This document shows positions 1-64,000 of a DNA stretch of 64,000 nucleotides, piece by piece. The translations under genes were made by a program, and so were the position numbers. Under the pieces are notes generated by a model. That model had not been told where the DNA came from. It saw only the letters and a list, made by a program, of their open reading frames with translations, and searched no databases. This stretch comes from Bacillota bacterium. GTDB lineage: Bacteria; Bacillota; Limnochordia; DUMW01. The stretch covers positions 1,137-65,136 of the forward strand of contig DUMW01000027.1 of the NCBI GenBank assembly GCA_012839765.1, written 5' to 3'. Position 1 is the first letter of the stretch. Each line of letters opens with the position of its first letter.

Positions 1-288
1 ATCCCGGACATAAAAATCATCCAACACCGGCAGAAGCTTGTCCACATCCAGATCAATGCTCTGTCGGAAATGGTCCCAGAAGACCTCTTCATTGCTTCGA
101 CTGGGATCCAGGGAATTGAGCATCGCGGTGGTGGAGGCCAACAGCTGCTTGACGAATTTCTTGGGATCTACGAAGGAAGCCACCTTGGCACCGATAGCTT
201 GCAGGTAGGCCTGCAGGAATTCGTCGTAGCCAAAATGTACAAGCGTACCATCAAGATCAAAAAGCAGTGTGTCAATCAAGAAAGCCAC
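1..288 (-). CDS. HAD-superfamily hydrolase, N-terminal portion (gene runs off the window start)
   Basis: Minus-strand translation of 297..1 reads KSGVAFLIDTLLFDLDGTLVHFGYDEFLQAYLQAIGAKVASFVDPKKFVKQLLASTTAMLNSLDPSRSNEEVFWDHFRQSIDLDVDKLLPVLDDFYVRD. HAD motif I DxDGT(L) is present. An in-frame stop at 298-300 bounds the N-terminus; candidate GTG start near 288. It is absent from the ORF track because the window edge truncates it; the + ORF 70..327 is its antisense shadow. Confidence 0.55.
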   Translation of the reverse strand, partial: MAFLIDTLLFDLDGTLVHFGYDEFLQAYLQAIGAKVASFVDPKKFVKQLLASTTAMLNSLDPSRSNEEVFWDHFRQSIDLDVDKLLPVLDDFYVRD

Positions 289-431
289 CCCAGACTTTTA
301 CCCATAGACTGCCTCTATTCTACATGATCCCTTTGGCAAGAATCAAATGCGGGTTGGCAGGTATCCTAAGTGTTGGCGCAGAACTATTGGGTGACTAGCC
401 CAGTGATTTAACACGAAAGGATGATTCCCCA

Positions 432-1247
432 GTGAAGATTACGTTCCTAGGTACTGCCGCGGCCGAGGGCATTCCTGGCCTATTCTGTCGATGCTCCATC
501 TGCCAACACGCCTGGGTGAACGGGGGCAAGGATGTGCGCGCCCGTGCCTCAGTCCTGGTAGATGATATTTTCAAAATCGATTTCGGCCCCGATAGTTACC
601 AGCAATCCCTTCGTGCCCAGCAACCTTTGCATCAAGTAAAACATCTGTTAATCACCCATACCCACAGCGACCATTTCTATCCTGAGGATCTGCATATGCA
701 CAAGCAACCCTTCATTGCCGCATCTTCCCCGGGGCATCTCCTCAACATCTATGGATGTCCGGCGGTAGGAGAAATACTGGAAGAAGAAGCGAAAACCGAC
801 GACAGTGTGGTGTTCCATCCCCTGACGGCCTTCGAGCCCCACAACATCGAGGACGCCACGGTGGTACCCTTGCCCGCAGAACACTCCAGCCGCGGCCAGC
901 CCTTTATCTATCTTTTCCAGCGGAATGGGATCACCCTTCTTCATGGTTACGATACGGGCTACTTCTTCGAGGAGGTCTGGTCCTACCTGGAGGGCAAGAC
1001 CATCGACGTAGCCCTGTTAGACTGCACCGCGGGCAAGTTTCCCAGTAGGGGCCATATGGGGATCCCCAATATTCTCGAGGTAAAAAAGCGCATGCTAGAA
1101 TCCGGAATCGCTACGGAAAAGACGGTCTTTGTGGCCACCCACTTCTCCCACAACGGCCAGTTGCTCCATCATCAACTGGAAGAGCGGCTGCACCCCGAAG
1201 GTTTCCTGGTGGCCTATGACGGTATGGTGTTGGAAATCGAAGCCTAA
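432..1247 (+). CDS. MBL-fold metallo-hydrolase (PhnP/YhfI-like)
   Basis: N-terminus MKITFLGT and HxHxDH motif (HTHSDH). GTG start 11 nt after an AAAGGA RBS. Confidence 0.85.
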   Translation: MKITFLGTAAAEGIPGLFCRCSICQHAWVNGGKDVRARASVLVDDIFKIDFGPDSYQQSLRAQQPLHQVKHLLITHTHSDHFYPEDLHMHKQPFIAASSPGHLLNIYGCPAVGEILEEEAKTDDSVVFHPLTAFEPHNIEDATVVPLPAEHSSRGQPFIYLFQRNGITLLHGYDTGYFFEEVWSYLEGKTIDVALLDCTAGKFPSRGHMGIPNILEVKKRMLESGIATEKTVFVATHFSHNGQLLHHQLEERLHPEGFLVAYDGMVLEIEA

Positions 1248-1261
1248 TTCAGAAGGGGCAA

Positions 1262-1307
1262 AGTCCCAAGGGAGCCAGTGGCCCCTTGGACTTTGCCCTC
1301 CTGCCCA
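1262..1307 (+). terminator. GC-rich hairpin downstream of the MBL gene (possible terminator, no U-tract)
   Basis: GGGCAAAGTCCCAAGGG-agccagtgg-CCCTTGGACTTTGCCC, a roughly 16-bp stem with one bulge. It is not followed by a T-run. Confidence 0.3.
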
Positions 1308-1582
1308 CGAAAGCCAAGGCTCCCAAACAAGCTTTCCCTTCTCCTTTACCCGCTCCCCAGCTAGCATTCGGCGGAAGGAATTGCCCAAGATACCGAGAAT
1401 ATTCTAAGCAGGTGGTCCTTGCTCCCCCCCAAGAGACTTGTACTACCGATCTGAATCAGCCCCGGGATAGGGAGATCCCCAAGCCGTCTTTCAACACGGA
1501 TTTCCGTCGGATAGGTCCCGGGATTAGTTCTGTAAATCACAATCGTTGATGTGCCCATAGTTTTTGTTTAGGAGGACTAGGA

Positions 1583-2575
1583 TTGAAAAGAAAAGCACTG
1601 ATTTTAGCCGACGAACCAATGCTGACGTTAGTCTTTGGACCAAGGCAACGGGCCTTGTTAGCAGAACTCACCGACCTAGAGGTTTTCTCTGGGGATTACC
1701 GGGACATGGACAGTGTCTTGGCCTCCCTGAAGGACGTAGAACTCCTGTTCGGTACCTGGGGGATGAAGACCTTGAACGAAGAGTTCCTGGCCGCGGCCCC
1801 CAAGTTAGAGGCAGTCTTCTATGCGGCCGGTTCCATCCGGAGTTTCGTTACGGACGCCTTCTGGCGTAGTGGCATTACCATCTGCAGCGCCTGGGCCGCC
1901 AACGCCATCCCCGTGGCGGAGATGACCCTGTCCTTGATTGTCCTGTGCCTCAAGCAATTCTTTGCCCACAGTAAGAATTACACCAGTCCCGAAGGATACC
2001 GGCGCCGGCCGGTGGCGGGAGCCTATCAGAGTACTGTAGGACTCATTGGTCTTGGGATGATTGGACGCAATGTGCGGCACCTGCTCAACAATCTGGAGCT
2101 AGATGTACTGGCCTACGATCCTTATCTCTCGGAGGAAGAGGCTAAGGAGTTGAAGGTAACAAAGGTATCCTTGGAAGAGCTTTTCGCCCAAAGTGATGTG
2201 GTCAGTCTCCATGCCCCCAACATCCCCGCAACCCGGCACATGATCCGGGGCGAGCACTTCCGGGTGATGAAACAGAACGCAAGCTTCATTAACACCGCCC
2301 GGGGTGCGTTGGTTCACGAAGGGGAGATGATCGAAGTCTTGCAGCAACGACCGGATATCACCGCCATCTTGGACGTAACCCATCCGGAACCACCGGAGGC
2401 GGGATCTCCCTTGTACACCTTACCCAACGTCATCCTGACCCCCCACATTGCCGGATCCATGGGGCAGGAGTGCTGGCGGATGGCCCAGTTCATGGTGGAA
2501 GAATGTCAACGTTATCTAGCCGGTGAGAAACTGTTGTATCAAGTGACCGAAGAGATGATGAAAACCATGGCGTAA
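1583..2575 (+). CDS. D-isomer-specific 2-hydroxyacid dehydrogenase family (NAD-dependent)
   Basis: Rossmann motif GLIGLGMIGRNV. TTG start preceded by an AGGAGGA SD. Confidence 0.85.
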   Translation: MKRKALILADEPMLTLVFGPRQRALLAELTDLEVFSGDYRDMDSVLASLKDVELLFGTWGMKTLNEEFLAAAPKLEAVFYAAGSIRSFVTDAFWRSGITICSAWAANAIPVAEMTLSLIVLCLKQFFAHSKNYTSPEGYRRRPVAGAYQSTVGLIGLGMIGRNVRHLLNNLELDVLAYDPYLSEEEAKELKVTKVSLEELFAQSDVVSLHAPNIPATRHMIRGEHFRVMKQNASFINTARGALVHEGEMIEVLQQRPDITAILDVTHPEPPEAGSPLYTLPNVILTPHIAGSMGQECWRMAQFMVEECQRYLAGEKLLYQVTEEMMKTMA

Positions 2576-2608
2576 CAAAAATCCCCTACTTTAAGGAGGC
2601 GACGCCCG

Positions 2609-3958
2609 ATGAAGCGCAGTTTGATTGGGATCCTACTTGTCCTTATTGTCTCCTGTGGCGTGGTGGGAGCCACCGGTAGTCTAACCATCTACCAGGATAA
2701 CCTCGGTCTGGTTAAACAAAGGGTAGACATTCCCCCCACCGCCAAAGGACAGAATTTCTCGGTGACCGGGATGGCCACCCAATTGCTTGTGGATAGCGTC
2801 CAGCTGCAGTTAGCCTGCGGCACGTCCATCGCAAGACAGTGGTATGTGGGTGAAGTCACTTCCTACGGAGCGCTTCTGAAGGCTTACGTAGGGAAAGAAG
2901 TGCTGTGGCGATACGAGGAACAGGGTGAGAGCATCACCAAACCGGTAAAGCTAGTGAGGGCGGACAGCGGGTTCACCGTGATCCAAGTGGAGGAAGAGCT
3001 GTGGGTCAATCCACCGGGGACGATCCTCTTCCCGGCCGATACCAGCCCCTTCCACTCGGCTATGTACTTTGAGGTCTCTGAGGATGTGGCCGCCACCACA
3101 GGTAGCATAGCCTATCTTACCCGGGGACTATCCTGGAGCGTCTACTATGACCTCCTCCTATCGGAGGATGAGCAACAGGCCACGCTCCTTGGTCGGGCGC
3201 AGCTGTCTAACCAGTCAGGGGCCTCCTTCACCGATGTTTTGGTACGTCTGGTGGCAGGGGAACTGAACACCGACTCCACCGCAGGAGTTTTCAACTTCGC
3301 CATGGAAACAGCGATGCTAGCCCGGGCCACCGCGGTCCCTGAGTCACAGCAGTTCTTTGAATACTACGTCTACGATCTGCCGGCACCGGTCACCCTCGAA
3401 CAGGGGGCCCGGGTCTTTGTGCCCTTCATGGAGCAAAGGGACCTGACGGTAGAAAAAAGCTACATCTTAGCCCAAAGCAACGCCCTAGATACTACTAAAC
3501 GGTCAATTGAAACATGGATTACTCTACCGGTGGAGGACCCCGTACCCGCAGGACTGGTCCGGGTCTACCAAGGGGATGGCACCTTAGGGGATCTAATCGG
3601 GGAGACCCGCATCGCTCACACCTCTTCAGGTGAGAGGTTGGAATTGAAAGTAGGCACCCCCTTCGACCTCGATGCGGAAAAGGTCATCCTCGATCAGTCA
3701 TCGGCCACCGAGGTCCTTGGCGAATTGCGAAAGACCACCAACACCTACAGGATCGCCATCACCATCGAGAATTATAAGGACCAAGAGGTTGTGGTCACCG
3801 TTCCCCAAGGCCTGCCCTGGGATAATTACGAGGTGACCGTAGAAAGCGGTCATCCCATGCGGAAGATTGAACATCGGCTGGTGGAATTCGATGTGACCGT
3901 GCCGGCCCAGGGTCAGGCTCAGTTGGTCTATGTGGTGGAAACTGTCTCCATCAGATAA
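2609..3958 (+). CDS. Secreted protein, DUF4140/DUF4139-like (MuiA-family-like)
   Basis: N-terminal signal peptide MKRSLIGILLVLIVSCGVVGA. The N-terminal block LTIYQDNLGLVKQRVDIPP...VTGMATQLLVDSVQL resembles the DUF4140 pattern, and a C-terminal LVRVYQGDG block follows. Strong SD TAAGGAGG. Confidence 0.6.
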   Translation: MKRSLIGILLVLIVSCGVVGATGSLTIYQDNLGLVKQRVDIPPTAKGQNFSVTGMATQLLVDSVQLQLACGTSIARQWYVGEVTSYGALLKAYVGKEVLWRYEEQGESITKPVKLVRADSGFTVIQVEEELWVNPPGTILFPADTSPFHSAMYFEVSEDVAATTGSIAYLTRGLSWSVYYDLLLSEDEQQATLLGRAQLSNQSGASFTDVLVRLVAGELNTDSTAGVFNFAMETAMLARATAVPESQQFFEYYVYDLPAPVTLEQGARVFVPFMEQRDLTVEKSYILAQSNALDTTKRSIETWITLPVEDPVPAGLVRVYQGDGTLGDLIGETRIAHTSSGERLELKVGTPFDLDAEKVILDQSSATEVLGELRKTTNTYRIAITIENYKDQEVVVTVPQGLPWDNYEVTVESGHPMRKIEHRLVEFDVTVPAQGQAQLVYVVETVSIR

Positions 3959-3961
3959 GTA

Positions 3962-4000
3962 GGGTGGCGGGAGCCTTTCCCGCCACCCTTTTCCAGCGGT
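3962..4000 (+). terminator. Rho-independent terminator
   Basis: GGGTGGCGGGAG-cctt-TCCCGCCACCC followed by TTTTCC, immediately after the 2609..3958 stop. Confidence 0.7.
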
Positions 4001-4157
4001 CCCCACCCGGACATCCCTGGTTCTCCACCCACTTTTGTCACCGTCCCCAAAAAGGAGGGAACCGCCACCAGGAAGGCGAAGGGATGGAGAAGGAAACAGG
4101 GCTATGCTGCCTTGTGAATCTTTGGTTTACAGAGGAGCAATGTAGTACAAGGGTAGG

Positions 4158-5231
4158 GTGACCGCGGGTTTGAAGGAACAGATCATGGCCTATCTGGCTC
4201 AACAGAAGCGCAAACAAATCGAAACAAGGAAGATCGAGGACCATGTGCAGGCGAGCCTGGGTGAAGACTACTGGAAGGCAGGAGGCTATCCTCTCTTTGC
4301 CCGGAAGATAGGGGAGCTGGTGGAGGAGGGCATCCTTGCCCCCATCAAGGCCTGGCAACGGAATGGCCTGAATCCACCCCTATATAACGGCTATCGGATC
4401 CTGAAGCTAAGGGATAAGGGAGACCCTGACCTTACCAGGGAACTGCTTACCCAGTATCATCCCTTGCTCCAGATGCGCGCATATCTCGACCAACCGGACC
4501 AATACCAGGCGGATCGGGTGTATCTGAAGCTCCTTAGTGACTACTTGACCCACAGGGAACCCCTTTCCACGAAGCTCACCGTAAACGAAAGATCCTTTGC
4601 CATCTTCAATGATGAGAAGTTTCTGGCCTCGCCCCGGGGACAGGCCCTCTTGGCCCGGGTGGGTTTGACTTTAGCAGACCTGCATTGTTATCCCACCTAT
4701 GAACCCTTTTTCTATTACCAACGGGGCATCCCAGAGGGGCAGATCAATGTGTTGATCGTGGAAAACAAGGATACCTTTTACTCCCTAAAGTCCCTCCTGC
4801 AAAGGGGCTACTACCGTTGGGATAATCTCGCGGTGGACCTTCTCGTCTACGGAGAGGGCAAGAAGATCCTCCGCAGCCACAGCTACTTCGAGGAATTGGA
4901 TCAACTTCCGGTTCTCCCCACAGAGTTTTTCTACTTCGGTGACCTAGATCCGGTGGGGGTTAACATTTGGCATCGCCTAAGCCAGGTGCGGCCGGTGAAG
5001 CCCTTCGTCTTTTTTTACAGACACCTGTTACAGGACCATTTTTCCCGGGCCCCACAACTACGGACCAGGCAACAAGTGGGAGAGACCTCCCTGCGGGCTT
5101 TCCTAGCCCACTTTGCCCCCAGGGAAGCCCAATTGATCGAGGAGCTTTTCGCCCGCCATTGCTATTTGCCCCAGGAGGGGCTTCATTTCGCCAAGCTACA
5201 AGCCTTGGCCGCGGGGGGAGAGGAAAGATGA
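4158..5231 (+). CDS. jetD: Wadjet JetD / MksG-like Toprim nuclease subunit (DUF2220-like)
   Basis: Toprim signature: conserved Glu in VLIVENKDTF (about residue 202) and DxD in FFYFGDLDPVG (about 262-264). At 357 aa it is compact relative to JetD. Its stop overlaps the next gene's start (ATGA). Confidence 0.65.
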   Translation: MTAGLKEQIMAYLAQQKRKQIETRKIEDHVQASLGEDYWKAGGYPLFARKIGELVEEGILAPIKAWQRNGLNPPLYNGYRILKLRDKGDPDLTRELLTQYHPLLQMRAYLDQPDQYQADRVYLKLLSDYLTHREPLSTKLTVNERSFAIFNDEKFLASPRGQALLARVGLTLADLHCYPTYEPFFYYQRGIPEGQINVLIVENKDTFYSLKSLLQRGYYRWDNLAVDLLVYGEGKKILRSHSYFEELDQLPVLPTEFFYFGDLDPVGVNIWHRLSQVRPVKPFVFFYRHLLQDHFSRAPQLRTRQQVGETSLRAFLAHFAPREAQLIEELFARHCYLPQEGLHFAKLQALAAGGEER

Positions 5232-6787
5232 CCCATTGGCAGGACATTTTCGCAGGCTTTGCCCAGCGTATGAACAATATTGCCGCCTTCGCCCCCCTGT
5301 TACAGCTAGCCCAGAAGACCTCGTACCAAAGGTATTCCCTACCGTCCCTGGGTTTGGCGGTGATGCTATTCATCCTCGAGGATATGCTTCGGAACACCAA
5401 GCAGAGTACCTACGAGAACATCGCTTCGTTCCTTAGGGAGATAATCCTCCGCCACTACCATGAGGACCTTACCCGGGAGGAGGCCCTAGAGCTAACCTAC
5501 TTCCTCGTCAAAGAGGGCCTCATGAATCAGGGACAACCCCATCAATACACCTACCCCGATTTCGAACGGGGGGAAAACCACACCCATAAGTTCCACTTGG
5601 TGGAACTGGCCGAATACGACGTGGGGGAGCGGAAGGTGCTGCTTAAGCTTTCTACCACAGGCCTTGACCTTCTGTTCAAGACCAAGGAGATATACAACGA
5701 ACTGCAAATCTCCATCGCCCAGTTGTACCTGCGGCAACAGATCCAAAAGGGGGTCTTTGACGGGGCCCTACGCACTGTGGAGGAGCTGGCCTTGGCCGTA
5801 CGCACGGAGAAAGAAAGGATCCAGCGGCTTGAGCAGCGAATTATCCAAGACGTGCTGCAGGTGGCCAGGGAACAGGAACTAGAAAAACAACTGGAGCGCA
5901 TCGACAACCAGCTGCAGCGGGAACAGGAGGTTTTCCGGGAACTGACAGAGCTCATCGACCACACCCTATCCCAGTACCAGGGGGGAAAACTGAGCCCCAC
6001 CGAAGAGGCGGGACTCCAGTCCATGATGACCGTACGCAGGCGACTGTTGGATGTCATCTATGAACATGAATCCTTGTTTAAGGACAAGCTCCGGGTCCAT
6101 CAACTGATGCTGGAGGCCATCGAAGCCATGATCCTCACCTCCTTCACCACGAAGGTGAACTTCGAGACGGAGTTTCTACAGCCGGTGGTGACCCAAAACG
6201 CTCCCATCACCGTCCTGAAAGGGATTATCGATCCCGTATTACCAGTAAGGATACGTAAAGCCTTCCATCCGGCCCGGGCCTTTCTGCCCCAGGTATTGCC
6301 CAAAGAAGCGGAAGAAGAGCTCAGCGCACAAGAGCTTTTGGAACTGGATGCCCAGCGGCAAAGGGAAGCGGAAAGCAGGGAACGGGCCCTGTACCAGGAG
6401 CGTCTAAACCGCCTAGAAAGCTATTTATCGCTCCTTTTGGAGCCTTTGCTCCGGCAACGGGAGATCCCCGTAAGCCAGATCCTAGCGAAGCTAGAGCAAA
6501 AGGATCCGGAGAAATACCGGAAGATCACAAGCCAGATGGACTTTTACGCCTGCCTAGTACAACTGCACCAGCTGGGAGTAGTCCCCATCTACAACGAAGC
6601 CCAGGTAGATCTGTTGGTGCTAGACGATCTACCAAAGGTCTTAGTAAAACTGGCCACCACCAATCCTGCCATCCAGGGGCTCGGAGCCTTTGAAGTGCTG
6701 GCCACCGAAGGAATCATCACCCTGCCGGCAGGCTATGTCATGAGCGATTTTCTACTCAGGAGGGCAAGGGAAGATGGAATGGACTAA
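5228..6787 (+). CDS. jetA: Wadjet JetA / MksF-like kleisin-type subunit (DUF3375-like), 519 aa
   Basis: The track ORF 4967..6787 overlaps the upstream gene. The real start is probably ATG 5228 (MTHWQDIFAGF), with SD GGAGAGGAAAG and ATGA stop-start coupling. The central region is long and helical with charged heptads, and the size and operon position fit JetA. Confidence 0.6.
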   Translation: MTHWQDIFAGFAQRMNNIAAFAPLLQLAQKTSYQRYSLPSLGLAVMLFILEDMLRNTKQSTYENIASFLREIILRHYHEDLTREEALELTYFLVKEGLMNQGQPHQYTYPDFERGENHTHKFHLVELAEYDVGERKVLLKLSTTGLDLLFKTKEIYNELQISIAQLYLRQQIQKGVFDGALRTVEELALAVRTEKERIQRLEQRIIQDVLQVAREQELEKQLERIDNQLQREQEVFRELTELIDHTLSQYQGGKLSPTEEAGLQSMMTVRRRLLDVIYEHESLFKDKLRVHQLMLEAIEAMILTSFTTKVNFETEFLQPVVTQNAPITVLKGIIDPVLPVRIRKAFHPARAFLPQVLPKEAEEELSAQELLELDAQRQREAESRERALYQERLNRLESYLSLLLEPLLRQREIPVSQILAKLEQKDPEKYRKITSQMDFYACLVQLHQLGVVPIYNEAQVDLLVLDDLPKVLVKLATTNPAIQGLGAFEVLATEGIITLPAGYVMSDFLLRRAREDGMD

Positions 6788-7529
6788 GGAAGATGTACAA
6801 CTGGCCTTCCGGATCTTCATTGAGCTGTTGGACCGACAGGTGACCGATGAACGGGAGCTGCTTTACGCCTATCAACGGAAAGAAGTCAGGGAGATCCTCG
6901 AAACGGTGATCGAAGCAGAAGCGGGGGTAAAGATCTTCGCCCTCGCAGACCGGCTCTACCTTTCCCCGGGACTAGACAACCGGATCTTCGGCTATACCAA
7001 CGAGGAACTGCGGGAAAAAATGAAGCTCCAGGACAACCAGGAGCTCTACTTGGCGTATTTCACCATCCTATGCCTACTGGCCAAATTCTACAACAGCGAT
7101 GATCAGAGTCTCGCGGCTCGGCAGTTTCTGCCCTTGGAGGAACTGGAGGAGACCATCACCGCCTATCTCCAACGGGTTCGGGAAACAGCCCCGAAACAGG
7201 TGGAAGAGGCCAGCCAAGAGCTACAGCTGAACCTAGCCAGCTGTGCGGAGATCTGGCTGGACATGCCCGCCTTCGACGAATCCCTCAAGCATCCCCGACG
7301 GGGCCGGAACAACCGGATCAGTTTCCTTTTGCGGGTGCTGAGTTTCCTGGAGAACGAGGGATTGGTGCAGATCATCCAAGATGCGGAGGTGCGCCTACTG
7401 CCCAAACTGGAGCACCTCATCCTCCGCTATTACTTCCACAGCCAACGGAAAGATGAGTTGTTAGCGCTCCTTTCCACACCCGAAAGCTTTACCAAGGGCC
7501 TAAGGGGGACAGAAAATGCCGCGCATTAA
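6774..7529 (+). CDS. jetB: Wadjet JetB / MksE-like subunit (DUF4194-like), 251 aa
   Basis: It shows 14-nt overlaps with both neighbours (translational coupling). The size and position match JetB; there are no catalytic motifs. Confidence 0.6.
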   Translation: MEWTKEDVQLAFRIFIELLDRQVTDERELLYAYQRKEVREILETVIEAEAGVKIFALADRLYLSPGLDNRIFGYTNEELREKMKLQDNQELYLAYFTILCLLAKFYNSDDQSLAARQFLPLEELEETITAYLQRVRETAPKQVEEASQELQLNLASCAEIWLDMPAFDESLKHPRRGRNNRISFLLRVLSFLENEGLVQIIQDAEVRLLPKLEHLILRYYFHSQRKDELLALLSTPESFTKGLRGTENAAH

Positions 7530-10500
7530 CCGGATTCGCCTAGGGAACATCATCTACGACCACGGCAAAAAACATATTGGAGACATCTGCTTTAGTCTCG
7601 GAGGACAGGATACGGTCTTTTTGTTGGGCAACGGGGGAGGGAAGACGCTCCTGGCTCAACTGGTCCTGCAGACGATTCTCCCCAACGCCCGGTTGGGCAA
7701 CCGAAAGCTTGCGGACCTGCTTCAATCCCAGCGCTTTACAGGACATGTGGCGGTGGAATGGCGGCTAGACAGTACCGGTAGGGCGGAACAGTATCTTTGT
7801 ACGGGGTTTTGCTTCACCAATGGTCTCACCCCCGAGGAGCCCATCCGCTACTTCAACTATCTGTTCGATTACGAAACCAAGGGACCAAAGAACTACTCCC
7901 TCTTCGGGGAAGAAGATGTAGATGGGCAGCTTTCCATCACCCAACTGCCCTTCACGGTGGTGGATGGGGTACTGGGAATCCGGACACCCATCGGCTACCA
8001 AGAACTGTGGGACTGGCTAGAGGAGCGCAAGGACCAAGGGGTACAACTGTTCCGCCAGCAGCCCAAGGTCTATCAGGACCGTCTACGGGTGTATCAGCTA
8101 TATGCAGAGGAATGGGAAAACATCCAGAAGACCAATGGCACCGAGGGAGGCGTAAGCCGGTTCTTCGAACGGGCCAAGACCACCACTCAGCTTTTGGACC
8201 AGCTACTCATCCCCAGTATGGAGCAGGTGATCTACCGCAGTGAAGAACGAAAAAAAGAACTCCTGGCCGGGTTCATCGAACATCAGAACCTCCTTTTACA
8301 GATCCCCCAAATCAAGCAGAATATCCAGGATTTCAATGTGATCCAAGACGAGGCAGAGGGGCTGGTAGAGGAAGTCAAGAAGCTCCATAACAGAGAAGTC
8401 GAGGCCCAAAGAAAGGCCGAAAACCTCTTCCGCCTGGCCCAAGGAGTTTACCGTCAACAACAGGAAAGCAGTAAGCGATGTGCCCACTTGGAGGAAGACT
8501 TAGGCCAAAAACACCAAACCCTCCGGGAACTCAAATGGCAGGAAGCAAGTTACGAAGTCTTCAAGCAGGAGCAAGAAGTTCAAAGGCTAAGGGAACAACT
8601 AACCCTAGCCCAGGAGGAACTGGCCCGGCGCCAAGACCAACTGGCGAAGGCCCAACAAGAGGAACGAAAACTCCACGCAACAATCCAATACCACCGACGG
8701 CAACGGGCCCGGGAAGAACAGGAATACTATGCCCATCAACTGGAGCTTTTAGATAAAGGGGAACCGGAACTGCAGGAAGAACTAGAAACCACCAGTGGCA
8801 AGGCCCGGTTCGCCTGGGAGAAGAAGAGAGAGGAATTCACGGTAGCCCGCCAAAGGACCAAAGAACAGCTAGTCCAACGGGAAGAAACCCTGCAGGAGTT
8901 GCAGGGTAGAATTCAGACCCAGCGAACCCGTCTCGAGGAACTGATCGACACCATGGGCCGGCTAAAGGGTTGGTTTGAACAATACAAAGCTAAAGAAAAG
9001 CAAATCCTGGTCCTGGTCCCCGACCTGAACCGCCTTACGCCCCAGGACACCCTCCGACAACGGCAAAGGATGCTAGACCAACTGGAGAAACAGACGGAGG
9101 CCTGCCGCACAGAGATCGACAACCTCACCCAGGAAATCCGTCAATGGTGGGAACACAACAGGGAATTGACCGGGAAACTGGCCATCCTGCAAGGACAACT
9201 GACCGGGATCCAAGAAAACCTCGCCACTTTTGGGCGGACCAAAGATCAGTTAGTACAGTTGCTCCATGGGGCGGGGATCTTTATCCGGGATCCCTTTGAA
9301 GAACCGGGACTTTTAGCCCGCGTCCATAGTTTGTGGGAGGAGGCCCAGCGGGAATGGATCGCTGCCCAGGCCAAACTGGCCAGTCTCGAGGAAACCGCGG
9401 CCACCATCACCCACAGCGAATACTTCGTCCCCCACCGGGAGCTGGTAGCCATCCAAGACTACTTGGCCCGACTAGACATCCCTGTCATCCTGGGTAGCCA
9501 GTGGCTCCAAGAGCATTTTCAGGATGAGACGGCCCGGGAGGAGTTTTTGAAACAAGAGCCCCTCCTTCCCTTTAGCATCGTCATCGAAGCCGGGCAAGTA
9601 AAGACCATCGGTCGGTACCTGCGCCAGATGCGGGATCTTTCCTGTGAGTTTCCCATCATCCTTTGGGTGAAGGGCGCACCCCAAAGGACTACGTCCCAAG
9701 GGGAGCTTGTATCCATCGGACCTAGGGAACAGTACGTTTTCCTTCCGGAAAGCAGGTCCCTATATACTTCTCCCCAGGCCTTCCAGGAATTCAAGGAAAG
9801 GCTCCAGGAGAGGATTAACGAACAAAGGAACCTGGTGCAAGGCCTCCGGGATAGGGAAGAGGAAAGACGCTATCTGAAAGAACAAACCCAACACTTCTTC
9901 CGAACCTATACCAAGGAGCAAATCCTCCAGTGGCAGCAACAAGCGGAGGAACTTACCAAGCAGTGTGCCGAAAGGGAGAAGGAAATAGGAGACACCAAAG
10001 CCCGGTGTAACGAGCTAGAAGAAAGACAACGTTTGACCCAAGAGAATCTTAGGGACCTAGTGGAAAAACAACACCGCCTGGCAAGCCTGGTGGCAGATCT
10101 CGAGGAGTTTGTGCAGTGGTATCACCAGTACCAAGAGCACCAGGCCACCAAAGCCAAGGTGGAAAGGGAGATCGCCCACCTCCAACAACAGCGGACCCTG
10201 CTCGAAGAGGCCACCTCCCGCATCCAAGGGGAAATCTCCGCGCAAAGGGTGCAGTTAGCTAGCCTAGATAAAGCTTTGGCGGATCACCAAAGGGAACTGG
10301 TGGATTTGGCTTTGGATAGAACAAGCCCCCTGGCTACCGACGAGGATTACGCCACCTGCCGGGCCCACTTAGAAGCGGTAAAACTCCGCTTAGCCCAAAA
10401 ACAGGTAGATCGCCAGAACCTGGAAAAACTCCTGGCCAAGGCCAATGCAGAATACGCGGAGACCCAGGCCCAGATCCAGGCTAGCGGCATCAGCGAAGAG

Positions 10501-11928
10501 ATCCTTGCCAGCGAGGCCCGACCCGTAAGCAGTGAAGAACTAGCCCAACAGATCAGGACACGCCAGGAACTAGAAAGGGACTGCCGCGACCAGGAAAAGA
10601 AGGTGGACTCCTTGGAATCCACTCTGAAAGGGCTAGAATTCATCAGGGATCGGTTGGCCGCGGAGGTGGAAAGGGAGTATCAAAGGCCCCCCTACCTGAC
10701 CTTCGACCCGGCCACGGCCCAGGCCCAGTATCAATACCTGAGGGAAAGGTTGGCCCAGGTGCAGGGGGAAATCCAAGACATCCAAAAGGCCATCGACGAA
10801 GAACGGGCCTGGCAGCAACAACTGGCCATTGCCGGTGACTTGCTGCGGGAAAAGGTGGCCTCTCTAGACAAACCCGCTTCCACCGATATCCCATTGGATT
10901 GGCGCCACTACGGCACCGAGCCTTTGAAAGCCATTCAGGCGGCCATCCGGGAACAGGAGGAAGCCGCAGACCGCGTGCGGCAGCAACAACTGGAGGTGAG
11001 GGAACGTTTTCGAAAATACTATTTCCGGCTCCAACAGACCAACAATCCCAAGGTGAACCAGTTTCTGCGGGATGTTCAGGCCCTGATGGACGAGGATCGG
11101 ATCTACAACTTCGATTTCGTGGAAACCCAGTTTCTGCGCATCTTTGAAGCCCTCGACTACTACCGTCGGCAGGCGGAGGAGACGCTGCACCAGTGTGAGA
11201 CCAGTTTCCACCAGCTGGTGCAACTGAGTCTTCGCCGGGCCCGGGAGGTCCACCGGAGCATCATGGAACTGCCGAAGAATTCCCGGGTAATCCTCTATGA
11301 CCAGCCCGTTCAGGTGATCCGCATCGAGTGGCCCATGCAAGAGGAGGCCCAGGCCCAACAGAGTATGGAACAGTACCTGGAGAAGCTGCTCAGAGATCTA
11401 CAAGTCTGGAAGGCCCAGGGCATCGACGACGATGAGCTGAACCGGCGCATGGAGGATATGCTTTCCACTAGAAATTTGATCAACGTCTTAGCGCCCATCG
11501 AGACCTGTCGGGTCACGGTGTATAAACCCCGGAAGGAGTCCATCGCCAGGGTGGAGCGTCCCGAATACTTCCCCTGGGATGAGGTAACCCGCTGGTCTGG
11601 CGGGGAGGAATACAGCGTATACATCACCATGTTCATGATCATGCTCACCCATATCCGCCGCCAGTCCGAAGGGTTGCTCCACTCTTGGAAGGTCCTCTTG
11701 GCCGATAATCCCTTCGGCGTGGCTTCGTCGGATCACATCCTGGACACCATGTTCCAGGTGGCCCGCGGCAACCGGATTCAGCTTTTGTGCCTTACGGCCC
11801 ACCGGGAGGCCAGCATCCTCAAGCATTTCCCCACGGTCTACAGTCTCCAGCTGCGGCCAGCTTACGGAAAGGAAACCCTGACCGCCGAGCAAATGGAAAA
11901 GGGATTCTATGCAGAGATTAGTACTTAG
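7516..11928 (+). CDS. jetC: Wadjet JetC / MksB-like SMC-family ATPase (1470 aa)
   Basis: N-terminal Walker A GNGGGKT after MPRINRIRLGNI. About 1000 aa of Q/E/R/L-rich coiled-coil sequence follows. C-terminal head: signature WSGGEE, Walker-B-like VLLADN, D-loop ASSD, H-loop LLCLTAHRE. Confidence 0.85.
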   Translation: MPRINRIRLGNIIYDHGKKHIGDICFSLGGQDTVFLLGNGGGKTLLAQLVLQTILPNARLGNRKLADLLQSQRFTGHVAVEWRLDSTGRAEQYLCTGFCFTNGLTPEEPIRYFNYLFDYETKGPKNYSLFGEEDVDGQLSITQLPFTVVDGVLGIRTPIGYQELWDWLEERKDQGVQLFRQQPKVYQDRLRVYQLYAEEWENIQKTNGTEGGVSRFFERAKTTTQLLDQLLIPSMEQVIYRSEERKKELLAGFIEHQNLLLQIPQIKQNIQDFNVIQDEAEGLVEEVKKLHNREVEAQRKAENLFRLAQGVYRQQQESSKRCAHLEEDLGQKHQTLRELKWQEASYEVFKQEQEVQRLREQLTLAQEELARRQDQLAKAQQEERKLHATIQYHRRQRAREEQEYYAHQLELLDKGEPELQEELETTSGKARFAWEKKREEFTVARQRTKEQLVQREETLQELQGRIQTQRTRLEELIDTMGRLKGWFEQYKAKEKQILVLVPDLNRLTPQDTLRQRQRMLDQLEKQTEACRTEIDNLTQEIRQWWEHNRELTGKLAILQGQLTGIQENLATFGRTKDQLVQLLHGAGIFIRDPFEEPGLLARVHSLWEEAQREWIAAQAKLASLEETAATITHSEYFVPHRELVAIQDYLARLDIPVILGSQWLQEHFQDETAREEFLKQEPLLPFSIVIEAGQVKTIGRYLRQMRDLSCEFPIILWVKGAPQRTTSQGELVSIGPREQYVFLPESRSLYTSPQAFQEFKERLQERINEQRNLVQGLRDREEERRYLKEQTQHFFRTYTKEQILQWQQQAEELTKQCAEREKEIGDTKARCNELEERQRLTQENLRDLVEKQHRLASLVADLEEFVQWYHQYQEHQATKAKVEREIAHLQQQRTLLEEATSRIQGEISAQRVQLASLDKALADHQRELVDLALDRTSPLATDEDYATCRAHLEAVKLRLAQKQVDRQNLEKLLAKANAEYAETQAQIQASGISEEILASEARPVSSEELAQQIRTRQELERDCRDQEKKVDSLESTLKGLEFIRDRLAAEVEREYQRPPYLTFDPATAQAQYQYLRERLAQVQGEIQDIQKAIDEERAWQQQLAIAGDLLREKVASLDKPASTDIPLDWRHYGTEPLKAIQAAIREQEEAADRVRQQQLEVRERFRKYYFRLQQTNNPKVNQFLRDVQALMDEDRIYNFDFVETQFLRIFEALDYYRRQAEETLHQCETSFHQLVQLSLRRAREVHRSIMELPKNSRVILYDQPVQVIRIEWPMQEEAQAQQSMEQYLEKLLRDLQVWKAQGIDDDELNRRMEDMLSTRNLINVLAPIETCRVTVYKPRKESIARVERPEYFPWDEVTRWSGGEEYSVYITMFMIMLTHIRRQSEGLLHSWKVLLADNPFGVASSDHILDTMFQVARGNRIQLLCLTAHREASILKHFPTVYSLQLRPAYGKETLTAEQMEKGFYAEIST

Positions 11929-12016
11929 GATAGGCAATTTTGCGTGGTGGCAAGGAGAATTCCTGCTCACCACCGTCATCACCATCAAAGGAAAGTCAGT
12001 AAAGGAGTGAGACTGC

Positions 12017-13099
12017 ATGAGCAAATTCAATGGCCTGGGAACAGACTTACATAACCTGTTCCTGTTGTCGTCGGCGAAGACCCGCTCTATCAGTGCAGAG
12101 AATTTTACCGGCGCCAAGGGGGAGGGAGGGAAGGCCACGGAAGGGACGGGCGCCCACTTCGCCCGGGAGCTGGGGCCAGGGTGGAAGATCTCACCTTCGG
12201 TATTCGTGGAACCAGGAACCACCTTCACCCTCGCGGACATCACCGGCCCCGGCGCGATCCAGCAGATCTGGATGACCTGCCACGCCAAGTTTTGGCGGAG
12301 CCTGGTCTTGCGCTTCTACTGGGACGGCGAGGAAGAACCCTCCGTGGAGGTACCCTACGGGGACTTCTTCTGCAATGGCTGGTGTCAACTGGCTTTGGTG
12401 GGTTCCCTCCCTGTGGCCGCCAACCCCAACGGCGGCATGAACAGCTACTGGGAGATGCCCTTTAGGAAATCCGCCCGGATCACCATTGAGAATGTGGGTT
12501 TTGAGAACGCGGTCCTCTATTACCAGATCAACTACTGCCTGACGGAAGTACCCGATAACGCCGCCTATTTCCACGCCCAGTGGCGCCGTAACAACCCGCT
12601 GCCCTACAAAGAAGTGCACACCATCCTGTCCGATGTGAAGGGTCAAGGGCACTACGTGGGCACCTACATGGCTGTGGGGGTCACCAACAACGGCTGGTGG
12701 GGAGAAGGGGAGATCAAGTTCTACCTGGACGGGGACAAAGACTATCCCACCATCTGCGGCACCGGTACCGAAGACTATTTCGGCGGCGCCTGGAACTGGG
12801 AGTTTCCGCCGGGGCAATACTGCACTTATTCCACCCCTTACCTGGGCCTTTGCCAGGTAATTAAGCCCGATGGCCTTTACCGAAGTCAGCAGCGTTTCGG
12901 CATGTACCGCTGGCATGTGAGGGATCCCATCCGCTTCGAAGAGGATCTCAAGGTCACCATCCAGGCTTTAGGCTGGCGGAGTGGCTCCCGGTACTTGCCG
13001 CTTCAGTACGATATTGCGACCACCGCCTTTTGGTATCAGACAGAACCGCACCATCCCTTCCCCACGCTACCCTCCAGGGACGAACTGGAAGTCATCTAG
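12017..13099 (+). CDS. DUF2961 / GH172-like protein (difructose-dianhydride hydrolase family candidate)
   Basis: SISAENFTGAKGEGGKATEG and a WDGEEEPSVEVPYGDFF block recall DUF2961. ATG start with SD AAAGGAGTGA. Confidence 0.55.
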   Translation: MSKFNGLGTDLHNLFLLSSAKTRSISAENFTGAKGEGGKATEGTGAHFARELGPGWKISPSVFVEPGTTFTLADITGPGAIQQIWMTCHAKFWRSLVLRFYWDGEEEPSVEVPYGDFFCNGWCQLALVGSLPVAANPNGGMNSYWEMPFRKSARITIENVGFENAVLYYQINYCLTEVPDNAAYFHAQWRRNNPLPYKEVHTILSDVKGQGHYVGTYMAVGVTNNGWWGEGEIKFYLDGDKDYPTICGTGTEDYFGGAWNWEFPPGQYCTYSTPYLGLCQVIKPDGLYRSQQRFGMYRWHVRDPIRFEEDLKVTIQALGWRSGSRYLPLQYDIATTAFWYQTEPHHPFPTLPSRDELEVI

Positions 13100-13285
13100 G
13101 GCTCGGGGGAGCCGCAGGCTCCCCCTGGCCTTCGGGCATATCCACCAATATTTCATCGTTTACTACAAAAAATAATGTTCTAAAAGCAGGAGTTTGTCCG
13201 GTCTAGAAGAATTAGATCAACATTACGTGAAAAAAAATAGGACCGATGGGTCTTAACACATAGTTCAACCAGAGGAGGAAATACT

Positions 13286-15151
13286 GTGACGGAGCGACTT
13301 TTGCCGTTGAAGCTGCAACCGCTACCCATGGTGGAGATCAAGCCCCAAGGCTGGCTAAAGGACCAGTTAACCATCCAGAGTAAGGGTCTAAGCGGACATA
13401 TCGAGGAGGTTTGGGAAGACCTAGGCCCGGACAACATGTGGCTGGGCGGTACCCGGGACGGTTGGGAACGGGGTCCCTACTACGTAGATGGCCTGTTACC
13501 CTTAGCCTATCTCTTGGAGGATCCCGCGCTTAAAGCCAAAGCCCACAAATGGATACAGGCCTTCTTAAACTACCAAGATGAATCAGGCTGGATCGGACCG
13601 ATAAAGGCCAATGACCGAGGCACCTATCCCCGGGATCCCTGGCCGATTTTCGTCGTCTTCAAGGTCTTTGTTCAGTACTACGAGGCCACCAAGGAAGACC
13701 GGGTGCTGGAGGTCATGCTGAAGTTCTGCCGGACCCTACATCAGCAGCTGGAGTATATGCCCCTGCGCTCGTGGGCGATGTTCCGCTGGGCCGATATGGC
13801 TTGGTGCGTCCAGTGGCTGTGGGAAAAGACCCAGGAAGACTGGTTGCTGGATCTGAATAGGAAGCTAGCAGAACAAGGTTACAACTGGCCGGATCACTTC
13901 ACCAACTTCACCTACCAACGGCCTGCCACAGAGTCTAAGTTCGAGACCCACGTGGTGAATAACGCCATGGGTATCAAGACCGGCGGGGTCTGGTACCGCC
14001 AGTCCCAAAGGGAAGCAGATCGACAGGCAGCTTACCGTGCCATCGAAAACTTGGATAAATACCACGGACAAGTAACTGGGCTTTTCACCGGTGACGAGCA
14101 CTTCGCCGGTAAAGATCCTTCCCGGGGCACCGAGCTTTGCGCCGTGGTGGAGTATATGTTCTCCCTGGAGGTGCTCATGGCCATCCTGGCCGATGTGCGC
14201 CTGGCGGACCGCTTAGAGCTCATCGCCTACAACGCGCTCCCCGCCACCTTTAGCCCTGATATGTGGACCCACCAGTACGACCAGCAGGCCAACCAGGTAC
14301 TGTGCAGCATCGTGGATCGGGGCTGGACCAATGGGGTGGAGGCCAATATCTTCGGCCTGGAACCCAACTTCGGTTGCTGCGCCGCCAATATGCACCAGGG
14401 TTGGCCGAAATTGGCGACCCACACCTGGATGAAGACCCCCGACGGGGGACTGGCCACCATCGTCTACGCACCCAGCACCGTGACCACCAACATCGGCGGA
14501 CAGAAGGTCTCCCTCACCCAAGACACCCAATATCCCTTCCGGGAGACGGTGACCATCCGGGTAGAAACAGAGCAACCGATCCGGTTCCCCTTACATCTGC
14601 GGATCCCCGGGTGGGCCAAGGGGGCTTCCGTCACCTTGCCCGACGGTACCCAACCGGAGATAACCTGTGGGGAGTACCTGATCGTCGACCGCACCTGGAA
14701 CGGGGGAGAGGAAGTAACCTTGCATTTCCCCATGGCGATCACCGTAAAAAGAGGCTTCAACGGTTCCGTGGCCATCCAGCGGGGTCCCTTGGTATACTCG
14801 TTGAAAATCGGGGACCAGTGGGTACTGGTGGACGGCACCGATCCTTACGGTGACTACGAAGTCCATCCCACCACCCCGTGGAACTACGGCCTGTTGGTAG
14901 ATCTGGAAAGCCCCGACAGTAGTTTTGAAGTACGGCTAAAACCGGTGGGCGACATGCCTTTCTCCCCGGAAGGAGCGCCGGTGGAACTGGTGGCCCAAGG
15001 GAAACGGATCCCCCAGTGGCAGCTGGTCAACGGCTCCGCAGGGCCCATTCCCCAAAGTCCCGTAAGTTCCGATGCTCCCACTGAAACGATCATCCTCATC
15101 CCCTATGGGTGCACCAACTTGCGGATCACCGAGTTTCCGCTGGTAAAGTAA
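13286..15151 (+). CDS. Glycoside hydrolase family 127-like (beta-L-arabinofuranosidase/DUF1680 type)
   Basis: N-terminal block LKLQPLPMVEIKPQGWLKDQL...DGLLPLAYLLEDP. Adjacent cysteines in EPNFGCCAANMHQGW are consistent with the GH127 Zn/Cys site. C-terminal LIPYGCTNLRITEFP. GTG start with SD GAGGAGGA. Confidence 0.65.
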   Translation: MTERLLPLKLQPLPMVEIKPQGWLKDQLTIQSKGLSGHIEEVWEDLGPDNMWLGGTRDGWERGPYYVDGLLPLAYLLEDPALKAKAHKWIQAFLNYQDESGWIGPIKANDRGTYPRDPWPIFVVFKVFVQYYEATKEDRVLEVMLKFCRTLHQQLEYMPLRSWAMFRWADMAWCVQWLWEKTQEDWLLDLNRKLAEQGYNWPDHFTNFTYQRPATESKFETHVVNNAMGIKTGGVWYRQSQREADRQAAYRAIENLDKYHGQVTGLFTGDEHFAGKDPSRGTELCAVVEYMFSLEVLMAILADVRLADRLELIAYNALPATFSPDMWTHQYDQQANQVLCSIVDRGWTNGVEANIFGLEPNFGCCAANMHQGWPKLATHTWMKTPDGGLATIVYAPSTVTTNIGGQKVSLTQDTQYPFRETVTIRVETEQPIRFPLHLRIPGWAKGASVTLPDGTQPEITCGEYLIVDRTWNGGEEVTLHFPMAITVKRGFNGSVAIQRGPLVYSLKIGDQWVLVDGTDPYGDYEVHPTTPWNYGLLVDLESPDSSFEVRLKPVGDMPFSPEGAPVELVAQGKRIPQWQLVNGSAGPIPQSPVSSDAPTETIILIPYGCTNLRITEFPLVK

Positions 15152-15169
15152 GCCCTTCCGGCGGATAGA

Positions 15170-15225
15170 AGAGGGGCCCGGTCACTGCCGAACAAGGCAC
15201 TGGCCGGGCCTTTTTTTTACATAAT
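15170..15225 (+). terminator. Terminator after the GH127-like gene
   Basis: GGCCCGG...CCGGGCC GC stem followed by T8 (ccgggccTTTTTTTTac). A second hairpin (CCCACCGG...CCGGTGGG) followed by TTTTCG on the minus strand probably terminates the convergent minus-strand gene. Confidence 0.6.
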
Positions 15226-15290
15226 CTGCGGACCATACGAAAAGGCCCACCGGAGCAATCAGACATCCGGTGGGCAGCCCGTGATTACCC

Positions 15291-17897
15291 CTACAGGGTC
15301 AAGACCACGGGGTCGTCTCCGGGGGTAAAGTCAGGGGCGTGAAGGTATAGGTTACGGTCCACATAGACCGCCAGACCCGGTAGATACTCTCCCGGGATCC
15401 CCGGCGCTTGCCAGGTGATCTTTAGTTCCTGCCCCCGATAGGGAATATTCTCCATCGAGAAATGCTCAAGTCCCAAGGGCAAGGGATCGATGGTAATCTT
15501 TCCTTCCTCGGTAATCATCAGCCCCACCACATGTCGCACGTACAGATCCACCCACCAGGAATGCATGTAGTCCCGGAAAATGCTCAAGGGGGCACCGGTC
15601 AAGGGATTGTACCGCTCGTAGAAGTCCGCCCGGGGAGTCAGATGGTTGCGCACCGCCCGGTGGAACAAAGTGGCCGCCTGGGGAAGCAAGGTCCGATCCA
15701 GCTCCTTGGCCGCGGTGGCAAAGGCCTCGATGACGTGGCTGGTGGCCGCGGGCCACGCGGGTCCCTGCCAGAAACTGTTGGGATCAAAGTCTGAGTCCTC
15801 CTTGGACAGAGCAGGAACAGGATGGGGCAACCAGAAACGTTCTGGGTTCAACAAGTGCTCCCTGAACACCCGCAATTGCTCGGCGGTACCGGCTCCGGCG
15901 AAGAAGGGATAAAAGGTGGTGATGGTGATCGTACGGGCCCACTCTTGACGACGGGGATCCAGATCCCTGTAACATCCCGCCTTGTCATCCCAAAGCAGTG
16001 AGTTCAAAGCCGCCGCGGCCTTCTGGGCATACTGGGCGAAGTAGGTGGCATCTTCGTCTTCACCGAGGGCTGCGGCCAGGGCCGCCACCGCCTGGAGGTT
16101 GATATATGCGTAGCTGGTGGCATCGATGGCCTCGTAGGGCAGCTCCGGATCCGGCCAGCGGTAAAGGTCATCCATCCCGGTCTCCAGCTGATGCTCCACC
16201 GCAAAAAGCCCATTGCCGTCCGTATCCCGAGCCCGGATCCACCACCGCAGGTTCATGGCTAAGGCGGGGTAGACCCGCCGCACCAAATCAAGGTCATGGT
16301 GAATCTGATAATGGCGCCACACCGCATAGGGCAGCAAAGACAGACCCGTGCGGGATGCATGGTGCAAGGGCACCAGATTGGTTCCCGGCGTAGTGTACCA
16401 GGGGAACCGGCCGTCCTCGTAAATGGCATGACACATATTAGCCAAATGGCCATATCCCACCTCGGCATCCCGGGCCCAGTTCAGATCCAAAGCCATGAAG
16501 GGGGCACTATAGCAGCAATAGGTTTGGTAGGCTTGCCTGCCCTCCAAGACCACCGGGTACTGCAAGTAGCCTAGATCGCCCCCAGCGGTGGAAAACCGTA
16601 GCAAGAACCATCGAAAGGCATAAAGCTCATCCAAACCAGGATCCGAGGAAGAAAAGCGGGGAATCTCTTCCTGATAAAACCGCTCCCAAACCTGGCGGTT
16701 TGCGCCAATGGGATCCTCTTCCGCTAAGACCCGGGATAGGTTCGCCACCGCCGTTTCCCGTTGGGGATGAACAGCACAGGCCACCTTAATCGTCCGGTAC
16801 TCGCCCGGCTTCAAGGAAGCTTCTAAAACAAACCGATAGGTACCCGCGGGGGAGGTCTTTACCTCCTTTAGTTCTTCGGAACTACCGATGGCCACCGACA
16901 AACCCTCGGCCAAAATCCCACCAAAAGCCCTGGGATCCTGCAACACCACGATCCCCTCCAGGTATGTGGAAGACTTGCTTCCCCCAGGGGTCTCCCGCCA
17001 ATCGTGGGCGTTGCGTAGATCACCCCTTACGTTAAGCTTCCAGTCCAGAGGAACCTCTGCGGGGTTGTAAAGGTGGATCATCGCCACCAGCACATCATCC
17101 TCGGTGACACACACTTGCCGAAGCTCCTGGACCACACCAAGTAAGACTTCTTGTTCTGTGGCGTTATGGATCTCCACGGCCTCAATATTCACGTTGGGCT
17201 GGGGACTGGGTGTGGGATTTGGGCTCAGCAATGCATGATCGGGCCACCAGTTGACGGTGTAACCGTTAAAGGCCGTACAGATTTCACCCAGTTCGTAGGT
17301 GGCATAAAACACTTTGCTCTGGGTCCCTGTATACAGGGCTACGTTCCTCCCGCCACCCACACTGTTTTTGTCGGCCCGGTTGCCCACCAGGTCCAAAAGG
17401 GGAGACGGGGGCACCGCCAATCCCGGCAGCTGGGACCTTTCCGGAACCTGATCCGTCACCATAAGCCGTATCACGTGCCTACCTGCGGGTAGCTCCGGCA
17501 GTAAGATGCGGCTGCGGGCAAAGTGTCCCGGCTCCTCTCCCCAGCCACCGGTCTGCCCGTAGGGCAACAGTCCCACTTCCACACCGTCCACCGTCACCTG
17601 AAAATAGCCACCCCCAGCAAAAGCCCGGGCATAGCTGACCGTCAACACAGGGGAGCTCCATGCTTCCTCCAGAGAAAAGGCATACTCCACAAAGTGCCCG
17701 ATAGCACTGCCAAATTCCCTACCCAGCACCTCACCGGTAATGGCACCGGCCTTGAAGTCTCGACCTTGGGACCCTAGTTGTGTAACATAAGAAGGGCCCG
17801 GCAGGATAATCCGCGAGGACTGGGCGAGGCAGCGGGCCACTGGACACAAGAAAAGCACCAGCGGCAACAGCGCCAGCAATAGTGGGTATTTCATCAT
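15291..17897 (-). CDS. Secreted (alpha/alpha)6-barrel glycoside hydrolase (GH63/MGH-like), 868 aa
   Basis: Signal peptide MMKYPLLLALLPLVLFLCPVARCLA. The C-terminal half carries six-hairpin glycosidase blocks (WQGPAWPAATSHVIEAF, YRWPDPELPYEAIDATSYAYINL). Start ATGATG with SD AAAGGAGCGG. Confidence 0.55.
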   Translation of the reverse strand: MMKYPLLLALLPLVLFLCPVARCLAQSSRIILPGPSYVTQLGSQGRDFKAGAITGEVLGREFGSAIGHFVEYAFSLEEAWSSPVLTVSYARAFAGGGYFQVTVDGVEVGLLPYGQTGGWGEEPGHFARSRILLPELPAGRHVIRLMVTDQVPERSQLPGLAVPPSPLLDLVGNRADKNSVGGGRNVALYTGTQSKVFYATYELGEICTAFNGYTVNWWPDHALLSPNPTPSPQPNVNIEAVEIHNATEQEVLLGVVQELRQVCVTEDDVLVAMIHLYNPAEVPLDWKLNVRGDLRNAHDWRETPGGSKSSTYLEGIVVLQDPRAFGGILAEGLSVAIGSSEELKEVKTSPAGTYRFVLEASLKPGEYRTIKVACAVHPQRETAVANLSRVLAEEDPIGANRQVWERFYQEEIPRFSSSDPGLDELYAFRWFLLRFSTAGGDLGYLQYPVVLEGRQAYQTYCCYSAPFMALDLNWARDAEVGYGHLANMCHAIYEDGRFPWYTTPGTNLVPLHHASRTGLSLLPYAVWRHYQIHHDLDLVRRVYPALAMNLRWWIRARDTDGNGLFAVEHQLETGMDDLYRWPDPELPYEAIDATSYAYINLQAVAALAAALGEDEDATYFAQYAQKAAAALNSLLWDDKAGCYRDLDPRRQEWARTITITTFYPFFAGAGTAEQLRVFREHLLNPERFWLPHPVPALSKEDSDFDPNSFWQGPAWPAATSHVIEAFATAAKELDRTLLPQAATLFHRAVRNHLTPRADFYERYNPLTGAPLSIFRDYMHSWWVDLYVRHVVGLMITEEGKITIDPLPLGLEHFSMENIPYRGQELKITWQAPGIPGEYLPGLAVYVDRNLYLHAPDFTPGDDPVVLTL

Positions 17898-18248
17898 ATC
17901 CGCTCCTTTGAAATAGTACTATAGTAATAACGACCGCCGCACTCTCCTTCGTCCGTCTTCATTATAGGTGACGACGCACAGTAACACAATCTACTTTGGT
18001 GGAAAACGCTATGGAACGATCAAAATACCGAAGAGTAGCCCCTTTGGACCCCATCCCCCCCTCAGATCATTGTCCTTCTTGCAAAAACCGGACCAAAAGG
18101 TTAAATTTCCTATCGTTTAATAAAGGAAAAATTGTACCAATGTAGAACTATAGAATTACGGACCGCCAACTACCTTCTACAAAAGGAAGCTCGAGCCACC
18201 AGCGGTGGCTCTGCCTTCCCACATTTCACACGGAGGAGATGGTAAGCG

Positions 18249-20036
18249 TTGGGTCTCATCAGAATGTTGACACCTCTGGAAACAATGTCATTGATCGTCC
18301 TTTGTTTGCTACTGCTGTTGGTTGTGGGCAACACCCTCATCCCGGTGGCTTGGGCAGAATCGGCAGATCCCGCCGCGCCATCAGAGGAAGACTCCGTGGT
18401 GGTACTGCCCACCCTGGTAGTCCTCTTCACCCAAAGCGACCTGAAGACCGCCACCCAACAGGATATTGCTGCCTTCCATGGCCAGATGGCGGCCATCAAG
18501 GAGTTCTTTATTCAAGAGGGTGGCCAACACATCGAGCTGGAGCTGGACTACCTACAGATCGATCGGCCTTTGGCCCTGGCGGAATTCGGTTCCCCGGGGG
18601 ACGGACGCTATCATCTGTATGGTAACAACGCGCTCCCCTTCCTGCGGCAAAGTGGCATTGATCTTACATACTACCCCATCATCATCGCCTTCTGGCCGTG
18701 GCGGGCCCCAAACGAGTTCGGCGCCACCAAGGCCTACGGTGGAGCCGCGGAACGTCCCTTCTTCGGTCGCTACCTCTACGGCACCTACAACTCCCAGGGC
18801 GTCTTCGATGGGGACTACCGGGTCATCAGCCGGGTGGGGATCCATGAGACCCTGCACAATATGGATGCCCTCTTGCACCATTCGGGAGTGGAACGGTTCT
18901 GGCATGCGGATCATATGGCTACTTTGATGCCAGAATTACTGTCGGAAATCCCCGGTGCCTTCTTACCCCGTTTTACCGATGAAGAGATGCTGGAACTGGC
19001 AGAAAAGGAGAAGAACCGCCAATACTCTTTCCCTTGGCAGGATCAGATGGTCTTCTATCGTCAGATGATGCGGCGCACCACCCCGGAGGAATGGCGTGCC
19101 TTGAGTTGGGGATACCGAAAACCCCTCGAAGAGCTTAACCGCATCACCAACGACTACTACCTCGAACCCCTCTACAACAATATGTGGGTACCGGCCGATG
19201 ATCCGGTGTATGTGCCGGTGGTCCTGCGGGATCACGCAGGTCGCCCCGTCACCACGGCCACAGTGACCTTAGAAGACATCACCCTCAGCTATGAACCTTA
19301 CACCCATACCGACGGGCCCTTGGTCCTGTACGAAAACGGCTTGTACTGTGGGTGGGTGGACCCCGGCGTAGAAGGGACCCTCAGCATCCAGGCCCAGTTC
19401 GGGGACCAGCACCTCAACTCCCAAGTGACCATCCACCGTCAACGCCGGATAATGCTCCAGGCCCCGGCCCGGGTGGAATGGACGATGGATGCCGAACCAA
19501 TGGGCAAGATTCCGGTCACCGTCACCTGGGAACATCTTCCCCTTGACCAGGTTATCCTGGAGGAGCTGCCCACCGATTACGTCCTTAGCGCCAGCTGGCA
19601 GGGTGCTCCCCTGGAGGTGGAACCGGTGGAGGGACATCGGTTCAACGTGCTGGTAACTCCGGATCTAGTTGAAAAACCCACTTCCTTGGAAATTACCCTC
19701 GAGGTAGAAAGTCCCCTGGGTTACGATCAGCGGCCCGTGATAGTGGATAGCAAGGTTTCTTGGTCCATGCGGGTTCGGCCGGTGCGGGGAGAAGTAGGTC
19801 AACCAACGGAAATCGAAGTGTTGGTCCTGGCCGGTGGTCGGCCCAGCAGTGAAGAGTTTGAGCTCTGGGGCGAAACCGCGGATGGGCAGAGGCTGACCTT
19901 TGTACAGCGCAGTACCGGTCGCTATGTGGCTTCCTGGACACCCCAGATTGCGGGCACCGTTGCCATGAAAGTGCACGCGCGTAAGGCCAATACCACCTAT
20001 TACACCACCGAGGAGTTTACCGTCGAGGTACAGTAA
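18249..20036 (+). CDS. Secreted protein with HExxH motif (putative metallopeptidase-like), unknown function
   Basis: TTG start with SD GGAGGAG. Hydrophobic signal segment MSLIVLCLLLLLVVGNTLIPVAWA. HETLH (HExxH) is at about residue 195. The C-terminal beta-rich repeats are mine by eye only. Confidence 0.5.
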   Translation: MGLIRMLTPLETMSLIVLCLLLLLVVGNTLIPVAWAESADPAAPSEEDSVVVLPTLVVLFTQSDLKTATQQDIAAFHGQMAAIKEFFIQEGGQHIELELDYLQIDRPLALAEFGSPGDGRYHLYGNNALPFLRQSGIDLTYYPIIIAFWPWRAPNEFGATKAYGGAAERPFFGRYLYGTYNSQGVFDGDYRVISRVGIHETLHNMDALLHHSGVERFWHADHMATLMPELLSEIPGAFLPRFTDEEMLELAEKEKNRQYSFPWQDQMVFYRQMMRRTTPEEWRALSWGYRKPLEELNRITNDYYLEPLYNNMWVPADDPVYVPVVLRDHAGRPVTTATVTLEDITLSYEPYTHTDGPLVLYENGLYCGWVDPGVEGTLSIQAQFGDQHLNSQVTIHRQRRIMLQAPARVEWTMDAEPMGKIPVTVTWEHLPLDQVILEELPTDYVLSASWQGAPLEVEPVEGHRFNVLVTPDLVEKPTSLEITLEVESPLGYDQRPVIVDSKVSWSMRVRPVRGEVGQPTEIEVLVLAGGRPSSEEFELWGETADGQRLTFVQRSTGRYVASWTPQIAGTVAMKVHARKANTTYYTTEEFTVEVQ

Positions 20037-20116
20037 CGACAATTGCCTTGAAGGTTCCCAAGGCAATTTTGCAGCAACATAGCATTCATAAGTACAAGAG
20101 AATGGAGGTTCTCAGT

Positions 20117-21397
20117 ATGAAGCGTGCAAGCTTTTTCACCTTGGTCCTGTGCCTTGTGATAGCCCTGGTAACAGGATCAGCCCTGGCAGAACGGGTACGA
20201 GTTAAAGCAGTTATCTGGGGTTCGCAAAACGAATTGGAAGTGGAACTGGAGATTGCCGAGAAGTTCAATGAGCTATATCCGGATATTGAGCTAGTGGTAG
20301 AGACCTACGGTGGCGAGTACAACGACAAGATCCTGGTGGAAACCGCCGGCGGCGTAGGACCCGATGTGATGTTGTTAGACTCCATCTCGGTACCCTACTG
20401 GGCGGAGAAGGGGATCCTGATCGACCTGACACCCTACCTGGAAAAGGAAGCTCCTGATTTCCTCGACCAGTTCTTCCCCAATGTAGTGGACGCCGGAAGG
20501 ATCGGAGACAAGCTCTACGCCCTTCCCAAGGACTTCACACCCCAAGTCCTATATTACAACAAACGGTCCTTCGATCTATCGGGCATCAGCGAGCCTTCAT
20601 CGGGTTGGACTTGGGATGAGTTCATGGAGAAGGCCCCGAAGCTTAGAAGTGACGAACCGCGTCGGGAGCGCTACGCGGTCTACTTCAGCGATTGGATTTA
20701 CCGTTGGATCAACTGGGTCTGGTCCCTGGGTGGGGAGGTCTTGGGTATTAACCAGGACGGCTACCTGCAGGCTTCCGGTTTCCTCAATTCCCCTGAGACC
20801 CTCCGGGCCTTTGAAGACTTCATCGGCTTGCGGAACGACCGGGATGTGGCCATCGCCTCGCGGGATATCGGCATTCTGGGTGTGGATCCCCTGCTGACAG
20901 GCCGGGTGGCCCTGTGGGGTTCCGGTCACTGGTGGCTAATCACCCTGCGCCGCATGCGGGCCTTTAATCCCGATGAGATCCGGGTGGTAAACTATCCCGA
21001 ACGGGAGACCCGGGCTAACCTGATGGCCGAGTCGGGCTTTGCCATGACGATCAATACAAAACATCCAGAGGCCGCTTGGGAAGTAATCAAATTCTTGACC
21101 GGCCCCTACGCCCAGGAGAAACGGGCCGAAAGCGGATTGGCTATTTCCGCCAACATCAGTGTGGCCCAGGAATTCGCCTATGCGGATCCTATCGAGATGG
21201 GCTTCCTGGTGGAGGTACCCTTCATGCGGGTCCACGTCATAGAGCATCCGTCCTCAGACCAGATCGCCTCGGCCATCGACAAAGCCTTGCACTCGGTAAT
21301 CTATGACGGTGAGGCGCTAGGGCCTGCCATGGAAAACGCAGCCCGTGAAGTGGATGTCATCCTGAAGGAGACCCCCTGGTCCCCGATCTTTCACTAA
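20117..21397 (+). CDS. ABC transporter extracellular solute-binding protein, family 1 (sugar)
   Basis: Start moved to ATG 20117 (MKRASFFTLVLCLVIALVTGSALA signal), with GGAGG 9 nt upstream. SBP_bac_1-type sequence. No permease or ATPase genes are adjacent (orphan SBP). Confidence 0.8.
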   Translation: MKRASFFTLVLCLVIALVTGSALAERVRVKAVIWGSQNELEVELEIAEKFNELYPDIELVVETYGGEYNDKILVETAGGVGPDVMLLDSISVPYWAEKGILIDLTPYLEKEAPDFLDQFFPNVVDAGRIGDKLYALPKDFTPQVLYYNKRSFDLSGISEPSSGWTWDEFMEKAPKLRSDEPRRERYAVYFSDWIYRWINWVWSLGGEVLGINQDGYLQASGFLNSPETLRAFEDFIGLRNDRDVAIASRDIGILGVDPLLTGRVALWGSGHWWLITLRRMRAFNPDEIRVVNYPERETRANLMAESGFAMTINTKHPEAAWEVIKFLTGPYAQEKRAESGLAISANISVAQEFAYADPIEMGFLVEVPFMRVHVIEHPSSDQIASAIDKALHSVIYDGEALGPAMENAAREVDVILKETPWSPIFH

Positions 21398-21501
21398 GAC
21401 TAAGGTAACTAAGGCTAGGGAGGAAGTCGTCTCCCTAGCACAAACCCCGGCATAACGGGACTCCTTTGGTGTCCCAAATATAAAGAAAGGAGAATGACCT
21501 A

Positions 21502-22272
21502 ATGAACAGAAGACTAAGTCTCATCATCACTGCCATCACTGTCCTTGTTTTGTCGGTGGCACCGGCCTTCGCGGAGAAGAATCCCCAGCGGGCAAAGGCC
21601 TATTTCCTCGCCACTCCGCCCACCATTGACGGGGACCTTTCCGATTGGGATCTGAGCACTCCCTCCATCATCATCGGAGCCGGTTCCAACGTCATGCGGG
21701 GAGACTGGGAAGGGGAGCACGATCTCACCGCCAAGATCTACATTGGTTGGGACTATGGGTATCTCTATTTCGCGGTGGATGCCATTGACGACTGTGTTCT
21801 GGGCACCTTCGATCTCAGCGACTACTGGGCTCGGGACCGGATCAACTTCGCCTTTGACGCCCTGAATAACACCACCGCGGATGCCTTCACCACCGACAGT
21901 CCCGGTCGGACCCGTTGGCAAGACGACGACTACTGGATCTACGTCATCCCCTTCGATGGTGACGAGGAGCAGGGTTCCCTGTCCATGCAACACAACAGCT
22001 TCTGGAAGACCCCGCCGGGCTTCCGCGTAGCCTCCTCCCGCACCGACAATGGCTACGTATGTGAGATTATTGTGCCCATCAGCGAACTGCCGGAGATGTG
22101 GGTAGACGAGGGTGTAGTCATCGGCTTTGACGTGTTCATCACCGACGGAGACGTCGACGATTGGGGTATCCTCACCATGTCCGAGATTATGTGGGGCAGG
22201 TTCGATTACCCCGGCACCGCCATCAAATGGCAGTACTGGAAAGTGGGAGCACTGGAGTTTGTGATGGAGTAA
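21502..22272 (+). CDS. Secreted CBM9/DOMON-like carbohydrate-binding protein
   Basis: Signal peptide, then PPTIDGDLSDWD, which is typical of CBM9-like domains. SD AAAGGAGAA. Confidence 0.55.
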   Translation: MNRRLSLIITAITVLVLSVAPAFAEKNPQRAKAYFLATPPTIDGDLSDWDLSTPSIIIGAGSNVMRGDWEGEHDLTAKIYIGWDYGYLYFAVDAIDDCVLGTFDLSDYWARDRINFAFDALNNTTADAFTTDSPGRTRWQDDDYWIYVIPFDGDEEQGSLSMQHNSFWKTPPGFRVASSRTDNGYVCEIIVPISELPEMWVDEGVVIGFDVFITDGDVDDWGILTMSEIMWGRFDYPGTAIKWQYWKVGALEFVME

Positions 22273-22282
22273 CCCCTACTCA

Positions 22283-22318
22283 AGACGCCAGGGAACCTTT
22301 CCCTGGCGTTTCCCTTTC
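22283..22318 (+). terminator. Rho-independent terminator
   Basis: ACGCCAGGGAA-cctt-TCCCTGGCGT followed by TTCCCTTT. Confidence 0.65.
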
Positions 22319-22622
22319 TAAACCTACTGGATATCCACCGGGAGAAAGATGCCCGTGGCGGCAATCCCAGACTAAGGGCCAAAAGGGGAGGAGCCCACAG
22401 AAGAGATTCCTGCCCAAAGAAGGTGCGACAACAAGCCGAAAAAGGGGCTACACCATGGTGGGATTCGCGAGGTCAAGGAAAACTCCACCTCGCTCCGCCG
22501 ACCACAGGAGCGGTGAATCAACTGTTAGCCCCGTTCCCAGCCCTTCGATGCGAAGATGCCGGCCGGCTTTGATCATCTTTCGCGAAAGCTAAGAGGTCCT
22601 GTTTTCCCTTCGACATGACAGT

Positions 22623-23060
22623 TTATGGAAGAACCGGATCAGGGGAAACCGAAGACTCCCGAGAGATGGGAGGCTCAGCTGCCTCCACTAGCTCTCCCGG
22701 CACAGCTTCCTGTAATCCTCCCTGGTGGACACTCCTGATCAACCAAACTTGGTCCTGGAAGACAAGTTCCACCATCACCCGGCATGTTTCGTGTATCCCC
22801 AGGCATGGGTTCTTGAGGGTCGCCCCTACTGTTACAATGACCCGATCCGCGTCCGCAAGCTCCCACTCCATATGGGTTTCGCTGCGCATCTGATCCCCAG
22901 CCTTAATCCAGGGTCGGTCCAATTCCTTATAAATTCGAACTCCTCCCTGGTCACCCGTACGGTGCGGTCTTCCCAAGGAGCGACTAGCTGCACCGGGATC
23001 CAAGTACACATAACAGGACACATCCACTTCCGAAGCAAGGTGAGGAGCAATGGAGAACAC
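22623..23060 (-). CDS. Hypothetical protein (145 aa), weak call
   Basis: This is the only sizeable ORF in a 1.2-kb stretch (22.3-23.5 kb) with poor coding character. GTG start, no recognisable motif. It may be a gene remnant. Confidence 0.25.
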   Translation of the reverse strand: MFSIAPHLASEVDVSCYVYLDPGAASRSLGRPHRTGDQGGVRIYKELDRPWIKAGDQMRSETHMEWELADADRVIVTVGATLKNPCLGIHETCRVMVELVFQDQVWLIRSVHQGGLQEAVPGELVEAAEPPISRESSVSPDPVLP

Positions 23061-23518
23061 CGTTCCCAGAAGGTAGTGGGACGAAAACTCCTGGGCGATA
23101 TTCCTCGCATGCTCCAGGATCAGGACAATCCCTTCCCGATAGGTCAGCTTTGGCTCCCCATGTTCCGCTTGTCCATCATCCTGGGTCCCCCGCAGTTCTC
23201 TAGGAGAATATTACGATATTTTCCGACAAAACCACCTACATCCGGTACACCTTCGCGTTATCGTAGTGATTCCATCAACAACTATCTAATCCTTCCTTAG
23301 CGGTCGGTCTGTTTCCTTTACTGCTTGGGGTGTAAAGCAACAAGGACCCGCTGAACTAGCCATCCCTGGGCACTGTGCTAGCTACTTTGAGATGACAGTG
23401 TCAATAGTCTGTACAACACACCCAAAGCCGTTGCGCCTTGCTGCCAACCACAACCCGCCCAACAATAAACTCCCAGCCAAGCTCTGATACTACGGGGGAA
23501 GAATAGGGGGGAAGGGGG

Positions 23519-24565
23519 TTGGTGGCCATCAAGACATTTTCATTACCGAGACAAACCAAACTCTTCATGCCTACCCAGGTGTATATAGAAGAGAAAGCCT
23601 TAGACTATCCCCTAGGGCGCCACCTGCAGAACCTTTTTGCCTTACGGCAGATCCCCATCACCATGGTCCCGTCCCATAATCAGCTGAATATCCCCGGCAG
23701 CACCTCCGCAGAACGGTTTCACCGGGCTAAAGAAACCTTGGTGGTGGGAGTAAAAAGGGATCTTAACTTTCGCCCCTGCCGACCCTCCGCGGATTTCCGG
23801 CTGGTAGAAAACACCAGTTGTCCGGGGAAATGCCAGTACTGCTATCTGGCCGCTAATCTGGGAGAGCGGATCTATCCTAGGGTGTATGTAAATGTAGATG
23901 AAATCCTACTAGCAGCAAGGAGGAAGATCCAAAGCCGCATCCCGGAACTTACTACCTTTGAGGCCAGTAGTTCATCGGACCCCGTAGCCCTGGAACACTT
24001 CACCGGTTCTTTGGCAAAAACCATCGAATTCTTCAGGGACCAACCCTACGGCAGGCTGCGGGTGGCGACCAAATTTGCCGCCATCGAACCTTTCTTGGCG
24101 TTGGAGCACGGTGGACACACCAGATTTCGCTACAGCCTCAACACAGAACGCATCATCCGAGAGTACGAGGAAGGCACCGCCCCTTTAGAAGCACGTCTAC
24201 AAGGATCAAGGCGCCTTGCGGAAGCGGACTATCCCATCGGCTTCATCATCGCACCGTTGATGATCTATCCCCAATGGCAGGAGGAATATGGGCAGCTTTT
24301 GGATCGGGTGCGGGAAGTCCTAGGACCCTGGGGGAAGAGGGAAATCCCCTTTGAACTGATTATGCACCGCTTCACCGCCCGCTCCAAAAGACTCACCCAG
24401 GCGCGGTTTCCCCAGTCCACCCTAGATTTCGACGCCGCCGCACGAACCCATAAGGGTTTCGGAAAATATGTCTACACACCAAAGAAGGCCCAGGAATTGG
24501 CCGAGTTTTTCCAAAAAGAAATCCCCCGCCGTTTTCCGCAGGGGACTGTCGCCTACTTCACCTAA
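23519..24565 (+). CDS. splB: Spore photoproduct lyase (radical SAM)
   Basis: It matches B. subtilis SplB block for block from memory: QVYIEEKALDYPLG, SHNQLNIPG, CPGKCQYCYL (CxxxCxxC), YVNVDEIL, TTFEASSSSD, LRVATKF, TRFRYS, PIGFIIAPLMIYPQW, FELIMHRFT, GFGKYVY and C-terminal YFT. TTG start with a G-rich SD. Confidence 0.9.
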   Translation: MVAIKTFSLPRQTKLFMPTQVYIEEKALDYPLGRHLQNLFALRQIPITMVPSHNQLNIPGSTSAERFHRAKETLVVGVKRDLNFRPCRPSADFRLVENTSCPGKCQYCYLAANLGERIYPRVYVNVDEILLAARRKIQSRIPELTTFEASSSSDPVALEHFTGSLAKTIEFFRDQPYGRLRVATKFAAIEPFLALEHGGHTRFRYSLNTERIIREYEEGTAPLEARLQGSRRLAEADYPIGFIIAPLMIYPQWQEEYGQLLDRVREVLGPWGKREIPFELIMHRFTARSKRLTQARFPQSTLDFDAAARTHKGFGKYVYTPKKAQELAEFFQKEIPRRFPQGTVAYFT

Positions 24566-24566
24566 T

Positions 24567-26078
24567 TTAACCCTGGTTGGATTGCAATTGGTTTTTCACC
24601 ACGGCCTTTTCCCGCCAGCGGCCGAAACGGAAGACAACGTAGTGCAACACAAAGCCCATGTAGGGACTAAGGGCCAAGGCGATCCACACACCGGCCACCC
24701 CCAGCTGGGGAAGAGAGGACAGGTAAGCCGCCACCGGCACCCGCACCACCCACAGGGAAAGGAAAGTAAGGAGCATGGTAGAAAGGGTATCGCCCGCACC
24801 CCGCAAGACACCGCCTAGGGTAAACATCAAGGCCAAGGGTACATAACCCAGACTCATATATCTTAGGTACTTAGCGCCTTCCTCCAGTACCCCCGGCTCA
24901 TCGGTAAACAGGCGCAGGAAAAGCTCCGGAACAAAGAAGGAGAGAAGTGAAAACACCAGGGTGATGGCTGCCCCCAGGATGAAGCTCCAGCGCACCGTTT
25001 CATACACCCGCTGGACTTTCCCAGCCCCAATGTTCTGCCCCACCAGGGCAGAGACTGCGATACTGATACTCATCGCGGGCATGAAGGCAAATTGATCTAC
25101 CCGGGCACCGGCCCCAAAGGCAGCCACCACGGTAGCCCCAAAGGTATTCACCAACGCAGAGACCACCAGAGCCCCTAGGGAGACAAAGGTTTGCTGAATA
25201 CCTGCGGGCAGGCCCAAGCGGAAGGTCAGCTTCGTCAACTGCCAGTCAAAGCGGAAGGTCCCCCGCTGGTAGCGCACCAGCCCCGAGGAAACGTAGAGGT
25301 AACGTACAGACAAGATGGCGGAGACCACCTGGGAAAGGATCGTGGCCAAGGCAGCACCCCGTACCCCCATCTGGGGGATAGGACCCAAGCCGAAAATGAA
25401 GATGGGATCCAGGATAATATTCATCACCGTGGCGTAGGCCAGGTATCGTAAGGGGGTGCGGGAATCCCCCAATCCCCGGAGGATGGAACTGGTCACGTTG
25501 TACAGGAAGGTGGCGATCAATCCCGACATGAAGATGCCCAAGTAGGCATCGGCCTGCTCCATGATCTCCGCGGGGGTACGAATCAGCCTCAACAGGGGCC
25601 CGCGAAAAGCTACCCCAATAATCGACGCTAAAAGACCCAACACCGTCAGAAGCAACATGGAGTTGTTGATGGTTTTCGTCACCTGCTTGTGATCCTGGGC
25701 ACCAAAGTACTGGGAGACAAGGATGGTCGTCGCCATGGTCACACCGTTAACCAAGGCGATCAGGGCGAAGATGATGGGAAATCCAACCGAAACCGCCGCC
25801 AAAGCATCAGGACCGAGAAACCGTCCCACCCAGATACTATCTACGGTATTGTATAACGCCTGGAGCAAATTCCCCAGAAACATGGGAAGGGAGAACACAA
25901 TCAAGTGTTTTGCGATACTGCCTTGGGTGAAGTCTACCGTTTTTTTCGTTTCCAAGTTCAAAACCTGCCCAACAATATGTATTACTCGGCACCAAGATAC
26001 CTTTGGCCCAGGTGCACAAACCCTTGAAACCATCAAGAATACACCGATAATACTACGGAAAAGGCCAGGCTTTGTCAA
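24567..26078 (-). CDS. MATE family efflux transporter
   Basis: 12-TM protein with the MATE N-terminal signature GSIAKHLIVFSLPMFLGNLLQALYNTVDSIWVGRFLG. The true start is probably internal (TTG near 25955 or 25961, or ATG 26033). The track start overlaps nothing, but there is no SD. Confidence 0.8.
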   Translation of the reverse strand: MTKPGLFRSIIGVFLMVSRVCAPGPKVSWCRVIHIVGQVLNLETKKTVDFTQGSIAKHLIVFSLPMFLGNLLQALYNTVDSIWVGRFLGPDALAAVSVGFPIIFALIALVNGVTMATTILVSQYFGAQDHKQVTKTINNSMLLLTVLGLLASIIGVAFRGPLLRLIRTPAEIMEQADAYLGIFMSGLIATFLYNVTSSILRGLGDSRTPLRYLAYATVMNIILDPIFIFGLGPIPQMGVRGAALATILSQVVSAILSVRYLYVSSGLVRYQRGTFRFDWQLTKLTFRLGLPAGIQQTFVSLGALVVSALVNTFGATVVAAFGAGARVDQFAFMPAMSISIAVSALVGQNIGAGKVQRVYETVRWSFILGAAITLVFSLLSFFVPELFLRLFTDEPGVLEEGAKYLRYMSLGYVPLALMFTLGGVLRGAGDTLSTMLLTFLSLWVVRVPVAAYLSSLPQLGVAGVWIALALSPYMGFVLHYVVFRFGRWREKAVVKNQLQSNQG

Positions 26079-26146
26079 GGGAAAGCCAGTGTGAGCAAAG
26101 GATTAGCCCCTTTCCCAGGGCGGCGGAAAAAGTCCGCCGCCCCTCC

Positions 26147-27388
26147 CTAGTCCACAGGGCGCATCGCTCCATTGACACGATTTGCCCCCAAAGTCTGCAG
26201 ATCATATCCCGAGGGACTCTGAAACACCCGCAGATCAAAGTGGGGCACCGCGGCCAGGATGTGGTCGAAAATGTCCGCCTGGACCCCCTCGTAGTTCACC
26301 CAGGCGGTATCGTTGACAAAACAATAGATCTCGATGGGCAGCCCCTCCGCCGTGGGTTGCAGGTGGCGCACCAATAACATCATGTCCTGGCGGATCCGGG
26401 GGTGATTGCGCAAATACGCGGTGACGTAGGCCCGAAAGGTACCCAGATTGGTCATCCGTCGACCGTTGACGATATGGGAGGGATCCACCTGGTACGCCTG
26501 GTTGTACTCGGCGATCTCCCGCCGGCGGCTTCGAACGTAGTCCCTAATCAACTGGATCCTTTCATACCGGTCTAGCATCTCTTCATCACAGAAACGGATG
26601 CTCGATTGGTCGATCATGATGGCCCGTTTGATCCGCCGTCCCCCGGACTCCGCCATCCCCCGCCAGTTACGGAAGGGATCCTCCACCAGCCGGTGGGTGG
26701 GAATGTGACTGATGGTCTTGTCCCAGTTTTGCACCTTCACCGTGTGTAGTCCCGCCTCGATCACGAAGCCGTCGGCCTCGAACTTAGGCATCTCGATCCA
26801 GTCGCCCACCCGCACCAAATCGTTATTGATAATCCGAATCCCCGCCACAAAGGACAGAATCGTATCCTGGAAGATGAGCATCAACACCGCGGTGAGGGCA
26901 CCCAGGCCGCTTAACAGCACCAAGGGCGAAACCCCCAAAAAGAGGGAAATGGCCACCACACCCGCGGCAAGATAAATCACCAGTTTCACCGTCTCCAGAT
27001 ACCCTTTGATGGGACGGCGGGACCCCCATTCGGAAGCACCGTAGATGGCAAAAAGGGCTGTGGCCAGCCTGCCCAAAAACCCAGCGATAATTAAGATCAT
27101 CCAGGCAGCGGTCAGCTTTTCCACCACGGGCCCAGTAACCGGTAGCCACGGGGTCCCGAGGTTAAAGATGATCGCGGGCACGAGGGGAGTGAGGCTGTTG
27201 AAGACCCCATGTTCCACACAGATATCATCCCAGGTGATCCGCGTCTGGACAACCATTTTATGTAAGAACGAGATAACGTAGCGTCGCACCAAAAGGTGCC
27301 CGATGATACTGACCAACAACAAGCCCACCAAGGTGAGCGCCTCGGCAAGGAAAGGCCGTTCAGCCAAAATACCCAGCAGGTCCGACAT
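26147..27388 (-). CDS. Mechanosensitive ion channel (MscS family)
   Basis: N-terminal TM helices plus the MscS beta-domain block DTILSFVAGIRIINNDLVRVGDWIE. ATG with SD GGAAGGTGA. Confidence 0.85.
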   Translation of the reverse strand: MSDLLGILAERPFLAEALTLVGLLLVSIIGHLLVRRYVISFLHKMVVQTRITWDDICVEHGVFNSLTPLVPAIIFNLGTPWLPVTGPVVEKLTAAWMILIIAGFLGRLATALFAIYGASEWGSRRPIKGYLETVKLVIYLAAGVVAISLFLGVSPLVLLSGLGALTAVLMLIFQDTILSFVAGIRIINNDLVRVGDWIEMPKFEADGFVIEAGLHTVKVQNWDKTISHIPTHRLVEDPFRNWRGMAESGGRRIKRAIMIDQSSIRFCDEEMLDRYERIQLIRDYVRSRRREIAEYNQAYQVDPSHIVNGRRMTNLGTFRAYVTAYLRNHPRIRQDMMLLVRHLQPTAEGLPIEIYCFVNDTAWVNYEGVQADIFDHILAAVPHFDLRVFQSPSGYDLQTLGANRVNGAMRPVD

Positions 27389-27404
27389 CTACAATCACCT
27401 TCCT

Positions 27405-27457
27405 TATATAATGCATTATACCCCAAGGGGAATATAATGCATTATACCCCAAGGGGA
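27405..27457. repeat. Tandem direct repeat (2 x 26 bp), each unit containing the 12-bp palindrome ATAATGCATTAT and CCCCAAGGGGA
   Basis: TATAATGCATTATACCCCAAGGGGA occurs at about 27406-27431 and again at 27432-27457. It lies in the divergent promoter region between mscS (start 27388, -) and the amidohydrolase gene (start 27595, +). Confidence 0.8.
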
Positions 27458-27594
27458 CTCCTTTCCCAACCAGATCATACCACCCGGCCCACTGGTTTTC
27501 CGAAAAAGGACCTTGTGTGAATCACAGCGAAGGATACATCCAAGCTTTCACATATATTATGGACTCTCAAATCTAAGGGAAGGGTGTGAAGAAC

Positions 27595-28740
27595 ATGCTG
27601 GCAATAGTCAACGGTAAGATACTCACCATGGCTGGAAGAACATTTGATCCCGGGACTATCCTTATTGAGGAAGGAAGGATCGTCGCGGTGGTGGAGGGGC
27701 AACCGGAGCTAGGGGACAAAGAAGTCATCGATGCCAACGGCAAGGTAATTACCCCGGGACTCATCGATGCCCATTGCCATGTGGGCCTGTACGAAGAAGG
27801 GATCGGCTGGGCCGGCAACGATATCAATGAGATGACGGACCCGGTGACTCCCTTCCTACGGGCCATCGATGGCATCAACCCCGAGGAACAGGGACTGAAA
27901 GACGCGGTGATGGGTGGGGTCACCACCGTCTGCACCGGCCCGGGTAGTTCTAACGTCATTGGTGGCCAATCGGTGGTGATCAAGACCCATGGCCGGGTGG
28001 TAGATGAAATGGTCCTGAAGGCCCCCGCAGGGCTAAAGGTAGCCTTTGGAGAGAACCCCAAGCGCTGTTTTGAACAAAAGAACGTAAAAACCCGCATGGC
28101 CGTGGCCGCGATCTTGCGCACCCAACTGGCCAAGGCCCAGGACTACTTGGCCAAAAAGCAACGGGCCACGGAAGACCAGGTCCTAGACCGGGATCTGGGG
28201 TTGGAAGTGATCGGCCAGGTCTTAAGGAGAGAGATCCCCCTTAGGGCCCATGCCCACCGGGCCGATGACATCATGACTGCCATCAGGATCGCGGAAGAGT
28301 TCAATGTGGATTTAGTGTTAGAACACTGTACCGAAGGGCACAAGATCTCGGACATCCTGGCCCAGAGGGGTTATCCAGCCATCGTAGGTCCCACCCATAG
28401 CTCCCGGAGCAAGTATGAGCTTAAGGACACGGCCCCCGCCAACCCCACCATCCTCGCGAAAGCAGGAGTCCTGGTGGCCCTCATGACTGACCATCCGGTA
28501 ATCCCCATCAACCACTTGATTTTGACCGCGTCCTTAGCGGTGAAGGCGGGGATGGACAGGGAAGAGGCCCTCCGGGCGGTAACCATCAATCCCGCGCAGA
28601 TCCTGGGAGTAGAGAAGCGAGTAGGCAGCATCGAAGTGGGAAAGGATGCGGACTTGGTCCTGTGGTCCCAGGATCCCTTGGATGTGCAGGCCAAGGCAGA
28701 GCGGGTACTGATCAACGGCAAAGTGGTGTATCAACAATAG
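27595..28740 (+). CDS. Amidohydrolase-family metal-dependent hydrolase
   Basis: MLAIVNGKILT...GLIDAHCHVGL metal-binding motif. Start moved to ATG 27595 (AAGGGAAGGG 10 nt upstream); the track GTG 27586 has no spacer. Confidence 0.85.
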   Translation: MLAIVNGKILTMAGRTFDPGTILIEEGRIVAVVEGQPELGDKEVIDANGKVITPGLIDAHCHVGLYEEGIGWAGNDINEMTDPVTPFLRAIDGINPEEQGLKDAVMGGVTTVCTGPGSSNVIGGQSVVIKTHGRVVDEMVLKAPAGLKVAFGENPKRCFEQKNVKTRMAVAAILRTQLAKAQDYLAKKQRATEDQVLDRDLGLEVIGQVLRREIPLRAHAHRADDIMTAIRIAEEFNVDLVLEHCTEGHKISDILAQRGYPAIVGPTHSSRSKYELKDTAPANPTILAKAGVLVALMTDHPVIPINHLILTASLAVKAGMDREEALRAVTINPAQILGVEKRVGSIEVGKDADLVLWSQDPLDVQAKAERVLINGKVVYQQ

Positions 28741-28771
28741 ACAAGGGGCCGCCACGGCCCCTTTTTTCCTT

Positions 28772-30058
28772 CTACAGGATCAAACACCAGATCTCCTCTA
28801 GCCTTTGAAAGTAAAAGGAGACTATTTGCGTATCGCTTTGCAACACCCGCCCGAAGCTGTCCCGCTGGGTGTTACGCAGTTCCACCTCCACCTGGATCAC
28901 CTGGCGATACACCTCGTTAGTACGGGGATGGCGCCACTCCTCAAGTTCCCTTTCACCAATAATCCCAATCCGGTCCACATATCGATACTGGGTTTCCACG
29001 AAGTTGCGGGCAAAGAAACGGAAATCACCCTCCTCCCACTGGACCTTCAACCGAGGGTGCAAATGCCACTGGTAGATGCGGTCAAAGTCCCGGTCCACCA
29101 AAAGCCACTTGAGGATGGAGTCCACCGAAGCATTGCGGGGATCCGCTTCCCTTAAAGTAGCCGCCAGGAAGGGATGGGCGAACATGTCACCAATATCTAG
29201 TTCCATCCAGCTGCCTTCCCGGCCCGCGCTGAAGTAGGCCGCGCCCACCAGGAAGAGATAAACCAAGGCCACCAGACCCACCACCTGCCAGATGGAGGCC
29301 CGGGTGCTCCCTTCCCGCCGCACCGGTGAAAGGGCGGGGACGGACCGCCGCGCATATTCCTCCGCACTGAGGGTAGACTCCACCTGCAGATTCAATTCAT
29401 AGGGGATCTCCCGTTTAACCAGGTCCACCGTCCGCTTTTCGTCACTGGGATCAAAGGGACCGGCAACGATTAGAACACCGTCTTCCCACCGAGCGGAGAC
29501 TAGACCCAGGCGGGGCAGGCCAAAGCGTAAAGCAAGGTGATATCTCACCAGCCCCGCAACCATCCCCGGCCGATCCCAAAGGCCACCCAGGGCCAAGAAC
29601 CAGTGCAGACTCCGGCGGTAAATCCAAAAAAGCATAGGCACCACCAGAATGGTCAACAGGCGGTAAAGCTCCGTCACCGCCTGACTGGCTGCGGTGGTAC
29701 CGGCCCACCACCAGACCAGGATCAGTAAAGCCACAAGCACCGCATCGACCAGCCGAAAACGCTGGAACCGTAGGGGGAGCCACCGGGTAAGCAGCACATA
29801 CAAAGCTCCGGTGCCCAACAAAACAAGGAACAACCCCATAAGATCCCGCGGAAAAAACACCGTCTTCCCAAAAGACCCGATATACTTCAACACCACCAGC
29901 ACCGGCCCCACGGGCAACGCGGCCAGGGCACCCAATAGGCAGGCCAAAGGCAGGGGTAGGGCAGAGCTCAACCCCCCACAACAGGTACTTTCCAGTTGGG
30001 GATCTCGGACACAGCGCAGGGCCAAATCCAGCGACCCGCGGACTTTACGAAACCACAC
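28772..30058 (-). CDS. Membrane protein, unknown function (4-5 N-terminal TM helices plus soluble C-terminal domain)
   Basis: The track ORF runs to 30220, which would abut the divergent gene start at 30224. GTG at 30058 (SD-like GGGGGTGG) or ATG at 29839 are more plausible starts. TM segments and a C-terminal domain (VDRDFDRIYQWHLHPRLKVQWEEGDFRFF) carry no known motif. Confidence 0.45.
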   Translation of the reverse strand: MWFRKVRGSLDLALRCVRDPQLESTCCGGLSSALPLPLACLLGALAALPVGPVLVVLKYIGSFGKTVFFPRDLMGLFLVLLGTGALYVLLTRWLPLRFQRFRLVDAVLVALLILVWWWAGTTAASQAVTELYRLLTILVVPMLFWIYRRSLHWFLALGGLWDRPGMVAGLVRYHLALRFGLPRLGLVSARWEDGVLIVAGPFDPSDEKRTVDLVKREIPYELNLQVESTLSAEEYARRSVPALSPVRREGSTRASIWQVVGLVALVYLFLVGAAYFSAGREGSWMELDIGDMFAHPFLAATLREADPRNASVDSILKWLLVDRDFDRIYQWHLHPRLKVQWEEGDFRFFARNFVETQYRYVDRIGIIGERELEEWRHPRTNEVYRQVIQVEVELRNTQRDSFGRVLQSDTQIVSFYFQRLEEIWCLIL

Positions 30059-30223
30059 CGTACCACCCCCGGGGGTGCATAAATTTCTTCTTAAGGAAAC
30101 ATCTTCTCCCCGGTTACCCTCAACTCCTGCCCCCGGCCCAGGAGGAATTTCCCCCGCCCCAGCGAAAGATAAGTAGATATGTAATAATATACGACAAATT
30201 AACCGACGGTGAGGTAACAACCC

Positions 30224-31513
30224 ATGTCTCCAGTTTCCCTAAAGGACTTAGCTATGTTTTACTTCCCCCTGTGTTCCACCAGTTTGCTGTTTTACCTGAT
30301 CCAGACCCTCCTCCATGGGGGATTGGCCCGCACCCCGGATTTCCCCCTCTCCCTCAGCGCCTTCGCCCTGGCCCGTAGCCTCACCCTCATGATCTGCGCC
30401 TACGTCTTTACCATCCCCCAGACCATTACCGCCCTGGCCAAGGACGCGGTCACCTTCCAGCGGGTCTGCCGCCATTTCCAACACCTCACCCTCCTCACCG
30501 GAGGGTTACTCGCCTTCCTGGGCTGGACCCCCCTGGGTCCCTGGGTCTTTACCCGCCTTATGGGGGCCACGGGCCCTTTGCTCATCAAAAGTCAGCAGGC
30601 GATCCGGCTCCTGGTCCTGTTGCCCTTGGTAATGACCCTCCACCAAAGGGAAGTAGGGCTCCTCATCAGAGCGAAGAAGACTCACCCGATTCTCGTCGGC
30701 GCCCTGATCCAACTGGTCACCGTCGGCCTGTTAGTCTTCGGCCTCGGTGCCACCGGTCTGCCCGGGGGTGTGGTGGGATCCCTAGCCTATGTGGGCTCCT
30801 TTGGGGCCAACTACTTATTTTTGCGCCAGGTGCCCAAGGCCCCGTGGCCAAAGGAAGATTCAGCAGAATCCCTGGCCCTGACCGCCATTAGGAACTTTTC
30901 CCTACCGTTGATCCTCACCGCCTTTGTGGGCATGGTCTTTCCACCGCTGGTCAATGCCGCGCTTACCCGTTCTCACAATCCCAATTTGTTTCTCCCGGCC
31001 TTTGAAATTGGCTTCCACTATGGTATGCTACTGGTTGGTCCGCTTTTTCAGCTGCACCAGTGCGGTTTGAATTTCACCGCTAAGGCAAACCGGCGGCAGG
31101 TTACAAGATTCACACCCCTGGTGAGCGGCGGCAGTGTTTTGGGTTTGTTACTTGCAGGGTTTACCCCCGTAGGACGTTGGGTCTTCCTGCGTCTTTTGGC
31201 CGTGGATTTACCGGTAACCCAGGAGGCCATTAGGGTAGTACAGGTCATGGCGATCCTGCCCGTACTTGCCGGTGCGAGGGAGTATCGGTGGGGCCTTTTC
31301 ATGGGAACAGGGCAAGCAGCCTACATCGGCCGGGGAAAGGCCCTGAATCTGGGGATAACCTTGGCGGGTGTGGTGATAGGTATCCGGTGGTTTCCCTGGC
31401 CCTCCGCGGTCAGTGCTTTGTGGCTGTTGGTCCTGGCGGAGGTGGTGGAGTACGGCTATCTTCGTTCCCGCCCGGTGATACAGTGCGTAACCCAAGACCA
31501 CCACTGTCCTTAA
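30224..31513 (+). CDS. Polytopic membrane protein, MATE/MOP-superfamily-like (paralogue of 51400..52761)
   Basis: About 12 TM helices. It shares blocks with the 51400..52761 product (TPLGPWVF/TPLGNWVF, LHQCG/LHQCLF, EAIRVVQVMAILPVL/ARGVLGVFALFPI, REYRWGLFMGTG/REFCWGIIMQNG). Confidence 0.55.
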   Translation: MSPVSLKDLAMFYFPLCSTSLLFYLIQTLLHGGLARTPDFPLSLSAFALARSLTLMICAYVFTIPQTITALAKDAVTFQRVCRHFQHLTLLTGGLLAFLGWTPLGPWVFTRLMGATGPLLIKSQQAIRLLVLLPLVMTLHQREVGLLIRAKKTHPILVGALIQLVTVGLLVFGLGATGLPGGVVGSLAYVGSFGANYLFLRQVPKAPWPKEDSAESLALTAIRNFSLPLILTAFVGMVFPPLVNAALTRSHNPNLFLPAFEIGFHYGMLLVGPLFQLHQCGLNFTAKANRRQVTRFTPLVSGGSVLGLLLAGFTPVGRWVFLRLLAVDLPVTQEAIRVVQVMAILPVLAGAREYRWGLFMGTGQAAYIGRGKALNLGITLAGVVIGIRWFPWPSAVSALWLLVLAEVVEYGYLRSRPVIQCVTQDHHCP

Positions 31514-31645
31514 GTCTAAAACTTCCCAGCACCAGGACCGTCCTGGGGGGGAGTCTGTGCCCAAACTTCGAGAAATTATGCACGAATTGCCTTGACATTG
31601 CCCTAGGCATGTGTTATTGTTGACTCGGGAAAAGTTTCACGAGTC

Positions 31646-31921
31646 TTGGGCTGGGGAGTGGGTGCCGTGATTACCATCGAAGTTTGCGTCGGTAGCTCCT
31701 GTTACTTGAAAGGGGCCCACCAGATTGTCCAATACCTCCAGGAGGCCCTGCAAGAAGCGGACATCACCGACGCGGTGGAACTGCGTTGCGTCTTCTGTCT
31801 TGGTCAATGCCAGAACGGTCCCAATCTGTTGGTGGATGGTAAACTGTTAAGCGGCATCACACCGGAAAAGGCCAAGGAACTGATTCACCAGGTCATCCTG
31901 CCGCAGGTGAGGGGAGAGTAA
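31646..31921 (+). CDS. Thioredoxin-like [2Fe-2S] ferredoxin, small (HfsA-like position)
   Basis: Cys pattern CVGSSCYLKGA...CVFCLGQCQNGPNLLVDG resembles the C-terminal Trx-like 2Fe-2S domain of HydA/NuoE. The likely true start is GTG about 31667 (VITIEV) behind GGGGAGTGGG. Its stop overlaps the hydS start (TAATG). Confidence 0.7.
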   Translation: MGWGVGAVITIEVCVGSSCYLKGAHQIVQYLQEALQEADITDAVELRCVFCLGQCQNGPNLLVDGKLLSGITPEKAKELIHQVILPQVRGE

Positions 31922-33645
31922 TGGGGATCATCACCACAAACATTGCACATTGCAAAGACTGCTATAAATGCGTTCGCCGGTGCCCGGTAAAGGCTATTCG
32001 GGTGATCGATGGCCATGCCCAGGTCTGGGATGAACTATGTGTACATGATGGATCCTGCATAAATGTGTGCCCCCAGGGGGCCAAGAAGGTCGAGTCCCAC
32101 CTGGAGTTGGTGCAGGAGCTCCTAAGGGGACAAGCACCGGTCATCGCCAGCATTGCTCCTTCCTTCACCGCGGTATGGCCTAGGCAGGCCAAGGCCTTGC
32201 CTGAAATACTCACCCAATTAGGGTTTACCGCCGTTCAGGAGACAGCAGTGGCGGCGGAAGTCGTGGCCCAGGCACATCGACGGGAGCTTTTGGACCGCAA
32301 GGCTAAGGGCGGACCACTTCCCGTCATCACCAGCAGCTGTCCGGCCGTGGTAGAGCTGATTGAAAAACATTTTCCTGAGAGTGTAGAACTGATTGCCAAA
32401 GTAGTATCCCCGATGATCCTCCACGGGTATATGCTGAAAGAACAATACGGGCCGGACAGCCGCGTGGTTTTCATCGGGCCCTGCGTGGCCAAGAAGGCGG
32501 AAATGCACATTGAAGAACACCGGGGAAGCATTGATGCGGTGCTCACTTTCACAGAACTGGAAGAGCTTTGCCAGGGCGCATCCTTGGACCTCTCTGGCAC
32601 TGCCGGGGATTTTTCCCCGCCCCACCCAAACCTAGCCCGACTTTTCCCCTTAGAAGGTGGGTTAATCCGGACTGCTGGGCTGGATCCCTGTATGCTGGCC
32701 GGAGGCCTGCGGGCCATCAGCGGCATCCAAGAGTGCATTGAGTTCTTAACGGAGCTTCGGCAGGAGCGACCCGCAAACCTAGAGATGGTGGAGCTCATGT
32801 CCTGCAAGAACGGTTGCATCGGCGGCCCGGCCCTGGGGTCGGCCCGTTCCTTGGAGGTACGCCGGCAACGGGTCATTCATTGGTACGAGCAGGAAAGGAA
32901 AACACCAGCGCCCATGGCGGCTTTAGACGAAATCCCCAGGCGCCACTACCGGGTAAGGCCAGAGGCCCAGCTGCCCACCCCCTCCGAGGAGGAGATCCGT
33001 AAGATCCTGGCCCAAATCGGCAAGTTCAGCCCCGAAGATGAGCTCAACTGTGGGGCCTGCGGTTACGATACTTGCCGGGAGAAGGCCATTGCGGTCTACC
33101 GGAAGGCCGCAGAAATCGAAATGTGCATCCCCTATATGCGCAAGCGGGCCGAATCTTTGGCCAATGTGATTATGGAATCCATTCCCAATGGGATTGTGGT
33201 CTGTGACCGGGATTTGAACATTGTCTCCTTGAATCCCGCAGCAGAGAAGATGTTTCTCTGCAAGCTAGACCAAGTAAAGGGCAAGAAGCTGGGATACCTA
33301 CTGGATCCCAAACATTTTCGGCAGGCCCTGTCCACCGAGGAACTGACCATTGTGGAGGTGGCCTACCCGAATTACAACTTAACAACAAAGCAATACATCC
33401 TCTATGTAAAACAAGAGGGCATCGTCATTGGCATTTTCGTGGATATCACCCAGGAGCAAAGGCAACAGGCTAAGTTGACCTCCCTGCGACAGGAAACCTT
33501 ACTCAAGGCCCAGGAGGTCATCGACCGGCAGATGCGGGTCGCCCAAGAGATCGCCGGCCTTTTAGGGGAGACCACCGCCGAGACCAAGGTGCTGCTTACC
33601 CGATTGACCAACTTCATCAGGGAAGAGGGTAACGGTCATGGGTGA
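31921..33645 (+). CDS. hydS: Sensory [FeFe]-hydrogenase-like protein HydS (Fd domain + H-cluster domain + PAS)
   Basis: N-terminal 2x[4Fe-4S] motif (CKDCYKCVRRCP...CVHDGSCINVCP). H-cluster motifs L1 TSSCP (first Cys of canonical TSCCP replaced by Ser), L2 GPCVAKKAE and L3 ELMSCKNGCIGGP. C-terminal PAS (NGIVVCDRDLNIVSLNPAAEKMF). Confidence 0.85.
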   Translation: MGIITTNIAHCKDCYKCVRRCPVKAIRVIDGHAQVWDELCVHDGSCINVCPQGAKKVESHLELVQELLRGQAPVIASIAPSFTAVWPRQAKALPEILTQLGFTAVQETAVAAEVVAQAHRRELLDRKAKGGPLPVITSSCPAVVELIEKHFPESVELIAKVVSPMILHGYMLKEQYGPDSRVVFIGPCVAKKAEMHIEEHRGSIDAVLTFTELEELCQGASLDLSGTAGDFSPPHPNLARLFPLEGGLIRTAGLDPCMLAGGLRAISGIQECIEFLTELRQERPANLEMVELMSCKNGCIGGPALGSARSLEVRRQRVIHWYEQERKTPAPMAALDEIPRRHYRVRPEAQLPTPSEEEIRKILAQIGKFSPEDELNCGACGYDTCREKAIAVYRKAAEIEMCIPYMRKRAESLANVIMESIPNGIVVCDRDLNIVSLNPAAEKMFLCKLDQVKGKKLGYLLDPKHFRQALSTEELTIVEVAYPNYNLTTKQYILYVKQEGIVIGIFVDITQEQRQQAKLTSLRQETLLKAQEVIDRQMRVAQEIAGLLGETTAETKVLLTRLTNFIREEGNGHG

Positions 33646-34789
33646 TTTTTACGTGGAAATTGGTATCAGCTGCCTGCCTAAGTACACGGAAGAGCTGTGT
33701 GGCGACACCGTCCGCACCACCGCCACCGAAGCTTCGGTGGTAGGGGTGGTCTCCGACGGGTTAGGCAGTGGGGTGAAGGCCAGTATCCTCTCCACCCTCA
33801 CCACCAGCATCGCAGCCCGCATGTTTACTTCCGGGGTTTCCCTGGAGGACATGATGGAAACCATCGGGGCCACCTTGCCCCTTTGCAGGGAGCGAAAGAT
33901 CGCTTATGCGACCCTCACGGCCCTGGAGATCCGCCGGACCGGACAGGCCTATTTAGCCGAATTCGATGCTCCCGAGGCATTGCTCCTCCGGGGGGGACAG
34001 CCGGTGGTCTTAGAACGCACCCCCCGGCGGGTGCGGGGAGGCACTTGGACGGTGAACGAAGCCCACTTCTGGATGCAAGAGGATGATTACCTGGTCTGTG
34101 TCACCGATGGGGTGATCCACGCAGGGATCGGTGCCAAGCTGGCCCTGGGACTGGGGGAAACGGGACTGCGGAATTATCTTGAGCAGGAACTTACCCCCCA
34201 GATGGAAGCCCAGACCGTAGCGGACCGGATCCTGGATTACGTCCACTTCCTGTATGATGGCCGGCCGGGGGACGATGCCACGGCCCTGGTGCTCAGGACC
34301 CGCAAGCCCCGGCGGTTGATGGTACTGGTGGGCCCCCCTAAGGATCCCGCCCTGGATCCGGTACTGGCGCGGAAACTGGCGGCCTTTCCCGGAAAGAAAG
34401 TAATCTGCGGAGGCACCACCGCTACGCTTGTGGCCAGGGAGTTGGAAAGGCCCCTGACCATTGATCTGGAGCAATTTCCCGTGGATCATCCACCCAGCGG
34501 CCAGATCCCGGGAATCGACCTGGTGACCGAGGGAATCATTACCCTCTGTACCACCGCCGAGATGCTCACAGACCAGAGGGATAGATACCAAGAAAACTCA
34601 CCTGCGGGGCAGTTGAGTCAACTGCTTTTGGAAAGCGACTACATCGACTTTCATGTCGGCGGGGCCATCAATCCGGCCCACCAAAACCCGGATTTGCCCT
34701 TTGACCTGGCGCTGAAACAGCAGGTGGTAAATAAAATCGCCGCGGCCTTGAAAGAAAAAGGCAAGCGGGTGCAACTGCAGTTTTACTAA
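33638..34789 (+). CDS. PP2C-type Ser/Thr phosphatase (SpoIIE/RsbU family) with extra C-terminal domain
   Basis: GVVSDGLGSGVKASILS (metal-binding DG.G.G block) and TDGVIHAGIG. A C-terminal domain of about 170 aa has unknown function. It overlaps the hydS stop by 8 nt. Confidence 0.8.
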   Translation: MGDFYVEIGISCLPKYTEELCGDTVRTTATEASVVGVVSDGLGSGVKASILSTLTTSIAARMFTSGVSLEDMMETIGATLPLCRERKIAYATLTALEIRRTGQAYLAEFDAPEALLLRGGQPVVLERTPRRVRGGTWTVNEAHFWMQEDDYLVCVTDGVIHAGIGAKLALGLGETGLRNYLEQELTPQMEAQTVADRILDYVHFLYDGRPGDDATALVLRTRKPRRLMVLVGPPKDPALDPVLARKLAAFPGKKVICGGTTATLVARELERPLTIDLEQFPVDHPPSGQIPGIDLVTEGIITLCTTAEMLTDQRDRYQENSPAGQLSQLLLESDYIDFHVGGAINPAHQNPDLPFDLALKQQVVNKIAAALKEKGKRVQLQFY

Positions 34790-34808
34790 ATAAAGGAGTG
34801 AATCGTTC

Positions 34809-35321
34809 GTGGCAGCCAAACAAACCACTTCGGAGGAAATCCGCAGTTTTGCCAAGGTGAACGCGATCATTGAAGCCCACGGCAAAAGACCTGAAGCCTT
34901 GATCGCCATCCTCCAGGAGATCCAGGAGGAATACAGATACTTGCCCGAAGAGGTTCTCGCCTATGTGGCAACGGCGCTGAACATCTCACCGGCAAAGGTG
35001 TACGGTGTGACCACCTTCTACGCCCAGTTTTCCACCGTGCCCAAGGGAAAATACGTCATCCAGGTGTGTGATGGTACCGCCTGTCACGTGCGGGGGTCCA
35101 ATCCGCTGATCGAGACCATCCAAAAGACCCTGGGGATTTCCGAAGAGAAACCCACCAGTGATGACCTGCTCTTTACCCTGGAGACGGTTTCGTGTCTTGG
35201 CGCCTGTGGTCTGGCCCCGGTGATGCTCATCAACGACAAGGTCTTTGGAGAGATGACACCGGAGAAAACCAAGGAGTTGCTGGAGAAATTGAAGAGTGGG
35301 GAGGTAACCCTTGATGATTAA
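34809..35321 (+). CDS. hydC: NuoE-like [2Fe-2S] subunit of the trimeric NADH-dependent [FeFe] hydrogenase (HydC)
   Basis: Trx-like 2Fe-2S motif CDGTACHVRG...SCLGACGLAPVMLIND. GTG start with SD AAGGAGTGA. It lies 19 nt after the PP2C gene. Confidence 0.9.
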   Translation: MAAKQTTSEEIRSFAKVNAIIEAHGKRPEALIAILQEIQEEYRYLPEEVLAYVATALNISPAKVYGVTTFYAQFSTVPKGKYVIQVCDGTACHVRGSNPLIETIQKTLGISEEKPTSDDLLFTLETVSCLGACGLAPVMLINDKVFGEMTPEKTKELLEKLKSGEVTLDD

Positions 35322-37197
35322 ATCTGTCGCGGATCTGCGCAAGATTAAAGAACAGTTTATCAATACCACCAAACGGGAACGGAAGCGCATCTCCGTCTGC
35401 GCAGGTACCGGTTGTGTGGTCAACGGATCTTTGAAGGTCATCAAGGCCTTCGAAGAGGAAATCAAGAAGCACGGCCTTTTGGTGGACCTGGAAATGCTCA
35501 CCGAAGGCTCCGAAGGTGTACGGGTCTCCAAGACCGGTTGTCACGGATTCTGTCAGATGGGGCCCTTGGTATACATCAACCCTGGGGATATGTTGCTGGT
35601 GAAGGTAGCCCCCGAGGATGTGCCGGCTATCGTCCAGTCCTGCATCATTGAAGACGGGCTGCCCCCGGAGAAGAACCAGTATCACCACCCCCAGACCAAC
35701 CAAACCTATATCAAAGGTGAGGAGATCCCCTTCTACAGCCAGCAGAACAGGCAAGTGCTAGCCAACTGCGGCCACGTGGATCCCACCAACCTGGAAGAAT
35801 ATGTGGCCAATGATGGGTACTTCGCCCTGGCCAAGGTCATTACCGAATACACCCCGGAAGAGGTTTGCCAGGTGGTAATCGATTCGGGACTGCGGGGCAG
35901 GGGAGGCGGCGGTTTCCCCACGGGGCGAAAGTGGCTGTTTACCCGGCAGGCCCAGGGCGATAAAAAATACGTTGTCTGTAACGGAGACGAAGGGGACCCC
36001 GGCGCTTTCATGGACCGGTCGGTCATGGAAGGTGACCCCCACAAGTTAATCGAAGGCATGATCATCGCCGCCTATGCCGTAGGCGCCGACGAGGGATATA
36101 TCTACGTCCGGGCCGAGTATCCCTTGGCCATCCAAAGGTTGCAGCAAGCCATCGCGGATGCGGAAGAACACGGTCTTTTAGGCGACAATATTCTCAACAG
36201 CGACTTTTCCTTCCGCTTGCATATCAGCAAAGGCGCCGGCGCCTTCGTGTGCGGTGAGGAGACGGCCCTGTTGGCCTCCATCGAAGGCGGTCGGGGAATG
36301 CCACGGCCCAAACCTCCCTATCCTGCCACCAGTGGATTGTTTGGCAAGCCCACGGTGATCAACAACGTGGAGACCTTTGCCAACGTGCCCTTGATCCTGT
36401 TAAAAGGCGCCGAAGCCTTCCGGGCGGTGGGGACGAAGACGAGCCCTGGCACCAAGACCTTCGCCATTACCGGTGAAGTGGCCAACACGGGACTGATCGA
36501 AGTGCCCATGGGCACTAAGCTCGGCGACATCGTCTACAAGATCGGTGGCGGCCTGCGGTCCGGCAAGGACTTCAAGGCGGTCCAGATCGGTGGTCCTTCG
36601 GGTGGATGCCTCACCAAAGAGCATCTGGACGTACCCTTGGACTTTGACTCCTTGAAGGAATATGGTGCCATGGTTGGTTCCGGCGGACTGGTCATCATGG
36701 ACGAAGGCACCTGTATGGTGGAAGTAGCACGCTTCTTCATGAAGTTCGCCCAAAACGAATCCTGTGGTAAGTGTGTTTTGTGTCGCGAAGGTACCAAGCG
36801 GATGCTGGAGATCCTGGATAAAATCGTTGCGGGCCAGGGTGAACTGGCGGACCTCGATCTTTTGGTGGAAATTGGGGAAGCGGTGAAGGACGGATCCCTA
36901 TGCGGCCTGGGTAAGACAGCGCCCAACCCGGTACTCACCACCCTCCAGTACTTCAGGGACGAATATCTGGCCCACGTTGTGGACAAACGGTGTCCCGCTG
37001 GAGTCTGTCAGTCCCTGAAACGGTTTGTCATTGATCCGGAGAAATGCCGCGGTTGCAGCAAGTGTGCCCGGATTTGTCCTGCCAATTGTATCAGTGGCAA
37101 GGTCAAGGAACCCTTCGTCATTGATCAAGAGGCCTGCCTGAAGTGCGGCAGCTGTGTAGCGGCTTGTCCCTTCGGCGCAATTGAGGAGGTGGCTTAA
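35311..37197 (+). CDS. hydB: NuoF-like NADH/FMN-binding subunit of [FeFe] hydrogenase (HydB)
   Basis: N-terminal Trx-like 2Fe-2S domain. NuoF core GRGGGGFPTGRKW, the SLBB domain, and C-terminal 2x[4Fe-4S] (CRGCSKCARICP, CLKCGSCVAACP). Confidence 0.9.
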   Translation: MMIKSVADLRKIKEQFINTTKRERKRISVCAGTGCVVNGSLKVIKAFEEEIKKHGLLVDLEMLTEGSEGVRVSKTGCHGFCQMGPLVYINPGDMLLVKVAPEDVPAIVQSCIIEDGLPPEKNQYHHPQTNQTYIKGEEIPFYSQQNRQVLANCGHVDPTNLEEYVANDGYFALAKVITEYTPEEVCQVVIDSGLRGRGGGGFPTGRKWLFTRQAQGDKKYVVCNGDEGDPGAFMDRSVMEGDPHKLIEGMIIAAYAVGADEGYIYVRAEYPLAIQRLQQAIADAEEHGLLGDNILNSDFSFRLHISKGAGAFVCGEETALLASIEGGRGMPRPKPPYPATSGLFGKPTVINNVETFANVPLILLKGAEAFRAVGTKTSPGTKTFAITGEVANTGLIEVPMGTKLGDIVYKIGGGLRSGKDFKAVQIGGPSGGCLTKEHLDVPLDFDSLKEYGAMVGSGGLVIMDEGTCMVEVARFFMKFAQNESCGKCVLCREGTKRMLEILDKIVAGQGELADLDLLVEIGEAVKDGSLCGLGKTAPNPVLTTLQYFRDEYLAHVVDKRCPAGVCQSLKRFVIDPEKCRGCSKCARICPANCISGKVKEPFVIDQEACLKCGSCVAACPFGAIEEVA

Positions 37198-39195
37198 GTG
37201 GGTAAACTGACCCTGAATAACCGAGAAATAACCTTTACCGATGAGAAGAACCTGTTGGAGGTTATCCGGAACGCAGGCATCGACCTGCCGACCTTTTGCT
37301 ATCATTCCGATTTGAGTGTCTACGGCGGATGCCGCATGTGTGTAGTGGAAATCGGCGGAATGGGCGTGGTGGCTTCCTGCTCCACACCGCCTAGCGACGG
37401 TATGGTGGTACGCACCCACACCGCAAGACTCCAAAAGATCCGCAAACTGGCTTTGGAGCTGATCTTGGCCAACCACGATCGGGAATGCACCACCTGTAAG
37501 AAGAGCGGCGATTGCCACCTGCAGGATCTCTCCCACCGGCTCGGGGTAGATGAGATCCGCTTCGGACACCGGGACAAACACCTGCCCATCGACGCCAGCA
37601 GCCCCAGTGTAGTGCGGGATCCCAACAAGTGCATCCTGTGCGGCGACTGTGTGCGCATGTGCGAAGAGATCCAGGGCATCGGCGTCCTCGGCTTTGCCAA
37701 CCGCGGTTCCGATGTGGTGGTCACCCCCGCCTTCGGCAAGAACATGGCGGAAGTGGACTGTGTCAGTTGCGGCCAGTGCGCGGCGGTGTGCCCCACGGCG
37801 GCCCTGACCATCAAACATGAATATGACAAGGTCTTTGAACAGATCAATGCGGGCAAAACCGTAATTGCCCAGATCGCCCCCGCGGTACGGGTGGCCATCG
37901 GCGAAGCCTTTGGGCTGCCCTCGGGGGAGAACAACATCGGCAAACTGGTGGCGGCCTTGAAATACCTGGGCTTCAGCAAGGTCTTCGACACCAGCGTCAC
38001 CGCAGACCTGACGGTGCTAGAGGAGACCGAGGAATTTTTGGAGCGGGTCACCACCGGCAGCAACAACTTGCCCCTGTTTACCTCCTGCTGCCCGGCCTGG
38101 GTGAAGTTTGCGGAGCAGTACTATCCGAACCTGTTGCCGCACCTATCTTCCTGCCGGTCGCCCCAGCAGATGTTCGGTTCGGTAGTGAAGCGGTATTACT
38201 CCGAGAAACTGGGCGTAAAGCCAGAGGACATTTTCCTGGTATCCATCATGCCCTGTACCGCCAAGAAGTTCGAGGCCAAGCGGCCTGAGTTCACCACCAA
38301 CGGCGTGGCCGATGTGGACCTGGTGCTCACCACCCAGGAAGTGGTGGCCATGTTGAAAAACGCAGGCATCGACTTCCCATCCCTGGATGTGGAGCCCTTT
38401 GACAGCCCCTTCGGCTTTGCCACCGGAGCGGGAATCATCTTTGGTGTCAGCGGTGGCGTCAGCGAAGCAGTGCTCCGCTATGCCGCAGAAAAACTGGGGG
38501 CCAACATCAACAACGGTGAGGTAGAGGTGGTAAAGCACATCAGTCCCGAGGGCATCACCGTCTTGACGGCCCAGCTAGGCGATCAAACCCTGAAACTGGG
38601 GGTGGTCAGCGGCTTGGCCAATGCCCGGGAACTAGTTGATAAACTAGATGAACTGGATCTGGACATCATCGAAGTGATGGCTTGCCCCGGCGGTTGTGTC
38701 AACGGTGCCGGCCAACCCCAAAGCTTTAACGGTGACCGGCGTAAGCAGCGGACCAAGGGCTTGGTAAATGCCGAAAAGATGACCCAACTGCGCAAGTCCC
38801 AGCAGAACCCCAGCTTGATGAACTTGTACAACGAGTGGCTGGAGAAGCCCGGCAGCACAGTGGCCCATCAGGCTCTGCACACCGAATACAAGCCCCGGCG
38901 GCGCTTAGCAGGGCTGGGAATCACCCTGGAGGAAGGGGCCCAGACCGATGTGGAAGTCTGTATCGGAACCTGCTGCTACCTGCGGGGTTCCTACGACATC
39001 CTGCAGCAGATCTCCAAGGAGATCCAGACGGCTGGGTGTGAAGAAAAGGTTAACTTGAAGGGCACCTTCTGCTTTGAACAATGCAGCGGTGGCCCGATGG
39101 TAAGAATCAACGATACCCTGATTGGCAACGTCACCCCGGAGAAGGTACCGGAGCTAATCAAGCAGATTGTGGAACTAACGACAGAAAAACAGTAA
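37198..39195 (+). CDS. hydA: [FeFe] hydrogenase catalytic subunit (HydA, NuoG-like N-term + H-cluster + C-terminal Trx-like 2Fe-2S)
   Basis: N-terminal 2Fe-2S (CRMCVVEIGG). H-cluster motifs L1 FTSCCPAWV, L2 MPCTAKKFE and L3 EVMACPGGCVNGAGQP. C-terminal CIGTCCYLRG...FCFEQCSGGPMV. GTG start. Confidence 0.9.
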   Translation: MGKLTLNNREITFTDEKNLLEVIRNAGIDLPTFCYHSDLSVYGGCRMCVVEIGGMGVVASCSTPPSDGMVVRTHTARLQKIRKLALELILANHDRECTTCKKSGDCHLQDLSHRLGVDEIRFGHRDKHLPIDASSPSVVRDPNKCILCGDCVRMCEEIQGIGVLGFANRGSDVVVTPAFGKNMAEVDCVSCGQCAAVCPTAALTIKHEYDKVFEQINAGKTVIAQIAPAVRVAIGEAFGLPSGENNIGKLVAALKYLGFSKVFDTSVTADLTVLEETEEFLERVTTGSNNLPLFTSCCPAWVKFAEQYYPNLLPHLSSCRSPQQMFGSVVKRYYSEKLGVKPEDIFLVSIMPCTAKKFEAKRPEFTTNGVADVDLVLTTQEVVAMLKNAGIDFPSLDVEPFDSPFGFATGAGIIFGVSGGVSEAVLRYAAEKLGANINNGEVEVVKHISPEGITVLTAQLGDQTLKLGVVSGLANARELVDKLDELDLDIIEVMACPGGCVNGAGQPQSFNGDRRKQRTKGLVNAEKMTQLRKSQQNPSLMNLYNEWLEKPGSTVAHQALHTEYKPRRRLAGLGITLEEGAQTDVEVCIGTCCYLRGSYDILQQISKEIQTAGCEEKVNLKGTFCFEQCSGGPMVRINDTLIGNVTPEKVPELIKQIVELTTEKQ

Positions 39196-39270
39196 GGGAG
39201 GTCGACCCCGATCGCTCAGCTCGTTTCCATACCGAAGCCAACTTTAGAGAGACTGCCCCGGTACCTGCGC

Positions 39271-39855
39271 GTGCTGTACCGAGAGAAGGAAAGGGGCACC
39301 GCCTTCATCTCCTCGGGGGCATTGGGACATGAAACCGGGGTCGACGAATTCCAAGTACGCAAAGATCTGCAGTATGTGAAGATCAGTGGCCGCCCGGGGA
39401 AAGGCTACTTCATCGATGACCTCATCTACAGCATCGAAGAATTGTTGGGACTGAACAAGGTAAATGAGGCGATCGTCATTGGTGCCGGTCGCCTCGGGCA
39501 GGCCATCAGCCTTTATCCGGGATTTGACCGTTATGGTCTGCGCATCGTCGCCCTTTTTGACAACGATCCCTTCAAGATCGGACAAAAGGTAGGGAACAAG
39601 CCCATCCTCAATGTGGCGAAGATGCCGGAATTAATTAGAAGGATGGCCATCCCAATGGCGGTGATTACCGTACCTGCCGAACACGCACAGGCCGTGGCCG
39701 ACCAAGCCATCCTAGGCGGGGTGCGAGCCCTTTGGAACTTCGCACCGGTGGTCTTGGAAGTGCCACCTGGCGTCCATGTGCGTAACGAGGATCTTGCCGT
39801 TGGGTTGGCATCTTTATCCCATCACTTGGCCAAGGCCACGAAGCGAAGAATCTAA
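39271..39855 (+). CDS. rex: Redox-sensing transcriptional repressor Rex
   Basis: Rossmann GAGRLGQAI and C-terminal Rex blocks. The conserved N-terminal wHTH residues (IPKPTLERLPRYLRVL) are encoded in-frame upstream of the first canonical start (GTG 39271), so the true start is uncertain (see findings). Confidence 0.8.
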   Translation: MLYREKERGTAFISSGALGHETGVDEFQVRKDLQYVKISGRPGKGYFIDDLIYSIEELLGLNKVNEAIVIGAGRLGQAISLYPGFDRYGLRIVALFDNDPFKIGQKVGNKPILNVAKMPELIRRMAIPMAVITVPAEHAQAVADQAILGGVRALWNFAPVVLEVPPGVHVRNEDLAVGLASLSHHLAKATKRRI

Positions 39856-39902
39856 GACGACCCCCGCACACTGTGGATCCTGGCCCTTCTTCGGACACGT
39901 CA

Positions 39903-39964
39903 AGGTTACAGATCCCTGCCATAGGCTCAAAAGGCCATACCCACACCGCAAGGATCTGTAACCT
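39903..39964 (+). other. Long hairpin (13-bp perfect inverted repeat, 36-nt loop) downstream of rex
   Basis: AAGGTTACAGATCC ... GGATCTGTAACCT. There is no U-tract. It lies in a 400-bp intergenic region before hslO. Confidence 0.6.
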
Positions 39965-40252
39965 CAGCCCCCCTTAACGTGAAAATACTTGATTTCCTTC
40001 GTTTCGGATATCCACTGCCCACAACCCGGAAGACAAAGCACAGACCATTCACTAGACCACAGGATACCTCCCAGGAACTTATCCCCAAGATCGCCGGGTG
40101 TATCCAATCGGTCCGCCCCGTGGTACAATACACCTAAAGCCAATACTGCTTTGGCCTGGCGACATGCCGCAGGACACCAAAGGGTGATGCGGTTCATCGT
40201 CGTAAACTCTTTGGGAGTTTTTGTAGTATAATCATCTGGGAGTTGATTATCT

Positions 40253-41149
40253 GTGAGTGATAAACTCATTCGAGCTATGATCGCCAACAAGCAAGCGAGG
40301 ATCTTGGTGGCAAGAACCACGGAGACAGTGGAAACGGGAAGAACCATCCACGGCACCTATCCCACTGCCACCGCGGCCTTCGGTCGCTCTCTTACGGCGG
40401 CGGCTTTGCTGGGAGCCATGTGCAAAGCCGATGAACGGGTGCTTTTGCAGATTATCGGCGACGGGCCCTTGGGCCGGATCGTGGCCGAAAGTAGTCCCAG
40501 CTTGGAAGTGAGGGGCTTTGTCACCAATCCCCACGTCCATCTGCCCTTGAACCCCCAGGGGAAACTGGCGGTGGGACAAGCGGTGGGGAAGGGGCACCTG
40601 TACGTCATCCGCCAGACGGGGCTAAAGACCCCCTACCAAGGTGGTGTGACCTTGGTGAGTGGTGAGATCGCGGACGACTTGGCCTACTACTTTGCCCGTT
40701 CAGAACAGATTCCTTCCGTTGTCTCCCTGGGGGTCTTGGTGAACCCCGACAATTCCGTCCGGGCTGCGGGGGGCTTGATTCTCCAAGTACTGCCCGGAGC
40801 GGAGGAGTGGGTTATCGATCAACTGGAAAAGCGGGCCCAACAACTACCTCCCATCAGCCGCCTCATCGAAAACGGAAAGACCCCAGAAGCCATCATTCAT
40901 CTGTTGGCGGCGGATCTAGAACCGGAGATCATCAGTGAGGAGCCGGTAGCCTACAAGTGCAATTGCTCACGGGAACGATTCGCCACCGCCCTACAGGTCG
41001 TTCAGGAAGAGGAACTGCGGCAAATGATCACCGAAGATCAGGGGGCGGAGCTGGTGTGCCATTTCTGCGGCAATAGGTATCAGCTTACGGCCCAAGAGCT
41101 AGAGGACATCCTGGCGGCCAGAGGGAAAGAAAATCCGTCGACACCTTGA
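40253..41149 (+). CDS. hslO: Hsp33 redox-regulated chaperone (HslO)
   Basis: Hsp33 family with a C-terminal zinc centre CxC...CxxC (YKCNCSRER, CHFCGNRY). GTG start. A promoter-like TG-n-TATAAT lies at about 40222-40235. Confidence 0.9.
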   Translation: MSDKLIRAMIANKQARILVARTTETVETGRTIHGTYPTATAAFGRSLTAAALLGAMCKADERVLLQIIGDGPLGRIVAESSPSLEVRGFVTNPHVHLPLNPQGKLAVGQAVGKGHLYVIRQTGLKTPYQGGVTLVSGEIADDLAYYFARSEQIPSVVSLGVLVNPDNSVRAAGGLILQVLPGAEEWVIDQLEKRAQQLPPISRLIENGKTPEAIIHLLAADLEPEIISEEPVAYKCNCSRERFATALQVVQEEELRQMITEDQGAELVCHFCGNRYQLTAQELEDILAARGKENPSTP

Positions 41150-41283
41150 AATGGGGCAGGGATCATCCTGCCCCTTCCAGAATCTATACTAAGGTTGAAA
41201 AGTGTTTCTTCGGGCATTGTAAAGGTTGTTAACAAAGTCCCGGAAAACAACGATCAATTTCAATGAAGGGGTGGACAGGATCT

Positions 41284-42438
41284 ATGGAGCGACTGCGCAT
41301 CGGAATTGTGGGTGTATCGGGCCGCGGAACAATGGCACGTCTATGGCACAATGAAAACCAGAAACGTTCCGTAGTGGTGGCGGGAATGGACCCATCACCG
41401 GAGTTTTTGGAGCAGTTTAAAGCGACGGTAAACCCCGATGCCTTCACCACCACAGACTTCTATGAATTATTGGAACAGGACATCGATGCAGTGGCCATTT
41501 TCTCCCCGGACAATTTCCACGAAGAGCAGGCCATCGCCGCGCTCAAGGCCGGCAAACACGTTTTCTGCGAAAAACCCATGGCCATTACCACCGAAGGCTG
41601 CGACCGGATGTTGCAGGCCTGGAAGGAGTCGGGCAAGCACTTGATGATCGGACATAACATGCGGTACATGCGCTTTGTCCGGACCATGAAAGAGATCATT
41701 GATGCAGGAGTCATCGGTGAACTGAAGATGGTCTGGTGCCGGCATTTCATCGGCTATGGTGCCCGTTTCTACTTCCATGACTGGCATGGCACTAGGGAAA
41801 ATGTGACCAGTCTCCTGCTCCAAAAGGGGGCCCACGACATCGACGTCATCCACTGGCTAGCTGGCGGTTTCACATCTTCGGTGGTGGGTACCGGTGGCTT
41901 GGACTACTACGGTGGCGACAAAGACAACGATCTCCGTTGTCCCACCTGTCCGGAGAATAAGACCTGTACCGAAGTGCAATCCCGTGCGGAGCCGGCCCGT
42001 CGACAAATGTGTGTCTTTAGGAAAGAAATCGATGTGGAAGATACCAACATGATCCTCATGAACCTGGACAACGGCGTGCGAGCTTGCTACCTGCAGTGCC
42101 ATTTCGCCCCGGACATCTGGCGGAACTATACCTTTATCGGAACCGAAGGACGTTTGGAAAACGTCAATGGGGAGAGCAAGATCACGGTGTTGACCCGGCG
42201 TTCCAACACCTGGCGGGAATACGCTCACCGTACCTATGATGTGAAACCTCCCACCGAGGGAGGCCACGGCGGTGCCGATCCCTTGATCGCGGAAGACTTC
42301 CTGGATCTAGTCTTTACAGGGAAGAGTGAGATTGCCGATCCCATCGCCGCCCGGATGGCCGTGGCCACAGGGGTAGCCGGTGCAGAGTCCATCCGGAACA
42401 ACAGCAAATTAGTCACCATCGATAAACCCCAGCTGTAG
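41284..42438 (+). CDS. Gfo/Idh/MocA family oxidoreductase
   Basis: MERLRIGIVGVSGRGT Rossmann N-terminus. Start set at ATG 41284 (AAGGGGTGG SD) rather than the track ATG 41263. Confidence 0.8.
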   Translation: MERLRIGIVGVSGRGTMARLWHNENQKRSVVVAGMDPSPEFLEQFKATVNPDAFTTTDFYELLEQDIDAVAIFSPDNFHEEQAIAALKAGKHVFCEKPMAITTEGCDRMLQAWKESGKHLMIGHNMRYMRFVRTMKEIIDAGVIGELKMVWCRHFIGYGARFYFHDWHGTRENVTSLLLQKGAHDIDVIHWLAGGFTSSVVGTGGLDYYGGDKDNDLRCPTCPENKTCTEVQSRAEPARRQMCVFRKEIDVEDTNMILMNLDNGVRACYLQCHFAPDIWRNYTFIGTEGRLENVNGESKITVLTRRSNTWREYAHRTYDVKPPTEGGHGGADPLIAEDFLDLVFTGKSEIADPIAARMAVATGVAGAESIRNNSKLVTIDKPQL

Positions 42439-42557
42439 AGGGTTGCTCCAAGGAAAGGTGTTCCAACTTTAGGAACACCTTTCCTTGAGTAGATGTTGGC
42501 GGTCCCGGAATCCGATTGGATTCTATACATCATCAAAGTAGAGGAGTACTAAAGGTC

Positions 42558-43751
42558 ATGCCTTTCGTCTTCAATGAGATTCCGGTGAAACAGTTACTCT
42601 TTGCGGTGACTGGGGCGCTGGATATCGCCGATGAATACTTCCGCATGCACGCGATCCGGGTTTTGTTTGCCAGTCTGCGGATCGGCGAAGAACTGAACCT
42701 GGACAACACAACACTGAAGAGGCTGTTTATGGCGGCGATCCTGCACGATGTGGGAGTGCTAAGCGACCAGGAGCGGGCAGAGCTGATGGCCTTGGAAGTC
42801 CCCCAGGACAAAGTGGAGCTCCACAGCCGGCGGGGAAAGGAATTGCTCCAGAGCCTGCCGGAATTCGAAAACCTAGCCTCGATTGTGGGATACCATCATC
42901 ATCCTGTTTTCGCCATGCCAGAGACAGAAGAAGCTTTCCTGGCCAACATCATCCATCTGGCGGATCGGATCGTGGTGGCGGCCGGGGACGGCCTGCTGGA
43001 ACCGGGCCAGGTGGAGGAAAGCCTCGGATGGGTCCGGGAAAACGCTGGCATCCAATTCGATCCCCGGATCGTAGCGGCCTTTGATCGCCTCACGGACTTG
43101 CCGTCCTTCTGGCTAGATCTCACCACCGATTACGTCTGGGAGCGAGCCATGGATTATTCCTATCTCATTGCGGACAAGTTCGTCGATCCCTTTGTCCTGG
43201 GTCGGCTTTTCGCCAAAATGATCGACCTGCGCTCTCCCTTTACCAGCCGTCATTCCTTCCTGGTGGCGAGTACAGCCAGACGTCTCGGCCAAGAATTCGG
43301 TTTGTCCCAAAGGGAATGCAATATGTTGGAATTGGCCGGACTCCTACACGATCTGGGTAAACTGGCGGTACCCAATAGCATCCTAGAAAAGGAAGGAAAG
43401 CTCACCTACGAAGAACGGAACCATGTCACAGTGCACCCCTATTTCACCTACCAACTGTTGAACGGGATTCCTGGACTGGAGATGGTAAAGGAATGGGCGG
43501 CCTTCCACCATGAACGCATGGACGGCCGAGGCTACCCCTTCCAGATCCCAGGGGAAAACCTCTCCCTAGGCTCCCGGGTATTAGCCGTAGCCGACGTCTA
43601 CGCGGCCCTCAGCGAAAAACGTCCCTACAAAGACCCCCTTCCCCAGGAAGAAGTCATCGCCATCCTCAGAGAAAACGCCGCCGGAGGGGGATTAGACCCC
43701 CACGTCGTGGAAACCGTAGCAAAACTCCCTGTTCACGTAGATTCCGCCTAG
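42558..43751 (+). CDS. Tandem HD / HD-GYP domain protein (c-di-GMP phosphodiesterase family)
   Basis: First domain is HD-like without GYP (ILHDVGV...HHHP...HLADRI). Second is a full HD-GYP (LLHDLGKLAVP...FHHERMDGRGYP). Start ATG 42558 (MPFVFNE) with AGAGGAG SD. Confidence 0.8.
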   Translation: MPFVFNEIPVKQLLFAVTGALDIADEYFRMHAIRVLFASLRIGEELNLDNTTLKRLFMAAILHDVGVLSDQERAELMALEVPQDKVELHSRRGKELLQSLPEFENLASIVGYHHHPVFAMPETEEAFLANIIHLADRIVVAAGDGLLEPGQVEESLGWVRENAGIQFDPRIVAAFDRLTDLPSFWLDLTTDYVWERAMDYSYLIADKFVDPFVLGRLFAKMIDLRSPFTSRHSFLVASTARRLGQEFGLSQRECNMLELAGLLHDLGKLAVPNSILEKEGKLTYEERNHVTVHPYFTYQLLNGIPGLEMVKEWAAFHHERMDGRGYPFQIPGENLSLGSRVLAVADVYAALSEKRPYKDPLPQEEVIAILRENAAGGGLDPHVVETVAKLPVHVDSA

Positions 43752-43787
43752 ATAATCGTAGTGCCCCGGACCCCGGGGCACTAACAC

Positions 43788-44558
43788 CTAATCCTGTTCC
43801 TTATTCCCGGTATAGATGAGGATGGCATCCCGTAAGAATTCCGCAAGACCCGGCTGCTCCTTATCATAGTACTGCCGGAAACGCTCGTCTTCCACATACA
43901 TGCATGCCAGACCCCGATGGGCCTCCTTGTTGTAGGCGGGCCAGCAGAAGGACAACCATTGCCGGTGCAATTCTGCGGCTTTCTGGCCCAGCTCTCCGCC
44001 GGGATCCCCAGTGGCAAAGGCTGCCTTCAGGGTCTCCATCAGCTGCTGGCCCGTTTCCTCCCACTGCCGATACTCCTCTGCACTCAGGCCCAGCAGTCGA
44101 CGATTCCCCTCGTCCACCGCTTCATCACCGTACTTCTCCCGGGCCTCTTTACCGTATTTCCGCTCGTTTTCTTCCACCATCTGCCGTTTGAAGGCCGCAA
44201 ATCTTTCTTCATTGCTCATGGTAATTCTCCTTTCCGCTGCCGCAATGGTCTTTTCCACATTGCGGATTAGAAGATCCAACCGGTCCCGCTTTTCCAGCAA
44301 CTGTTGCCGATGGCGTTTCAGGGCCACCACCGGGTCGAAGTCGGGGGAGTGGAGAATAGCCTTGATCTCTTCCAAGCTTACCCCCAATTCCCGGTAGAAG
44401 GGGATCTGCTGTAACAATTCCACCTGCTCCTGTCGATAGATGCGGTAACCGGAAGCGTTAACCTCCGCGGGCGGCAGTAGTCCAATCTGATCGTAATACC
44501 TAATGGTGCGGGGGCTTACCCCGGCCAGGTCCGCCAAGCTTTGCACCGTGTATTCCAA
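43788..44558 (-). CDS. MerR-family regulator with TipAS-like C-terminal domain
   Basis: MerR HTH LEYTVQSLADLAGVSPRTIRYYDQIGLL. The start is TTG 44558 with AAGGGAGG 7 nt upstream. The track ATG at 44582 lies inside the -10 box, so it was rejected. Confidence 0.8.
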   Translation of the reverse strand: MEYTVQSLADLAGVSPRTIRYYDQIGLLPPAEVNASGYRIYRQEQVELLQQIPFYRELGVSLEEIKAILHSPDFDPVVALKRHRQQLLEKRDRLDLLIRNVEKTIAAAERRITMSNEERFAAFKRQMVEENERKYGKEAREKYGDEAVDEGNRRLLGLSAEEYRQWEETGQQLMETLKAAFATGDPGGELGQKAAELHRQWLSFCWPAYNKEAHRGLACMYVEDERFRQYYDKEQPGLAEFLRDAILIYTGNKEQD

Positions 44559-44580
44559 CCTCGTGCCTCCCTTCGGGAAC

Positions 44581-44611
44581 ATTGTACACCTTGACGTAAC
44601 ATCAAGGTCAA
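44581..44611 (-). promoter_or_regulatory. MerR-type promoter: TTGACC-19 bp-TACAAT with dyad operator ACCTTGA-n7-TCAAGGT in the spacer
   Basis: On the minus strand, -35 TTGACC is at 44611-44606, a 19-nt spacer follows, and -10 TACAAT is at 44586-44581. A 7-bp inverted repeat sits at 44588-44608. This is the classic long-spacer MerR architecture, directly upstream of the MerR gene. Confidence 0.65.
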
Positions 44612-44702
44612 TAGCGGGTCAAAAGATCCCTTCCGGAAGAACGGGGCAGGAAATGGCAAAGGTTCCAGCGAAAAGGGAGAGTAACACGATGGGGATTGCA
44701 CG

Positions 44703-45568
44703 GTGAAAGCGATGACACGGGAAGAATTGGGGGAAAAGTTTGCCCGGATCAAACCATGGCAAAGACGCGGTGAACGCGCCCCCCACAAGCCACTGCTCTT
44801 GCTTTACGCCCCGGGACGCCTGTCCGAGCGCTGGTTGCCTTGGGCGGAAGTGAAGGCAGATCTGGGTAGACTGCTGGAAGAATTCGGTCCACCGCGCCGG
44901 ACCAAGCCAAGGGGTCCCTTTGTTCATCTGTGTTCCGACGGATTGTGGACCTTCTTTCCTTCGGGAGTTGTAAGCCTAAAGGACAACCCTAGCGAGTCTG
45001 TCTTCGATACCAGATCGCCGGTGGCTTTCCCGAGAAGGTTTACCAACTACTGAGGGAGGACCCCGGGCTGGTGCAAGTCCTCGCGGAAGATCTTCAATAC
45101 ACCCATGTCCCCACATCCCAGGGGGATATACTGAAGACTGTGGGATTGAACTATCGGTGGGTGAGAAGGCCCGATCGGGATCCGGCTTTTCGCGAAGGGG
45201 TCTTGGCAGTCTATGACTACCAGTGTGTCATCTGTGGGTTTGATGTGAAACTCGATCAGGGACCCATCGCTTTAGAAGCCGCCAATATCAAATGGTTCCA
45301 GGCCGGTGGCCCTGATGTGGTCAATAACGCTTTGTGTCTGTGCGTCCTTCATCACAAGCTTTTCGACCGGGGAGCCATGGGGATCAAGAAGGTGGCGGGA
45401 CAGAATCTCTACATTACTAAAGTCTCCCCGACGGTCACCGGCACCTGTGGTTATCAAGAGTGGGTCCGTAGGTATGAAAACCAAAGCTTCCGTCCCCCAA
45501 AGGGGAGTCTTTACTACCCGGAACCGGGTTTTGTCCAGTGGCACCTGGAGGAAGTGTTCAGGGGCTGA
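44703..45568 (+). pseudogene. HNH endonuclease, disrupted by a frameshift (two ORFs, 116 aa + 165 aa)
   Basis: N-terminal ORF (ELGEKFARIKPWQRRGERAPHKPLLLLYA) ends at 45053. The second frame is open from 44993 and carries the HNH motif CVICGF...NIKW...LCLCVLHHKLFDRG. The frames overlap by about 60 nt around the run GGTGGCTTTCCC, which is consistent with a +/-1 frameshift in a single gene of about 285 codons. Confidence 0.55.
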
Positions 45569-45710
45569 ATCCCCGGGATGTCCTTGGTCAAAATTGTACT
45601 AGTTTAGGTCAATCTGCCCCATGGTCTTTCGCCAAGCTTTTCTATACTATACTAGTACAGCTTGTTTCCGGTACATAGTCAACCCATTACAATAAGAAGG
45701 AGGTATCCCA

Positions 45711-47498
45711 TTGGCAGTCCAGTTGAGCAAACAGCAATACTACGACAGCATCTATGGCGGTTGGTTGGGCAAGAACATTGGGGGAACTTTAGGTGCGCCC
45801 ATGGAAGGGCGCAAGGAAGTGCTGAATCTAGAGTTCTTCCCCCAGAAGGGGCCTTTACCCAATGACGATTTGGACCTGCAACTGGTCTGGCTCCATGCCC
45901 TGGAAACTTACGGACCCCATCTCGATGAAACCCATCTGGCGGAGGCCTGGCTTGCCCATGTCTTCTTCAATTACGACGAGTACGGTTACGGGTTGACCAA
46001 CGCCCGCAAGGGCCTGCTGCCACCTCTGTCCGGTTGGTTTGACAACCCCTTCACCGACTGTATGGGTTCACCCATCCGTTCCGAGATCTGGGCCATGGTC
46101 ACCCCTGGTCGGCCGGACCTGGCCATCGGCTACGCTTGGTGCGACGCGGTAACAGATCACGCCGGTGGGGAAGGACTCTATGGTGAAATGTTCTTTGCCG
46201 CCATCGAAAGTGCAGCTTTCATCATCAAGGATCGAGATCAATTGTTAGAGATTGGACTGTCAGTAATCCCCAAGACTTGTCGGGTTTATGCGGCAGTACA
46301 AGAAGTGATCAAAGCCCATAGAGAGGGGCGGGACTGGCTGGAAGCCAGAAACATAGTCCTGGAAAAGCACGGTCATCATAACGCCACCGATGCACCCCAG
46401 AACATCGCCTTTACCGTCTTGGGCTGGCTCTATGGCAAAGATTTTGGCGATGCCATCCTCAAGGCAGTAAACTGCGGCTACGATACCGACTGCACCGGAG
46501 CCACCCTGGGGGCTATCCTGGGTATCATCTTGGGACGTTCAGGTCTGCCCAAGGAATGGATTGAGCCGGTGGGGGATGAAATCAAGGTTACCCCCACGGT
46601 GCATGGTTTCGAGGCCCCAAAGGACCTGAGGGAACTTACCGAACGCACCTACCGCATGGGCCTCAAAGTCCTCTTGATGCGGGATGCCTTGGCAGGCCTT
46701 TCCGAGGAAGGACTAGCCATTTACCCCGCCACCGACGATCTCACCGAAACGGCGGCAAAGCTTTGGGCAAGGAATGTCACCTCCTACCGCCGCTCCCTGT
46801 CGAGCCTGGAGGTCACCGTGAACATGGGACCCGAAGGACCCACGGTGTTCCCTGGCACCAAGCGCACCTTGACGCTCGAAGTACAAAACACCCTCACCAG
46901 TCCCTGGGTGGGTACCGTCACCCTGGAGGTGGAGAAGGGTTGGCAGTGTTCAGAGCACCGTTTGGAGCTGGCCCCCGGTGAAAGTACCACTGTGGAGCTC
47001 AGCCTCTGGCCCCCCCAGGAATTGCCAGCCTATCTACGGATGCCCCTCGTCTTCAAGCGGGAACTAAACCAACGGGTTTGGAGTGAACAACGCATTCCGG
47101 TGGTCTTTGAAACGGGACGGTTCTACCGGGTGCGCCAAGGGGAGGGGAAGGAGACCATCATGGGCTTCAGTGGTACCCATTTAACCTTGCCCCCAGGACC
47201 CTGCACCGCGATCACCCAGGTCATCTCCCCGAAGGAGCAGCGGGTTTACCTATTAGTGGCCACCACCGGCGGTCTTAAGGCCGTCTTGAACGGCACCACA
47301 GTACTGGAAAGCACGGGGACCAGGGACTTCATGCCGGCCTATCATCGTGCGCCCAAGGAAAACGTCTGCCAAGTGGACCTGCGGGCCGGAACCAACGAAC
47401 TAGTCCTGGAGCTTGAAAAAACAGAGCAGGTGATCTGCACTTTCCTCACCAGCGAACGTCCCCTCCATGGAGTACTGGATCTGGTGTTCAAGGCGTAA
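45711..47498 (+). CDS. ADP-ribosylglycohydrolase family protein with about 280-aa C-terminal extension
   Basis: ARH fold blocks YGGWLGKNIGGTLGAP, DDLDLQLVW and NCGYDTDCTGATLGAILG (di-metal Asp/Thr motifs). The C-terminal extension is predicted beta-rich. Confidence 0.8.
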   Translation: MAVQLSKQQYYDSIYGGWLGKNIGGTLGAPMEGRKEVLNLEFFPQKGPLPNDDLDLQLVWLHALETYGPHLDETHLAEAWLAHVFFNYDEYGYGLTNARKGLLPPLSGWFDNPFTDCMGSPIRSEIWAMVTPGRPDLAIGYAWCDAVTDHAGGEGLYGEMFFAAIESAAFIIKDRDQLLEIGLSVIPKTCRVYAAVQEVIKAHREGRDWLEARNIVLEKHGHHNATDAPQNIAFTVLGWLYGKDFGDAILKAVNCGYDTDCTGATLGAILGIILGRSGLPKEWIEPVGDEIKVTPTVHGFEAPKDLRELTERTYRMGLKVLLMRDALAGLSEEGLAIYPATDDLTETAAKLWARNVTSYRRSLSSLEVTVNMGPEGPTVFPGTKRTLTLEVQNTLTSPWVGTVTLEVEKGWQCSEHRLELAPGESTTVELSLWPPQELPAYLRMPLVFKRELNQRVWSEQRIPVVFETGRFYRVRQGEGKETIMGFSGTHLTLPPGPCTAITQVISPKEQRVYLLVATTGGLKAVLNGTTVLESTGTRDFMPAYHRAPKENVCQVDLRAGTNELVLELEKTEQVICTFLTSERPLHGVLDLVFKA

Positions 47499-47531
47499 TC
47501 CTCCTTCCCGGCCCCTGGGCCGGGAAGTTTT

Positions 47532-47957
47532 TTATCGGCGTCGGAAGTACACAATGGAGTTGGCCACAATCAGGCCAATGGCAATACTGGTAGCCAGGAG
47601 AATGGTGATAACCGTTTCCACGATTCCCTGCTCGAAGTTTCCTTGCACAAAGCTCAACATCGCATAATAAGCATTGGCCCCGGGCACTAAGACGAAGATG
47701 CCGGGGATGATGAACAAAGAGGCGGGAGCCCGAAACCGCCGGGCCATCAGTTCCCCAGATACACCGATCGCGGTGGAAGCAGCGAAGAAGGCCACCAAGT
47801 CATTCCCCTTGGACAGGCGCACTAAAAGCACCACCAGCCAACCTAAAGCCCCCGGAACCGCCACCCATCTTTTCAGTCGATCGGGAACCCGGTAAAGCTG
47901 CCCAAAACCAATGGCCACAATCCCCGCCAGGAATAACTGAAAGAGATAGTCCCACAT
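47532..47957 (-). CDS. Threonine/serine exporter family protein, small subunit (DUF3815-like)
   Basis: 141-aa 4-TM protein starting MWDYLFQLFLAGIVAIGFG. The track ORF extends artificially upstream into the neighbouring gene. The real ATG at 47957 overlaps the upstream stop (TGATG). Confidence 0.7.
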   Translation of the reverse strand: MWDYLFQLFLAGIVAIGFGQLYRVPDRLKRWVAVPGALGWLVVLLVRLSKGNDLVAFFAASTAIGVSGELMARRFRAPASLFIIPGIFVLVPGANAYYAMLSFVQGNFEQGIVETVITILLATSIAIGLIVANSIVYFRRR

Positions 47958-48733
47958 CAAAAGATCGCCACCTTTGCATTCAGGGAGAGAACTGCCCCCA
48001 CACCGAAGGCCAGGATCAAGGCCACCAGCAAGGCATCCAGCACCCGTGCCGCCCCCGATAGGAGATTGCCGGCGGTAAGATCCCGTATTCCATTGGTAAT
48101 GGTAATCCCGGGAACATACAACATCAGGGCCCCCACGATGGCCGTGTCCACGGACAAACCTTGGACAAGGCGACTGGCGGCCAACACCCAAAAGGTCACC
48201 CAGACGGCACCGGCGGCAGTACTTAAGATTCGGTAACGTGTCATCCGGTTTAACCAGGAACTGAGCAGATGGGCAGTACAGCTGATCAACCAAACAATTC
48301 CTCCGTCGAGCAAAGACCCGCCAATCAAATAAGCAATGCTGCCACAGGCTAGTCCTACCTGGGGGGCAACCCGCCAGGGGGACAGTGGCTTTCTTTGGCT
48401 GAGTCTTTGCAAGATCCCAATGGCTTCCTTGGGATCAAGGGTACCGGCCACCAATCGGCGGGAAACCCCATTGACCTCATCAACCACGCTTAAGTCATTG
48501 GTAGTAGTAGAAACTCGTAGGACCTGGGTCCTCCGGTTTCCTTCCCGGTCTTCTAAGGTGAGTACCAAACCTGTGGGAATAGCAAAGACCTCTGCTTTTA
48601 CCATGCCCACCCCTTTAGCAATGGTCCCAATGGTGGATTCGGTCCGATCGATTTCCGCGTTACTGCCCAACAACAGACCGCCGGCCAAAACACATAACTC
48701 CACCGCATCATCGATAGTGATCACACAACACAC
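47957..48733 (-). CDS. Threonine/serine exporter family protein, large subunit (DUF1212/ThrE-like)
   Basis: AGGLLLGSNAEIDRTESTIGTIAKGVG matches the DUF1212 signature. Multi-TM. It is coupled to the downstream small subunit. Confidence 0.75.
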   Translation of the reverse strand: MCCVITIDDAVELCVLAGGLLLGSNAEIDRTESTIGTIAKGVGMVKAEVFAIPTGLVLTLEDREGNRRTQVLRVSTTTNDLSVVDEVNGVSRRLVAGTLDPKEAIGILQRLSQRKPLSPWRVAPQVGLACGSIAYLIGGSLLDGGIVWLISCTAHLLSSWLNRMTRYRILSTAAGAVWVTFWVLAASRLVQGLSVDTAIVGALMLYVPGITITNGIRDLTAGNLLSGAARVLDALLVALILAFGVGAVLSLNAKVAIF

Positions 48734-49026
48734 CCGCCTTAACCAAATCCAGTTTCCTTCTAGATCATACCAATGAGAAACCTCACGGTCAAAAGGATTT
48801 TGTAGCCCGGTACCAGACCCCTTGCTCCTTGTTCCTTCTTACTTGAAAAAAGCGACTTGAAATCTGGGACCCTCTTTTGGGCTGTATTCGCCCTTTTTCC
48901 CTTGTCGCATCACGCTTTGTAGAAGTTTTGATGTTATTCTATAAATTTAGGCCTTGTCCCCTGAAGTCAGAATGACTATAATAGCAATTGTGTGCAGAGT
49001 AACAATGTTGTACAGGAGGTTGTGTC

Positions 49027-49281
49027 GTGAACAAGGTAAGACAGTACGCCGGCGAAATGGAACAGATTCGGCGTAAGCTGCACCAGGCATGGGAAAGGTC
49101 CGGGGGAAATACGCAGGATCCCGAGGTGCAAAGGTTGGCCATAGAGTTTGACCAAATCATGATGTCGTTCGTTCAGCTTCCAGTCACGGCCCAGAACGGC
49201 GCTGACCAGTCCTCCGGGAACCACTGTGATTGGGAACTTTCTGGTGCATTGACCGATGAGGTCACAAAAAGGATTATCTAG
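49027..49281 (+). CDS. Spo0E-like sporulation regulatory protein (aspartyl-phosphate phosphatase family)
   Basis: EQIRRKLHQAWERSGGNTQDPEVQRLAIEFDQIMMSF resembles the Spo0E helical hairpin. GTG start 8 nt after AGGAGG. Confidence 0.5.
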   Translation: MNKVRQYAGEMEQIRRKLHQAWERSGGNTQDPEVQRLAIEFDQIMMSFVQLPVTAQNGADQSSGNHCDWELSGALTDEVTKRII

Positions 49282-49356
49282 GTCAAGTAGCGAAATATGG
49301 TAAGAAGGTTCTCCCGGGAACCTCAATACATAGCTGGACAGGGAGGAGAGCCTATG

Positions 49357-50301
49357 CGTTATCGCAAAGTAGGCAAGAGTGGTTTGAGGGTAAGCGAGAT
49401 CGGTTTGGGAAGTTGGCTTACCTATGGTGGTTATGTCGATGATTCTATGGCGAAGGATTGTATCATCAAGGCCTATGACCTGGGGATCAACTTCTTCGAC
49501 ACCGCCAACGTCTACCATCGCGGTGCTGCCGAAGAGGTCCTGGGAAGAGTACTGAAGGATTTTCCCAGGGATTCCTATGTCCTAGCCACCAAGGTGTATT
49601 TCCCCATGGGCGATGGGCCAAACGATCGCGGGTTGTCCCGTAAGCACATCATGGAACAATGCCATGCCTCCTTGAAAAGGCTACAGACCGACTACATTGA
49701 CCTATATCAATGCCACCGTTTCGATCCCAATGTACCCATGGAAGAGACCTTACGGGCCCTAGATGACCTGGTAACCCAGGGAAAAGTCCTTTACGTGGGT
49801 GTCAGTGAATGGAATGCGTCCCAGATCACAGAAGCACTCTATCTTGCCGAGAAGTTCAATTTGGATCCCATCATCTCTAATCAACCCTGCTATAACATGC
49901 TGCAACGGAAGATAGAAGCGGAACTGTTGCCACTATGTACGAAAAAGGGCATCGGACAAGTGGTATACTCTCCCTTGGCCCAAGGGGTCCTCACGGGTAA
50001 ATACAAGAAGGGGCAACCCATTCCCCCCCAGTCCCGGGCCAGCGAGGAAGGGGCCAAACAGTACATCGAATGGCTACTGACGGACGAAAACCTGGAAAAA
50101 GTGGAAAAGCTTGAGGCTCTGGCCCAAGAACAAGGGCTTACGTTAATTCAACTGGCCCTAGCATGGATCCTGCGCCTACCCATCATCAGCAGCGCCATTG
50201 TTGGGGCGAGGACTCCGGAGCAGGTAGAGCAAAACGTCAAGGCTTCCGGAGTGGAGCTTTCCGCAGAAGTGCTGGATGAAATCGAGAGGATCCTAGCCTA
50301 G
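49357..50301 (+). CDS. Aldo/keto reductase
   Basis: MRYRKVGKSGLRVSEIGLGSW N-terminus. Start ATG 49357 with GGGAGGAG SD (track ATG 49297 rejected). Confidence 0.85.
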   Translation, partial: RYRKVGKSGLRVSEIGLGSWLTYGGYVDDSMAKDCIIKAYDLGINFFDTANVYHRGAAEEVLGRVLKDFPRDSYVLATKVYFPMGDGPNDRGLSRKHIMEQCHASLKRLQTDYIDLYQCHRFDPNVPMEETLRALDDLVTQGKVLYVGVSEWNASQITEALYLAEKFNLDPIISNQPCYNMLQRKIEAELLPLCTKKGIGQVVYSPLAQGVLTGKYKKGQPIPPQSRASEEGAKQYIEWLLTDENLEKVEKLEALAQEQGLTLIQLALAWILRLPIISSAIVGARTPEQVEQNVKASGVELSAEVLDEIERILA

Positions 50302-50331
50302 TCTAGGATCCTCCCTGGAGTAAACTTAAAG

Positions 50332-51390
50332 GTGAGGCCCATGCAGCAATATTTGGAGATTCCCAGGGAAATCTGGTCTGCTTTGTACCAGGCGGCGGAC
50401 CAGTACTTTTCCGCACAGCCTTGGAAACACTTCGACGATACCCATCTATTCGGGATCCAAGACCCCCGGACCAAAGATGTCAGCTATTGTTGTGTCCTGG
50501 GGGCCGCCGAAAGCACTTACGGTCTGCTTGCCTATCGGGGAGAACGGCCCTTAAGCCAGCATCAGATGCTCTTGGACAGTAACCCGGGCTCCTTTGAATT
50601 CACCCAGACCTTCCTGAAGCTAAACGCCCTCATTGTCCTCCGTTCCAGCCGAGAAACCCTAACACCGGAAGATGCGGACGTAATCCGCCTCCTCGGGTTT
50701 GAACCGGAGGAAAGGGAAACATGGCCCCAGTTCCGTAGCCTGGTTCCAGGAAGTCCCCCGATTCTGCCTGATACCGAAGAGATCCTCCTATTGACGGAGA
50801 TCTTGATCCAAACGCTAGATATTGTGGAGCATAATAAAGATAAGCCCTGGCGATTCGCCTACAATGGTATCTATGGAACCCATTTCGTCCGCATGGCGGA
50901 AACTACCCCAGTAGGAGAGATCCTTTGGTCCGATGAGTGGGTAAGCTCGCCTTTGGCCAGTGAATGTAGTGCTCCATCGTTTAAGATCAAGGATACGCCC
51001 TTGGTTCAACGTGTGCGCAGCCTACCTTTTCGGACCCAAGCCTGCCTTTATGTGGATCTGCGGTGGGTCACATCCTGTTGCGTGAATAACGGAGGCAGCC
51101 GGCCGGTTTTCCCCAAACTCTTCGTAGTTCTCAAGGCCGACACCGGTGAAGTGGCGGGTTTTGAACTGTTCGCGGATCATGAAAACGACGCGCTTATCGA
51201 GCAACGCTTCGTTGCTACCCTCGATGAATTGGGATACATTCCGGAACACATTTTCACCACCAGCAGTCGCGTCCAGGATATCATCGCTCCGCTGGTGGCA
51301 GGAACCGGTTGTCGGGTGAGGCGGGTGGGGCTTTTGCCTTTAGTGGACGACTTCATGGCCGGCTTGGACCAGTTCATGCAGAAGTGGTAG
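50332..51390 (+). CDS. Hypothetical protein (352 aa)
   Basis: Long clean ORF with SD AAAGGTGAGG and no motif I can place. Confidence 0.5.
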   Translation: MRPMQQYLEIPREIWSALYQAADQYFSAQPWKHFDDTHLFGIQDPRTKDVSYCCVLGAAESTYGLLAYRGERPLSQHQMLLDSNPGSFEFTQTFLKLNALIVLRSSRETLTPEDADVIRLLGFEPEERETWPQFRSLVPGSPPILPDTEEILLLTEILIQTLDIVEHNKDKPWRFAYNGIYGTHFVRMAETTPVGEILWSDEWVSSPLASECSAPSFKIKDTPLVQRVRSLPFRTQACLYVDLRWVTSCCVNNGGSRPVFPKLFVVLKADTGEVAGFELFADHENDALIEQRFVATLDELGYIPEHIFTTSSRVQDIIAPLVAGTGCRVRRVGLLPLVDDFMAGLDQFMQKW

Positions 51391-51399
51391 TGAATCGCG

Positions 51400-52761
51400 T
51401 CACAGCTTTTCCTGGATAGTCATCCGCTGGCGCAAGGCTTTACTGCCTGCGGGATGATGCCAGATCACAAGACTCTCCACGATCTCCCCACTGGTATAGC
51501 CGATCGCTCCGGCAATGGCCGGATGAACCGAAAGTACTAGGCTAGTGAGCAATGCCACCACGGCCGCGATCAGATTCGCGGTCTTCGCCCGACCGATAAT
51601 CCCCGTACTACCATTCTGCATGATAATCCCCCAGCAAAACTCCCGCCAGGCACAGGCAATGGGGAACAGGGCGAAGACCCCAAGGACACCCCGCGCAGTC
51701 TTGGTCACCGTCGGGGATACACCAATAACAGACCCAAAGACCCAGTTTCCCAGGGGCGTGAGGGCCAAAGAAAGCATCACCAAAGTCAGCACAAGGCCCA
51801 CCAGCAAACAGAACCGGCGCACCACACCCTCCTCATCGGCACCATACACAAACAGACACTGGTGAAGGGAACGGGCGGGACCAACGATGACAGTCATCAG
51901 ACTCAAGGCCACGGCATAACCAGCCAAGTCTTCCGCCGGTGCCAAGGAAAACCTGGCAATCCCCGCCTGGATCACCGAGGGGATCAAGGCCGCGATAAGG
52001 CTCATCACCCCGAGAGGAATAAAGAAATTCCGTACCATCCCCATGGTTAGCTCCCCGTGGTCCTTGGAGGGAAGGTGAGTCACTCCCCGGGAAAGCGAAC
52101 CGAAGGACCAAACAAAGTAACTAAGAATGATTAACAGCTCAAAACCGATGCCGGCGACCCATGCGATACTGCCGGCCTCAATGCCAGTGAAGACCTGACC
52201 TGCCACCACCCAAGAAAGGAAGAAGAACAAGACCACCACCCGCATCGCAGTGGCAACGGCCATGATTCCCGTCCGTACCAAACCAACAGCCATTCCTTGA
52301 TAGGCATTCCTCAAAGTTTCTACAAAGGGGAGGAAAGCGGCAATCCGCAGGGCCCGATAGGCAAGATCCAACTGATCAGGATCGTCGATCTTAAACACAT
52401 ATTGCAGCACAAGCCCCCCCAGGGGTGTATAGCCCAAAAGGCTCAGCAGGAAAAAGACAACAGAGATGACCTGCCAGTTAAACCTGCGAACAAGTCGATA
52501 GCTTTTCTGATCGTCCACAAAGGCTAAGAAGACCTGGGTAGACATCAGTTCCGGTGCCTTGATAACATTCACCATCGACTTGACGATACCAAAGACGGCA
52601 ATGTTAACCTCTGGATTGGGCAAACGAGCCAAAGCGCCATCTACGATGGAATGGGTTGAAGCGATCAGAAATGGTGTGGCCCCCAAAGGGAGGAAAAAGC
52701 GCAACAACTTCCAGAAAGTCACTTTAGTTCCCAATGGTCTATCCCTTTCTAACCCGCGCAT
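51400..52761 (-). CDS. Polytopic membrane protein, MATE/MOP-superfamily-like (paralogue of 30224..31513)
   Basis: See shared blocks listed for 30224..31513. About 12 TM helices. Confidence 0.55.
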   Translation of the reverse strand: MRGLERDRPLGTKVTFWKLLRFFLPLGATPFLIASTHSIVDGALARLPNPEVNIAVFGIVKSMVNVIKAPELMSTQVFLAFVDDQKSYRLVRRFNWQVISVVFFLLSLLGYTPLGGLVLQYVFKIDDPDQLDLAYRALRIAAFLPFVETLRNAYQGMAVGLVRTGIMAVATAMRVVVLFFFLSWVVAGQVFTGIEAGSIAWVAGIGFELLIILSYFVWSFGSLSRGVTHLPSKDHGELTMGMVRNFFIPLGVMSLIAALIPSVIQAGIARFSLAPAEDLAGYAVALSLMTVIVGPARSLHQCLFVYGADEEGVVRRFCLLVGLVLTLVMLSLALTPLGNWVFGSVIGVSPTVTKTARGVLGVFALFPIACAWREFCWGIIMQNGSTGIIGRAKTANLIAAVVALLTSLVLSVHPAIAGAIGYTSGEIVESLVIWHHPAGSKALRQRMTIQEKL

Positions 52762-53005
52762 CGCCTAAAACCGTACAGACTCATCTCTATGCACGGACTA
52801 AGTAGAAATGTTAGGCTGTTCCTAATGGTTGATGTGGTCGTGGCATAGTGGAGTGAGTAAGTCACAGAAAACATCCCGAGGTCGTGTAGCAATTAGGAAG
52901 CGCCTTTCTCTGTAGTGTAGTCTACCCCTTGGTTCTTGTCAAGAATAGACAAAAAGGTGAGAATAGGTCTTGTGTATATCTAATGGTATGTGGTAGAATA
53001 TCTCA

Positions 53006-53135
53006 TGTTAATAACTGAATGTCATGTTACTGTATGTAACTTCGGAAGCGATGAACCCTGATTGTATGTGGTCACTTTGGATCAGGGTGAGCTAGTAGTG
53101 AAACCGGCCGAGGTATCGGCCGGTTTGTTTTTTTT
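53006..53135 (+). ncRNA. Putative small structured RNA / cis-leader with its own intrinsic terminator (orphan terminator on + strand)
   Basis: Promoter-like TTGTGT(52970)-18nt-TAGAAT(52994) with an upstream TG. Hairpin CCCTGAT...ATCAGGG (53056-53087). Terminator AAACCGGCCGA-ggta-TCGGCCGGTTT+GTTTTTTTT (53101-53135). No + strand CDS lies upstream (the neighbour is minus-strand); the pilin gene starts 85 nt downstream. Confidence 0.4.
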
Positions 53136-53219
53136 GTGGAGAACGATGACGAAGGGAGGGAAGCACAACTCTTAGCCTCTGCCGTTAATACCGTAATCTA
53201 TTCGAGGGGGGAATAATCT

Positions 53220-53657
53220 ATGTTTAAATTATTTAGAAAGAAAAATGAAGAAGGATTTACCATTGCAGAATTGTTAATCGTTATTGTAGTGTTGGGAATC
53301 CTCGCCGCCATTGCCATCCCTAGTTTCACTGGTCTCCAGAAAAGGGCCCGCAGGGCAGAACTAGAGAGCAATGGAAGGGCCATTGTGCTGGCTTTGGAGA
53401 TGTATAAGATTGAAACAGGAAAGTATCCCGACGTTCAAACGCAAGAGAATAATATTAACGAGCTAAAAGTTCCCCTTCAGGGTTATCTGACCAATGTTGA
53501 ACAGATCCTGCAAACAGTCCCCAGTGGAACCTACAAGAAAGATACACCAGAAGGGGGGTATACACTTACCTTGGGCGATGGAGATGATACTGAGGTTACT
53601 TTCGTGAACGGCGTACTTCAAACGGAATCTGAAACGGAATCTAAACCGGAACCGTAA
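53220..53657 (+). CDS. Type IV pilin / pseudopilin (prepilin with class III leader)
   Basis: MFKLFRKKNEEG|FTIAELLIVIVVLGILAAIAIP. This is the prepilin peptidase cleavage motif (G/F) with Glu+5 and a hydrophobic helix. SD GAGGGGGGAA. No pilus assembly genes are nearby. Confidence 0.85.
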   Translation: MFKLFRKKNEEGFTIAELLIVIVVLGILAAIAIPSFTGLQKRARRAELESNGRAIVLALEMYKIETGKYPDVQTQENNINELKVPLQGYLTNVEQILQTVPSGTYKKDTPEGGYTLTLGDGDDTEVTFVNGVLQTESETESKPEP

Positions 53658-53719
53658 TCACGGGGCGTACAGGGAGATACGACGGTTAGGTAATCGACCT
53701 GACGTTGCAGAGTCGGATT

Positions 53720-53757
53720 GGGTGATACTGGATAGTACACCAGTATCACCCTTTTCT
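53720..53757 (+). terminator. Rho-independent terminator after the pilin gene
   Basis: GGGTGATACTGG-atagtaca-CCAGTATCACCC followed by TTTTCT. Confidence 0.8.
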
Positions 53758-54152
53758 ATATTAATCGGGAGTAAGGAACGCGTACACTTTCATATAGGAT
53801 CTAGAACTGACTGAATTCCCGGAAATACCAATATCTGAATCCACAGTGCTTTTTTCTCTGGTCTGGGTTGCAAGGCTGTCTCTCGTAGCTTGGCGTGCTG
53901 AAACCGACTTGATTTCAGGCTTTATTGAGGGCATCAAGAGGAACACTTCCTGCCAAGACGTGGGAAACCGCATCCTAAAAGATTCTCTCAGTGGGATCAT
54001 TTCTTCTTGCAATCTTCCCGCACCGAAACTGCCAGAACAGACCCGCGACATCGCTTCTTTTAGGATAACGTTCGGTAACTTCTTCCGGTTACGGCAAGGC
54101 ATTTTCTCATCAATAGTCCTTATACCAAGCGAATCGAGTCCAACACGTAATA

Positions 54153-55007
54153 CTACATCGACCGCTTGCGAAACTGTAAGGGGGTAAGGCCTTCGTATTT
54201 CCGGAACATCCTGATGAAATGACTTGCGCTGTTGAAGCCCACCCGCTGGGCGATTTCCTCCACCGATAGTCTAGTGTTCTGTAAAAGGGTTTTTCCCTGG
54301 GTAAGACGTTCGTTCAGCAAGTATTCATAGGGACTGAACCCCGTATGCTTCTTGAAGATACGAGATAGGTGATACTTACTCATCCCCACACTCTGAGCTA
54401 ATGCATCAAGATTAAGGGGACGATCGTATCTTTCCTCGATCTGCCGGATCACCCTGTCGACCGGAGAGGGGAGGGTATTGTTACCGCTTCCCTCATAGCT
54501 TCTCAGCAAGAGCTCCGTAAGAATCTGCACAATAAGACAAGAGGCTTGAACGTCGAGACGCGGATCCTTCTGCTTCATCATGGTATGGATGTCCTTCATG
54601 TTTGCGAGAATTGAACTGGTTGCCGGTACATGAAACACCGGCCCTTGGATCTCATAGAGCCGCTCCACATAGCCCGCACTTTCACTGCCATTAAAGTGAA
54701 TCCAGGTAATCTCCCAAAGATCCTGTGGGTCAGTATAATACAGTTGGTAATTCATACAGTTAATCAAGAATCCCATACCCGGGGTCAGGGTATAGGACTT
54801 CTCCCGGTATTCCAAGTAGCCCTTTCCATTCAGAGTGTAAACCAGCAACATACTGTTCAAATCCTGACGTTCAGTGCGATACCGTTCAGTGGCCCACAAA
54901 TGTCCGCCAGATTGCACGTAATAGAAGAGAGAACGGGCCATTCCCGCAGGCGTGTGATGAATAGACCAAGACCTACTATCCCAACCTAGGGCTGTCACCA
55001 TCTGCAA
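54153..55007 (-). CDS. AraC/XylS family transcriptional regulator (cupin + HTH)
   Basis: C-terminal AraC HTH: LAQSVGMSKYHLSRIFKKHTGFSPYEYLLNERLTQGKTLL...IAQRVGFNSASHFIRMFRKYEGLTP. Confidence 0.85.
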   Translation of the reverse strand: MQMVTALGWDSRSWSIHHTPAGMARSLFYYVQSGGHLWATERYRTERQDLNSMLLVYTLNGKGYLEYREKSYTLTPGMGFLINCMNYQLYYTDPQDLWEITWIHFNGSESAGYVERLYEIQGPVFHVPATSSILANMKDIHTMMKQKDPRLDVQASCLIVQILTELLLRSYEGSGNNTLPSPVDRVIRQIEERYDRPLNLDALAQSVGMSKYHLSRIFKKHTGFSPYEYLLNERLTQGKTLLQNTRLSVEEIAQRVGFNSASHFIRMFRKYEGLTPLQFRKRSM

Positions 55008-55125
55008 CCCCCAGCAAGATCTGTCGATTTTTTAGCAACTTATCCTAATGATACCCATTCTGCAACGTAGTATAATCATAACATGATCATGCTATTTTGC
55101 CCAGACTAACCAAAGGAGGCTCTTT

Positions 55126-56247
55126 ATGTCCATCACACCCTGTCGCGAAAAGTGGAAGGGTACTATGACAGATCGCGAGCGTTTCAACCGGCAGATGCAC
55201 TATCAACCCTTCGATCGTACTTTCAATATGGAGTTTGGGTACTGGAACGAAAACTTCGAGACATGGGAAATCTTCAAGAAGAGCAATATCCGCAACAACG
55301 CGGAGGCGGATCGTTTCTTCAACTTTGATCGGTTTGAGCTAATTGGGGGCAATGTTTGGTTATCCCCATACTTCAAGACCGAAATCGTCAAAGAAACGCC
55401 CACCACCAAGATCGAGATCAATCCCGATGGGCTATTGGTGGAAGTGCCGAAAACGGGCCATTCCACAATTCCTCGATGTATCGGTTCTTCCATCCAAACC
55501 CCGGCGGACTGGAAAAGGGTAAAGGTCGAGCGATTTCGCCGGGATGATCCCCGAAGGAAAGTAGATATCGAGGCTTTGAAGAAAAAGCACCCGGAGGATC
55601 GAGACTATCCTTTAGGGGTATGGTGCGGCTCTATGATCGGAAAAATCCGGGACATGCTGACGGTGGAAGGACTGGCCTATGCGTGCTATGACTACCCGGA
55701 CATGGTCGAAGATATGGTGGAGACCGCCTGCGTCCTTGTGGAAGACTTTCTCGACCAGGTCTTGCCCCATTTCGACTTTGATTACGCCGCGGGATGGGAA
55801 GACATATGCTTCAATCACGGTCCCCTGGTCACCCTAGACTTCTTCAAGAACGTTGTAGTCCCTCGCTACAAGAGGATTAACCGGAAGCTTAAAAAATATG
55901 GGATTGATATTTGGTATGTGGATTGTGATGGAGATGTAAGACCTCTGTTACCCTATTTCCTGGAATCTGGTATCAACTGTCTTTTCCCCTATGAAGTAAA
56001 CAGCTGCAGTCATCCTAAGGAACTTTTGGACGAGTATGGCAAGGAATTGCGGATCATGGGGGGCTTTGACAAGATTCAACTGATCAAAGGCAAGGAAGCG
56101 ATCAAGAAGTACATGGAATCATTGATCCCCTTGGTGGAGCGGGGAGGATACATTCCCTTCTGTGATCATCGCTGTCCGCCTGACGTTACCGAGGAGAACT
56201 ACCTGTACTACCTGGATTTGAAAGAAGAAATCTTCGGCATAAAGTAG
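55126..56247 (+). CDS. Uroporphyrinogen decarboxylase (URO-D)-like family protein
   Basis: URO-D/MtaA-like C-terminal blocks (RIMGGFDKIQLIKG, GGYIPFCDHRCPPDVTEENYLY). SD AAAGGAGG 7 nt before ATG 55126. Confidence 0.6.
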   Translation: MSITPCREKWKGTMTDRERFNRQMHYQPFDRTFNMEFGYWNENFETWEIFKKSNIRNNAEADRFFNFDRFELIGGNVWLSPYFKTEIVKETPTTKIEINPDGLLVEVPKTGHSTIPRCIGSSIQTPADWKRVKVERFRRDDPRRKVDIEALKKKHPEDRDYPLGVWCGSMIGKIRDMLTVEGLAYACYDYPDMVEDMVETACVLVEDFLDQVLPHFDFDYAAGWEDICFNHGPLVTLDFFKNVVVPRYKRINRKLKKYGIDIWYVDCDGDVRPLLPYFLESGINCLFPYEVNSCSHPKELLDEYGKELRIMGGFDKIQLIKGKEAIKKYMESLIPLVERGGYIPFCDHRCPPDVTEENYLYYLDLKEEIFGIK

Positions 56248-56422
56248 TTGCTAGACAAGGCCCGGTGCAATACCGGGCCTTTCTCAGAACTGGTCAAAAA
56301 AGGCAGATAAGACCCTATTCCACACGGGCCTATTCATTGAATGAAATCTCGCCCCTATGGTATAGTATAGTGTGACCACCCGATTCCTGGAATTGGCCGG
56401 ATCCCACAGGAGGAGGTACATT

Positions 56423-56938
56423 ATGGATTTCCTGAGTCTTGCCACAAAACGGCAGAGTGTCCGTGGCTTTTCCCAGCAACCGATTGAGAAGGATAAGCTA
56501 CAGAAAGTCCTAGAGGCCGCGAGATTGGCACCTTCGGCCAACAATCGCCAACCATGGAAGCTGATCGTAGTCCAAGACAAGGCAACCCGAGAAAAACTCA
56601 CCGACATCGCCGGTGGACAGCGCTTTGTAGGGGAAGCACCGGTGGTGATTGTAGCTGTGGCATTGGAGCCGGAGCGGGTGATGCGTTGTCAGGTACCGGC
56701 CTATGCAGTGGATACAGCTATCGCCTTGGACCACCTCAGTTTAGCCGCAGCCGCCCTGGGACTGGGTACCTGTTGGATTGGCCATTTTGATCAAGCACAA
56801 ACGAAGGAGCTGTTGAACATTCCAGCGGAGTATAAAGTGGTTGCCCTAATGCCCCTCGGGTATCCCAAATCGCCCGAACAGAGGCCTAAACGACGTAAGT
56901 CTCTAGATGAGCTGGTCTGTTACGACTTGTGGTCGTAG
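56423..56938 (+). CDS. Nitroreductase family protein
   Basis: RQSVRGF...APSANNRQPWKLIVV nitroreductase signature. Start ATG 56423 behind AGGAGGAGG (track 56372 rejected). Confidence 0.85.
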   Translation: MDFLSLATKRQSVRGFSQQPIEKDKLQKVLEAARLAPSANNRQPWKLIVVQDKATREKLTDIAGGQRFVGEAPVVIVAVALEPERVMRCQVPAYAVDTAIALDHLSLAAAALGLGTCWIGHFDQAQTKELLNIPAEYKVVALMPLGYPKSPEQRPKRRKSLDELVCYDLWS

Positions 56939-56950
56939 AAAGGTCCAAAG

Positions 56951-57403
56951 GTGATGGAGAGGATCCGCACAGTTGTCGGGTGGCTGGGTGTCCTTGGCTT
57001 CATAGTCCTTGTGGTCATTGCATCAGAAAATCAGCAATTCCATGCGTCCTTTATGTTCGCACTGTTAGAAAGATATGTTCCCCACCTGACAGTGCACCAG
57101 AAATACTTGCTGGTATTCTGGACCCGAAAGACGATCCACGTCACAGGCTACGCGGTGCTGGCCCTTTGTTGCTACTACGCCAGTGTGGGCACAAGAGGGT
57201 TGAGGAGGCGGCCTTTTTTGTCCGCCCTTCTTCTGAGCCTTGCCGTAGCCAGCATCGACGAGTTCATCCAGTCCTTTCAAGTAGGAAGATCTGGCACCGT
57301 GGTCGACGTGGCTATAGATGGCATCGGAATTGTCTTAGCTCTATTGCTCTTGCGATTGATTCAATACAAATACAGGAACCAAGCACAAAGGGAAAGGGAC
57401 TGA
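56951..57403 (+). CDS. VanZ-like family membrane protein
   Basis: 4 TM helices plus the VanZ block SIDEFIQSFQVGRSGTVVDVAIDGIGIVLA. Confidence 0.7.
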   Translation: MMERIRTVVGWLGVLGFIVLVVIASENQQFHASFMFALLERYVPHLTVHQKYLLVFWTRKTIHVTGYAVLALCCYYASVGTRGLRRRPFLSALLLSLAVASIDEFIQSFQVGRSGTVVDVAIDGIGIVLALLLLRLIQYKYRNQAQRERD

Positions 57404-57412
57404 TTTGCAACG

Positions 57413-57847
57413 ATGAACCCAACGTTGAAGGTCAAATTGCTCTCACCCGAGGCAAAACTTCCCGAATACGCCCATGAGGGCGATGCGGGATTGGATCTTT
57501 TTTCCGTCGACGAAACCGTTATCGCTCCAGGAGAAGTTGCAGCGGTAGGAACGGGCATCAGCATTGAACTGCCCCCGAATACAGAGGGACAAGTGAGGCC
57601 GCGGAGTGGTTTGGCTTTGAAACATCAGATTACCGTGCTAAATAGCCCGGGGACCATTGACCAGGGGTACCGGGGTGAGATCAAAGTATTGTTGTTCAAT
57701 TGCGGCAAGGAACCCTTTAGTGTTACTAAGGGAATGAAGATCGCCCAACTGGTGGTAGCCCCAGTCCATCGGGTCAAGGTGGAGACTACGGATTCATTAA
57801 GTGATACAGCACGTCAAGATGGGGGATTTGGTTCCACCGGTCTTTAG
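57413..57847 (+). CDS. dut: dUTP diphosphatase
   Basis: dUTPase motifs [28 protein letters not shown] and the C-terminal GGFGSTG motif V. Confidence 0.9.
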
Positions 57848-58365
57848 GCCCATCAGCGGCCCCTTTACACCGAGACGGTCATACTCTTCATCCCACAAAA
57901 GAGTCAGATCATTGTCTATGCGTAAGAATAGAGAATACGAGGATGACAGATACGGGCAACCATACTGGATCACTAACAAACTAGGAGCGTATGGCCCTCA
58001 AGTATATACAGCTTATACGCTGAGGTCAAAGTCCAAGTCTTCTAAATTGGACGACCAGAACGTAGGTAGATAAATCGTGTTTCTGTATAGGTCAAGATGA
58101 CTCTCACATCGAGGGTCATCAAGGGGGCACTATGAGATTTTAACTATACTAAATGTACTTGTTTGATAATACTTGGGAAAGATTGTGAATCTTGTATATA
58201 ACAAGAGACATACCATATTTCGTTCTATGATTTGGAATGTGTAGTGCTGACCTTTTGGAAGTTTCGCAAGGTGGATTGGTTTCAATGGAATGTTAGTCCG
58301 CGTTGCTTGTGGCAACGGCTGACGGGAGACTAAGATAGTTACAAAATGAAAGGAGGTTTTTGCTA

Positions 58366-58875
58366 ATGCTAAATGAAAACATCAAGGCGATCAGAAAAGC
58401 AAAAGGACTTACCCAGGAAGAGCTTGCCATCAAGCTAAATGTAGTTCGGCAGACAGTCTCTAAATGGGAAAAAGGCTTGTCAGTTCCTGATGCCGAGATG
58501 TTGATGTCCCTATCGGAAGTACTTGAAACACCTGTAAGCACTTTGCTTGGAGAGACTATAGACCCTCCCAAGGTGGATGACTTAAAGGTGATATCCGAAA
58601 AACTTGAGGTCATAAACACGCAGCTTGCTCAAATTAGGGGGGCTAGGCGTAAAATTCTTCATTGGCTTTGTATTTCACTATGTGCAGCTACATTAATTGC
58701 TTTTGTGGTTTTGATAGTGGCCGATAGTCCTTACTTGGCCTGGGACTATAGCGACCCCGAAACCGCAGTTCTTGGAGTGGGATTCCACATTCTTGAGTGG
58801 TTATTCGTCCGAATAGCTCCCTTTGCATTGATTGGGGCAGTTGTTGGAGCCTTCTTAACTCGGAAAAAGACATAA
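58366..58875 (+). CDS. XRE-family HTH transcriptional regulator with C-terminal transmembrane segment
   Basis: HTH_3 motif IKAIRKAKGLTQEELAIKLNVVRQTVSKWEKG. C-terminal TM helices. ATG 58366 is 9 nt after AGGAGG. Confidence 0.8.
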   Translation: MLNENIKAIRKAKGLTQEELAIKLNVVRQTVSKWEKGLSVPDAEMLMSLSEVLETPVSTLLGETIDPPKVDDLKVISEKLEVINTQLAQIRGARRKILHWLCISLCAATLIAFVVLIVADSPYLAWDYSDPETAVLGVGFHILEWLFVRIAPFALIGAVVGAFLTRKKT

Positions 58876-59183
58876 TGATGGATCTGCTGTTGTGAACACA
58901 AAATGCAGTCTAGATACTACTGAGACTATAGTTGAGCCGAAAGTCATCATGGCACCAGTAAATCAGCAGTGGTCTTCACACATCGGGCCGCTGAGGGCGG
59001 TGGCCAATCTACAGACAGATTCATTTCTTCATGCCATGACCTAGGAGGAAATCCCGATGGTCGTGGCGAATTGACTAATATGTGTCCAAATGCGAAGAGG
59101 CTCCTTCGGAAATATTCCCGTAAGGAATGGTCACGCTAAAGCTTTAATGCTAAGTACCACGTGATAATAGGGAGGCTATTTTA

Positions 59184-59963
59184 ATGGGAAACTCGGATGT
59201 ATTACGCGTATGGATTATGGGCTTTGCACTGCTACTAGTCATGGGGTTTTTGGCGCTGCCACTGCCCTCTAGCCTACAAATCGGACTTTTCAACCATATC
59301 CACTTCGCTTTGCTTTACATCTTAGCCGTCGTAAGTGCCGTTCTGCTGGTGGAACAGGTTGTTCAATGGGTAACGGGTAAACGGTCCGCCACAAGACCTT
59401 GGGTATTGCTTTTGGCGGGAGCCATTCTTACCGTGGGAATCACCCATGTATTAACGGCTAGAATGTCCACCATCCATATTGCGGGCAGCTATACCCGGCT
59501 ACTTGATGAGAACCCTTGGACCGTTCTGAAGCAATATATCACCGAGGCGACGTTCTTTGACAAGCTCCCTGCCATCGCCATCTCGGGACTAATCCATGCC
59601 GTTTTGGGAGCCATCGTGCTGGTGTCGGAGCTGCTTCGGGGACTAGTTACCAAGAAGTATGACATGGCGTTTTTCGAGAGCGTTTTGTTTACCAGTTTTG
59701 TCGTCGGAGCTACTAGCCTGATCATGTTTGCCCGCAACTTGTCCGTGCGCAGTGCTTGGAGAAGGAACTTTGATCTTGTCGCTCCACAGATCATCCAGCC
59801 CGGGGATATCCCCACGGGAGTAACGGCACGAGTGCTCAACGTCATTCAGGCCACAATTAAGGTGCCCCTTGTCATCCTCGGCATAAGCTTTGCCCTCAGT
59901 GTTGTGGTCTATGTGATTTACCGGCTTCGTCAAAGCCAATTGCAAAAAGTCTACGAACAGTAA
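59184..59963 (+). CDS. Membrane protein, unknown function (about 6 TM)
   Basis: Hydrophobic ORF with SD TAGGGAGG, followed by a strong terminator. It may be functionally paired with the upstream membrane-anchored XRE regulator. Confidence 0.5.
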   Translation: MGNSDVLRVWIMGFALLLVMGFLALPLPSSLQIGLFNHIHFALLYILAVVSAVLLVEQVVQWVTGKRSATRPWVLLLAGAILTVGITHVLTARMSTIHIAGSYTRLLDENPWTVLKQYITEATFFDKLPAIAISGLIHAVLGAIVLVSELLRGLVTKKYDMAFFESVLFTSFVVGATSLIMFARNLSVRSAWRRNFDLVAPQIIQPGDIPTGVTARVLNVIQATIKVPLVILGISFALSVVVYVIYRLRQSQLQKVYEQ

Positions 59964-59965
59964 AG

Positions 59966-60005
59966 GTTATAGGCCCCTGTAAGTCTCGGGGCCTTTTTTT
60001 TTTTA
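59966..60005 (+). terminator. Rho-independent terminator
   Basis: GGCCCCTGTAAGTCTCGGGGCC followed by T11. Confidence 0.8.
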
Positions 60006-60305
60006 GACTTCTTAGATCACAGGTTACCGTCTCTATAAATGTTCCTGTTAATGCTAGCCGGCATAAGCCAATCTGCCCTGGAAAGGCAGAACGTGAACTG
60101 GAAAAAGCACTAAAGATTTGCTAAAGTTAATGTCTAGCAAGAAGGCATAGCATCTTACTCTGATAGCTACATTTCCATCCTGTGCCAAGGGTGCGCGTTT
60201 TGACACCGAGGAAAAAGAAGGGAATCTTACGCCTCGGGCGTAATAGTGGACTTTAGACTCCGGATAAAGGTGGTATCAAGGGAGGGCCAGCTCGGCTAGC
60301 TAGTT

Positions 60306-62033
60306 ATGAAACGCTACTCTGATCTAATTCTAGTCTGTTCGATCATCATCCTTTTGAACCCGTCCCAACCAGCAGGTGCCACTCCCGAAGCCTTGCAAGG
60401 TTTTCTAGACCTTTCTACGGTGAATTTTGCCCAAGAACCTTCGCTGCCCTTGGCGGGGGAATGGGAGTTCTATTGGGAACGACTGCTGGACCCCGCTCAG
60501 TTCGTCACCATGCCTCAGCCTACAGGTTTCATCTCCTTGCCCCGCGCCTGGAACGGATATCCCCTAGGGGAAGGGAAGCTTCCGGGGGAAGGATATGCCA
60601 CTTTCCGACTTCAGGTCACGTTACCCGAGCATACTGAACCCCTAGCCCTGTATGTTCCCTACATGGGTACTGCTTATACCATGTGGATCAACGGTAGATT
60701 AGTAGCGAAAAACGGGGTAGTGGGTGAGCAACGTGAGGACATGGTGCCGGAGTACGCACCCGTGGTGGTCACACCTTTACCCGTAAATGACACCATGGAG
60801 ATCGTGGTGCAGGTGTCCAACTTCCACCACCGCCGCGGTGGTATGTGGCAACCCCTCATCCTCGGTGAGGCGTCGACCATTCTCAGACAGAAAGAGCAAA
60901 GACAACTTCGTATCATGTTCCTGTTGGGCGGTGTCGTCCTTGCCAGTGTCTTTCACTTGGGACTATACATGTTCACCCGGTTTCAACGCCATACTCTATA
61001 CTTTGCCATCTTTAGCCTGATCATGGCGGGTCGCACCCTGTTTCTCGACGACATTCTGATCAAATCCCTGTGGCCCGGTTTGTCTTGGGAGTGGCAGTTG
61101 AAACTGGAATACTTAGCCATGTATTTAGCCGTGCCGGTCTTTGCCAGTTTCACCCAGTCCATTTCCTGTCGGATCAGTCCACCGCAGGTCACCAAGACCT
61201 TCTGGTTGGTAACTGGTTTTTTCACCGTTATTACCCTGGTCACTCCGGCAATAGTCTACACCAAGGTTTTACCTTTCTTCCAAGCGGTCATTTTTGCAGC
61301 CATCTTGTACTTTGCCTATACCATCATCTGCGTATTCAAAACAACAGAAGGACGCTTTCCGTACGAGCTTTTGACTACTTTCGTCAGCTCCTGGCTAGTC
61401 GCCGCGGCAGTCGTCTCGGATATCCTGTTTCATTACAGTCTTATCAAGACCCTTAATATCTGTTCATTACATCTTACGGTGCTCCTAGTGATGGAATTGG
61501 CGCTCTTTGTCCTACACACCAGCCATACCAGCAAGCTTGCGTTGATCGATCCTTTAACGGAGACCTACAACCGCAATATGCTTAACCAGGAACTTGAACG
61601 GATTCTGGCCACCTGTGAACGTTCGGGAAAACCTTGCTCCGTGGCCATTTTGGACATCGACGGATTCAAACAATTCAACGATACTTTCGGCCACATTTAT
61701 GCCGATCGCTTCTTACATAAACTGGCTCAGTTCCTGCGCACCAGTATCCGTCGTTCGGACCTAGTGGTCCGCTTTGGTGGCGACGAGTTTGTTATTCTCC
61801 TGCCGGCCACCAGTGTCTACCAGGCGGTGCGTGCCCTTAGGCGCCTGAAACACACCATGGACGAGGACTTTCTCGTTGACACCCCTCTGCTTTCGGTTTC
61901 CATCGGGATTTCCACCTTCCCAGAGCCGGCCCGGACCAAGGAAGAATTGTTGGAACAGGCAGACCGTGCCCTCTACAGGGCCAAACAAGAAAAGAACAAC
62001 ATTGTCCACTTCGAAGAGGGACCTGTTACGTAA
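60306..62033 (+). CDS. Diguanylate cyclase with 7TMR-DISM extracellular and 7-TM receptor domains (GGDEF)
   Basis: Signal peptide, then a periplasmic 7TMR-DISMED2-like domain and 7 TM helices. Intact GGDEF domain (RFGGDEFVILL) with an I-site-like RRSD. Confidence 0.85.
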   Translation: MKRYSDLILVCSIIILLNPSQPAGATPEALQGFLDLSTVNFAQEPSLPLAGEWEFYWERLLDPAQFVTMPQPTGFISLPRAWNGYPLGEGKLPGEGYATFRLQVTLPEHTEPLALYVPYMGTAYTMWINGRLVAKNGVVGEQREDMVPEYAPVVVTPLPVNDTMEIVVQVSNFHHRRGGMWQPLILGEASTILRQKEQRQLRIMFLLGGVVLASVFHLGLYMFTRFQRHTLYFAIFSLIMAGRTLFLDDILIKSLWPGLSWEWQLKLEYLAMYLAVPVFASFTQSISCRISPPQVTKTFWLVTGFFTVITLVTPAIVYTKVLPFFQAVIFAAILYFAYTIICVFKTTEGRFPYELLTTFVSSWLVAAAVVSDILFHYSLIKTLNICSLHLTVLLVMELALFVLHTSHTSKLALIDPLTETYNRNMLNQELERILATCERSGKPCSVAILDIDGFKQFNDTFGHIYADRFLHKLAQFLRTSIRRSDLVVRFGGDEFVILLPATSVYQAVRALRRLKHTMDEDFLVDTPLLSVSIGISTFPEPARTKEELLEQADRALYRAKQEKNNIVHFEEGPVT

Positions 62034-62120
62034 TTCACGGAAGGAAATCTATCTCACGTCACGTAATATATTGTTAGTACCCAGAGTTGTCAGAGAGTCC
62101 AGACAGGGAGAGAATAACGA

Positions 62121-63080
62121 TTGCTAACAACTATTAACCCACAGGAAGTACAAGCTTGGGCAAACCAAATTGAAGAGAATATCGCACTGGTCATCGTGGG
62201 CAAGACCGACGCCATCGAATTGCTGTTGGTGGCACTTTTGTGCGAGGGCCACATCCTGGTGGAAGACGTGCCAGGGGTCGGCAAGACAATGCTAGCCCGA
62301 TCTTTAGCGGCCAGTCTCGGCTGCAAGTTCAGCAGAATTCAGTTTACTCCCGACCTCTTGCCTTCGGATATTACTGGAGTATCGGTTTTCAACCAAAAAA
62401 CCAACGATTTCGAGTTCCGACCCGGGCCCGTGATGTCCCAGATCCTTTTAGCTGACGAGGTCAACCGGGCCACGCCCAGAACCCAGTCCAGTTTACTAGA
62501 AGCCATGGAAGAGCGCACGGTCACGGTGGATGGAACCACCTATCCGTTACCTCGCCCTTTCCTCGTCATCGCCACCCAAAACCCAGTGGAATACGAGGGT
62601 ACCTTTCCACTACCCGAGGCGCAACTGGACCGTTTCTTCCTCCGAATCGAACTTGGTTACCCGACAGAGGAGGAAGAACACGAGATCCTACTGAGGCTTC
62701 AAAGGCAACATCCCATTGAACAGCTCACCGCGGTGACCGATCAGGAAACGATTCGCAGAATGCAACAGGTGATCAAAGAAATCTATGTAGAAGAATCGGT
62801 TCGTCAATACATTGTCAACCTGGTGAGAGCCACTCGCCAACATCGCGATATTGCACTAGGAGTCAGCCCACGGGGCACTTTGGCCCTATTCAAGGCTAGC
62901 CAGGCCCTGGCGGGTATACGGGGGAGGGATTACGTCATACCGGATGATGTGAAGACTTTGGCCATCAACGTCTTGGCCCACCGGATCATCTTGAGGTCGG
63001 AAAGTCAGTTGCGGGGCACCACAGATCGGGATGTCATTGCGGATCTCTTAAATACGGTAGCAATTGATTTGGAAAAGTAG
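62121..63080 (+). CDS. MoxR-family AAA+ ATPase
   Basis: Walker A GVPGVGKT, Walker [11 protein letters not shown], sensor blocks VIATQNP. TTG start. Confidence 0.9.
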
Positions 63081-63111
63081 ACTATTCAATAGATTAGGAG
63101 GGCACTGAGCG

Positions 63112-63540
63112 ATGAAACCCATGAACAAATACCTAAAGTCAGTGTTGATCATTGTCGGTGCATTGGTGCTGGCGGTTTTGGTATGGTACGGTTTCTTGGC
63201 GGGCTTGGAAAAAATATCGCGGCGTCGTATCGGGATCCTCAATTTCGTGATCTACGCGATCGGTTCAGGTTTGGTGGGTATGATCATCGGATACGGCATG
63301 GTCTATGGCAGCCGACTCAAGAAGGGAGCCTTACTCCAGACCCTTGCCGTGATCGCGACTGTGTTAGTTCTCACCGTAAGCAATTATCTCAGCTTGCGTC
63401 ACTGGGAATCCGGTAAGCTTGTGGCCTCTGTTTCCAGTCTCTTTTTCGACTCACTTCGAGAGAACCCGTATCAGATTCTGTTTTGGCTTGTGGCCATCAT
63501 GACCGCCTGGTCGTTAACCAGCAAAAAACCCTCCAGTTAG
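63112..63540 (+). CDS. Small membrane protein (4 TM), unknown
   Basis: SD AGGAGGG 8 nt before ATG. Hydrophobic. It occupies the slot where MoxR partners (DUF58/VWA) usually sit. Confidence 0.5.
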   Translation: MKPMNKYLKSVLIIVGALVLAVLVWYGFLAGLEKISRRRIGILNFVIYAIGSGLVGMIIGYGMVYGSRLKKGALLQTLAVIATVLVLTVSNYLSLRHWESGKLVASVSSLFFDSLRENPYQILFWLVAIMTAWSLTSKKPSS

Positions 63541-63581
63541 GAAGCGGGTGAAAACCCGTTTCCTAGCTAAAGGAGGCCGTT

Positions 63582-63776
63582 ATGATGGGCCTTCCTTTGG
63601 CATTGCCGCCTACGCCCACCCCTTGTTTTCTTCCCAGCTTACTACCAAATACCAAAGCACCCCCCATACCTACCCAGAAGAACAACCTTTGCATTGATGC
63701 TGAACCAACCATCGACATCAGTCAGTGGAGACAATTTATTAAGCTAGGCAGGAATCTCTTTTGGGCTGTCGAATAG
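63582..63776 (+). CDS. Small Pro-rich hypothetical protein (64 aa), weak
   Basis: Good SD AAAGGAGG 7 nt before ATGATG, but the composition is low-complexity. Confidence 0.3.
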   Translation: MMGLPLALPPTPTPCFLPSLLPNTKAPPIPTQKNNLCIDAEPTIDISQWRQFIKLGRNLFWAVE

Positions 63777-63807
63777 TATAGCTCGTACTGCAAAGTGAAT
63801 ATTGATT

Positions 63808-63900
63808 TGCCCGCTGGGGGAGCACCATCAGGGTGCTGAGAGTGGATTCGTTCCTGACCCCTGAACCTGTTAGGGTAATGCCTGCGTAGGAAAGCGGAGC
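63808..63900 (+). promoter_or_regulatory. TPP (thiamine pyrophosphate) riboswitch aptamer (THI element)
   Basis: CTGGGGGAGC...GGTGCTGAGAG...ACCCCTGAACCTGTTAGGGTAATGCCTGCGTAGGAAAGCGG carries the conserved THI-box elements (GGGG.GC, CUGAGA, ACCCnnGAACCUGnnnGGnUAAUnCCnGCGUAGGnA). P1 is about 63811-63816 paired with 63892-63897. Confidence 0.85.
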
Positions 63901-63913
63901 TCAACGGAACTTT

Positions 63914-63950
63914 GGCGCGTTCTCTTTCCTATGGAGAGCGCGCTTTTTAA
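63914..63950 (+). terminator. Riboswitch expression-platform intrinsic terminator
   Basis: GGCGCGTTCTCT-ttcctatgg-AGAGCGCGC followed by TTTTTAATTT. The regulated gene starts beyond the window end (GGAGG at 63996-64000). Confidence 0.7.
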
Positions 63951-64000
63951 TTTGTAGCGGTGTACTATACAAAGAGCATCGGCTAATCAAAGCATGGAGG

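Follow-up and report, generated by a model that had tools for sequence, protein, structure and literature searches.

A probable type III Wadjet locus with its nuclease gene first in a Limnochordia-like Bacillota, and the non-canonical Walker B motif of its JetC

Introduction

Four co-directional genes within the window (the whole 64,000-nucleotide stretch of DNA analysed) raise the question of which kind of SMC-based system they encode and whether their nuclease-first order marks a local peculiarity. The initial annotation read them as a Wadjet system (JetABCD-type) with an unusual gene order, placed like an inserted defence island; the Wadjet identity holds, whereas the unusual order and the insertion are not supported. 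The locus is very probably an intact, chromosomal type III Wadjet (jetD-jetA-jetB-jetC) of a Limnochordia-like Bacillota, acting as a plasmid-restriction system, and it is an ordinary further member of an already known family. In itself, one more intact type III Wadjet from a poorly studied lineage changes little else, apart from the predicted resistance of the host to small plasmids, which matters for making the organism genetically tractable. To our knowledge, type III is the only Wadjet type lacking both biochemistry and structure, and throughout the type III family JetC carries another residue at the position whose mutation inactivates type I.

Organization and boundaries of the locus

The four open reading frames, with coordinates checked in the window, all lie on the forward strand and overlap end to start (Table 1). 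The jetD stop and the jetA start share an ATGA (5228-5231, 4 nt), followed by 14-nt overlaps between jetA and jetB (6774-6787) and between jetB and jetC (7516-7529), as the initial annotation had described. In addition, a purine-rich stretch resembling a ribosome-binding site precedes every internal ATG (jetA, jetB and jetC), and the genes are most likely expressed as a single translationally coupled operon. The jetD start is ambiguous between GTG 4158, TTG 4170 and ATG 4185; public gene calls use the last (348 aa), while the N-termini of homologues favour 4158 or 4170.

Table 1. Genes, protein motifs and the upstream hairpin of the jet locus (window coordinates)
Feature	Nucleotides	Residues	Strand	Remarks
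Intrinsic-terminator-like hairpin	3961..3995		+	12-bp GC stem + UUUU; ends upstream DUF4139 gene
jetD (type III)	4158..5231		+	357 aa from GTG; Toprim nuclease (predicted), N-terminal winged-helix/CAP-like part
VLIVENKDTF	4749-4778	198-207	+	JetD; Toprim Glu, E202
FYFGDLDPVG	4929-4958	258-267	+	JetD; DxD, D262/D264
jetA (type III)	5228..6787		+	519 aa from ATG 5228; MukF-like kleisin candidate
jetB (type III), DUF6063	6774..7529		+	251 aa; presumed KITE subunit
jetC (type III)	7516..11928		+	1470 aa; SMC-like ABC ATPase (predicted)
Walker A GNGGGKT	7627-7647	38-44	+	JetC
Invariant N-x-x-E-G-G	8131-8154		+	JetC, N-terminal head
Hinge-like break		about 560-760	+	JetC composition profile, P-G-rich
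Signature WSGGEE	11593-11610	1360-1365	+	JetC
Non-canonical Walker B VLLADNPFG	11692-11718		+	JetC; Asn1398 in the place of the catalytic Glu
LTAHRE (H-loop)	11791-11808	1426-1431	+	JetC

The upstream terminator, which had been placed at 3962-4000, corresponds to a hairpin at 3961-3989 (-28 kcal/mol, z = -4.0, none of 200 shuffles as stable), located directly 3' of the stop of the upstream gene and followed by UUUUCC, and it delimits the jet transcription unit on its 5' side. A simple consensus terminator scan missed it because of its short T-run, and the consensus promoter and terminator scan of the intergenic regions gave nothing informative. At the other end, folding found no strong terminator 3' of jetC (z = -1.2), and an unrelated glycoside-hydrolase (GH172) gene begins 89 nt downstream of the operon.

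Six independent metagenome contigs also carry the intact locus, at 98-100% identity; in one of them the gene calls are split, which fits assembly errors. With reading frames and motifs intact and this conservation, a degraded or pseudogenized locus was rejected.

Assignment to Wadjet type III

Full-length matches to the PADLOC type III profiles were obtained for all four proteins: JetD3 (4.2e-94, aa 8-348 of gene 1), JetA3 (7e-136, aa 6-515 of gene 2), JetB3 (3.3e-80, aa 2-234 of gene 3) and JetC3 (3.4e-134, aa 1-1464 of gene 4). As profile comparisons go, these E-values, of about 1e-80 to 1e-136, are far beyond what chance would be expected to give, and the best match to any type I or II Wadjet profile was 7e-5. 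PADLOC defines type III by the co-localization of JetA3, JetB3, JetC3 and JetD3, all of which are present side by side here. The initial annotation had proposed PADLOC and Pfam searches as checks, and the former assigned every protein to type III. The Pfam families that it named, DUF3375, DUF4194 and SMC_N, had no match in the four proteins, because these families describe type I; instead, JetD_C (4.8e-7, gene 1) and DUF6063 (4.7e-54, gene 3) were matched. Type III JetB is Pfam DUF6063; for JetA3 and JetC3, Pfam has none. The NCBIfam scan gave only SMC coiled-coil matches, below threshold.

The type III systems have proteins of about 350, 520, 250 and 1450-1500 aa, like the locus. Compared with type I (E. 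coli GF4-3, P. aeruginosa JetABCD and C. glutamicum MksBEFG), the SMC, kleisin, third subunit and Toprim nuclease are shared. However, JetA1 and JetB1 have no detectable sequence similarity to JetA3 and JetB3, and in type I JetC measures about 1070-1100 aa and JetD about 390 aa, the latter with additional domains at its N-terminus (DUF3322).

The nuclease and the partner subunits

The Toprim signature proposed for gene 1 was found in both of its parts (Table 1), and its residues E202 and D262/D264 are invariant among 30 JetD homologues. In hhalign, JetD aligns with a type I JetD (prob 91.5%), pairing ENKD with IEN and GDLDPVG with GDIDAGG; thus the acidic residues are placed at the type I JetD positions, where the Glu and DxD are catalytic (bioRxiv 10.1101/2022.10.04.510915). 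The structure prediction proposed as a check for the 357-aa protein agrees: the AF2 model (pLDDT 91.9) has its best Foldseek matches in the topoisomerase VI A subunit (TopoVI-A; 9o8p_A, 3.9e-5; 1d3y_A, 3e-4) and the nuclease MksG (8b7f), with prob 1.0, MksG being the type I protein among the best fold matches. The JetD3 family profile had no usable match among PDB sequences. By fold and alignment, JetD is predicted to be a Toprim nuclease with Glu and DxD at the type I catalytic positions. JetD and the TopoVI-A/Spo11 family share the metal-binding Glu and DxD of the Toprim domain, but the locus has no TopoVI-B partner, and the coupling of JetD is to an SMC complex instead.

Gene 2 had been put forward as a kleisin-like JetA candidate, and besides its JetA3 match the Foldseek search of its AF2 model (pLDDT 76.5) retrieved MukF chains as the best PDB matches (9gm7_C, 3.6e-4, then 7nz2_C1, 9gm9_D, 3euh_B and 1t98_A). 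These five best non-redundant matches have E-values of 3.6e-4 to 1.9e-2 and prob 0.94-1.0, with low TM-scores, so that JetA is a candidate kleisin with a predicted MukF-like fold, its E-values being modest. Gene 3, proposed as JetB, is a clear JetB3/DUF6063 member whose KITE role is presumed. By hhalign, the similarity of the JetA3 family alignment to JetA1 and MukF, and of the JetB3 alignment to JetB1 and MukE, was not significant.

JetC and its Walker B motif

The motifs noted in gene 4 (GNGGGKT, WSGGEE and LTAHRE) were all found, as was the JetC/MksB-like SMC character, since the JetC3 match spans the protein and its composition fits a head, helical arm, hinge, helical arm and head. JetC is predicted, from these motifs and this profile, to be the SMC-like subunit, with an ABC head carrying Walker A and signature, two long helical arms and a hinge. 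The N-terminal head aligns by hhalign with residues 18-189 of MukB (prob 89.5%) and with JetC1 (prob 93.6%). The C-terminal head, taken alone, matches MukB and JetC1 weakly (E = 0.007-0.014). The PDB search with the N- and C-terminal head profiles of JetC3 gave nothing usable, the only relevant matches being a weak one to the Smc4 signature motif and one to MukB 1qhl (E = 0.41).

Among type III proteins, the Walker A Lys is kept in 99/100 representatives, and the SGGE signature in 125 of the 146 JetC cluster representatives. The Walker B differs: in place of the canonical hhhhD-E, with its Glu at E1022 in E. coli JetC and E1407 in MukB, JetC has hhhhD-N-P-F, and the Glu position is Asn (DNPF) in 146/146 cluster representatives. 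All loci examined have DNPF as well, among them those of the proteobacterial branch and those on plasmids. In hhalign, the Asn aligns with D1406-E1407 of MukB and 'FDEAF' of JetC1, the canonical Walker B of type I; as the C-terminal head matches are weak, the equivalence of Asn and Glu is drawn from motif order. On these alignments, the Walker B Glu is missing from type III throughout and not from this locus alone. Moreover, no acidic D-loop residue follows the DNPF motif, and the H-loop His is conserved in just 80/146 representatives, while N207 (100/100) and E210 of the N-x-x-E-G-G motif (99/100) are conserved immediately before the neck. The literature searched holds no mention of Asn in place of the Walker B Glu in type III JetC.

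Function and the ATP-hydrolysis step

By analogy with the type I and II mechanisms and with operon assays from B. thuringiensis, the locus is likely to restrict small circular plasmids. JetC would dimerize in the SMC manner through its ATPase heads, long coiled-coil arms and hinge, in a ring closed by the MukF-like kleisin JetA with JetB bound to it. JetABC would then load onto DNA and scan it, and the recognition of small circular DNA, such as plasmids, would license the Toprim nuclease JetD to cut, so that the linearized plasmid would be lost and the large chromosome would be spared by JetABCD.

The loop-extrusion and cleavage mechanism has been demonstrated for types I and II only. As described for plasmid assays, a B. 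thuringiensis JetABCD operon restricts plasmids in B. subtilis, and all three operons tested blocked pHCMC05, pC194 and pLS20 in a manner dependent on the JetD Toprim Glu (bioRxiv 10.1101/2022.10.04.510915). The Wadjet types are not stated in that paper (bioRxiv 10.1101/2022.10.04.510915), and B. thuringiensis appears as the type III representative in a figure legend of the type II study, whose authors regard type III as largely uncharacterized and expect the same extrusion-cleavage principle (bioRxiv 10.1101/2025.03.10.642339). This nearest assayed system is probably distant from the locus, as judged by the B. cereus-group plasmid JetD copies, not by the B. thuringiensis sequence itself, since these share only about 26-29% identity with the JetD of the window.

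The Walker B of JetC bears on how far this analogy extends. Substitution of the Glu by Gln in type I JetC abolishes both ATPase activity and DNA cleavage (bioRxiv 10.1101/2022.10.04.510915), and the ATP-hydrolysis step of type III may differ from that of type I. Type III could follow another ATPase logic, in which JetC would bind ATP and bring its heads together with no canonical catalytic base. It would then be an ATP-gated clamp or switch, slow or regulated, that senses plasmids with hardly any hydrolysis or none and is not a processive loop-extruding motor, or else it would hydrolyse ATP with a relocated carboxylate, for which E210 is a candidate. The invariant Asn and its alignment with the MukB and JetC1 Walker B, the absence of an acidic D-loop residue, the variable H-loop His, the conservation of N207 and E210 and the dead type I mutant all point in this direction. 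However, the C-terminal head alignment behind the motif equivalence is weak, the B. thuringiensis operon, elsewhere named the type III representative, acts against plasmids as the two operons tested alongside it do, and the type II study anticipates a common principle; the proposal of a type III SMC ATPase differing in this way, by relocated carboxylate or clamp, is therefore a tentative one, with the balance against it. If true, it would set type III apart in mechanism from types I and II, which extrude loops, and N1398 and E210 bear on whether all Wadjet types share the extrusion-cleavage mechanism.

Gene order and genomic setting

The initial annotation had considered the D-first order unusual, and a survey of homologous loci had been set beforehand as the test that could overturn this. 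With the JetD3 profile, D-A-B-C was found in 76/78 informative homologous loci from other species, as well as in the RefSeq-annotated plasmid copies of C. perfringens and B. cereus. The nuclease-first order is normal for type III in Bacillota, a signature with no anomaly to flag. The type III proteobacterial branch is ordered A-B-C-D and is the only branch so arranged, an order seen also in type I (for example, L050:4202-10545), in contrast to the D-A-B-C of the locus. Operon organization is among the criteria defining the three Wadjet types (review, PMC10586767), and the type III reference itself appears to be D-first, judging from the survey, the annotated Bacillus and Clostridium copies and this typing criterion.

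A recently acquired, self-contained defence island, with the D-first order resulting from rearrangement at insertion, would agree with the sharp operon edges, formed by the terminator upstream and the unrelated glycoside-hydrolase gene close downstream, and with downstream neighbours that differ from those in a Limnochordia relative. However, GC content is flat (0.54-0.56) throughout the locus and flanks, the window yielded no tRNA genes, and the flanking ORFs scanned have no match to integrase, transposase or other mobile-element families. In that relative, a 2-hydroxyacid dehydrogenase gene and a DUF4139 gene adjoin the jet operon upstream, as they do here, and their identities (77% and 48%) lie on either side of the range for the Jet proteins, which have diverged to 52-75%. 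Furthermore, D-first is family-wide in Bacillota and is therefore not a local event. The proposed insertion is thus very improbable. The type III family has a patchy distribution and is present on megaplasmids too; compared with the Bacillus copies of type III, from which it is distant in sequence, with the same gene order and DNPF motif, the locus has a Limnochordia-like host and stands alone on a chromosome, with no mobile-element genes among the ORFs scanned.

Comparison with MukBEF

A housekeeping MukBEF/MksBEF-like condensin for chromosome organization with no defence role, which the MukF-like JetA fold, the alignment of the JetC N-terminal head with MukB, the MukB-like size of JetC (1470 aa; 1486 aa in MukB) and the housekeeping or metabolic neighbours with synteny in the relative might suggest, is scarcely credible in view of the translationally coupled Toprim nuclease gene with intact and invariant catalytic residues, the placement of all four proteins within type III Wadjet defence profiles, the patchy family found on megaplasmids and the plasmid restriction by the operon of B. 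thuringiensis, elsewhere named the type III representative. Both MukBEF and the type III Wadjet are operons of overlapping genes; the differences are the D-N of JetC3 against the D1406-E1407 of MukB, the undetectable similarity between MukE and JetB3, and the Toprim nuclease partner, which MukBEF lacks. Instead of a nuclease-free three-gene condensin, the locus has jetD overlapping jetA by 4 nt, the nuclease gene being kept at this place in 76/78 loci.

Identification of the locus as Wadjet type III

The four proteins of the locus are assigned to Wadjet type III (denoted by the suffix 3), as seen by their essentially full-length matches to the PADLOC profiles JetD3 (4.2e-94), JetA3 (7e-136), JetB3 (3.3e-80) and JetC3 (3.4e-134), with only marginal matches to the type I and type II profiles. 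The initial annotation was therefore correct in its Wadjet interpretation, but the Pfam families that it proposed (DUF3375, DUF4194 and SMC_N) are type I families and do not apply. In Pfam, gene 1 matches JetD_C and gene 3 matches DUF6063, with no significant match for genes 2 and 4, and the NCBIfam search of the window proteins returned only SMC coiled-coil matches below threshold. Taken jointly, the type III identity and an anti-plasmid role are well supported and can be held with good confidence. In itself the locus adds little more than a further member of an already known Wadjet type; what merits wider attention is the Walker B asparagine of JetC, which concerns the whole type III family and not this locus specifically.

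All four open reading frames were found on the forward strand with the coordinates and overlaps claimed for them, as was every quoted peptide motif at its position. The genes overlap by 4, 14 and 14 nt, and a purine-rich Shine-Dalgarno-like stretch lies upstream of every internal start codon, while the hairpin preceding the operon has a folding energy of -28 kcal/mol (z = -4.0). The sole uncertainty in the ORF calls is the start of jetD, ambiguous within 4158-4187: public gene calls use ATG 4185 (348 aa), and GTG 4158 or TTG 4170 fits the homologue N-termini 'MK..I..Y' better than that codon.

Features of the locus, its neighbours and other elements of the window
Feature	Position (nt)	Strand	Description
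Upstream neighbours			metallo-beta-lactamase-fold protein, 2-hydroxyacid dehydrogenase, DUF4139
Terminator-like hairpin	3961-3989		3' of upstream gene; 12-bp GC-rich stem, then UUUU
Gene 1, jetD	4158-5231	+	357 aa
Gene 2, jetA	5228-6787	+	519 aa from ATG 5228
Gene 3, jetB	6774-7529	+	251 aa
Gene 4, jetC	7516-11928	+	1470 aa
JetC segment before neck	8131-8154		aa 206-213
JetC predicted Walker B strand	11692-11718		aa 1393-1401
Downstream neighbours			GH172, GH127, GH63-like hydrolase, sugar-binding protein
Spore photoproduct lyase gene	23519-24565	+	Pfam SPL 1.6e-111
c-di-GMP-II riboswitch	53035-53118	+	72 bits, E = 3e-14
ORF	53220-53657		145 aa, N-terminal methylation (pilin-like) motif
TPP riboswitch	63806-63909	+	70 bits, E = 9e-12

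Gene order in type III loci

The D-first order, initially regarded as unusual, is the norm for type III, and its frequency in homologous loci is the very finding that the initial annotation had named as refuting its claim. Scanning with the JetD3 profile, with one genome per species, gave 80 loci, and in tblastn with the window proteins as queries 75 of them had a JetD gene followed on its own strand by homologues of JetA, then JetB, then JetC, with no match upstream of JetD or on the opposite strand in any of the 80. In one further locus (L083), the ORF downstream of JetD is JetA3 by PADLOC, and two others end too early for the order to be judged, so that D-A-B-C is found in 76 of the 78 informative loci. 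The RefSeq annotation of C. perfringens pJFP838A and of a B. cereus megaplasmid reads 'JetD domain protein - hypothetical - DUF6063 - hypothetical (1450-1520 aa)'.

However, this order is not universal, as the proteobacterial branch has A-B-C-D. It is found in Polaromonas naphthalenivorans pPNAP03 (L092:2276-9816), whose four proteins all match type III profiles in PADLOC, and in E. coli 64A:C (L093:1863-9723), whose ORFs are assigned solely from their sizes, their order and the JetC motifs. Because these copies are A-B-C-D, the D-A-B-C order characterizes the Bacillota branch as a clade, the window locus conforms to it, and the gene order has switched within type III. According to a review (PMC10586767), both sequence similarity and operon organisation served to define the three Wadjet types.

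In two genomes, the JetD3 gene is not followed by JetABC3. That of L050 lies at the contig start (5-1027), and a complete type I JetABCD operon, which was a chance find, begins 3 kb further downstream (JetA1, B1, C1 and D1 at 4202-10545); that of L039 lies at 5595-6686, flanked by a PDC-M24B-like gene and an HNH/type IV restriction-like gene. Both may be orphan or re-used nucleases.

JetD nuclease

Among the JetD homologues (alignment, n=30), E193-N-K-D, Y222-x-E224-G-x-K, G252-D253-x-D255 and P329-Q-E are invariant, counting from ATG 4185; E193 and D253/D255 are E202 and D262/D264 in the 357-aa reading. Comparing the JetD3 profile with the type I JetD of L050 by hhalign (probability 91.5%), VLIVENKD is paired with VITIENLT and FYFGDLDPVG with FYHFGDIDAGG. 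The Toprim assignment made earlier is borne out at the residue level, since the aligned Glu and DxD are the counterparts of E248/D290/D292, the Mg-binding residues of E. coli JetD, where E248A abolishes restriction (bioRxiv 10.1101/2022.10.04.510915). In addition, the AlphaFold model (pLDDT 91.9) has its strands in Toprim order, strand 1 being followed by Glu and strand 3 by DxD, and its best PDB matches are topoisomerase VI-A (9o8p_A, 3.9e-5; 1d3y_A, 3e-4) and the MksG nuclease of C. glutamicum (8b7f_A, 1.4e-4), all with a probability of 1.0.

JetA, JetB and JetC

At the profile level, no similarity is seen between JetA3 and JetA1/MukF or between JetB3 and JetB1/MukE. The kleisin nature proposed for JetA is supported by its predicted fold, with modest statistics, as the top PDB matches of its model (38 homologues used, pLDDT 76.5) are the MukF chains 9gm7_C (3.6e-4), 7nz2_C1, 9gm9_D, 3euh_B and 3euh_A, with the further MukF chains 3rpu_A and 1t98_A lower among the matches. 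JetB is unambiguously a DUF6063/JetB3 member. In JetC, the N-terminal head can be aligned to residues 18-189 of MukB (probability 89.5%) and to a type I JetC (93.6%), and the composition profile has two long arms rich in Glu/Lys/Arg/Gln/Leu/Ala and poor in Pro/Gly, separated around aa 560-760 by a segment rich in Pro/Gly, as expected for a head-arm-hinge-arm-head layout.

Asparagine in the Walker B motif of JetC

The strand downstream of the signature motif of the window JetC reads VLLAD-N-PFG. Asn follows the Walker B Asp in 44/44 JetC homologues of the surveyed loci, and Asp-Asn is also present in the Polaromonas, E. coli, C. perfringens and B. cereus copies. A library-wide search returned 808 cluster representatives at E <= 1e-3, and among the best 150 of them all 146 that could be aligned bear Asp-Asn, the type III pattern being hhhhD-N-P-F. 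As judged from the motif order (signature, ~30 residues, hydrophobic strand ending in Asp), there is no alternative to D-N as the Walker B equivalent. By hhalign, over a short region with scores that are weak alone, it aligns with MukB D1406-E1407 ('LFLDEAARLD') and with 'MFDEAFDKMD' of type I JetC; the catalytic Glu of these two proteins is replaced by an invariant Asn in type III JetC.

No acidic D-loop residue follows the type III Walker B motif, and the residue aligned to the H-loop His of the window protein is His in only 80/146 representatives, while the Walker A Lys is kept in 99/100 and SGGE in 125/146. Just before the neck, the N-terminal head has N207-x-x-E210-G-G (N207 in 100/100, E210 in 99/100), a pattern presumably akin to that of the Q-loop segment in the heads of SMC and Rad50, with Glu replacing Gln. 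Since Asn-Pro-Phe is invariant, these sequences would indicate selection for a different active-site arrangement and not decay. No mention of the type III Walker B Asn was found in the searchable literature.

Probable role in plasmid restriction

Types I and II are loop-extruding: when their motors run into each other on a small circle they stall, and JetD is then recruited and cuts, linear or very large DNA escaping the system (bioRxiv 10.1101/2022.10.04.510915, 10.1101/2025.03.10.642339). ATP hydrolysis is required, as the type I JetC mutant E1022Q is dead (bioRxiv 10.1101/2022.10.04.510915). The published evidence is thinner for type III: types II and III are described as 'largely uncharacterized', the same principle being expected 'by extension' (bioRxiv 10.1101/2025.03.10.642339). 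All three operons tested, including one from B. thuringiensis assayed in B. subtilis, block pHCMC05, pC194 and pLS20 in a manner dependent on the JetD Toprim Glu, in a paper where the Wadjet types are unnamed (bioRxiv 10.1101/2022.10.04.510915); B. thuringiensis is the type III representative according to a figure legend of the type II study (bioRxiv 10.1101/2025.03.10.642339). By analogy, extrusion followed by cleavage would be the somewhat favoured mechanism for the window locus.

Leaving aside one 4.9-Mb record labelled plasmid, the plasmid records encoding a JetD3-like protein are all large, from 133 kb to 1.08 Mb (H1-H16). This fits reports that Wadjet targets are limited to a size of ~100 kb, above which the carriers would escape their own system.

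Genomic setting

The suggestion of an inserted defence island is unsupported, as GC is flat (0.54-0.56) across the locus and both flanks, no tRNA gene was found anywhere in the window and the same upstream genes are found in a Limnochordia MAG. Only the AT skew rises across the locus, as expected for a Glu/Lys-rich coiled-coil gene. A Pfam scan that covered the ORFs flanking the locus and, within 45-64 kb, the ten largest gave no match to any integrase or transposase family. The same arrangement is present in six independent metagenome contigs. The Limnochordia MAG is the closest relative (JetD 62%, JetA 73%, JetB 75% and JetC 52% identity), and its operon shares the 14-nt overlaps; upstream of it lie the same two genes, for 2-hydroxyacid dehydrogenase (77%) and DUF4139 (48%), with two extra genes intervening, while its downstream neighbours differ. 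The locus, apparently a solitary system and not an island, seems to have been established in this part of the chromosome for a long time rather than inserted recently.

Elsewhere in the window, the spore photoproduct lyase gene is consistent with an endospore-forming Bacillota host, in line with the Limnochordia-like affinities that the Jet proteins show. The c-di-GMP-II riboswitch, with the pilin-like ORF ~100 nt downstream, borders a region of about 52-59 kb in which GC falls to 0.46-0.48, compared to 0.55 elsewhere, and which also contains an AraC regulator, a nitroreductase, a dUTPase and a Cro/CI-type HTH gene, and the gene regulated by the TPP riboswitch lies beyond the window end.

Follow-up and report, generated by a model that had tools for sequence, protein, structure and literature searches.

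An invariant asparagine in place of the Walker B catalytic glutamate in the JetC ATPase of type III Wadjet systems

ATP hydrolysis is indispensable for JetC of type I Wadjet, and a single substitution, E1022Q, abolishes both the ATPase activity and restriction. Throughout SMC research, exchanging the Walker B glutamate for glutamine serves as the usual 'hydrolysis-dead' mutation. The ATPase of type II Wadjet turns over about 100 ATP per complex per minute (bioRxiv 2025.03.10.642339), and extrusion and cleavage are expected for all three Wadjet types by those who studied type II. Wadjet-III is called largely uncharacterized in the literature. An operon of B. thuringiensis prevents B. subtilis from being transformed with plasmids, as stated in a preprint (bioRxiv 2022.10.04.510915, where Doron et al. 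2018 is cited), and a later paper depicts it as its example of type III (bioRxiv 2025.03.10.642339). A search of the accessible literature found no description of a Walker B asparagine in the type III JetC proteins (JetC3), which is the subject of this report.

The window, which is the whole stretch of DNA analysed here, comprises 64,000 nucleotides of a contig from a Bacillota bacterium. It contains an intact and complete type III Wadjet operon, an anti-plasmid system, of which the open reading frame at 7516-11928 encodes JetC. The operon, JetD-JetA-JetB-JetC, spans 4158-11928. All four genes are intact and lie on the plus strand, and their products match the PADLOC models JetD3, JetA3, JetB3 and JetC3 over full length with E-values from 4e-94 to 7e-136. 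The Toprim nuclease subunit is encoded by jetD at 4158-5231 (JetD3, E = 4e-94; Pfam JetD_C, E = 5e-7), the GTG start being that of the open reading frame listing, from which the true start may differ. On inspection of the JetD translation by eye, which covered the motifs only, the glutamate of the Toprim-type IVENKD motif and the GDLDP motif are both intact. The kleisin-like subunit is the product of jetA at 5228-6787 (JetA3, E = 7e-136, full length). A longer, TTG-started frame beginning at 4967 was rejected as jetA, being an over-extension that overlaps jetD. The KITE-like subunit, a DUF6063 protein, is encoded by jetB at 6774-7529 (Pfam DUF6063, E = 5e-54; JetB3, E = 3e-80). The product of jetC is an SMC/MukB-like ATPase of 1470 residues and is JetC-like, as the initial annotation had proposed: it matches the JetC3 profile PDLC00585 with E = 3.4e-134, residues 1-1464 aligning to profile positions 1-1447 of 1457. 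The stop codon of jetD overlaps the ATG of jetA (ATGA), and the reading frames overlap at each junction of the operon. Among 80 related genome loci, 73 have their genes arranged as D-A-B-C, and type III Wadjet is present in at least 553 species-level genomes. The locus described here looks chromosomal, and its host resembles a Limnochordia-like member of the Bacillota.

An N- and a C-terminal half, connected through a long coiled coil, make up the head of JetC. The middle region of about 1000 residues matches only coiled-coil proteins. The canonical Walker A (GxxGxGK[ST]), the signature Ser-Gly-Gly and the Walker B hhhhD are all present, on the plus strand as are all the features that follow. 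The Walker A motif G-N-G-G-G-K-T, with K43, is encoded at 7627-7647. The ABC signature W-S-G-G-E, with S1361, is encoded at 11593-11607 and continues with a second glutamate (W-S-G-G-E-E, residues 1360-1365, 11593-11610). The Walker B strand and the residues next to it, V-L-L-A-D-N-P-F, occupy 11692-11715. Direct reading of K-V-L-L-A-D-N-P-F-G bears out the central observation of the initial annotation: the Walker B aspartate D1397 (GAT, 11704-11706) is followed by asparagine N1398 (11707-11709), at the position of the catalytic glutamate. The codon is AAT and not AAC, as had been stated, a minor correction since both encode asparagine. Further downstream, the sequence A-S-S-D-H ends in H1407 (11734-11736), with which the helix behind the D-loop region begins. 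The strand Q-L-L-C-L-T-A-H (11779-11802) carries Q1422 and, at the H-loop position, H1429 (codon 11800-11802, within L-L-C-L-T-A-H-R-E). It had also been claimed that no alternative D-E dipeptide exists between the signature and the H-loop, and none was found when the JetC sequence was read from the signature motif to LTAH.

Whether homologues share the D-N pair had been left to an alignment, and they do. Asparagine occupies the Walker B +1 position in all 127 full-length cluster representatives of JetC3, whose full-length identity to the JetC described here falls to 17-20%, a conservation well beyond what chance would give. It is found in 186 of the 187 database JetC3 proteins that include the C-terminus, the sole exception being a corrupted fragment. 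It is also found in 67 of 67 complete JetC3 genes from species genomes, which were picked by their N-terminal Walker A pattern only, so that the selection was blind to the C-terminus. Neither glutamate nor Q, S, T or D was seen in its place among the JetC3 proteins examined. Both asparagine codons are in use (56 AAT, 19 AAC), and the conservation therefore acts on the amino acid. A change from glutamate to asparagine takes two nucleotide steps, plausibly by way of aspartate. Among the 127 representatives, K43, S1361 and D1397 are each fully conserved, as are N39 and G40 of the Walker A motif and F1400 behind the asparagine; P1399 is kept in 125. D1397 is the sole invariant acidic residue of the C-terminal head. 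A JetC3 copy on a plasmid of the Bacillus cereus group carries D-N-P-F too. This sequence is strictly kept and is probably the ancestral state of the entire JetC3 family. As read from these alignments, it constitutes a conserved non-canonical ABC active site and not a lesion. Re-sequencing, which had been named as a possible refutation, is not applicable to an invariant hallmark of the whole type III JetC family. The assignment of the D-loop and the H-loop stands in part. The residues are present in this protein, but they are not features of the family: D1406, the D-loop candidate, is aspartate in 9 of 127 representatives, and H1429 is histidine in 44 and leucine in 72. Conserved in these regions are instead H1407 (histidine in 124, tyrosine in 3) and Q1422 (127/127).

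ATP is probably hydrolysed by JetC3 proteins along another route, or at a far lower rate. The initial annotation had offered a slow head, a non-hydrolysing head or a different catalytic arrangement. The strict invariance of the asparagine, together with the published restriction of plasmids by the B. thuringiensis operon, for which D-N-P-F was checked in B. cereus-group relatives, favours the last of these, a putative re-wired working site, over a dead one. Because the Walker A lysine, the Walker B aspartate and the signature serine are intact, the site would still bind ATP-Mg and close the two heads. In the proposed mechanism, ATP-Mg would be bound through the Walker A lysine and the Walker B aspartate, and the heads would be engaged through the signature serine. 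Through hydrogen bonds, Asn1398 would keep the gamma-phosphate or the attacking water in place, while proton abstraction or stabilisation of the transition state would be taken over by another invariant residue of the head. The best candidate for this substitute is Glu210 of the N-x-x-E-G-G loop (8134-8151; N207 in 127 and E210 in 126 of the 127 representatives), a candidate Q-loop equivalent as well as a candidate alternative catalytic carboxylate; His1407 is the second. No conserved glutamine was found in JetC3 at the expected place of the Q-loop, for which E210 is the best positional candidate. Its placement there comes from a single hhalign alignment of moderate local confidence, in which the N-x-x-E-G-G loop falls opposite P-E-N-S-G-V of MukB, just ahead of the helix that leads to the coiled coil. 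The isolated model of the N-terminal half has helices around E210, with a moderate pLDDT of 65-82. The idea that glutamate and asparagine had cleanly changed places between Q-loop and Walker B was not adopted, as a MukB-like JetC of Burkholderia has a glutamate near the Q-loop position plus a normal D-E. Turnover would probably be slower than in type I JetC, or gated more tightly by DNA or the partner subunits. On balance, we are about half convinced that JetC3, the SMC subunit of the intact type III operon, would still hydrolyse ATP by means of such a re-wired catalytic centre.

The alternative that survives best is that JetC3 serves as a switch of ATP binding and head engagement with very slow or no hydrolysis. 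The asparagine would then be a built-in 'EQ-like' device for a long-lived clamp, and the sensing of plasmids in type III would make do with few or single turnovers instead of processive loop extrusion. Asparagine or glutamine at Walker B +1 is typical of slow or non-catalytic sites in other ABC proteins, and the non-catalytic deviant sites of PDR-type ABC transporters carry asparagine here. The engineered E-to-Q change at this position kills the ATPase activity and restriction of type I JetC, as noted above. The D-loop aspartate and the H-loop histidine are likewise not features of the JetC3 family; in the hhalign alignment, the D-loop aspartate of MukB falls opposite S1405. A natural residue other than glutamate is also found in the SMC-like defence protein LmuB of Lamassu, whose Walker B reads hhhhDD in long forms and hhhhD[Q/S/T/E] in short forms (PMC12663957). 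This protein is thought to be slow at hydrolysis, yet still to need it (PMC10586767, PMC12663957). Several observations speak against a switch. JetC3 is presumably a homodimer, in which case the two sites would both deviate and none of the canonical kind would be left to drive a cycle. JetC3 has kept its long coiled coil as well as the partners kleisin, KITE protein and JetD, and plasmids are restricted by the B. thuringiensis operon depicted as type III just as they are by types I and II. Furthermore, relaxed selection on a disabled catalytic position would not predict strict invariance of the asparagine. That it is never Q, S, T, D or E, unlike the variable residue of short LmuB forms, points to a definite chemical function and not simply to a loss. 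We consider the switch rather unlikely, though the most probable of the alternatives.

As a second alternative, JetA, JetB, JetD or the opposite JetC head would provide the catalytic residue in trans, and hydrolysis would then require a certain assembly or a DNA-bound state. The support is indirect: His1407 lies just past the D-loop region, which reaches the opposite site in ABC dimers, and the operon partners co-occur almost without exception. We know of no precedent for a trans-supplied catalytic residue among SMC complexes. This alternative appears improbable.

It could further be argued that the motif has been mis-assigned, with LLADN being a look-alike and the true Walker B or the catalytic glutamate lying elsewhere. 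The sequence comparisons leave some room for this. The hhalign alignment of the C-terminal half with MukB-like heads, in which Asn1398 falls opposite the catalytic glutamate of MukB LFLDEA, has a probability of only 3-4%. A HMMER search of the PDB with the head profiles returned just Walker A matches to ABC transporters and no JetC or MukB chain. The full JetC protein gave no match in a PDB sequence search, and the full-length profile found mostly coiled-coil proteins besides a weak N-terminal match to the JetC-II structure 9QE0. The N-terminal head is better connected, with an hhalign probability of 94.6% to MukB. In the alignment with the N-terminus of B. subtilis Smc, for which an approximate query sequence was used, the Walker A region alone was aligned, which is uninformative about the Q-loop. 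A homologue search with the N-head profile returned JetC3 fragments only and no distant relatives. The predicted fold argues for the assignment. The two halves of the head were modelled separately with AlphaFold2 (pLDDT 83-84 over both halves, 83 for residues 1262-1470, the C-terminal half). In the C-terminal model the signature serine is followed by a helix; then come a beta-strand that ends exactly at D1397, a loop of sequence NPFGVASS, another helix and the IQLLCL strand. In the model this is the canonical order of signature, Walker B, D-loop and H-loop strand, which bears out the ABC/SMC layout put forward earlier. The strand ending at D1397 thus lies where a Walker B strand is expected, with the signature helix before it and a further helix and strand after it. 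Foldseek matched the C-terminal half to JetC, SMC and Rad50 heads and the N-terminal half to, among others, the MukB structures 1QHL and 7NYW; the top matches of the head halves were JetC of PA14 and E. coli, N. vireti JetC-II and MukB. As D1397 is the only invariant acidic residue of the C-terminal head, and no D-E occurs from the signature to the C-terminal strands, mis-assignment is very improbable. The last alternative, under which this one genome would carry a decaying pseudogene or an error of sequencing or assembly, is refuted, since a near-identical copy from an independent assembly (P0001, with one residue different elsewhere) reads the same LLADNPFG, which excludes a sequencing error, the asparagine is common to the homologues examined, and the four genes are intact with overlapping frames.

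A strict natural asparagine in a whole sister type, a presumed member of which restricts plasmids, provides a ready-made test of the need for the Walker B glutamate in SMC motors. It raises the question whether this glutamate is truly required or whether other residues of the head can take on the catalytic chemistry. With some reservation, leaning slightly to the sceptical side, we propose that type III SMC motors may work without this residue, which is regarded as indispensable in SMC, Rad50, MukB and JetC. Either a relocated carboxylate (Glu210, with Asn1398 and His1407) would be used, or plasmids would be recognised and cleaved with little or no ATP turnover. The former, if true, would add a novel arrangement of catalytic residues to the ABC-type ATPases; the latter, if true, would mean that DNA sensing by SMC complexes need not depend on processive loop extrusion. 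A missing glutamate alone does not warrant the annotation 'inactive ATPase'. The finding is also of relevance for annotation in general, as JetC3 heads are matched by no Pfam-A or NCBIfam family model above its cut-off. Most public JetC3 copies carry the label 'hypothetical protein'.

The system closest to the present one is the Bacillus-type type III Wadjet, which has the same JetABCD-III subunits, the D-A-B-C order, a DUF6063 JetB and D-N-P-F; its JetC differs in sequence, with about 20-25% identity to the JetC described here. Type I Wadjet has the same partners, namely a kleisin, a KITE protein and a Toprim nuclease, and by expectation the same logic of extrusion and cleavage. Its gene order is A-B-C-D, as opposed to D-A-B-C in type III. 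Type I JetC (E. coli GF4-3 and P. aeruginosa PA14; PDB 8Q72, 9QXU, 8DK3) has the same head fold and provides the top Foldseek matches of the C-terminal half, but the sequence similarity is below HMMER detection, and type I has the catalytic glutamate E1022 where JetC3 has asparagine.

The N-terminal head of MukB is homologous to that of JetC3, as indicated by the hhalign and Foldseek matches given above. MukB and JetC3 also share an invariant glutamine in the strand that precedes the H-loop position (Q-L-I-I-A-A-P in MukB, Q-L-I-C-L-T in JetC3), with no conserved histidine after it. Unlike JetC3, the MukB-like proteins (E. coli MukB and a Burkholderia plasmid locus of MukFEB and DUF2220) have L-F-L-D-E-A in 4 of 4 sequences; these four, together with the published E1022Q of type I, are the basis for placing a glutamate at Walker B +1 outside type III. 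MukB has a D-loop aspartate (A-R-L-D), whereas JetC3 has serine or alanine there.

LmuB resembles JetC3 in being a coiled-coil ABC defence ATPase that naturally lacks the Walker B glutamate. The position is variable in LmuB and strictly asparagine in JetC3. Lamassu has short coiled coils and senses DNA ends in abortive infection, whereas the Wadjet complex extrudes loops and cleaves plasmids. Deviant sites with a non-acidic residue in place of the catalytic glutamate also occur in asymmetric ABC transporters, for example Pdr5 and CFTR, and in these the H-loop and the signature are degenerate as well. Heterodimers of this type keep one canonical site. A JetC3 homodimer, by contrast, would hold two identical deviant sites, in both of which the fully conserved signature serine is retained.

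The jetC gene closes a four-gene operon on the plus strand, the reading frames of which overlap at every junction. The operon encodes JetD3 (4158-5231; PADLOC E = 4e-94), JetA3 (5228-6787; E = 7e-136), JetB3, which is a DUF6063 protein (6774-7529; PADLOC E = 3e-80, Pfam E = 5e-54), and JetC3 (7516-11928; PADLOC E = 3e-134 over the full length). Because all four Jet subunits are present and the translated JetD keeps the Toprim-type Glu (IVENKD) and the DLD motif, the locus is, judged from its sequence, a complete type III Wadjet anti-plasmid system. The longest jetA ORF begins with TTG at 4967 and has a 265-nt overlap with jetD in another frame (4967-5231); automatic callers may over-extend the gene in this way. 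Judging by the profile match, and by the ATGA in which the jetD stop overlaps the start, jetA truly begins at the ATG at 5228. The closest JetC homologues, both in the protein search and in the genome scan, belong to Limnochordia and other Bacillota.

The operon is flanked by ordinary metabolic genes, by genes for glycoside hydrolases and by one for a spore photoproduct lyase; it has the same G+C as these flanks and looks chromosomal. Directly 3' of jetC lies a carbohydrate-use cluster (12017-17897), in which genes for a DUF2961 protein and a GH127-like beta-L-arabinofuranosidase are accompanied by one for an MGH1-like/GH63-type hydrolase on the minus strand. This edge of the operon (12017-17897) shows neither a recombinase nor any other mark of a mobile element. 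The G+C falls from about 0.55-0.58 to 0.46-0.51 across the final 12 kb of the window (52000-64000), which may be a foreign or differently expressed region.

The stretch of interest lies near the 3' end of the 1470-codon jetC ORF and translates as ...RWSGGEEYSVYITMFMIMLTHIRRQSEGLLHSWKVLLADNPFGVASSDHILDTMFQVARGNRIQLLCLTAHRE.... The Walker B Asp1397 (GAT, 11704-11706) is followed directly by Asn1398 (AAT, 11707-11709). The initial annotation had reported this Asn in place of the catalytic Glu, and had the residue right but gave its codon as AAC. It also stated correctly that the signature motif and the H-loop strand have no D-E dipeptide between them: the translation contains none up to LTAH.

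The motif hhhhD-N-P-F-G/A is present in all 47 homologues of the first search that include the C-terminus. A C-terminal profile was run with HMMER against 1.84 billion cluster representatives and matched 1695 at E <= 1e-3 and 560 at E <= 1e-30. The best 150 of these, pooled with the first-search set, gave 191 distinct proteins, and the 187 with a C-terminus carry D-N-P-F (184), D-N-L-F (2) or D-K-P-F (1). The lone D-K-P-F stands in a 439-aa fragment, the sequence of which becomes degenerate a few dozen residues further on. In the alignment of full-length proteins Asn1398 is invariant (127/127), as are the Walker A Lys43, the signature Ser1361 and Asp1397. As a guard against circularity, the Walker A peptide alone served as the query in a scan of one genome per species. 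A relative is encoded in at least 553 genomes; among the best 80 loci, D-N-P-F-G occurs in 67 of 67 complete genes, and jetD-jetA-jetB precede jetC on the same strand in 73. Both Asn codons are used (56 AAT, 19 AAC), and selection therefore acts on the residue. Sequencing error, or pseudogene decay, as the source of the Asn is excluded by the same motif in P0001, which is nearly identical and comes from a separate assembly. Several independent samples thus agree that, on sequence grounds, the Asn is not accidental, and the proposal of a JetC-like head with Asn after the Walker B Asp stands, as a hallmark of the JetC3 family rather than an anomaly of one gene.

The P0001 entry, with a listed identity of 100%, has AQAQESMEQ against AQAQQSMEQ in the window (residue ~1218, window ~11170), a single Gln/Glu difference between two assemblies in an otherwise identical gene. 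In five loci (L016, L017, L031, L067 and L073) the Walker A ORF is only 119-1000 aa, far below 1300 aa, with full flanking DNA; jetC may have been interrupted or have become a pseudogene there, or the assemblies may be faulty. Of the five, one is from Psychrobacillus sp. L4, a strain whose type III Wadjet is mentioned in a paper.

In an AlphaFold2 model of residues 1262-1470 (24-sequence alignment, pLDDT 83), a helix begins after Ser1361 and is followed by a beta-strand ending with Asp1397, the eight-residue loop NPFGVASS, a helix from about His1407 and the strand IQLLCL. The initial interpretation is thus borne out in part: the proposed order of signature, Walker B, loop, helix and strand is reproduced, but its D-loop Asp and H-loop His are not general: position 1406 is Asp in 9 of the 127 full-length proteins, and position 1429 is His in 44 and Leu in 72. 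In the PDB, Foldseek matched the C-terminal half to JetC of P. aeruginosa (8DK3), E. coli (9QXU, 9QXX, 8Q72) and N. vireti (9QE0, type II), with SMC and Rad50 heads ranking next, and the N-terminal half (pLDDT 84) to 9QE0, the MukB N-domain (1QHL) and MukBEF (7NYW). Sequence and profile searches of the PDB returned no structure of any type III component. Profile alignment to MukB-like heads (hhalign) has a probability of 94.6% for the N-terminal halves and only 3-4% for the C-terminal ones, in which all motifs are nonetheless in register: S-G-G-E with S-T-G-E, Asp1397 with the Walker B Asp, Asn1398 with the Glu of L-F-L-D-E-A, and Q-L-I-C-L-T with Q-L-I-I-A-A-P.

Of the acidic residues in the C-terminal head only Asp1397 is invariant; His1407 (124/127, otherwise Tyr) and Gln1422 (127/127) are conserved nearby. 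The N-terminal half conserves Arg63, Glu81, Glu199, Asn207 and Glu210. The last two form Asn207-x-x-Glu210-Gly-Gly, about 30 residues ahead of the coiled coil and opposite the P-E-N-S-G-V loop of MukB (hhalign). Its spacing and the following Gly-hydrophobic pattern suggest a counterpart of the Smc Q-loop S-Q-G-K-V. Given this correspondence, Glu210 is a plausible candidate for a relocated carboxylate close to the attacking water.

In ABC and SMC ATPases the lytic water is polarised by the Walker B Glu. All residues needed for ATP-Mg binding and head engagement appear to be retained in JetC3. Since, in addition, the Asn is invariant and the long coiled coil and all partners are kept, we give an even chance to a catalytic centre that is re-wired yet still working, possibly slower or more tightly gated. 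In E. coli, JetC(E1022Q) loses ATPase, plasmid cleavage and restriction, and a B. thuringiensis operon blocks plasmid transformation of B. subtilis, as do type I and type II operons (bioRxiv 2022.10.04.510915); that operon is the type III example drawn in a later paper (bioRxiv 2025.03.10.642339). The authors of the type II structure expect extrusion-cleavage for all three Wadjet types and call type III largely uncharacterized. The main rival, a built-in 'EQ-like' switch with a slow or non-hydrolysing head, is possible but rather less probable. Such an interpretation exists for Lamassu LmuB, with Walker B hhhhDD or hhhhD[Q/S/T/E] (PMC10586767, PMC12663957), whereas this variable position of LmuB is always Asn in JetC3. 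Provision of the catalytic residue in trans could be imagined but is unsupported and improbable.

The locus is an ordinary representative of a kind already catalogued, type III Wadjet, and its catalytic-site deviation is common to the whole type. No mention of the deviation was found in the searchable literature; prior notice in a supplement or an ABC classification is possible. In Pfam-A and NCBIfam, no family model exceeds its cut-off on the heads of the window JetC3, the homologue P0032 or the Bacillus bombysepticus copy (L002, 4302-8858); the NCBIfam matches to these (7516-11928 in the window) are coiled-coil matches to SMC models, all below threshold. Public copies are mostly labelled 'hypothetical protein', and the family is at present recognisable only by defence-system profiles (PADLOC). 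It should be of moderate interest to SMC specialists, as a natural test of whether an SMC motor can dispense with the Walker B glutamate.

The B. bombysepticus operon (CP126687.1, 187094-203909), a type III Wadjet, encodes DUF2220, hypothetical, DUF6063 and 1519-aa hypothetical proteins, and has a GIY-YIG nuclease gene on one side and a pair of AAA ATPase and helicase genes on the other, in what looks like a defence island. It resides on a 564-kb megaplasmid, a noteworthy case of an anti-plasmid system borne by a plasmid. A Wadjet-like system on a Burkholderia pyrrocinia plasmid (NZ_CP091309.1, 68456-87274) consists of a MukF-like/MukE/MukB operon with a DUF2220 (JetD-like) gene immediately after it, adjoins SAVED-domain and WYL-domain genes and an IS21 element, and has only weak matches to the PADLOC JetC2 and JetD1 models. 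A clean swap of Glu210 for the Walker B Glu is not claimed: the MukB-type JetC of this system, with a canonical L-F-L-D-E-A, also has a Glu near the Q-loop position.

Follow-up and report, generated by a model that had tools for sequence, protein, structure and literature searches.

How a sensory [FeFe] hydrogenase (HydS) transduces its signal is, according to a 2024 review, unknown, and in vivo H2 sensing has never been shown for any HydS (PMC11376134). The question is raised by a locus in the 64,000-nucleotide stretch of bacterial DNA analysed here (the window), where genes for a HydS and a PP2C phosphatase stand immediately in front of those for the hydrogenase HydCBA and the redox repressor Rex, all on the plus strand. 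What does the signalling pair do, and does it belong with the hydrogenase in one unit of expression? The answer that we favour, with a probability of about 0.6, is that the locus is a single operon of about 8.2 kb, probably controlled by Rex, in which a signal from H2 would pass through HydS to PP2C. Its three blocks would be a conserved three-gene signalling cassette (small 2Fe-2S protein, HydS and PP2C), an electron-bifurcating hydrogenase of the Thermotoga maritima type, dependent on NADH and ferredoxin (HydCBA), and Rex.

Genes, junctions and putative control sites

The seven open reading frames were recovered where a first-pass annotation had placed them, and every one of its gene identifications is correct, with Pfam and NCBIfam assignments in agreement. 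The first gene (31667..31921) encodes a thioredoxin-like, HfsA-like [2Fe-2S] protein with Cx4C...Cx3C ligands, which has 84 residues when read from GTG 31667 and 91 if read from TTG 31646. It overlaps hydS (31921-33645) by 1 nt (TAATG), and hydS overlaps the PP2C gene (33638-34789) by 8 nt (ATGGGTGA). PP2C and hydC are 19 nt apart, and the ribosome-binding site AAGGAG lies in this gap; hydC and hydB overlap by 8 nt, and the gap between hydB and hydA is 0 nt. With an 8-nt overlap and a 19-nt gap as the extremes, the junctions bear out the tight coupling that had been proposed.

HydC (34809..35321, 170 aa) is a NuoE-like 2Fe-2S subunit. HydB (35314..37197, with its start at 35311 or 35314; 627 aa) is a NuoF-like FMN/NADH subunit with an N-terminal 2Fe-2S domain and two C-terminal [4Fe-4S] clusters, and HydA (37198..39195, 665 aa) is the catalytic [FeFe] hydrogenase subunit, with the motifs TSCCP, MPC and MACPGGC and a C-terminal 2Fe-2S domain. 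The best solved relative of HydA is T. maritima HydA (7p5h_A, E 9.7e-177, residues 3-653), and the likeness to the T. maritima HydABC complex (PDB 7p5h) comprises the full length of HydA including the C-terminal 2Fe-2S domain, the N-terminal 2Fe-2S and C-terminal ferredoxin domains of HydB, and the NuoE-like HydC. The window differs in its gene order, C-B-A, and its bifurcating activity is a prediction.

For Rex (39211..39855, 214 aa), the first canonical start, the listed GTG 39271, would drop part of the DNA-binding domain; the frame upstream of it continues as IPKPTLERLPRYLR, and the full Rex model is matched only when translation begins at ATC 39211. This non-canonical codon, 15 nt past the hydA stop and preceded by a ribosome-binding site (AGGGAGG, 39195-39201), is probably the true start. 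Rex had been described as merely downstream of hydA; the position holds, and the gene probably belongs to the operon. About 50 nt past the rex stop lies a stem-loop (39903..39962) with a 13-bp stem and no U-tract, in a region with a folding z of -2.76 (39856-39990), which may be a 3'-end structure.

The only promoter-like plus-strand site near the 5' end of the operon, found by sequence pattern, is TTGACA-17-TATTGT (31592..31620), with a TG before the -10 hexamer; the related locus L089 has an equivalent layout, TTGACA-17-TACAGT. A degenerate Rex-operator-like site, TCGGGAAAAGTTTCACGA (31625..31642), begins 4 nt past the -10 hexamer. It has three mismatches to TTGTGAAN4TTCACAA and is by itself not significant (2 such sites found, 2.2 expected). 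Its position corresponds to that of TTGTGACATATTTCACAA in L089 and to that of Rex boxes, perfect or nearly so, which precede the first gene by about 30 nt in L008, L009, L010, L015, L020 and others. In the relatives, the Rex operators are located 5' of the first gene, immediately downstream of the promoter, and not 5' of hydC.

Sensor, tail and phosphatase

HydS consists of two Fer4 domains, Fe_hyd_lg_C, a PF04060 FeS domain and PAS, the last confirmed by the domain assignments. Its L1 motif is TSSCP (residues 137-141, 32329..32343), where HydA has TSCCP, and the Ser is aligned with the proton-relay Cys (C299, CpI numbering), from which it follows that the substitution is real and not an indexing artefact. 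The further claim, that this Ser is diagnostic of HydS, does not stand: among 68 PP2C-linked HydS sequences (67 orthologues and that of the window), the position is Cys in 35, Ala in 16, Ser in 13 and Thr in 2. The consistent change is instead in L2, where Met353 is Gly in 65 of the 68 (GPC in the window). The L3 motif of the window is LMSC, which means that it has retained Met497, a residue kept in only 6 of the 68.

A survey was made of 80 genome loci carrying the PP2C family of the window. In 75 of them the motif LLGETTAETK, near-invariant, occurs once, 10-31 aa from the sensor C-terminus; in the window it occupies HydS residues 547-556 (33559..33588), within QMRVAQEIAGLLGETTAETK, and the tail has no match in Pfam or the PDB. 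The tail of the window HydS is identical at 20 of 20 positions to that of Cache-HAMP-REC-PAS sensors which pair with the same PP2C family. Since the tail is common to HydS and to sensors that are not hydrogenases, the sensor domain is swappable, and PAS, tail and PP2C form the part that is kept as a set.

The catalytic part of PP2C (residues 1-221, 33638..34300) is a SpoIIE/RsbU-type PPM domain (PF07228, 71 bits, residues 33-221) with D23, D40, D157, D212 and D213 invariant and with no N-terminal regulatory domain or linker. Its top Foldseek matches are SpoIIE, 3pu9, the RsbU domain of Rv1364c and RsbX. In structure it is closest to partner-switching phosphatases. The remaining residues, about 222-383 (34301..34789), form a family-specific alpha/beta domain with the invariants GPP, D240, GGTT (258-261), E298-G299, N345, H348-Q349 and K360. 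A domain search with these residues returned nothing, in accordance with the earlier description of the domain as uncharacterised. The best structural matches, all weak, are to the methylglyoxal synthase-like fold (MgsA, the CPS allosteric domain and the PurH IMPCH domain), with Foldseek E values of 0.006 or higher, TM scores of 0.3-0.5 and an hhalign probability of 47%. Where a strand meets a helix, the domain has a GTT(G/A) loop that aligns with ATGTTG, the loop by which MgsA binds phosphate, but the matched stretch is only 43 columns long, and the MgsA His and Asp positions fall outside it and are apparently replaced (GPP for AHD, by unaligned visual reading). No sequence match reaches significance, and on present evidence the domain is not a member of this fold.

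Related loci and known systems

In all 80 loci a sensor gene with PAS and tail is directly upstream of PP2C, and the two genes overlap or abut. Upstream of the sensor, 66 loci have a detected small 2Fe-2S ORF, whose four Cys are at least 90% conserved across these loci and persist beside sensors that are not hydrogenases. The surroundings of the cassette vary: hydCBA is directly downstream of PP2C in about 13 loci and directly upstream in about 13 more, a monomeric hydrogenase is beside PP2C in 18, and adhE-like genes are found in 11 of the 80 neighbourhoods. The relative L089/L090, with a PP2C 55% identical to that of the window, has all seven genes in the window's order, with gaps of 22 nt and 13 nt, and this order is also present in L007-L015, L020 and L027, including Atribacterota. 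The arrangement recurs in many anaerobes and is not unusual, and the class has already been named, as group C3, "phosphatase-linked" (PMC5037454), and described as co-located with group A hydrogenases (PMC8163306).

The group C3 HydS proteins (HydDB classification) of Ruminococcus albus and T. maritima share the architecture of the window sensor (two [4Fe-4S], H-domain, Cx2Cx4Cx16C cluster and PAS), its altered second sphere (C299 not Cys, Met353 to Gly), the adjacent Ser/Thr phosphatase gene and a location beside a group A hydrogenase and Rex. They differ in detail: T. maritima HydS has Ala at the C299 position (PMC10055695), where the window has Ser, and Ser at the Met497 position, where the window retains Met, and the R. 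albus sensor has adhE and a ferredoxin-only hydrogenase as its neighbours, not HydCBA. In hfsABCD of Thermoanaerobacterium saccharolyticum, the first three genes, for the small HfsA-like protein, HfsB (a PAS-domain hydrogenase) and HfsC (a Ser phosphatase), are ordered as in the window, and the PP2Cs of the hfs-type loci surveyed match the window PP2C over its full length, C-terminal domain included. The fourth gene, however, encodes HfsD, a monomeric ferredoxin-linked hydrogenase, in place of hydC-hydB-hydA-rex.

The general-stress modules RsbP/RsbQ and RsbU/RsbT of B. subtilis contain phosphatases of the same SpoIIE/RsbU structural subfamily, with PAS and then a helical segment upstream of the phosphatase, and there the sensor controls the phosphatase via a coiled-coil linker. 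In the window, by contrast, the PAS-helix part and PP2C are separate polypeptides from genes overlapping by 8 nt, and PP2C has the C-terminal domain that RsbP and RsbU lack. The window also differs in having no RsbV/RsbW-type substrate-kinase pair nearby: a search of all 64 kb revealed no substrate, STAS protein or RsbW-type kinase, in line with the lack of a kinase or anti-sigma partner noted before, and no kinase, STAS protein or substrate recurs in the 80 neighbourhoods.

Signalling model and alternatives

In the proposed mechanism, the modified H-cluster of HydS would react with H2 and set the redox state of the accessory clusters, among them the Cx2Cx4Cx16C cluster beside PAS. PAS and the invariant helical tail would then relay this state in trans to PP2C, whose gene is translationally coupled to hydS, and the tail would be the counterpart of the fused PAS/coiled-coil linker in RsbP and RsbU. 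The contact between tail and PP2C is suggested by their co-occurrence; coiled-coil linkers activate such phosphatases (PMC12143880), and the RsbP architecture is a precedent for a linker-coupled phosphatase (PMC3183031). As for the C-terminal domain of PP2C, it may be where the tail docks, or it may bind a phosphorylated ligand. PP2C would dephosphorylate a phosphoprotein encoded elsewhere and thereby adjust either the expression of hydrogenase and fermentation genes or enzyme activity; the genetics of hfsB and hfsC indicate a regulatory role (PMC5707799).

The signal need not be H2. The cassette could be a general redox sensor, with the state of the ferredoxin or NAD(H) pool signalled to PAS-tail and PP2C by the small 2Fe-2S protein, and with the H-domain serving only as a conduit for electrons or as one input among several that are possible. 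The small protein is similar to the 2Fe-2S domains found in HydC, HydB and HydA, and with its four Cys it stays with PP2C even beside the Cache-HAMP-REC-PAS sensor, which has no Fe-S domain. We regard this reading as rather unlikely, because HydS keeps all H-cluster Cys ligands and, strongly conserved, the group-C-typical Met353 to Gly, and because purified HydS enzymes bind H2 and turn it over slowly (PMC10055695, PMC8163306). It is very improbable, at the other extreme, that HydS is no sensor but a low-activity catalytic or electron-transfer subunit of a hydrogenase complex, with PP2C unrelated to H2: its H-cluster site is complete, with Met497 kept as in catalytic enzymes, but the PAS domain and invariant tail, the strict linkage to PP2C in 80 of 80 loci whatever the type of hydrogenase nearby, and the pairing of PAS-tail and PP2C with non-hydrogenase sensors speak against it.

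PP2C, in turn, could have enzymes as its post-translational targets, either the co-encoded HydABC or those of fermentation (AdhE, for example), and not a transcription regulator; co-transcription would then supply enzyme and modifier together. PP2C and HydCBA are on one putative transcript, the neighbourhood is devoid of STAS, anti-sigma factor and kinase genes, adhE-like genes do occur near the cassette in relatives, and hfs deletions in T. saccharolyticum shift ADH activity more than transcript levels (PMC5707799). Such a target is nevertheless improbable, given that STAS-type regulators are the substrates of all its nearest structural relatives, that PP2C is equally often beside a monomeric hydrogenase or itself closes the cassette, and that HydABC phosphorylation has no record in the literature consulted. 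Doubtful to a similar degree is a division into two transcription units, with weak expression of fdx-hydS-PP2C and a separate promoter for hydCBA-rex inside the 3' end of PP2C, even if a sensor is usually needed in far fewer copies than an enzyme and L008-L010 have about 250 nt between PP2C and hydC, space enough there for a promoter. In L008 this gap contains no promoter-like site or Rex box, and the gap in the window holds the ribosome-binding site only. A sequence scan found neither a terminator-like nor a promoter-like site at 34789/34809, no terminator-like site between any of the operon genes, and no plus-strand promoter-like site at 31621-39855. The tight gene order of L089/L090 and the placing of Rex operators before the first gene of relatives, not before hydC, point the same way. 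A single transcript for sensor, phosphatase and hydrogenase, called probable in the first-pass annotation, is therefore a plausible reading.

With H2-HydS-PP2C signalling from one operon as the preferred reading, Rex would add control by NADH/NAD+ at the single upstream promoter, and since Rex lacks a canonical start codon, this control may be weak or decaying in the organism of the window. The locus is, then, likely to be a fairly ordinary seven-gene operon, which would bring together a putative H2-sensing protein, its partner phosphatase, a hydrogenase and a redox repressor.

Genes of the probable operon and the putative sensory hydrogenase

Seven tightly packed ORFs, identified by Pfam and NCBIfam, fill positions 31646-39855 of the + strand. 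The first gene, fdx (31646/31667-31921, with GTG 31667 as the gene callers' preferred start, giving 84 aa), encodes a thioredoxin-like [2Fe-2S] protein. It overlaps by 1 nt, in the sequence TAATG, with hydS (31921-33645), whose 574-aa product contains two Fer4 domains, Fe_hyd_lg_C, a PF04060 FeS domain and PAS, and hydS in turn overlaps by 8 nt (ATGGGTGA) with the gene for PP2C (33638-34789), a 383-aa phosphatase of the SpoIIE family. After a gap of 19 nt, which holds AAGGAG, follow hydC (34809-35321, NuoE-like), hydB (35314-37197, NuoF-like), which overlaps hydC by 8 nt, and hydA (37198-39195, catalytic subunit), for which the gap to hydB is 0. Last comes rex, the gene of the redox-sensing repressor, which ends at 39855. 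The gene identities, the tight coupling and the 19-nt spacing between PP2C and hydC proposed in the first-pass annotation are all borne out by the family matches and by reading of the junctions.

HydA, with a full H-cluster site, makes up, together with NuoF-like HydB and NuoE-like HydC, a hydrogenase of group A3, T. maritima type, which is predicted to be electron-bifurcating, with H2 turnover coupled to NADH plus ferredoxin. Among solved structures HydA is closest to 7p5h_A, the alpha subunit of the bifurcating enzyme from T. maritima (E 9.7e-177 over residues 3-653); for HydS a close solved relative was sought and none was found. The same locus occurs, 99.5-99.9% identical, in several biogas-fermenter metagenome assemblies, and among named PP2C homologues the nearest is encoded by a MAG of Limnochordia.

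The H-domain of HydS (PF02906, 168 bits) was aligned with HydA of the window and with 67 PP2C-linked orthologues, the counts below referring to 68 HydS sequences. TSSCP, GPCVAKK and LMSCKNGC in HydS correspond to TSCCP, MPCTAKK and VMACPGGC in HydA, and the Cys ligands of the H-cluster are present in the motifs L1, L2 and L3. The Ser in L1 aligns with the proton-relay Cys (C299 in CpI numbering), which rules out an indexing artefact. The substitution is thus real, but it is not diagnostic, as had been supposed, since the position is occupied by Cys in 35 of the PP2C-linked HydS sequences, by Ala in 16, by Ser in 13 and by Thr in two; HydS of T. maritima (TmHydS) also has Ala there (PMC10055695). 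A consistent, group-specific change is that of M353 to Gly in L2 (65/68). The second sphere of HydS in the window accordingly combines Ser for C299, a position that varies within the family, with Gly for M353 and a retained Met at M497, as is found in only 6 of the 68 sequences, the usual residues being Ser, Asn or Leu. Since the S267M variant of TmHydS was predicted to give a response at low H2 only (PMC10055695), HydS with its natural Met at M497 might be tuned to low H2 which, if true, would fit a syntroph-rich biogas habitat.

Beyond the H-domain, PF04060 matches residues 375-404 and PAS families match residues 416-511; the translation ahead of PAS reads CGACGYDTC-x16-C, a Cx2Cx4Cx16C cluster. 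The HydDB [FeFe] group C3 is defined, as a putative class, by linkage to a phosphatase (PMC5037454), and the Ser/Thr phosphatase gene that adjoins hydS, overlapping its stop by 8 nt, shows this defining feature. HydS can therefore be classified, as judged from sequence, as a putative sensory [FeFe] hydrogenase of group C (C3/M2f), with a putative capacity for H2 binding at low turnover and for H2 signalling.

Transcription of the probable operon and the start of rex

A promoter-like site (TTGACA-17-TATTGT, 31592-31620) lies upstream of the first gene, and a promoter scan of the + strand gave no further such site up to 39855. Division of the operon by terminators finds no counterpart at its intergenic junctions, which contain none of the terminator-like matches on the + strand; these number 8 where 9.9 are expected, that is about the chance level, and lie either ahead of the operon or within fdx, hydS and rex. 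Rfam gave no credible RNA family over the operon region. In L089/L090, a relative with a 55% identical PP2C, the same seven genes occur, spaced by 22 and 13 nt where the two critical junctions lie, and the promoter layout of the window is shared with L089. Rex operators in the relatives are placed directly downstream of the first gene's promoter (perfect in the related loci L008, L009 and L015, with one mismatch in L010, L013, L020 and L089), and no Rex operator is found in them between PP2C and hydC, even when this gap is about 250 nt. At the same position as the L089 box, the window has a degenerate Rex box (TCGGGAAAAGTTTCACGA, 31625-31642) with 3 mismatches to TTGTGAAN4TTCACAA. When the whole window is scanned, only 3-mismatch sites appear, in a number not above chance, and this one is retained because its position matches that of the boxes in the relatives. 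With a lone promoter-like site, no terminator-like match at the junctions, the gene order of L089/L090 and the operators of the relatives, the best reading is that the operon is likely to be a single, Rex-influenced transcript.

The flanks have features of their own. About 50 nt past the rex stop, at 39903-39962, there is a 13-bp stem with a perfect 12-bp inverted repeat (GGTTACAGATCC ... GGATCTGTAACC), without U-tract and with z = -2.76 over a 135-nt region. Directly upstream of the operon, two divergent ORFs of about 430 aa without Pfam family occupy 28772-31513, the one on the + strand ending about 80 nt before the promoter-like site.

The listed start of rex, GTG 39271, corresponds to a protein of 194 aa. 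The frame upstream of it reads IPKPTLERLPRYLR, which is a Rex N-terminus, and translation from ATC 39211 yields a full-length Rex with winged-helix and Rossmann domains, which matches NF003994 with 241.9 bits (cutoff 130) over model positions 7-213 of 217. Ahead of the DNA-binding helix a canonical start codon is lacking, as no ATG, GTG or TTG occurs from the in-frame TAA at 39193 to GTG 39271. ATC 39211 has AGGGAGG ahead of it, 15 nt past the hydA stop, and rex of L089 has ATG at the equivalent position. Four independent metagenome assemblies carry the ATC, which is therefore not a sequencing error. The first-pass annotation placed rex immediately downstream of the hydrogenase genes; it does adjoin hydA, but it starts earlier than listed, probably at ATC 39211, and is probably part of the operon. 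Either a rare start codon is used, or Rex is poorly translated here, and the unusual start together with the decayed operator hints that Rex control is weakened in the lineage of the window. That rex continues the frame of hydA, with only TAA and five codons between the two, would allow a HydA-Rex fusion by read-through; this was rejected, the two genes being out of frame in L089 and their common frame here probably a coincidence.

A constant unit with an exchangeable sensor

To place the operon among its relatives, consider 80 genome loci that encode the PP2C family, annotated by BLAST using the proteins of the window. A sensor gene lies directly upstream of PP2C in all of them, mostly overlapping it, and at 66 loci a small 2Fe-2S ORF could also be detected ahead of the sensor gene. 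Directly downstream of PP2C there is a monomeric HfsD-like hydrogenase, as in hfsABCD, at 18 loci; hydC, as the start of hydCBA like that of the window and at several loci followed by rex, at 13; a TnpB-like gene at 8; a 288-aa gene of unknown kind at 4; a convergent hydA at 3; and unrelated or opposite-strand genes at the remaining loci. At about 13 of the 80 loci hydCBA is instead directly upstream of the cassette of fdx, sensor and PP2C. The arrangement is thus common. The claim that no kinase or anti-sigma partner is encoded near the operon holds more widely: no kinase, STAS or anti-sigma family recurs across the 80 neighbourhoods, and precomputed Pfam tables contain no STAS substrate or RsbW/SpoIIAB-type kinase in the 64-kb window. 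A STAS/RsbW seed search of the window also gave none; its seeds are approximate, which makes it weak alone, and it is backed by the Pfam tables.

The neighbourhoods contain other genes as well. In L008-L010, at about 16500-19700, an AdhE-like gene of 868 aa lies downstream of rex with good Rex boxes ahead of it, which gives the order Rex box, sensor cassette, hydCBA, rex, Rex box, adhE; the window, unlike these loci, has an Hsp33 homologue after rex. An 868-aa ORF at 15291-17897 of the window was considered as AdhE and rejected, as it is a glycoside hydrolase. A 1470-aa ORF in the window (7516-11928), with no Pfam family on record, has a DUF6063 gene as its neighbour and lies among a block of glycoside hydrolase genes (GH127, GH172, MGH1-like). 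At 52001-60000 the G+C content is 0.46-0.48 vs about 0.55-0.58 elsewhere, and this segment, which includes an AraC-family regulator and a URO-D-like gene, may be acquired DNA.

Full-length PP2C homologues number at least 8000, each of about 380-398 aa. The PF07228 match of PP2C, 71 bits vs a cutoff of 25, covers residues 33-221 only, and in a 38-sequence alignment the catalytic residues D23, D40, D157, D212 and D213 are invariant. AlphaFold models PP2C with confidence, at pLDDT 88.5 and pTM 0.80 for the full protein and at pLDDT 89.0 for the C-terminal domain alone. By Foldseek, the structures nearest to the N-terminal domain are SpoIIE (5mqh, E 7.7e-16), 3pu9, the RsbU domain of Rv1364c and RsbX. 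A fused N-terminal regulatory domain with linker is absent; the PP2C fold begins at about residue 4 and the extra domain is C-terminal.

In the same alignment the C-terminal 160 residues are conserved as strongly as the catalytic domain, with GPP, D240, GGTT, PP, E298-G299, T302, N345, H348-Q349 and K360 invariant. The domain had been described as uncharacterised, and this stands: neither Pfam nor NCBIfam matches it, even at E <= 10, nor does a sequence profile search of the PDB. Even the best Foldseek matches, to PurH, UbiX, methylglyoxal synthases and the CPS1 allosteric domain, are weak (E >= 0.006, TM 0.3-0.5), and for 1vmd the probability is 0.96, yet E is 0.023 and TM 0.41. With hhalign, E. 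coli MgsA is matched with a probability of 46.6% over 43 columns only, whereby CGGTTA..VAR is paired with the phosphate-binding ATGTTG..ISR loop of MgsA, and LVTEGI with LISEGK. With moderate to low confidence, it may be classed as an alpha/beta domain of MGS-like type, in which one loop may bind phosphate. A profile of the domain found 1277 matches among 1.8 billion representative proteins. Among the 150 matches listed, the domain either starts at about residue 217 of a protein of about 380-430 aa or belongs to a shorter protein that is likely a fragment, and the idea of a widely shared module was dropped, as only PP2C-like architecture or likely fragments are seen among these 150.

The sensor has a conserved part of its own. 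Past PAS, HydS continues in a helical tail with the core QMRVAQEIAGLLGETTAETK; in the part of HydS examined, the PAS and tail region, no other stretch is as highly conserved. The motif LLGETTAETK (HydS residues 547-556, nt 33559-33588), with three Thr, occurs once per locus in 75 of the 80 sensors, 10-31 residues from the C-terminus; the tail has no Pfam or PDB match. In six Desulfobacterota loci (L038, L048, L055, L062, L074, L084) HydS is replaced by a 764-aa membrane sensor of the form sCache_3-HAMP-REC-PAS, which has only PAS and tail in common with HydS, the 20-residue core being identical; the small 2Fe-2S gene, its four Cys all retained, is again found ahead of this sensor. Because these non-hydrogenase sensors keep the PAS-tail, the 2Fe-2S gene and PP2C, the constant unit, as read from sequence comparison, is the 2Fe-2S protein, the PAS-tail and PP2C with its C-terminal domain, while the sensing domain is exchangeable. 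In four of the six loci (L038, L048, L055, L062) a 288-306-aa protein without Pfam match follows PP2C.

RsbP has the architecture PAS, coiled-coil, PPM (PMC3183031), and in related phosphatases a coiled-coil linker dimerises and activates the catalytic domains (PMC12143880). Since no regulatory domain precedes the catalytic part of PP2C, whose gene starts exactly at the end of the sensor gene, sensor and PP2C together look like a split version of this RsbP architecture.

Where a TnpB/Cas12f-like gene follows PP2C, it encodes about 495 aa on the same strand, and the 8 genomes concerned span Bacillota and Calditrichota (L017 11180-12661, L021 11154-12710, L022 10266-11747, L033 11193-12782, L043 7110-8603, L056 11164-12684, L068 11180-12655, L071 11195-12583). 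The gap to PP2C is -13 to +31 nt, except for 240 nt in L022. In these genes another residue stands in for the RuvC-I Asp (GVSRG), Gln mostly takes the place of the RuvC-II Glu, and the Zn ribbon is retained; they match NCBIfam guided_TnpB with E 4.7e-11, under its cutoff, and Cas12f in the PDB with E 3.5e-5. A conserved non-coding element resembling a guide-RNA scaffold (GTGCTTTTGCTGCCGCAC ... GCAGCTATCTAA) lies 3' of the gene in most of the eight. The gene looks like a nuclease-dead RNA-guided regulator of the TldR type, tied to the H2-sensor cassette; the published TldR clades are fliC-, csrA- and oppF-associated. A 12-mer search with the putative guide region against the TnpB-like genes' own loci gave chance-level matches only.

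A long shot, to which we give a probability of roughly one in eight, is that the 2Fe-2S protein, the PAS-tail sensor and PP2C form a self-contained, undescribed cassette in need of no separate kinase or STAS protein. LLGETTAETK would then be acted on or clamped by PP2C; the phosphate-handling or ligand-binding counterpart would be the C-terminal domain, which has the GGTT loop and an invariant His, Gln and Lys; and in some lineages the output would be the nuclease-dead TnpB-like RNA-guided regulator encoded directly after PP2C. The literature searched, the coverage of which is incomplete, contained no mention of the tail motif, of the sensor swap or of what the C-terminal domain is.

Relation to known phosphatase-linked hydrogenase loci

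In hfsABCD, HfsB is a PAS hydrogenase and HfsC a Ser phosphatase (PMC11837493), and hfs deletions have regulatory phenotypes (PMC5707799). Comparison with loci of this type, suggested in the first-pass annotation, gives HfsA-like, HfsB-like (PAS hydrogenase) and HfsC-like (phosphatase) genes in the same order in the window; the fourth gene of hfsABCD, however, encodes the monomeric, ferredoxin-linked HfsD, which is replaced in the window by hydC, hydB and hydA as genes four to six. Rex and HydS have both been proposed as regulators of bifurcating hydrogenases (PMC10084766). From the C3 class, the description of hfsABCD and these prior proposals it follows that the locus is a further example of a known, phosphatase-linked kind, in an arrangement that is common. 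The earlier interpretation is largely right, with corrections on three points: the L1 Ser, the start of Rex and the commonness of the arrangement.

In guts, rumens and biogas reactors, sensors of the [FeFe] type precede the principal H2-forming enzymes of fermenters and syntrophs, and the signalling mechanism of these sensors was stated to be unknown in a 2024 review (PMC11376134). The locus in the window, taken alone, leaves this general picture unchanged, but the comparison narrows the search for the signalling route. The PAS-tail motif, the C-terminal domain of PP2C and the small 2Fe-2S protein stay constant throughout; the sensor domain and the type of the neighbouring hydrogenase are exchangeable. 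Features at the level of the cassette make H2 signal transduction testable by mutagenesis and binding in tractable relatives, such as those with Thermoanaerobacterium hfsABC.
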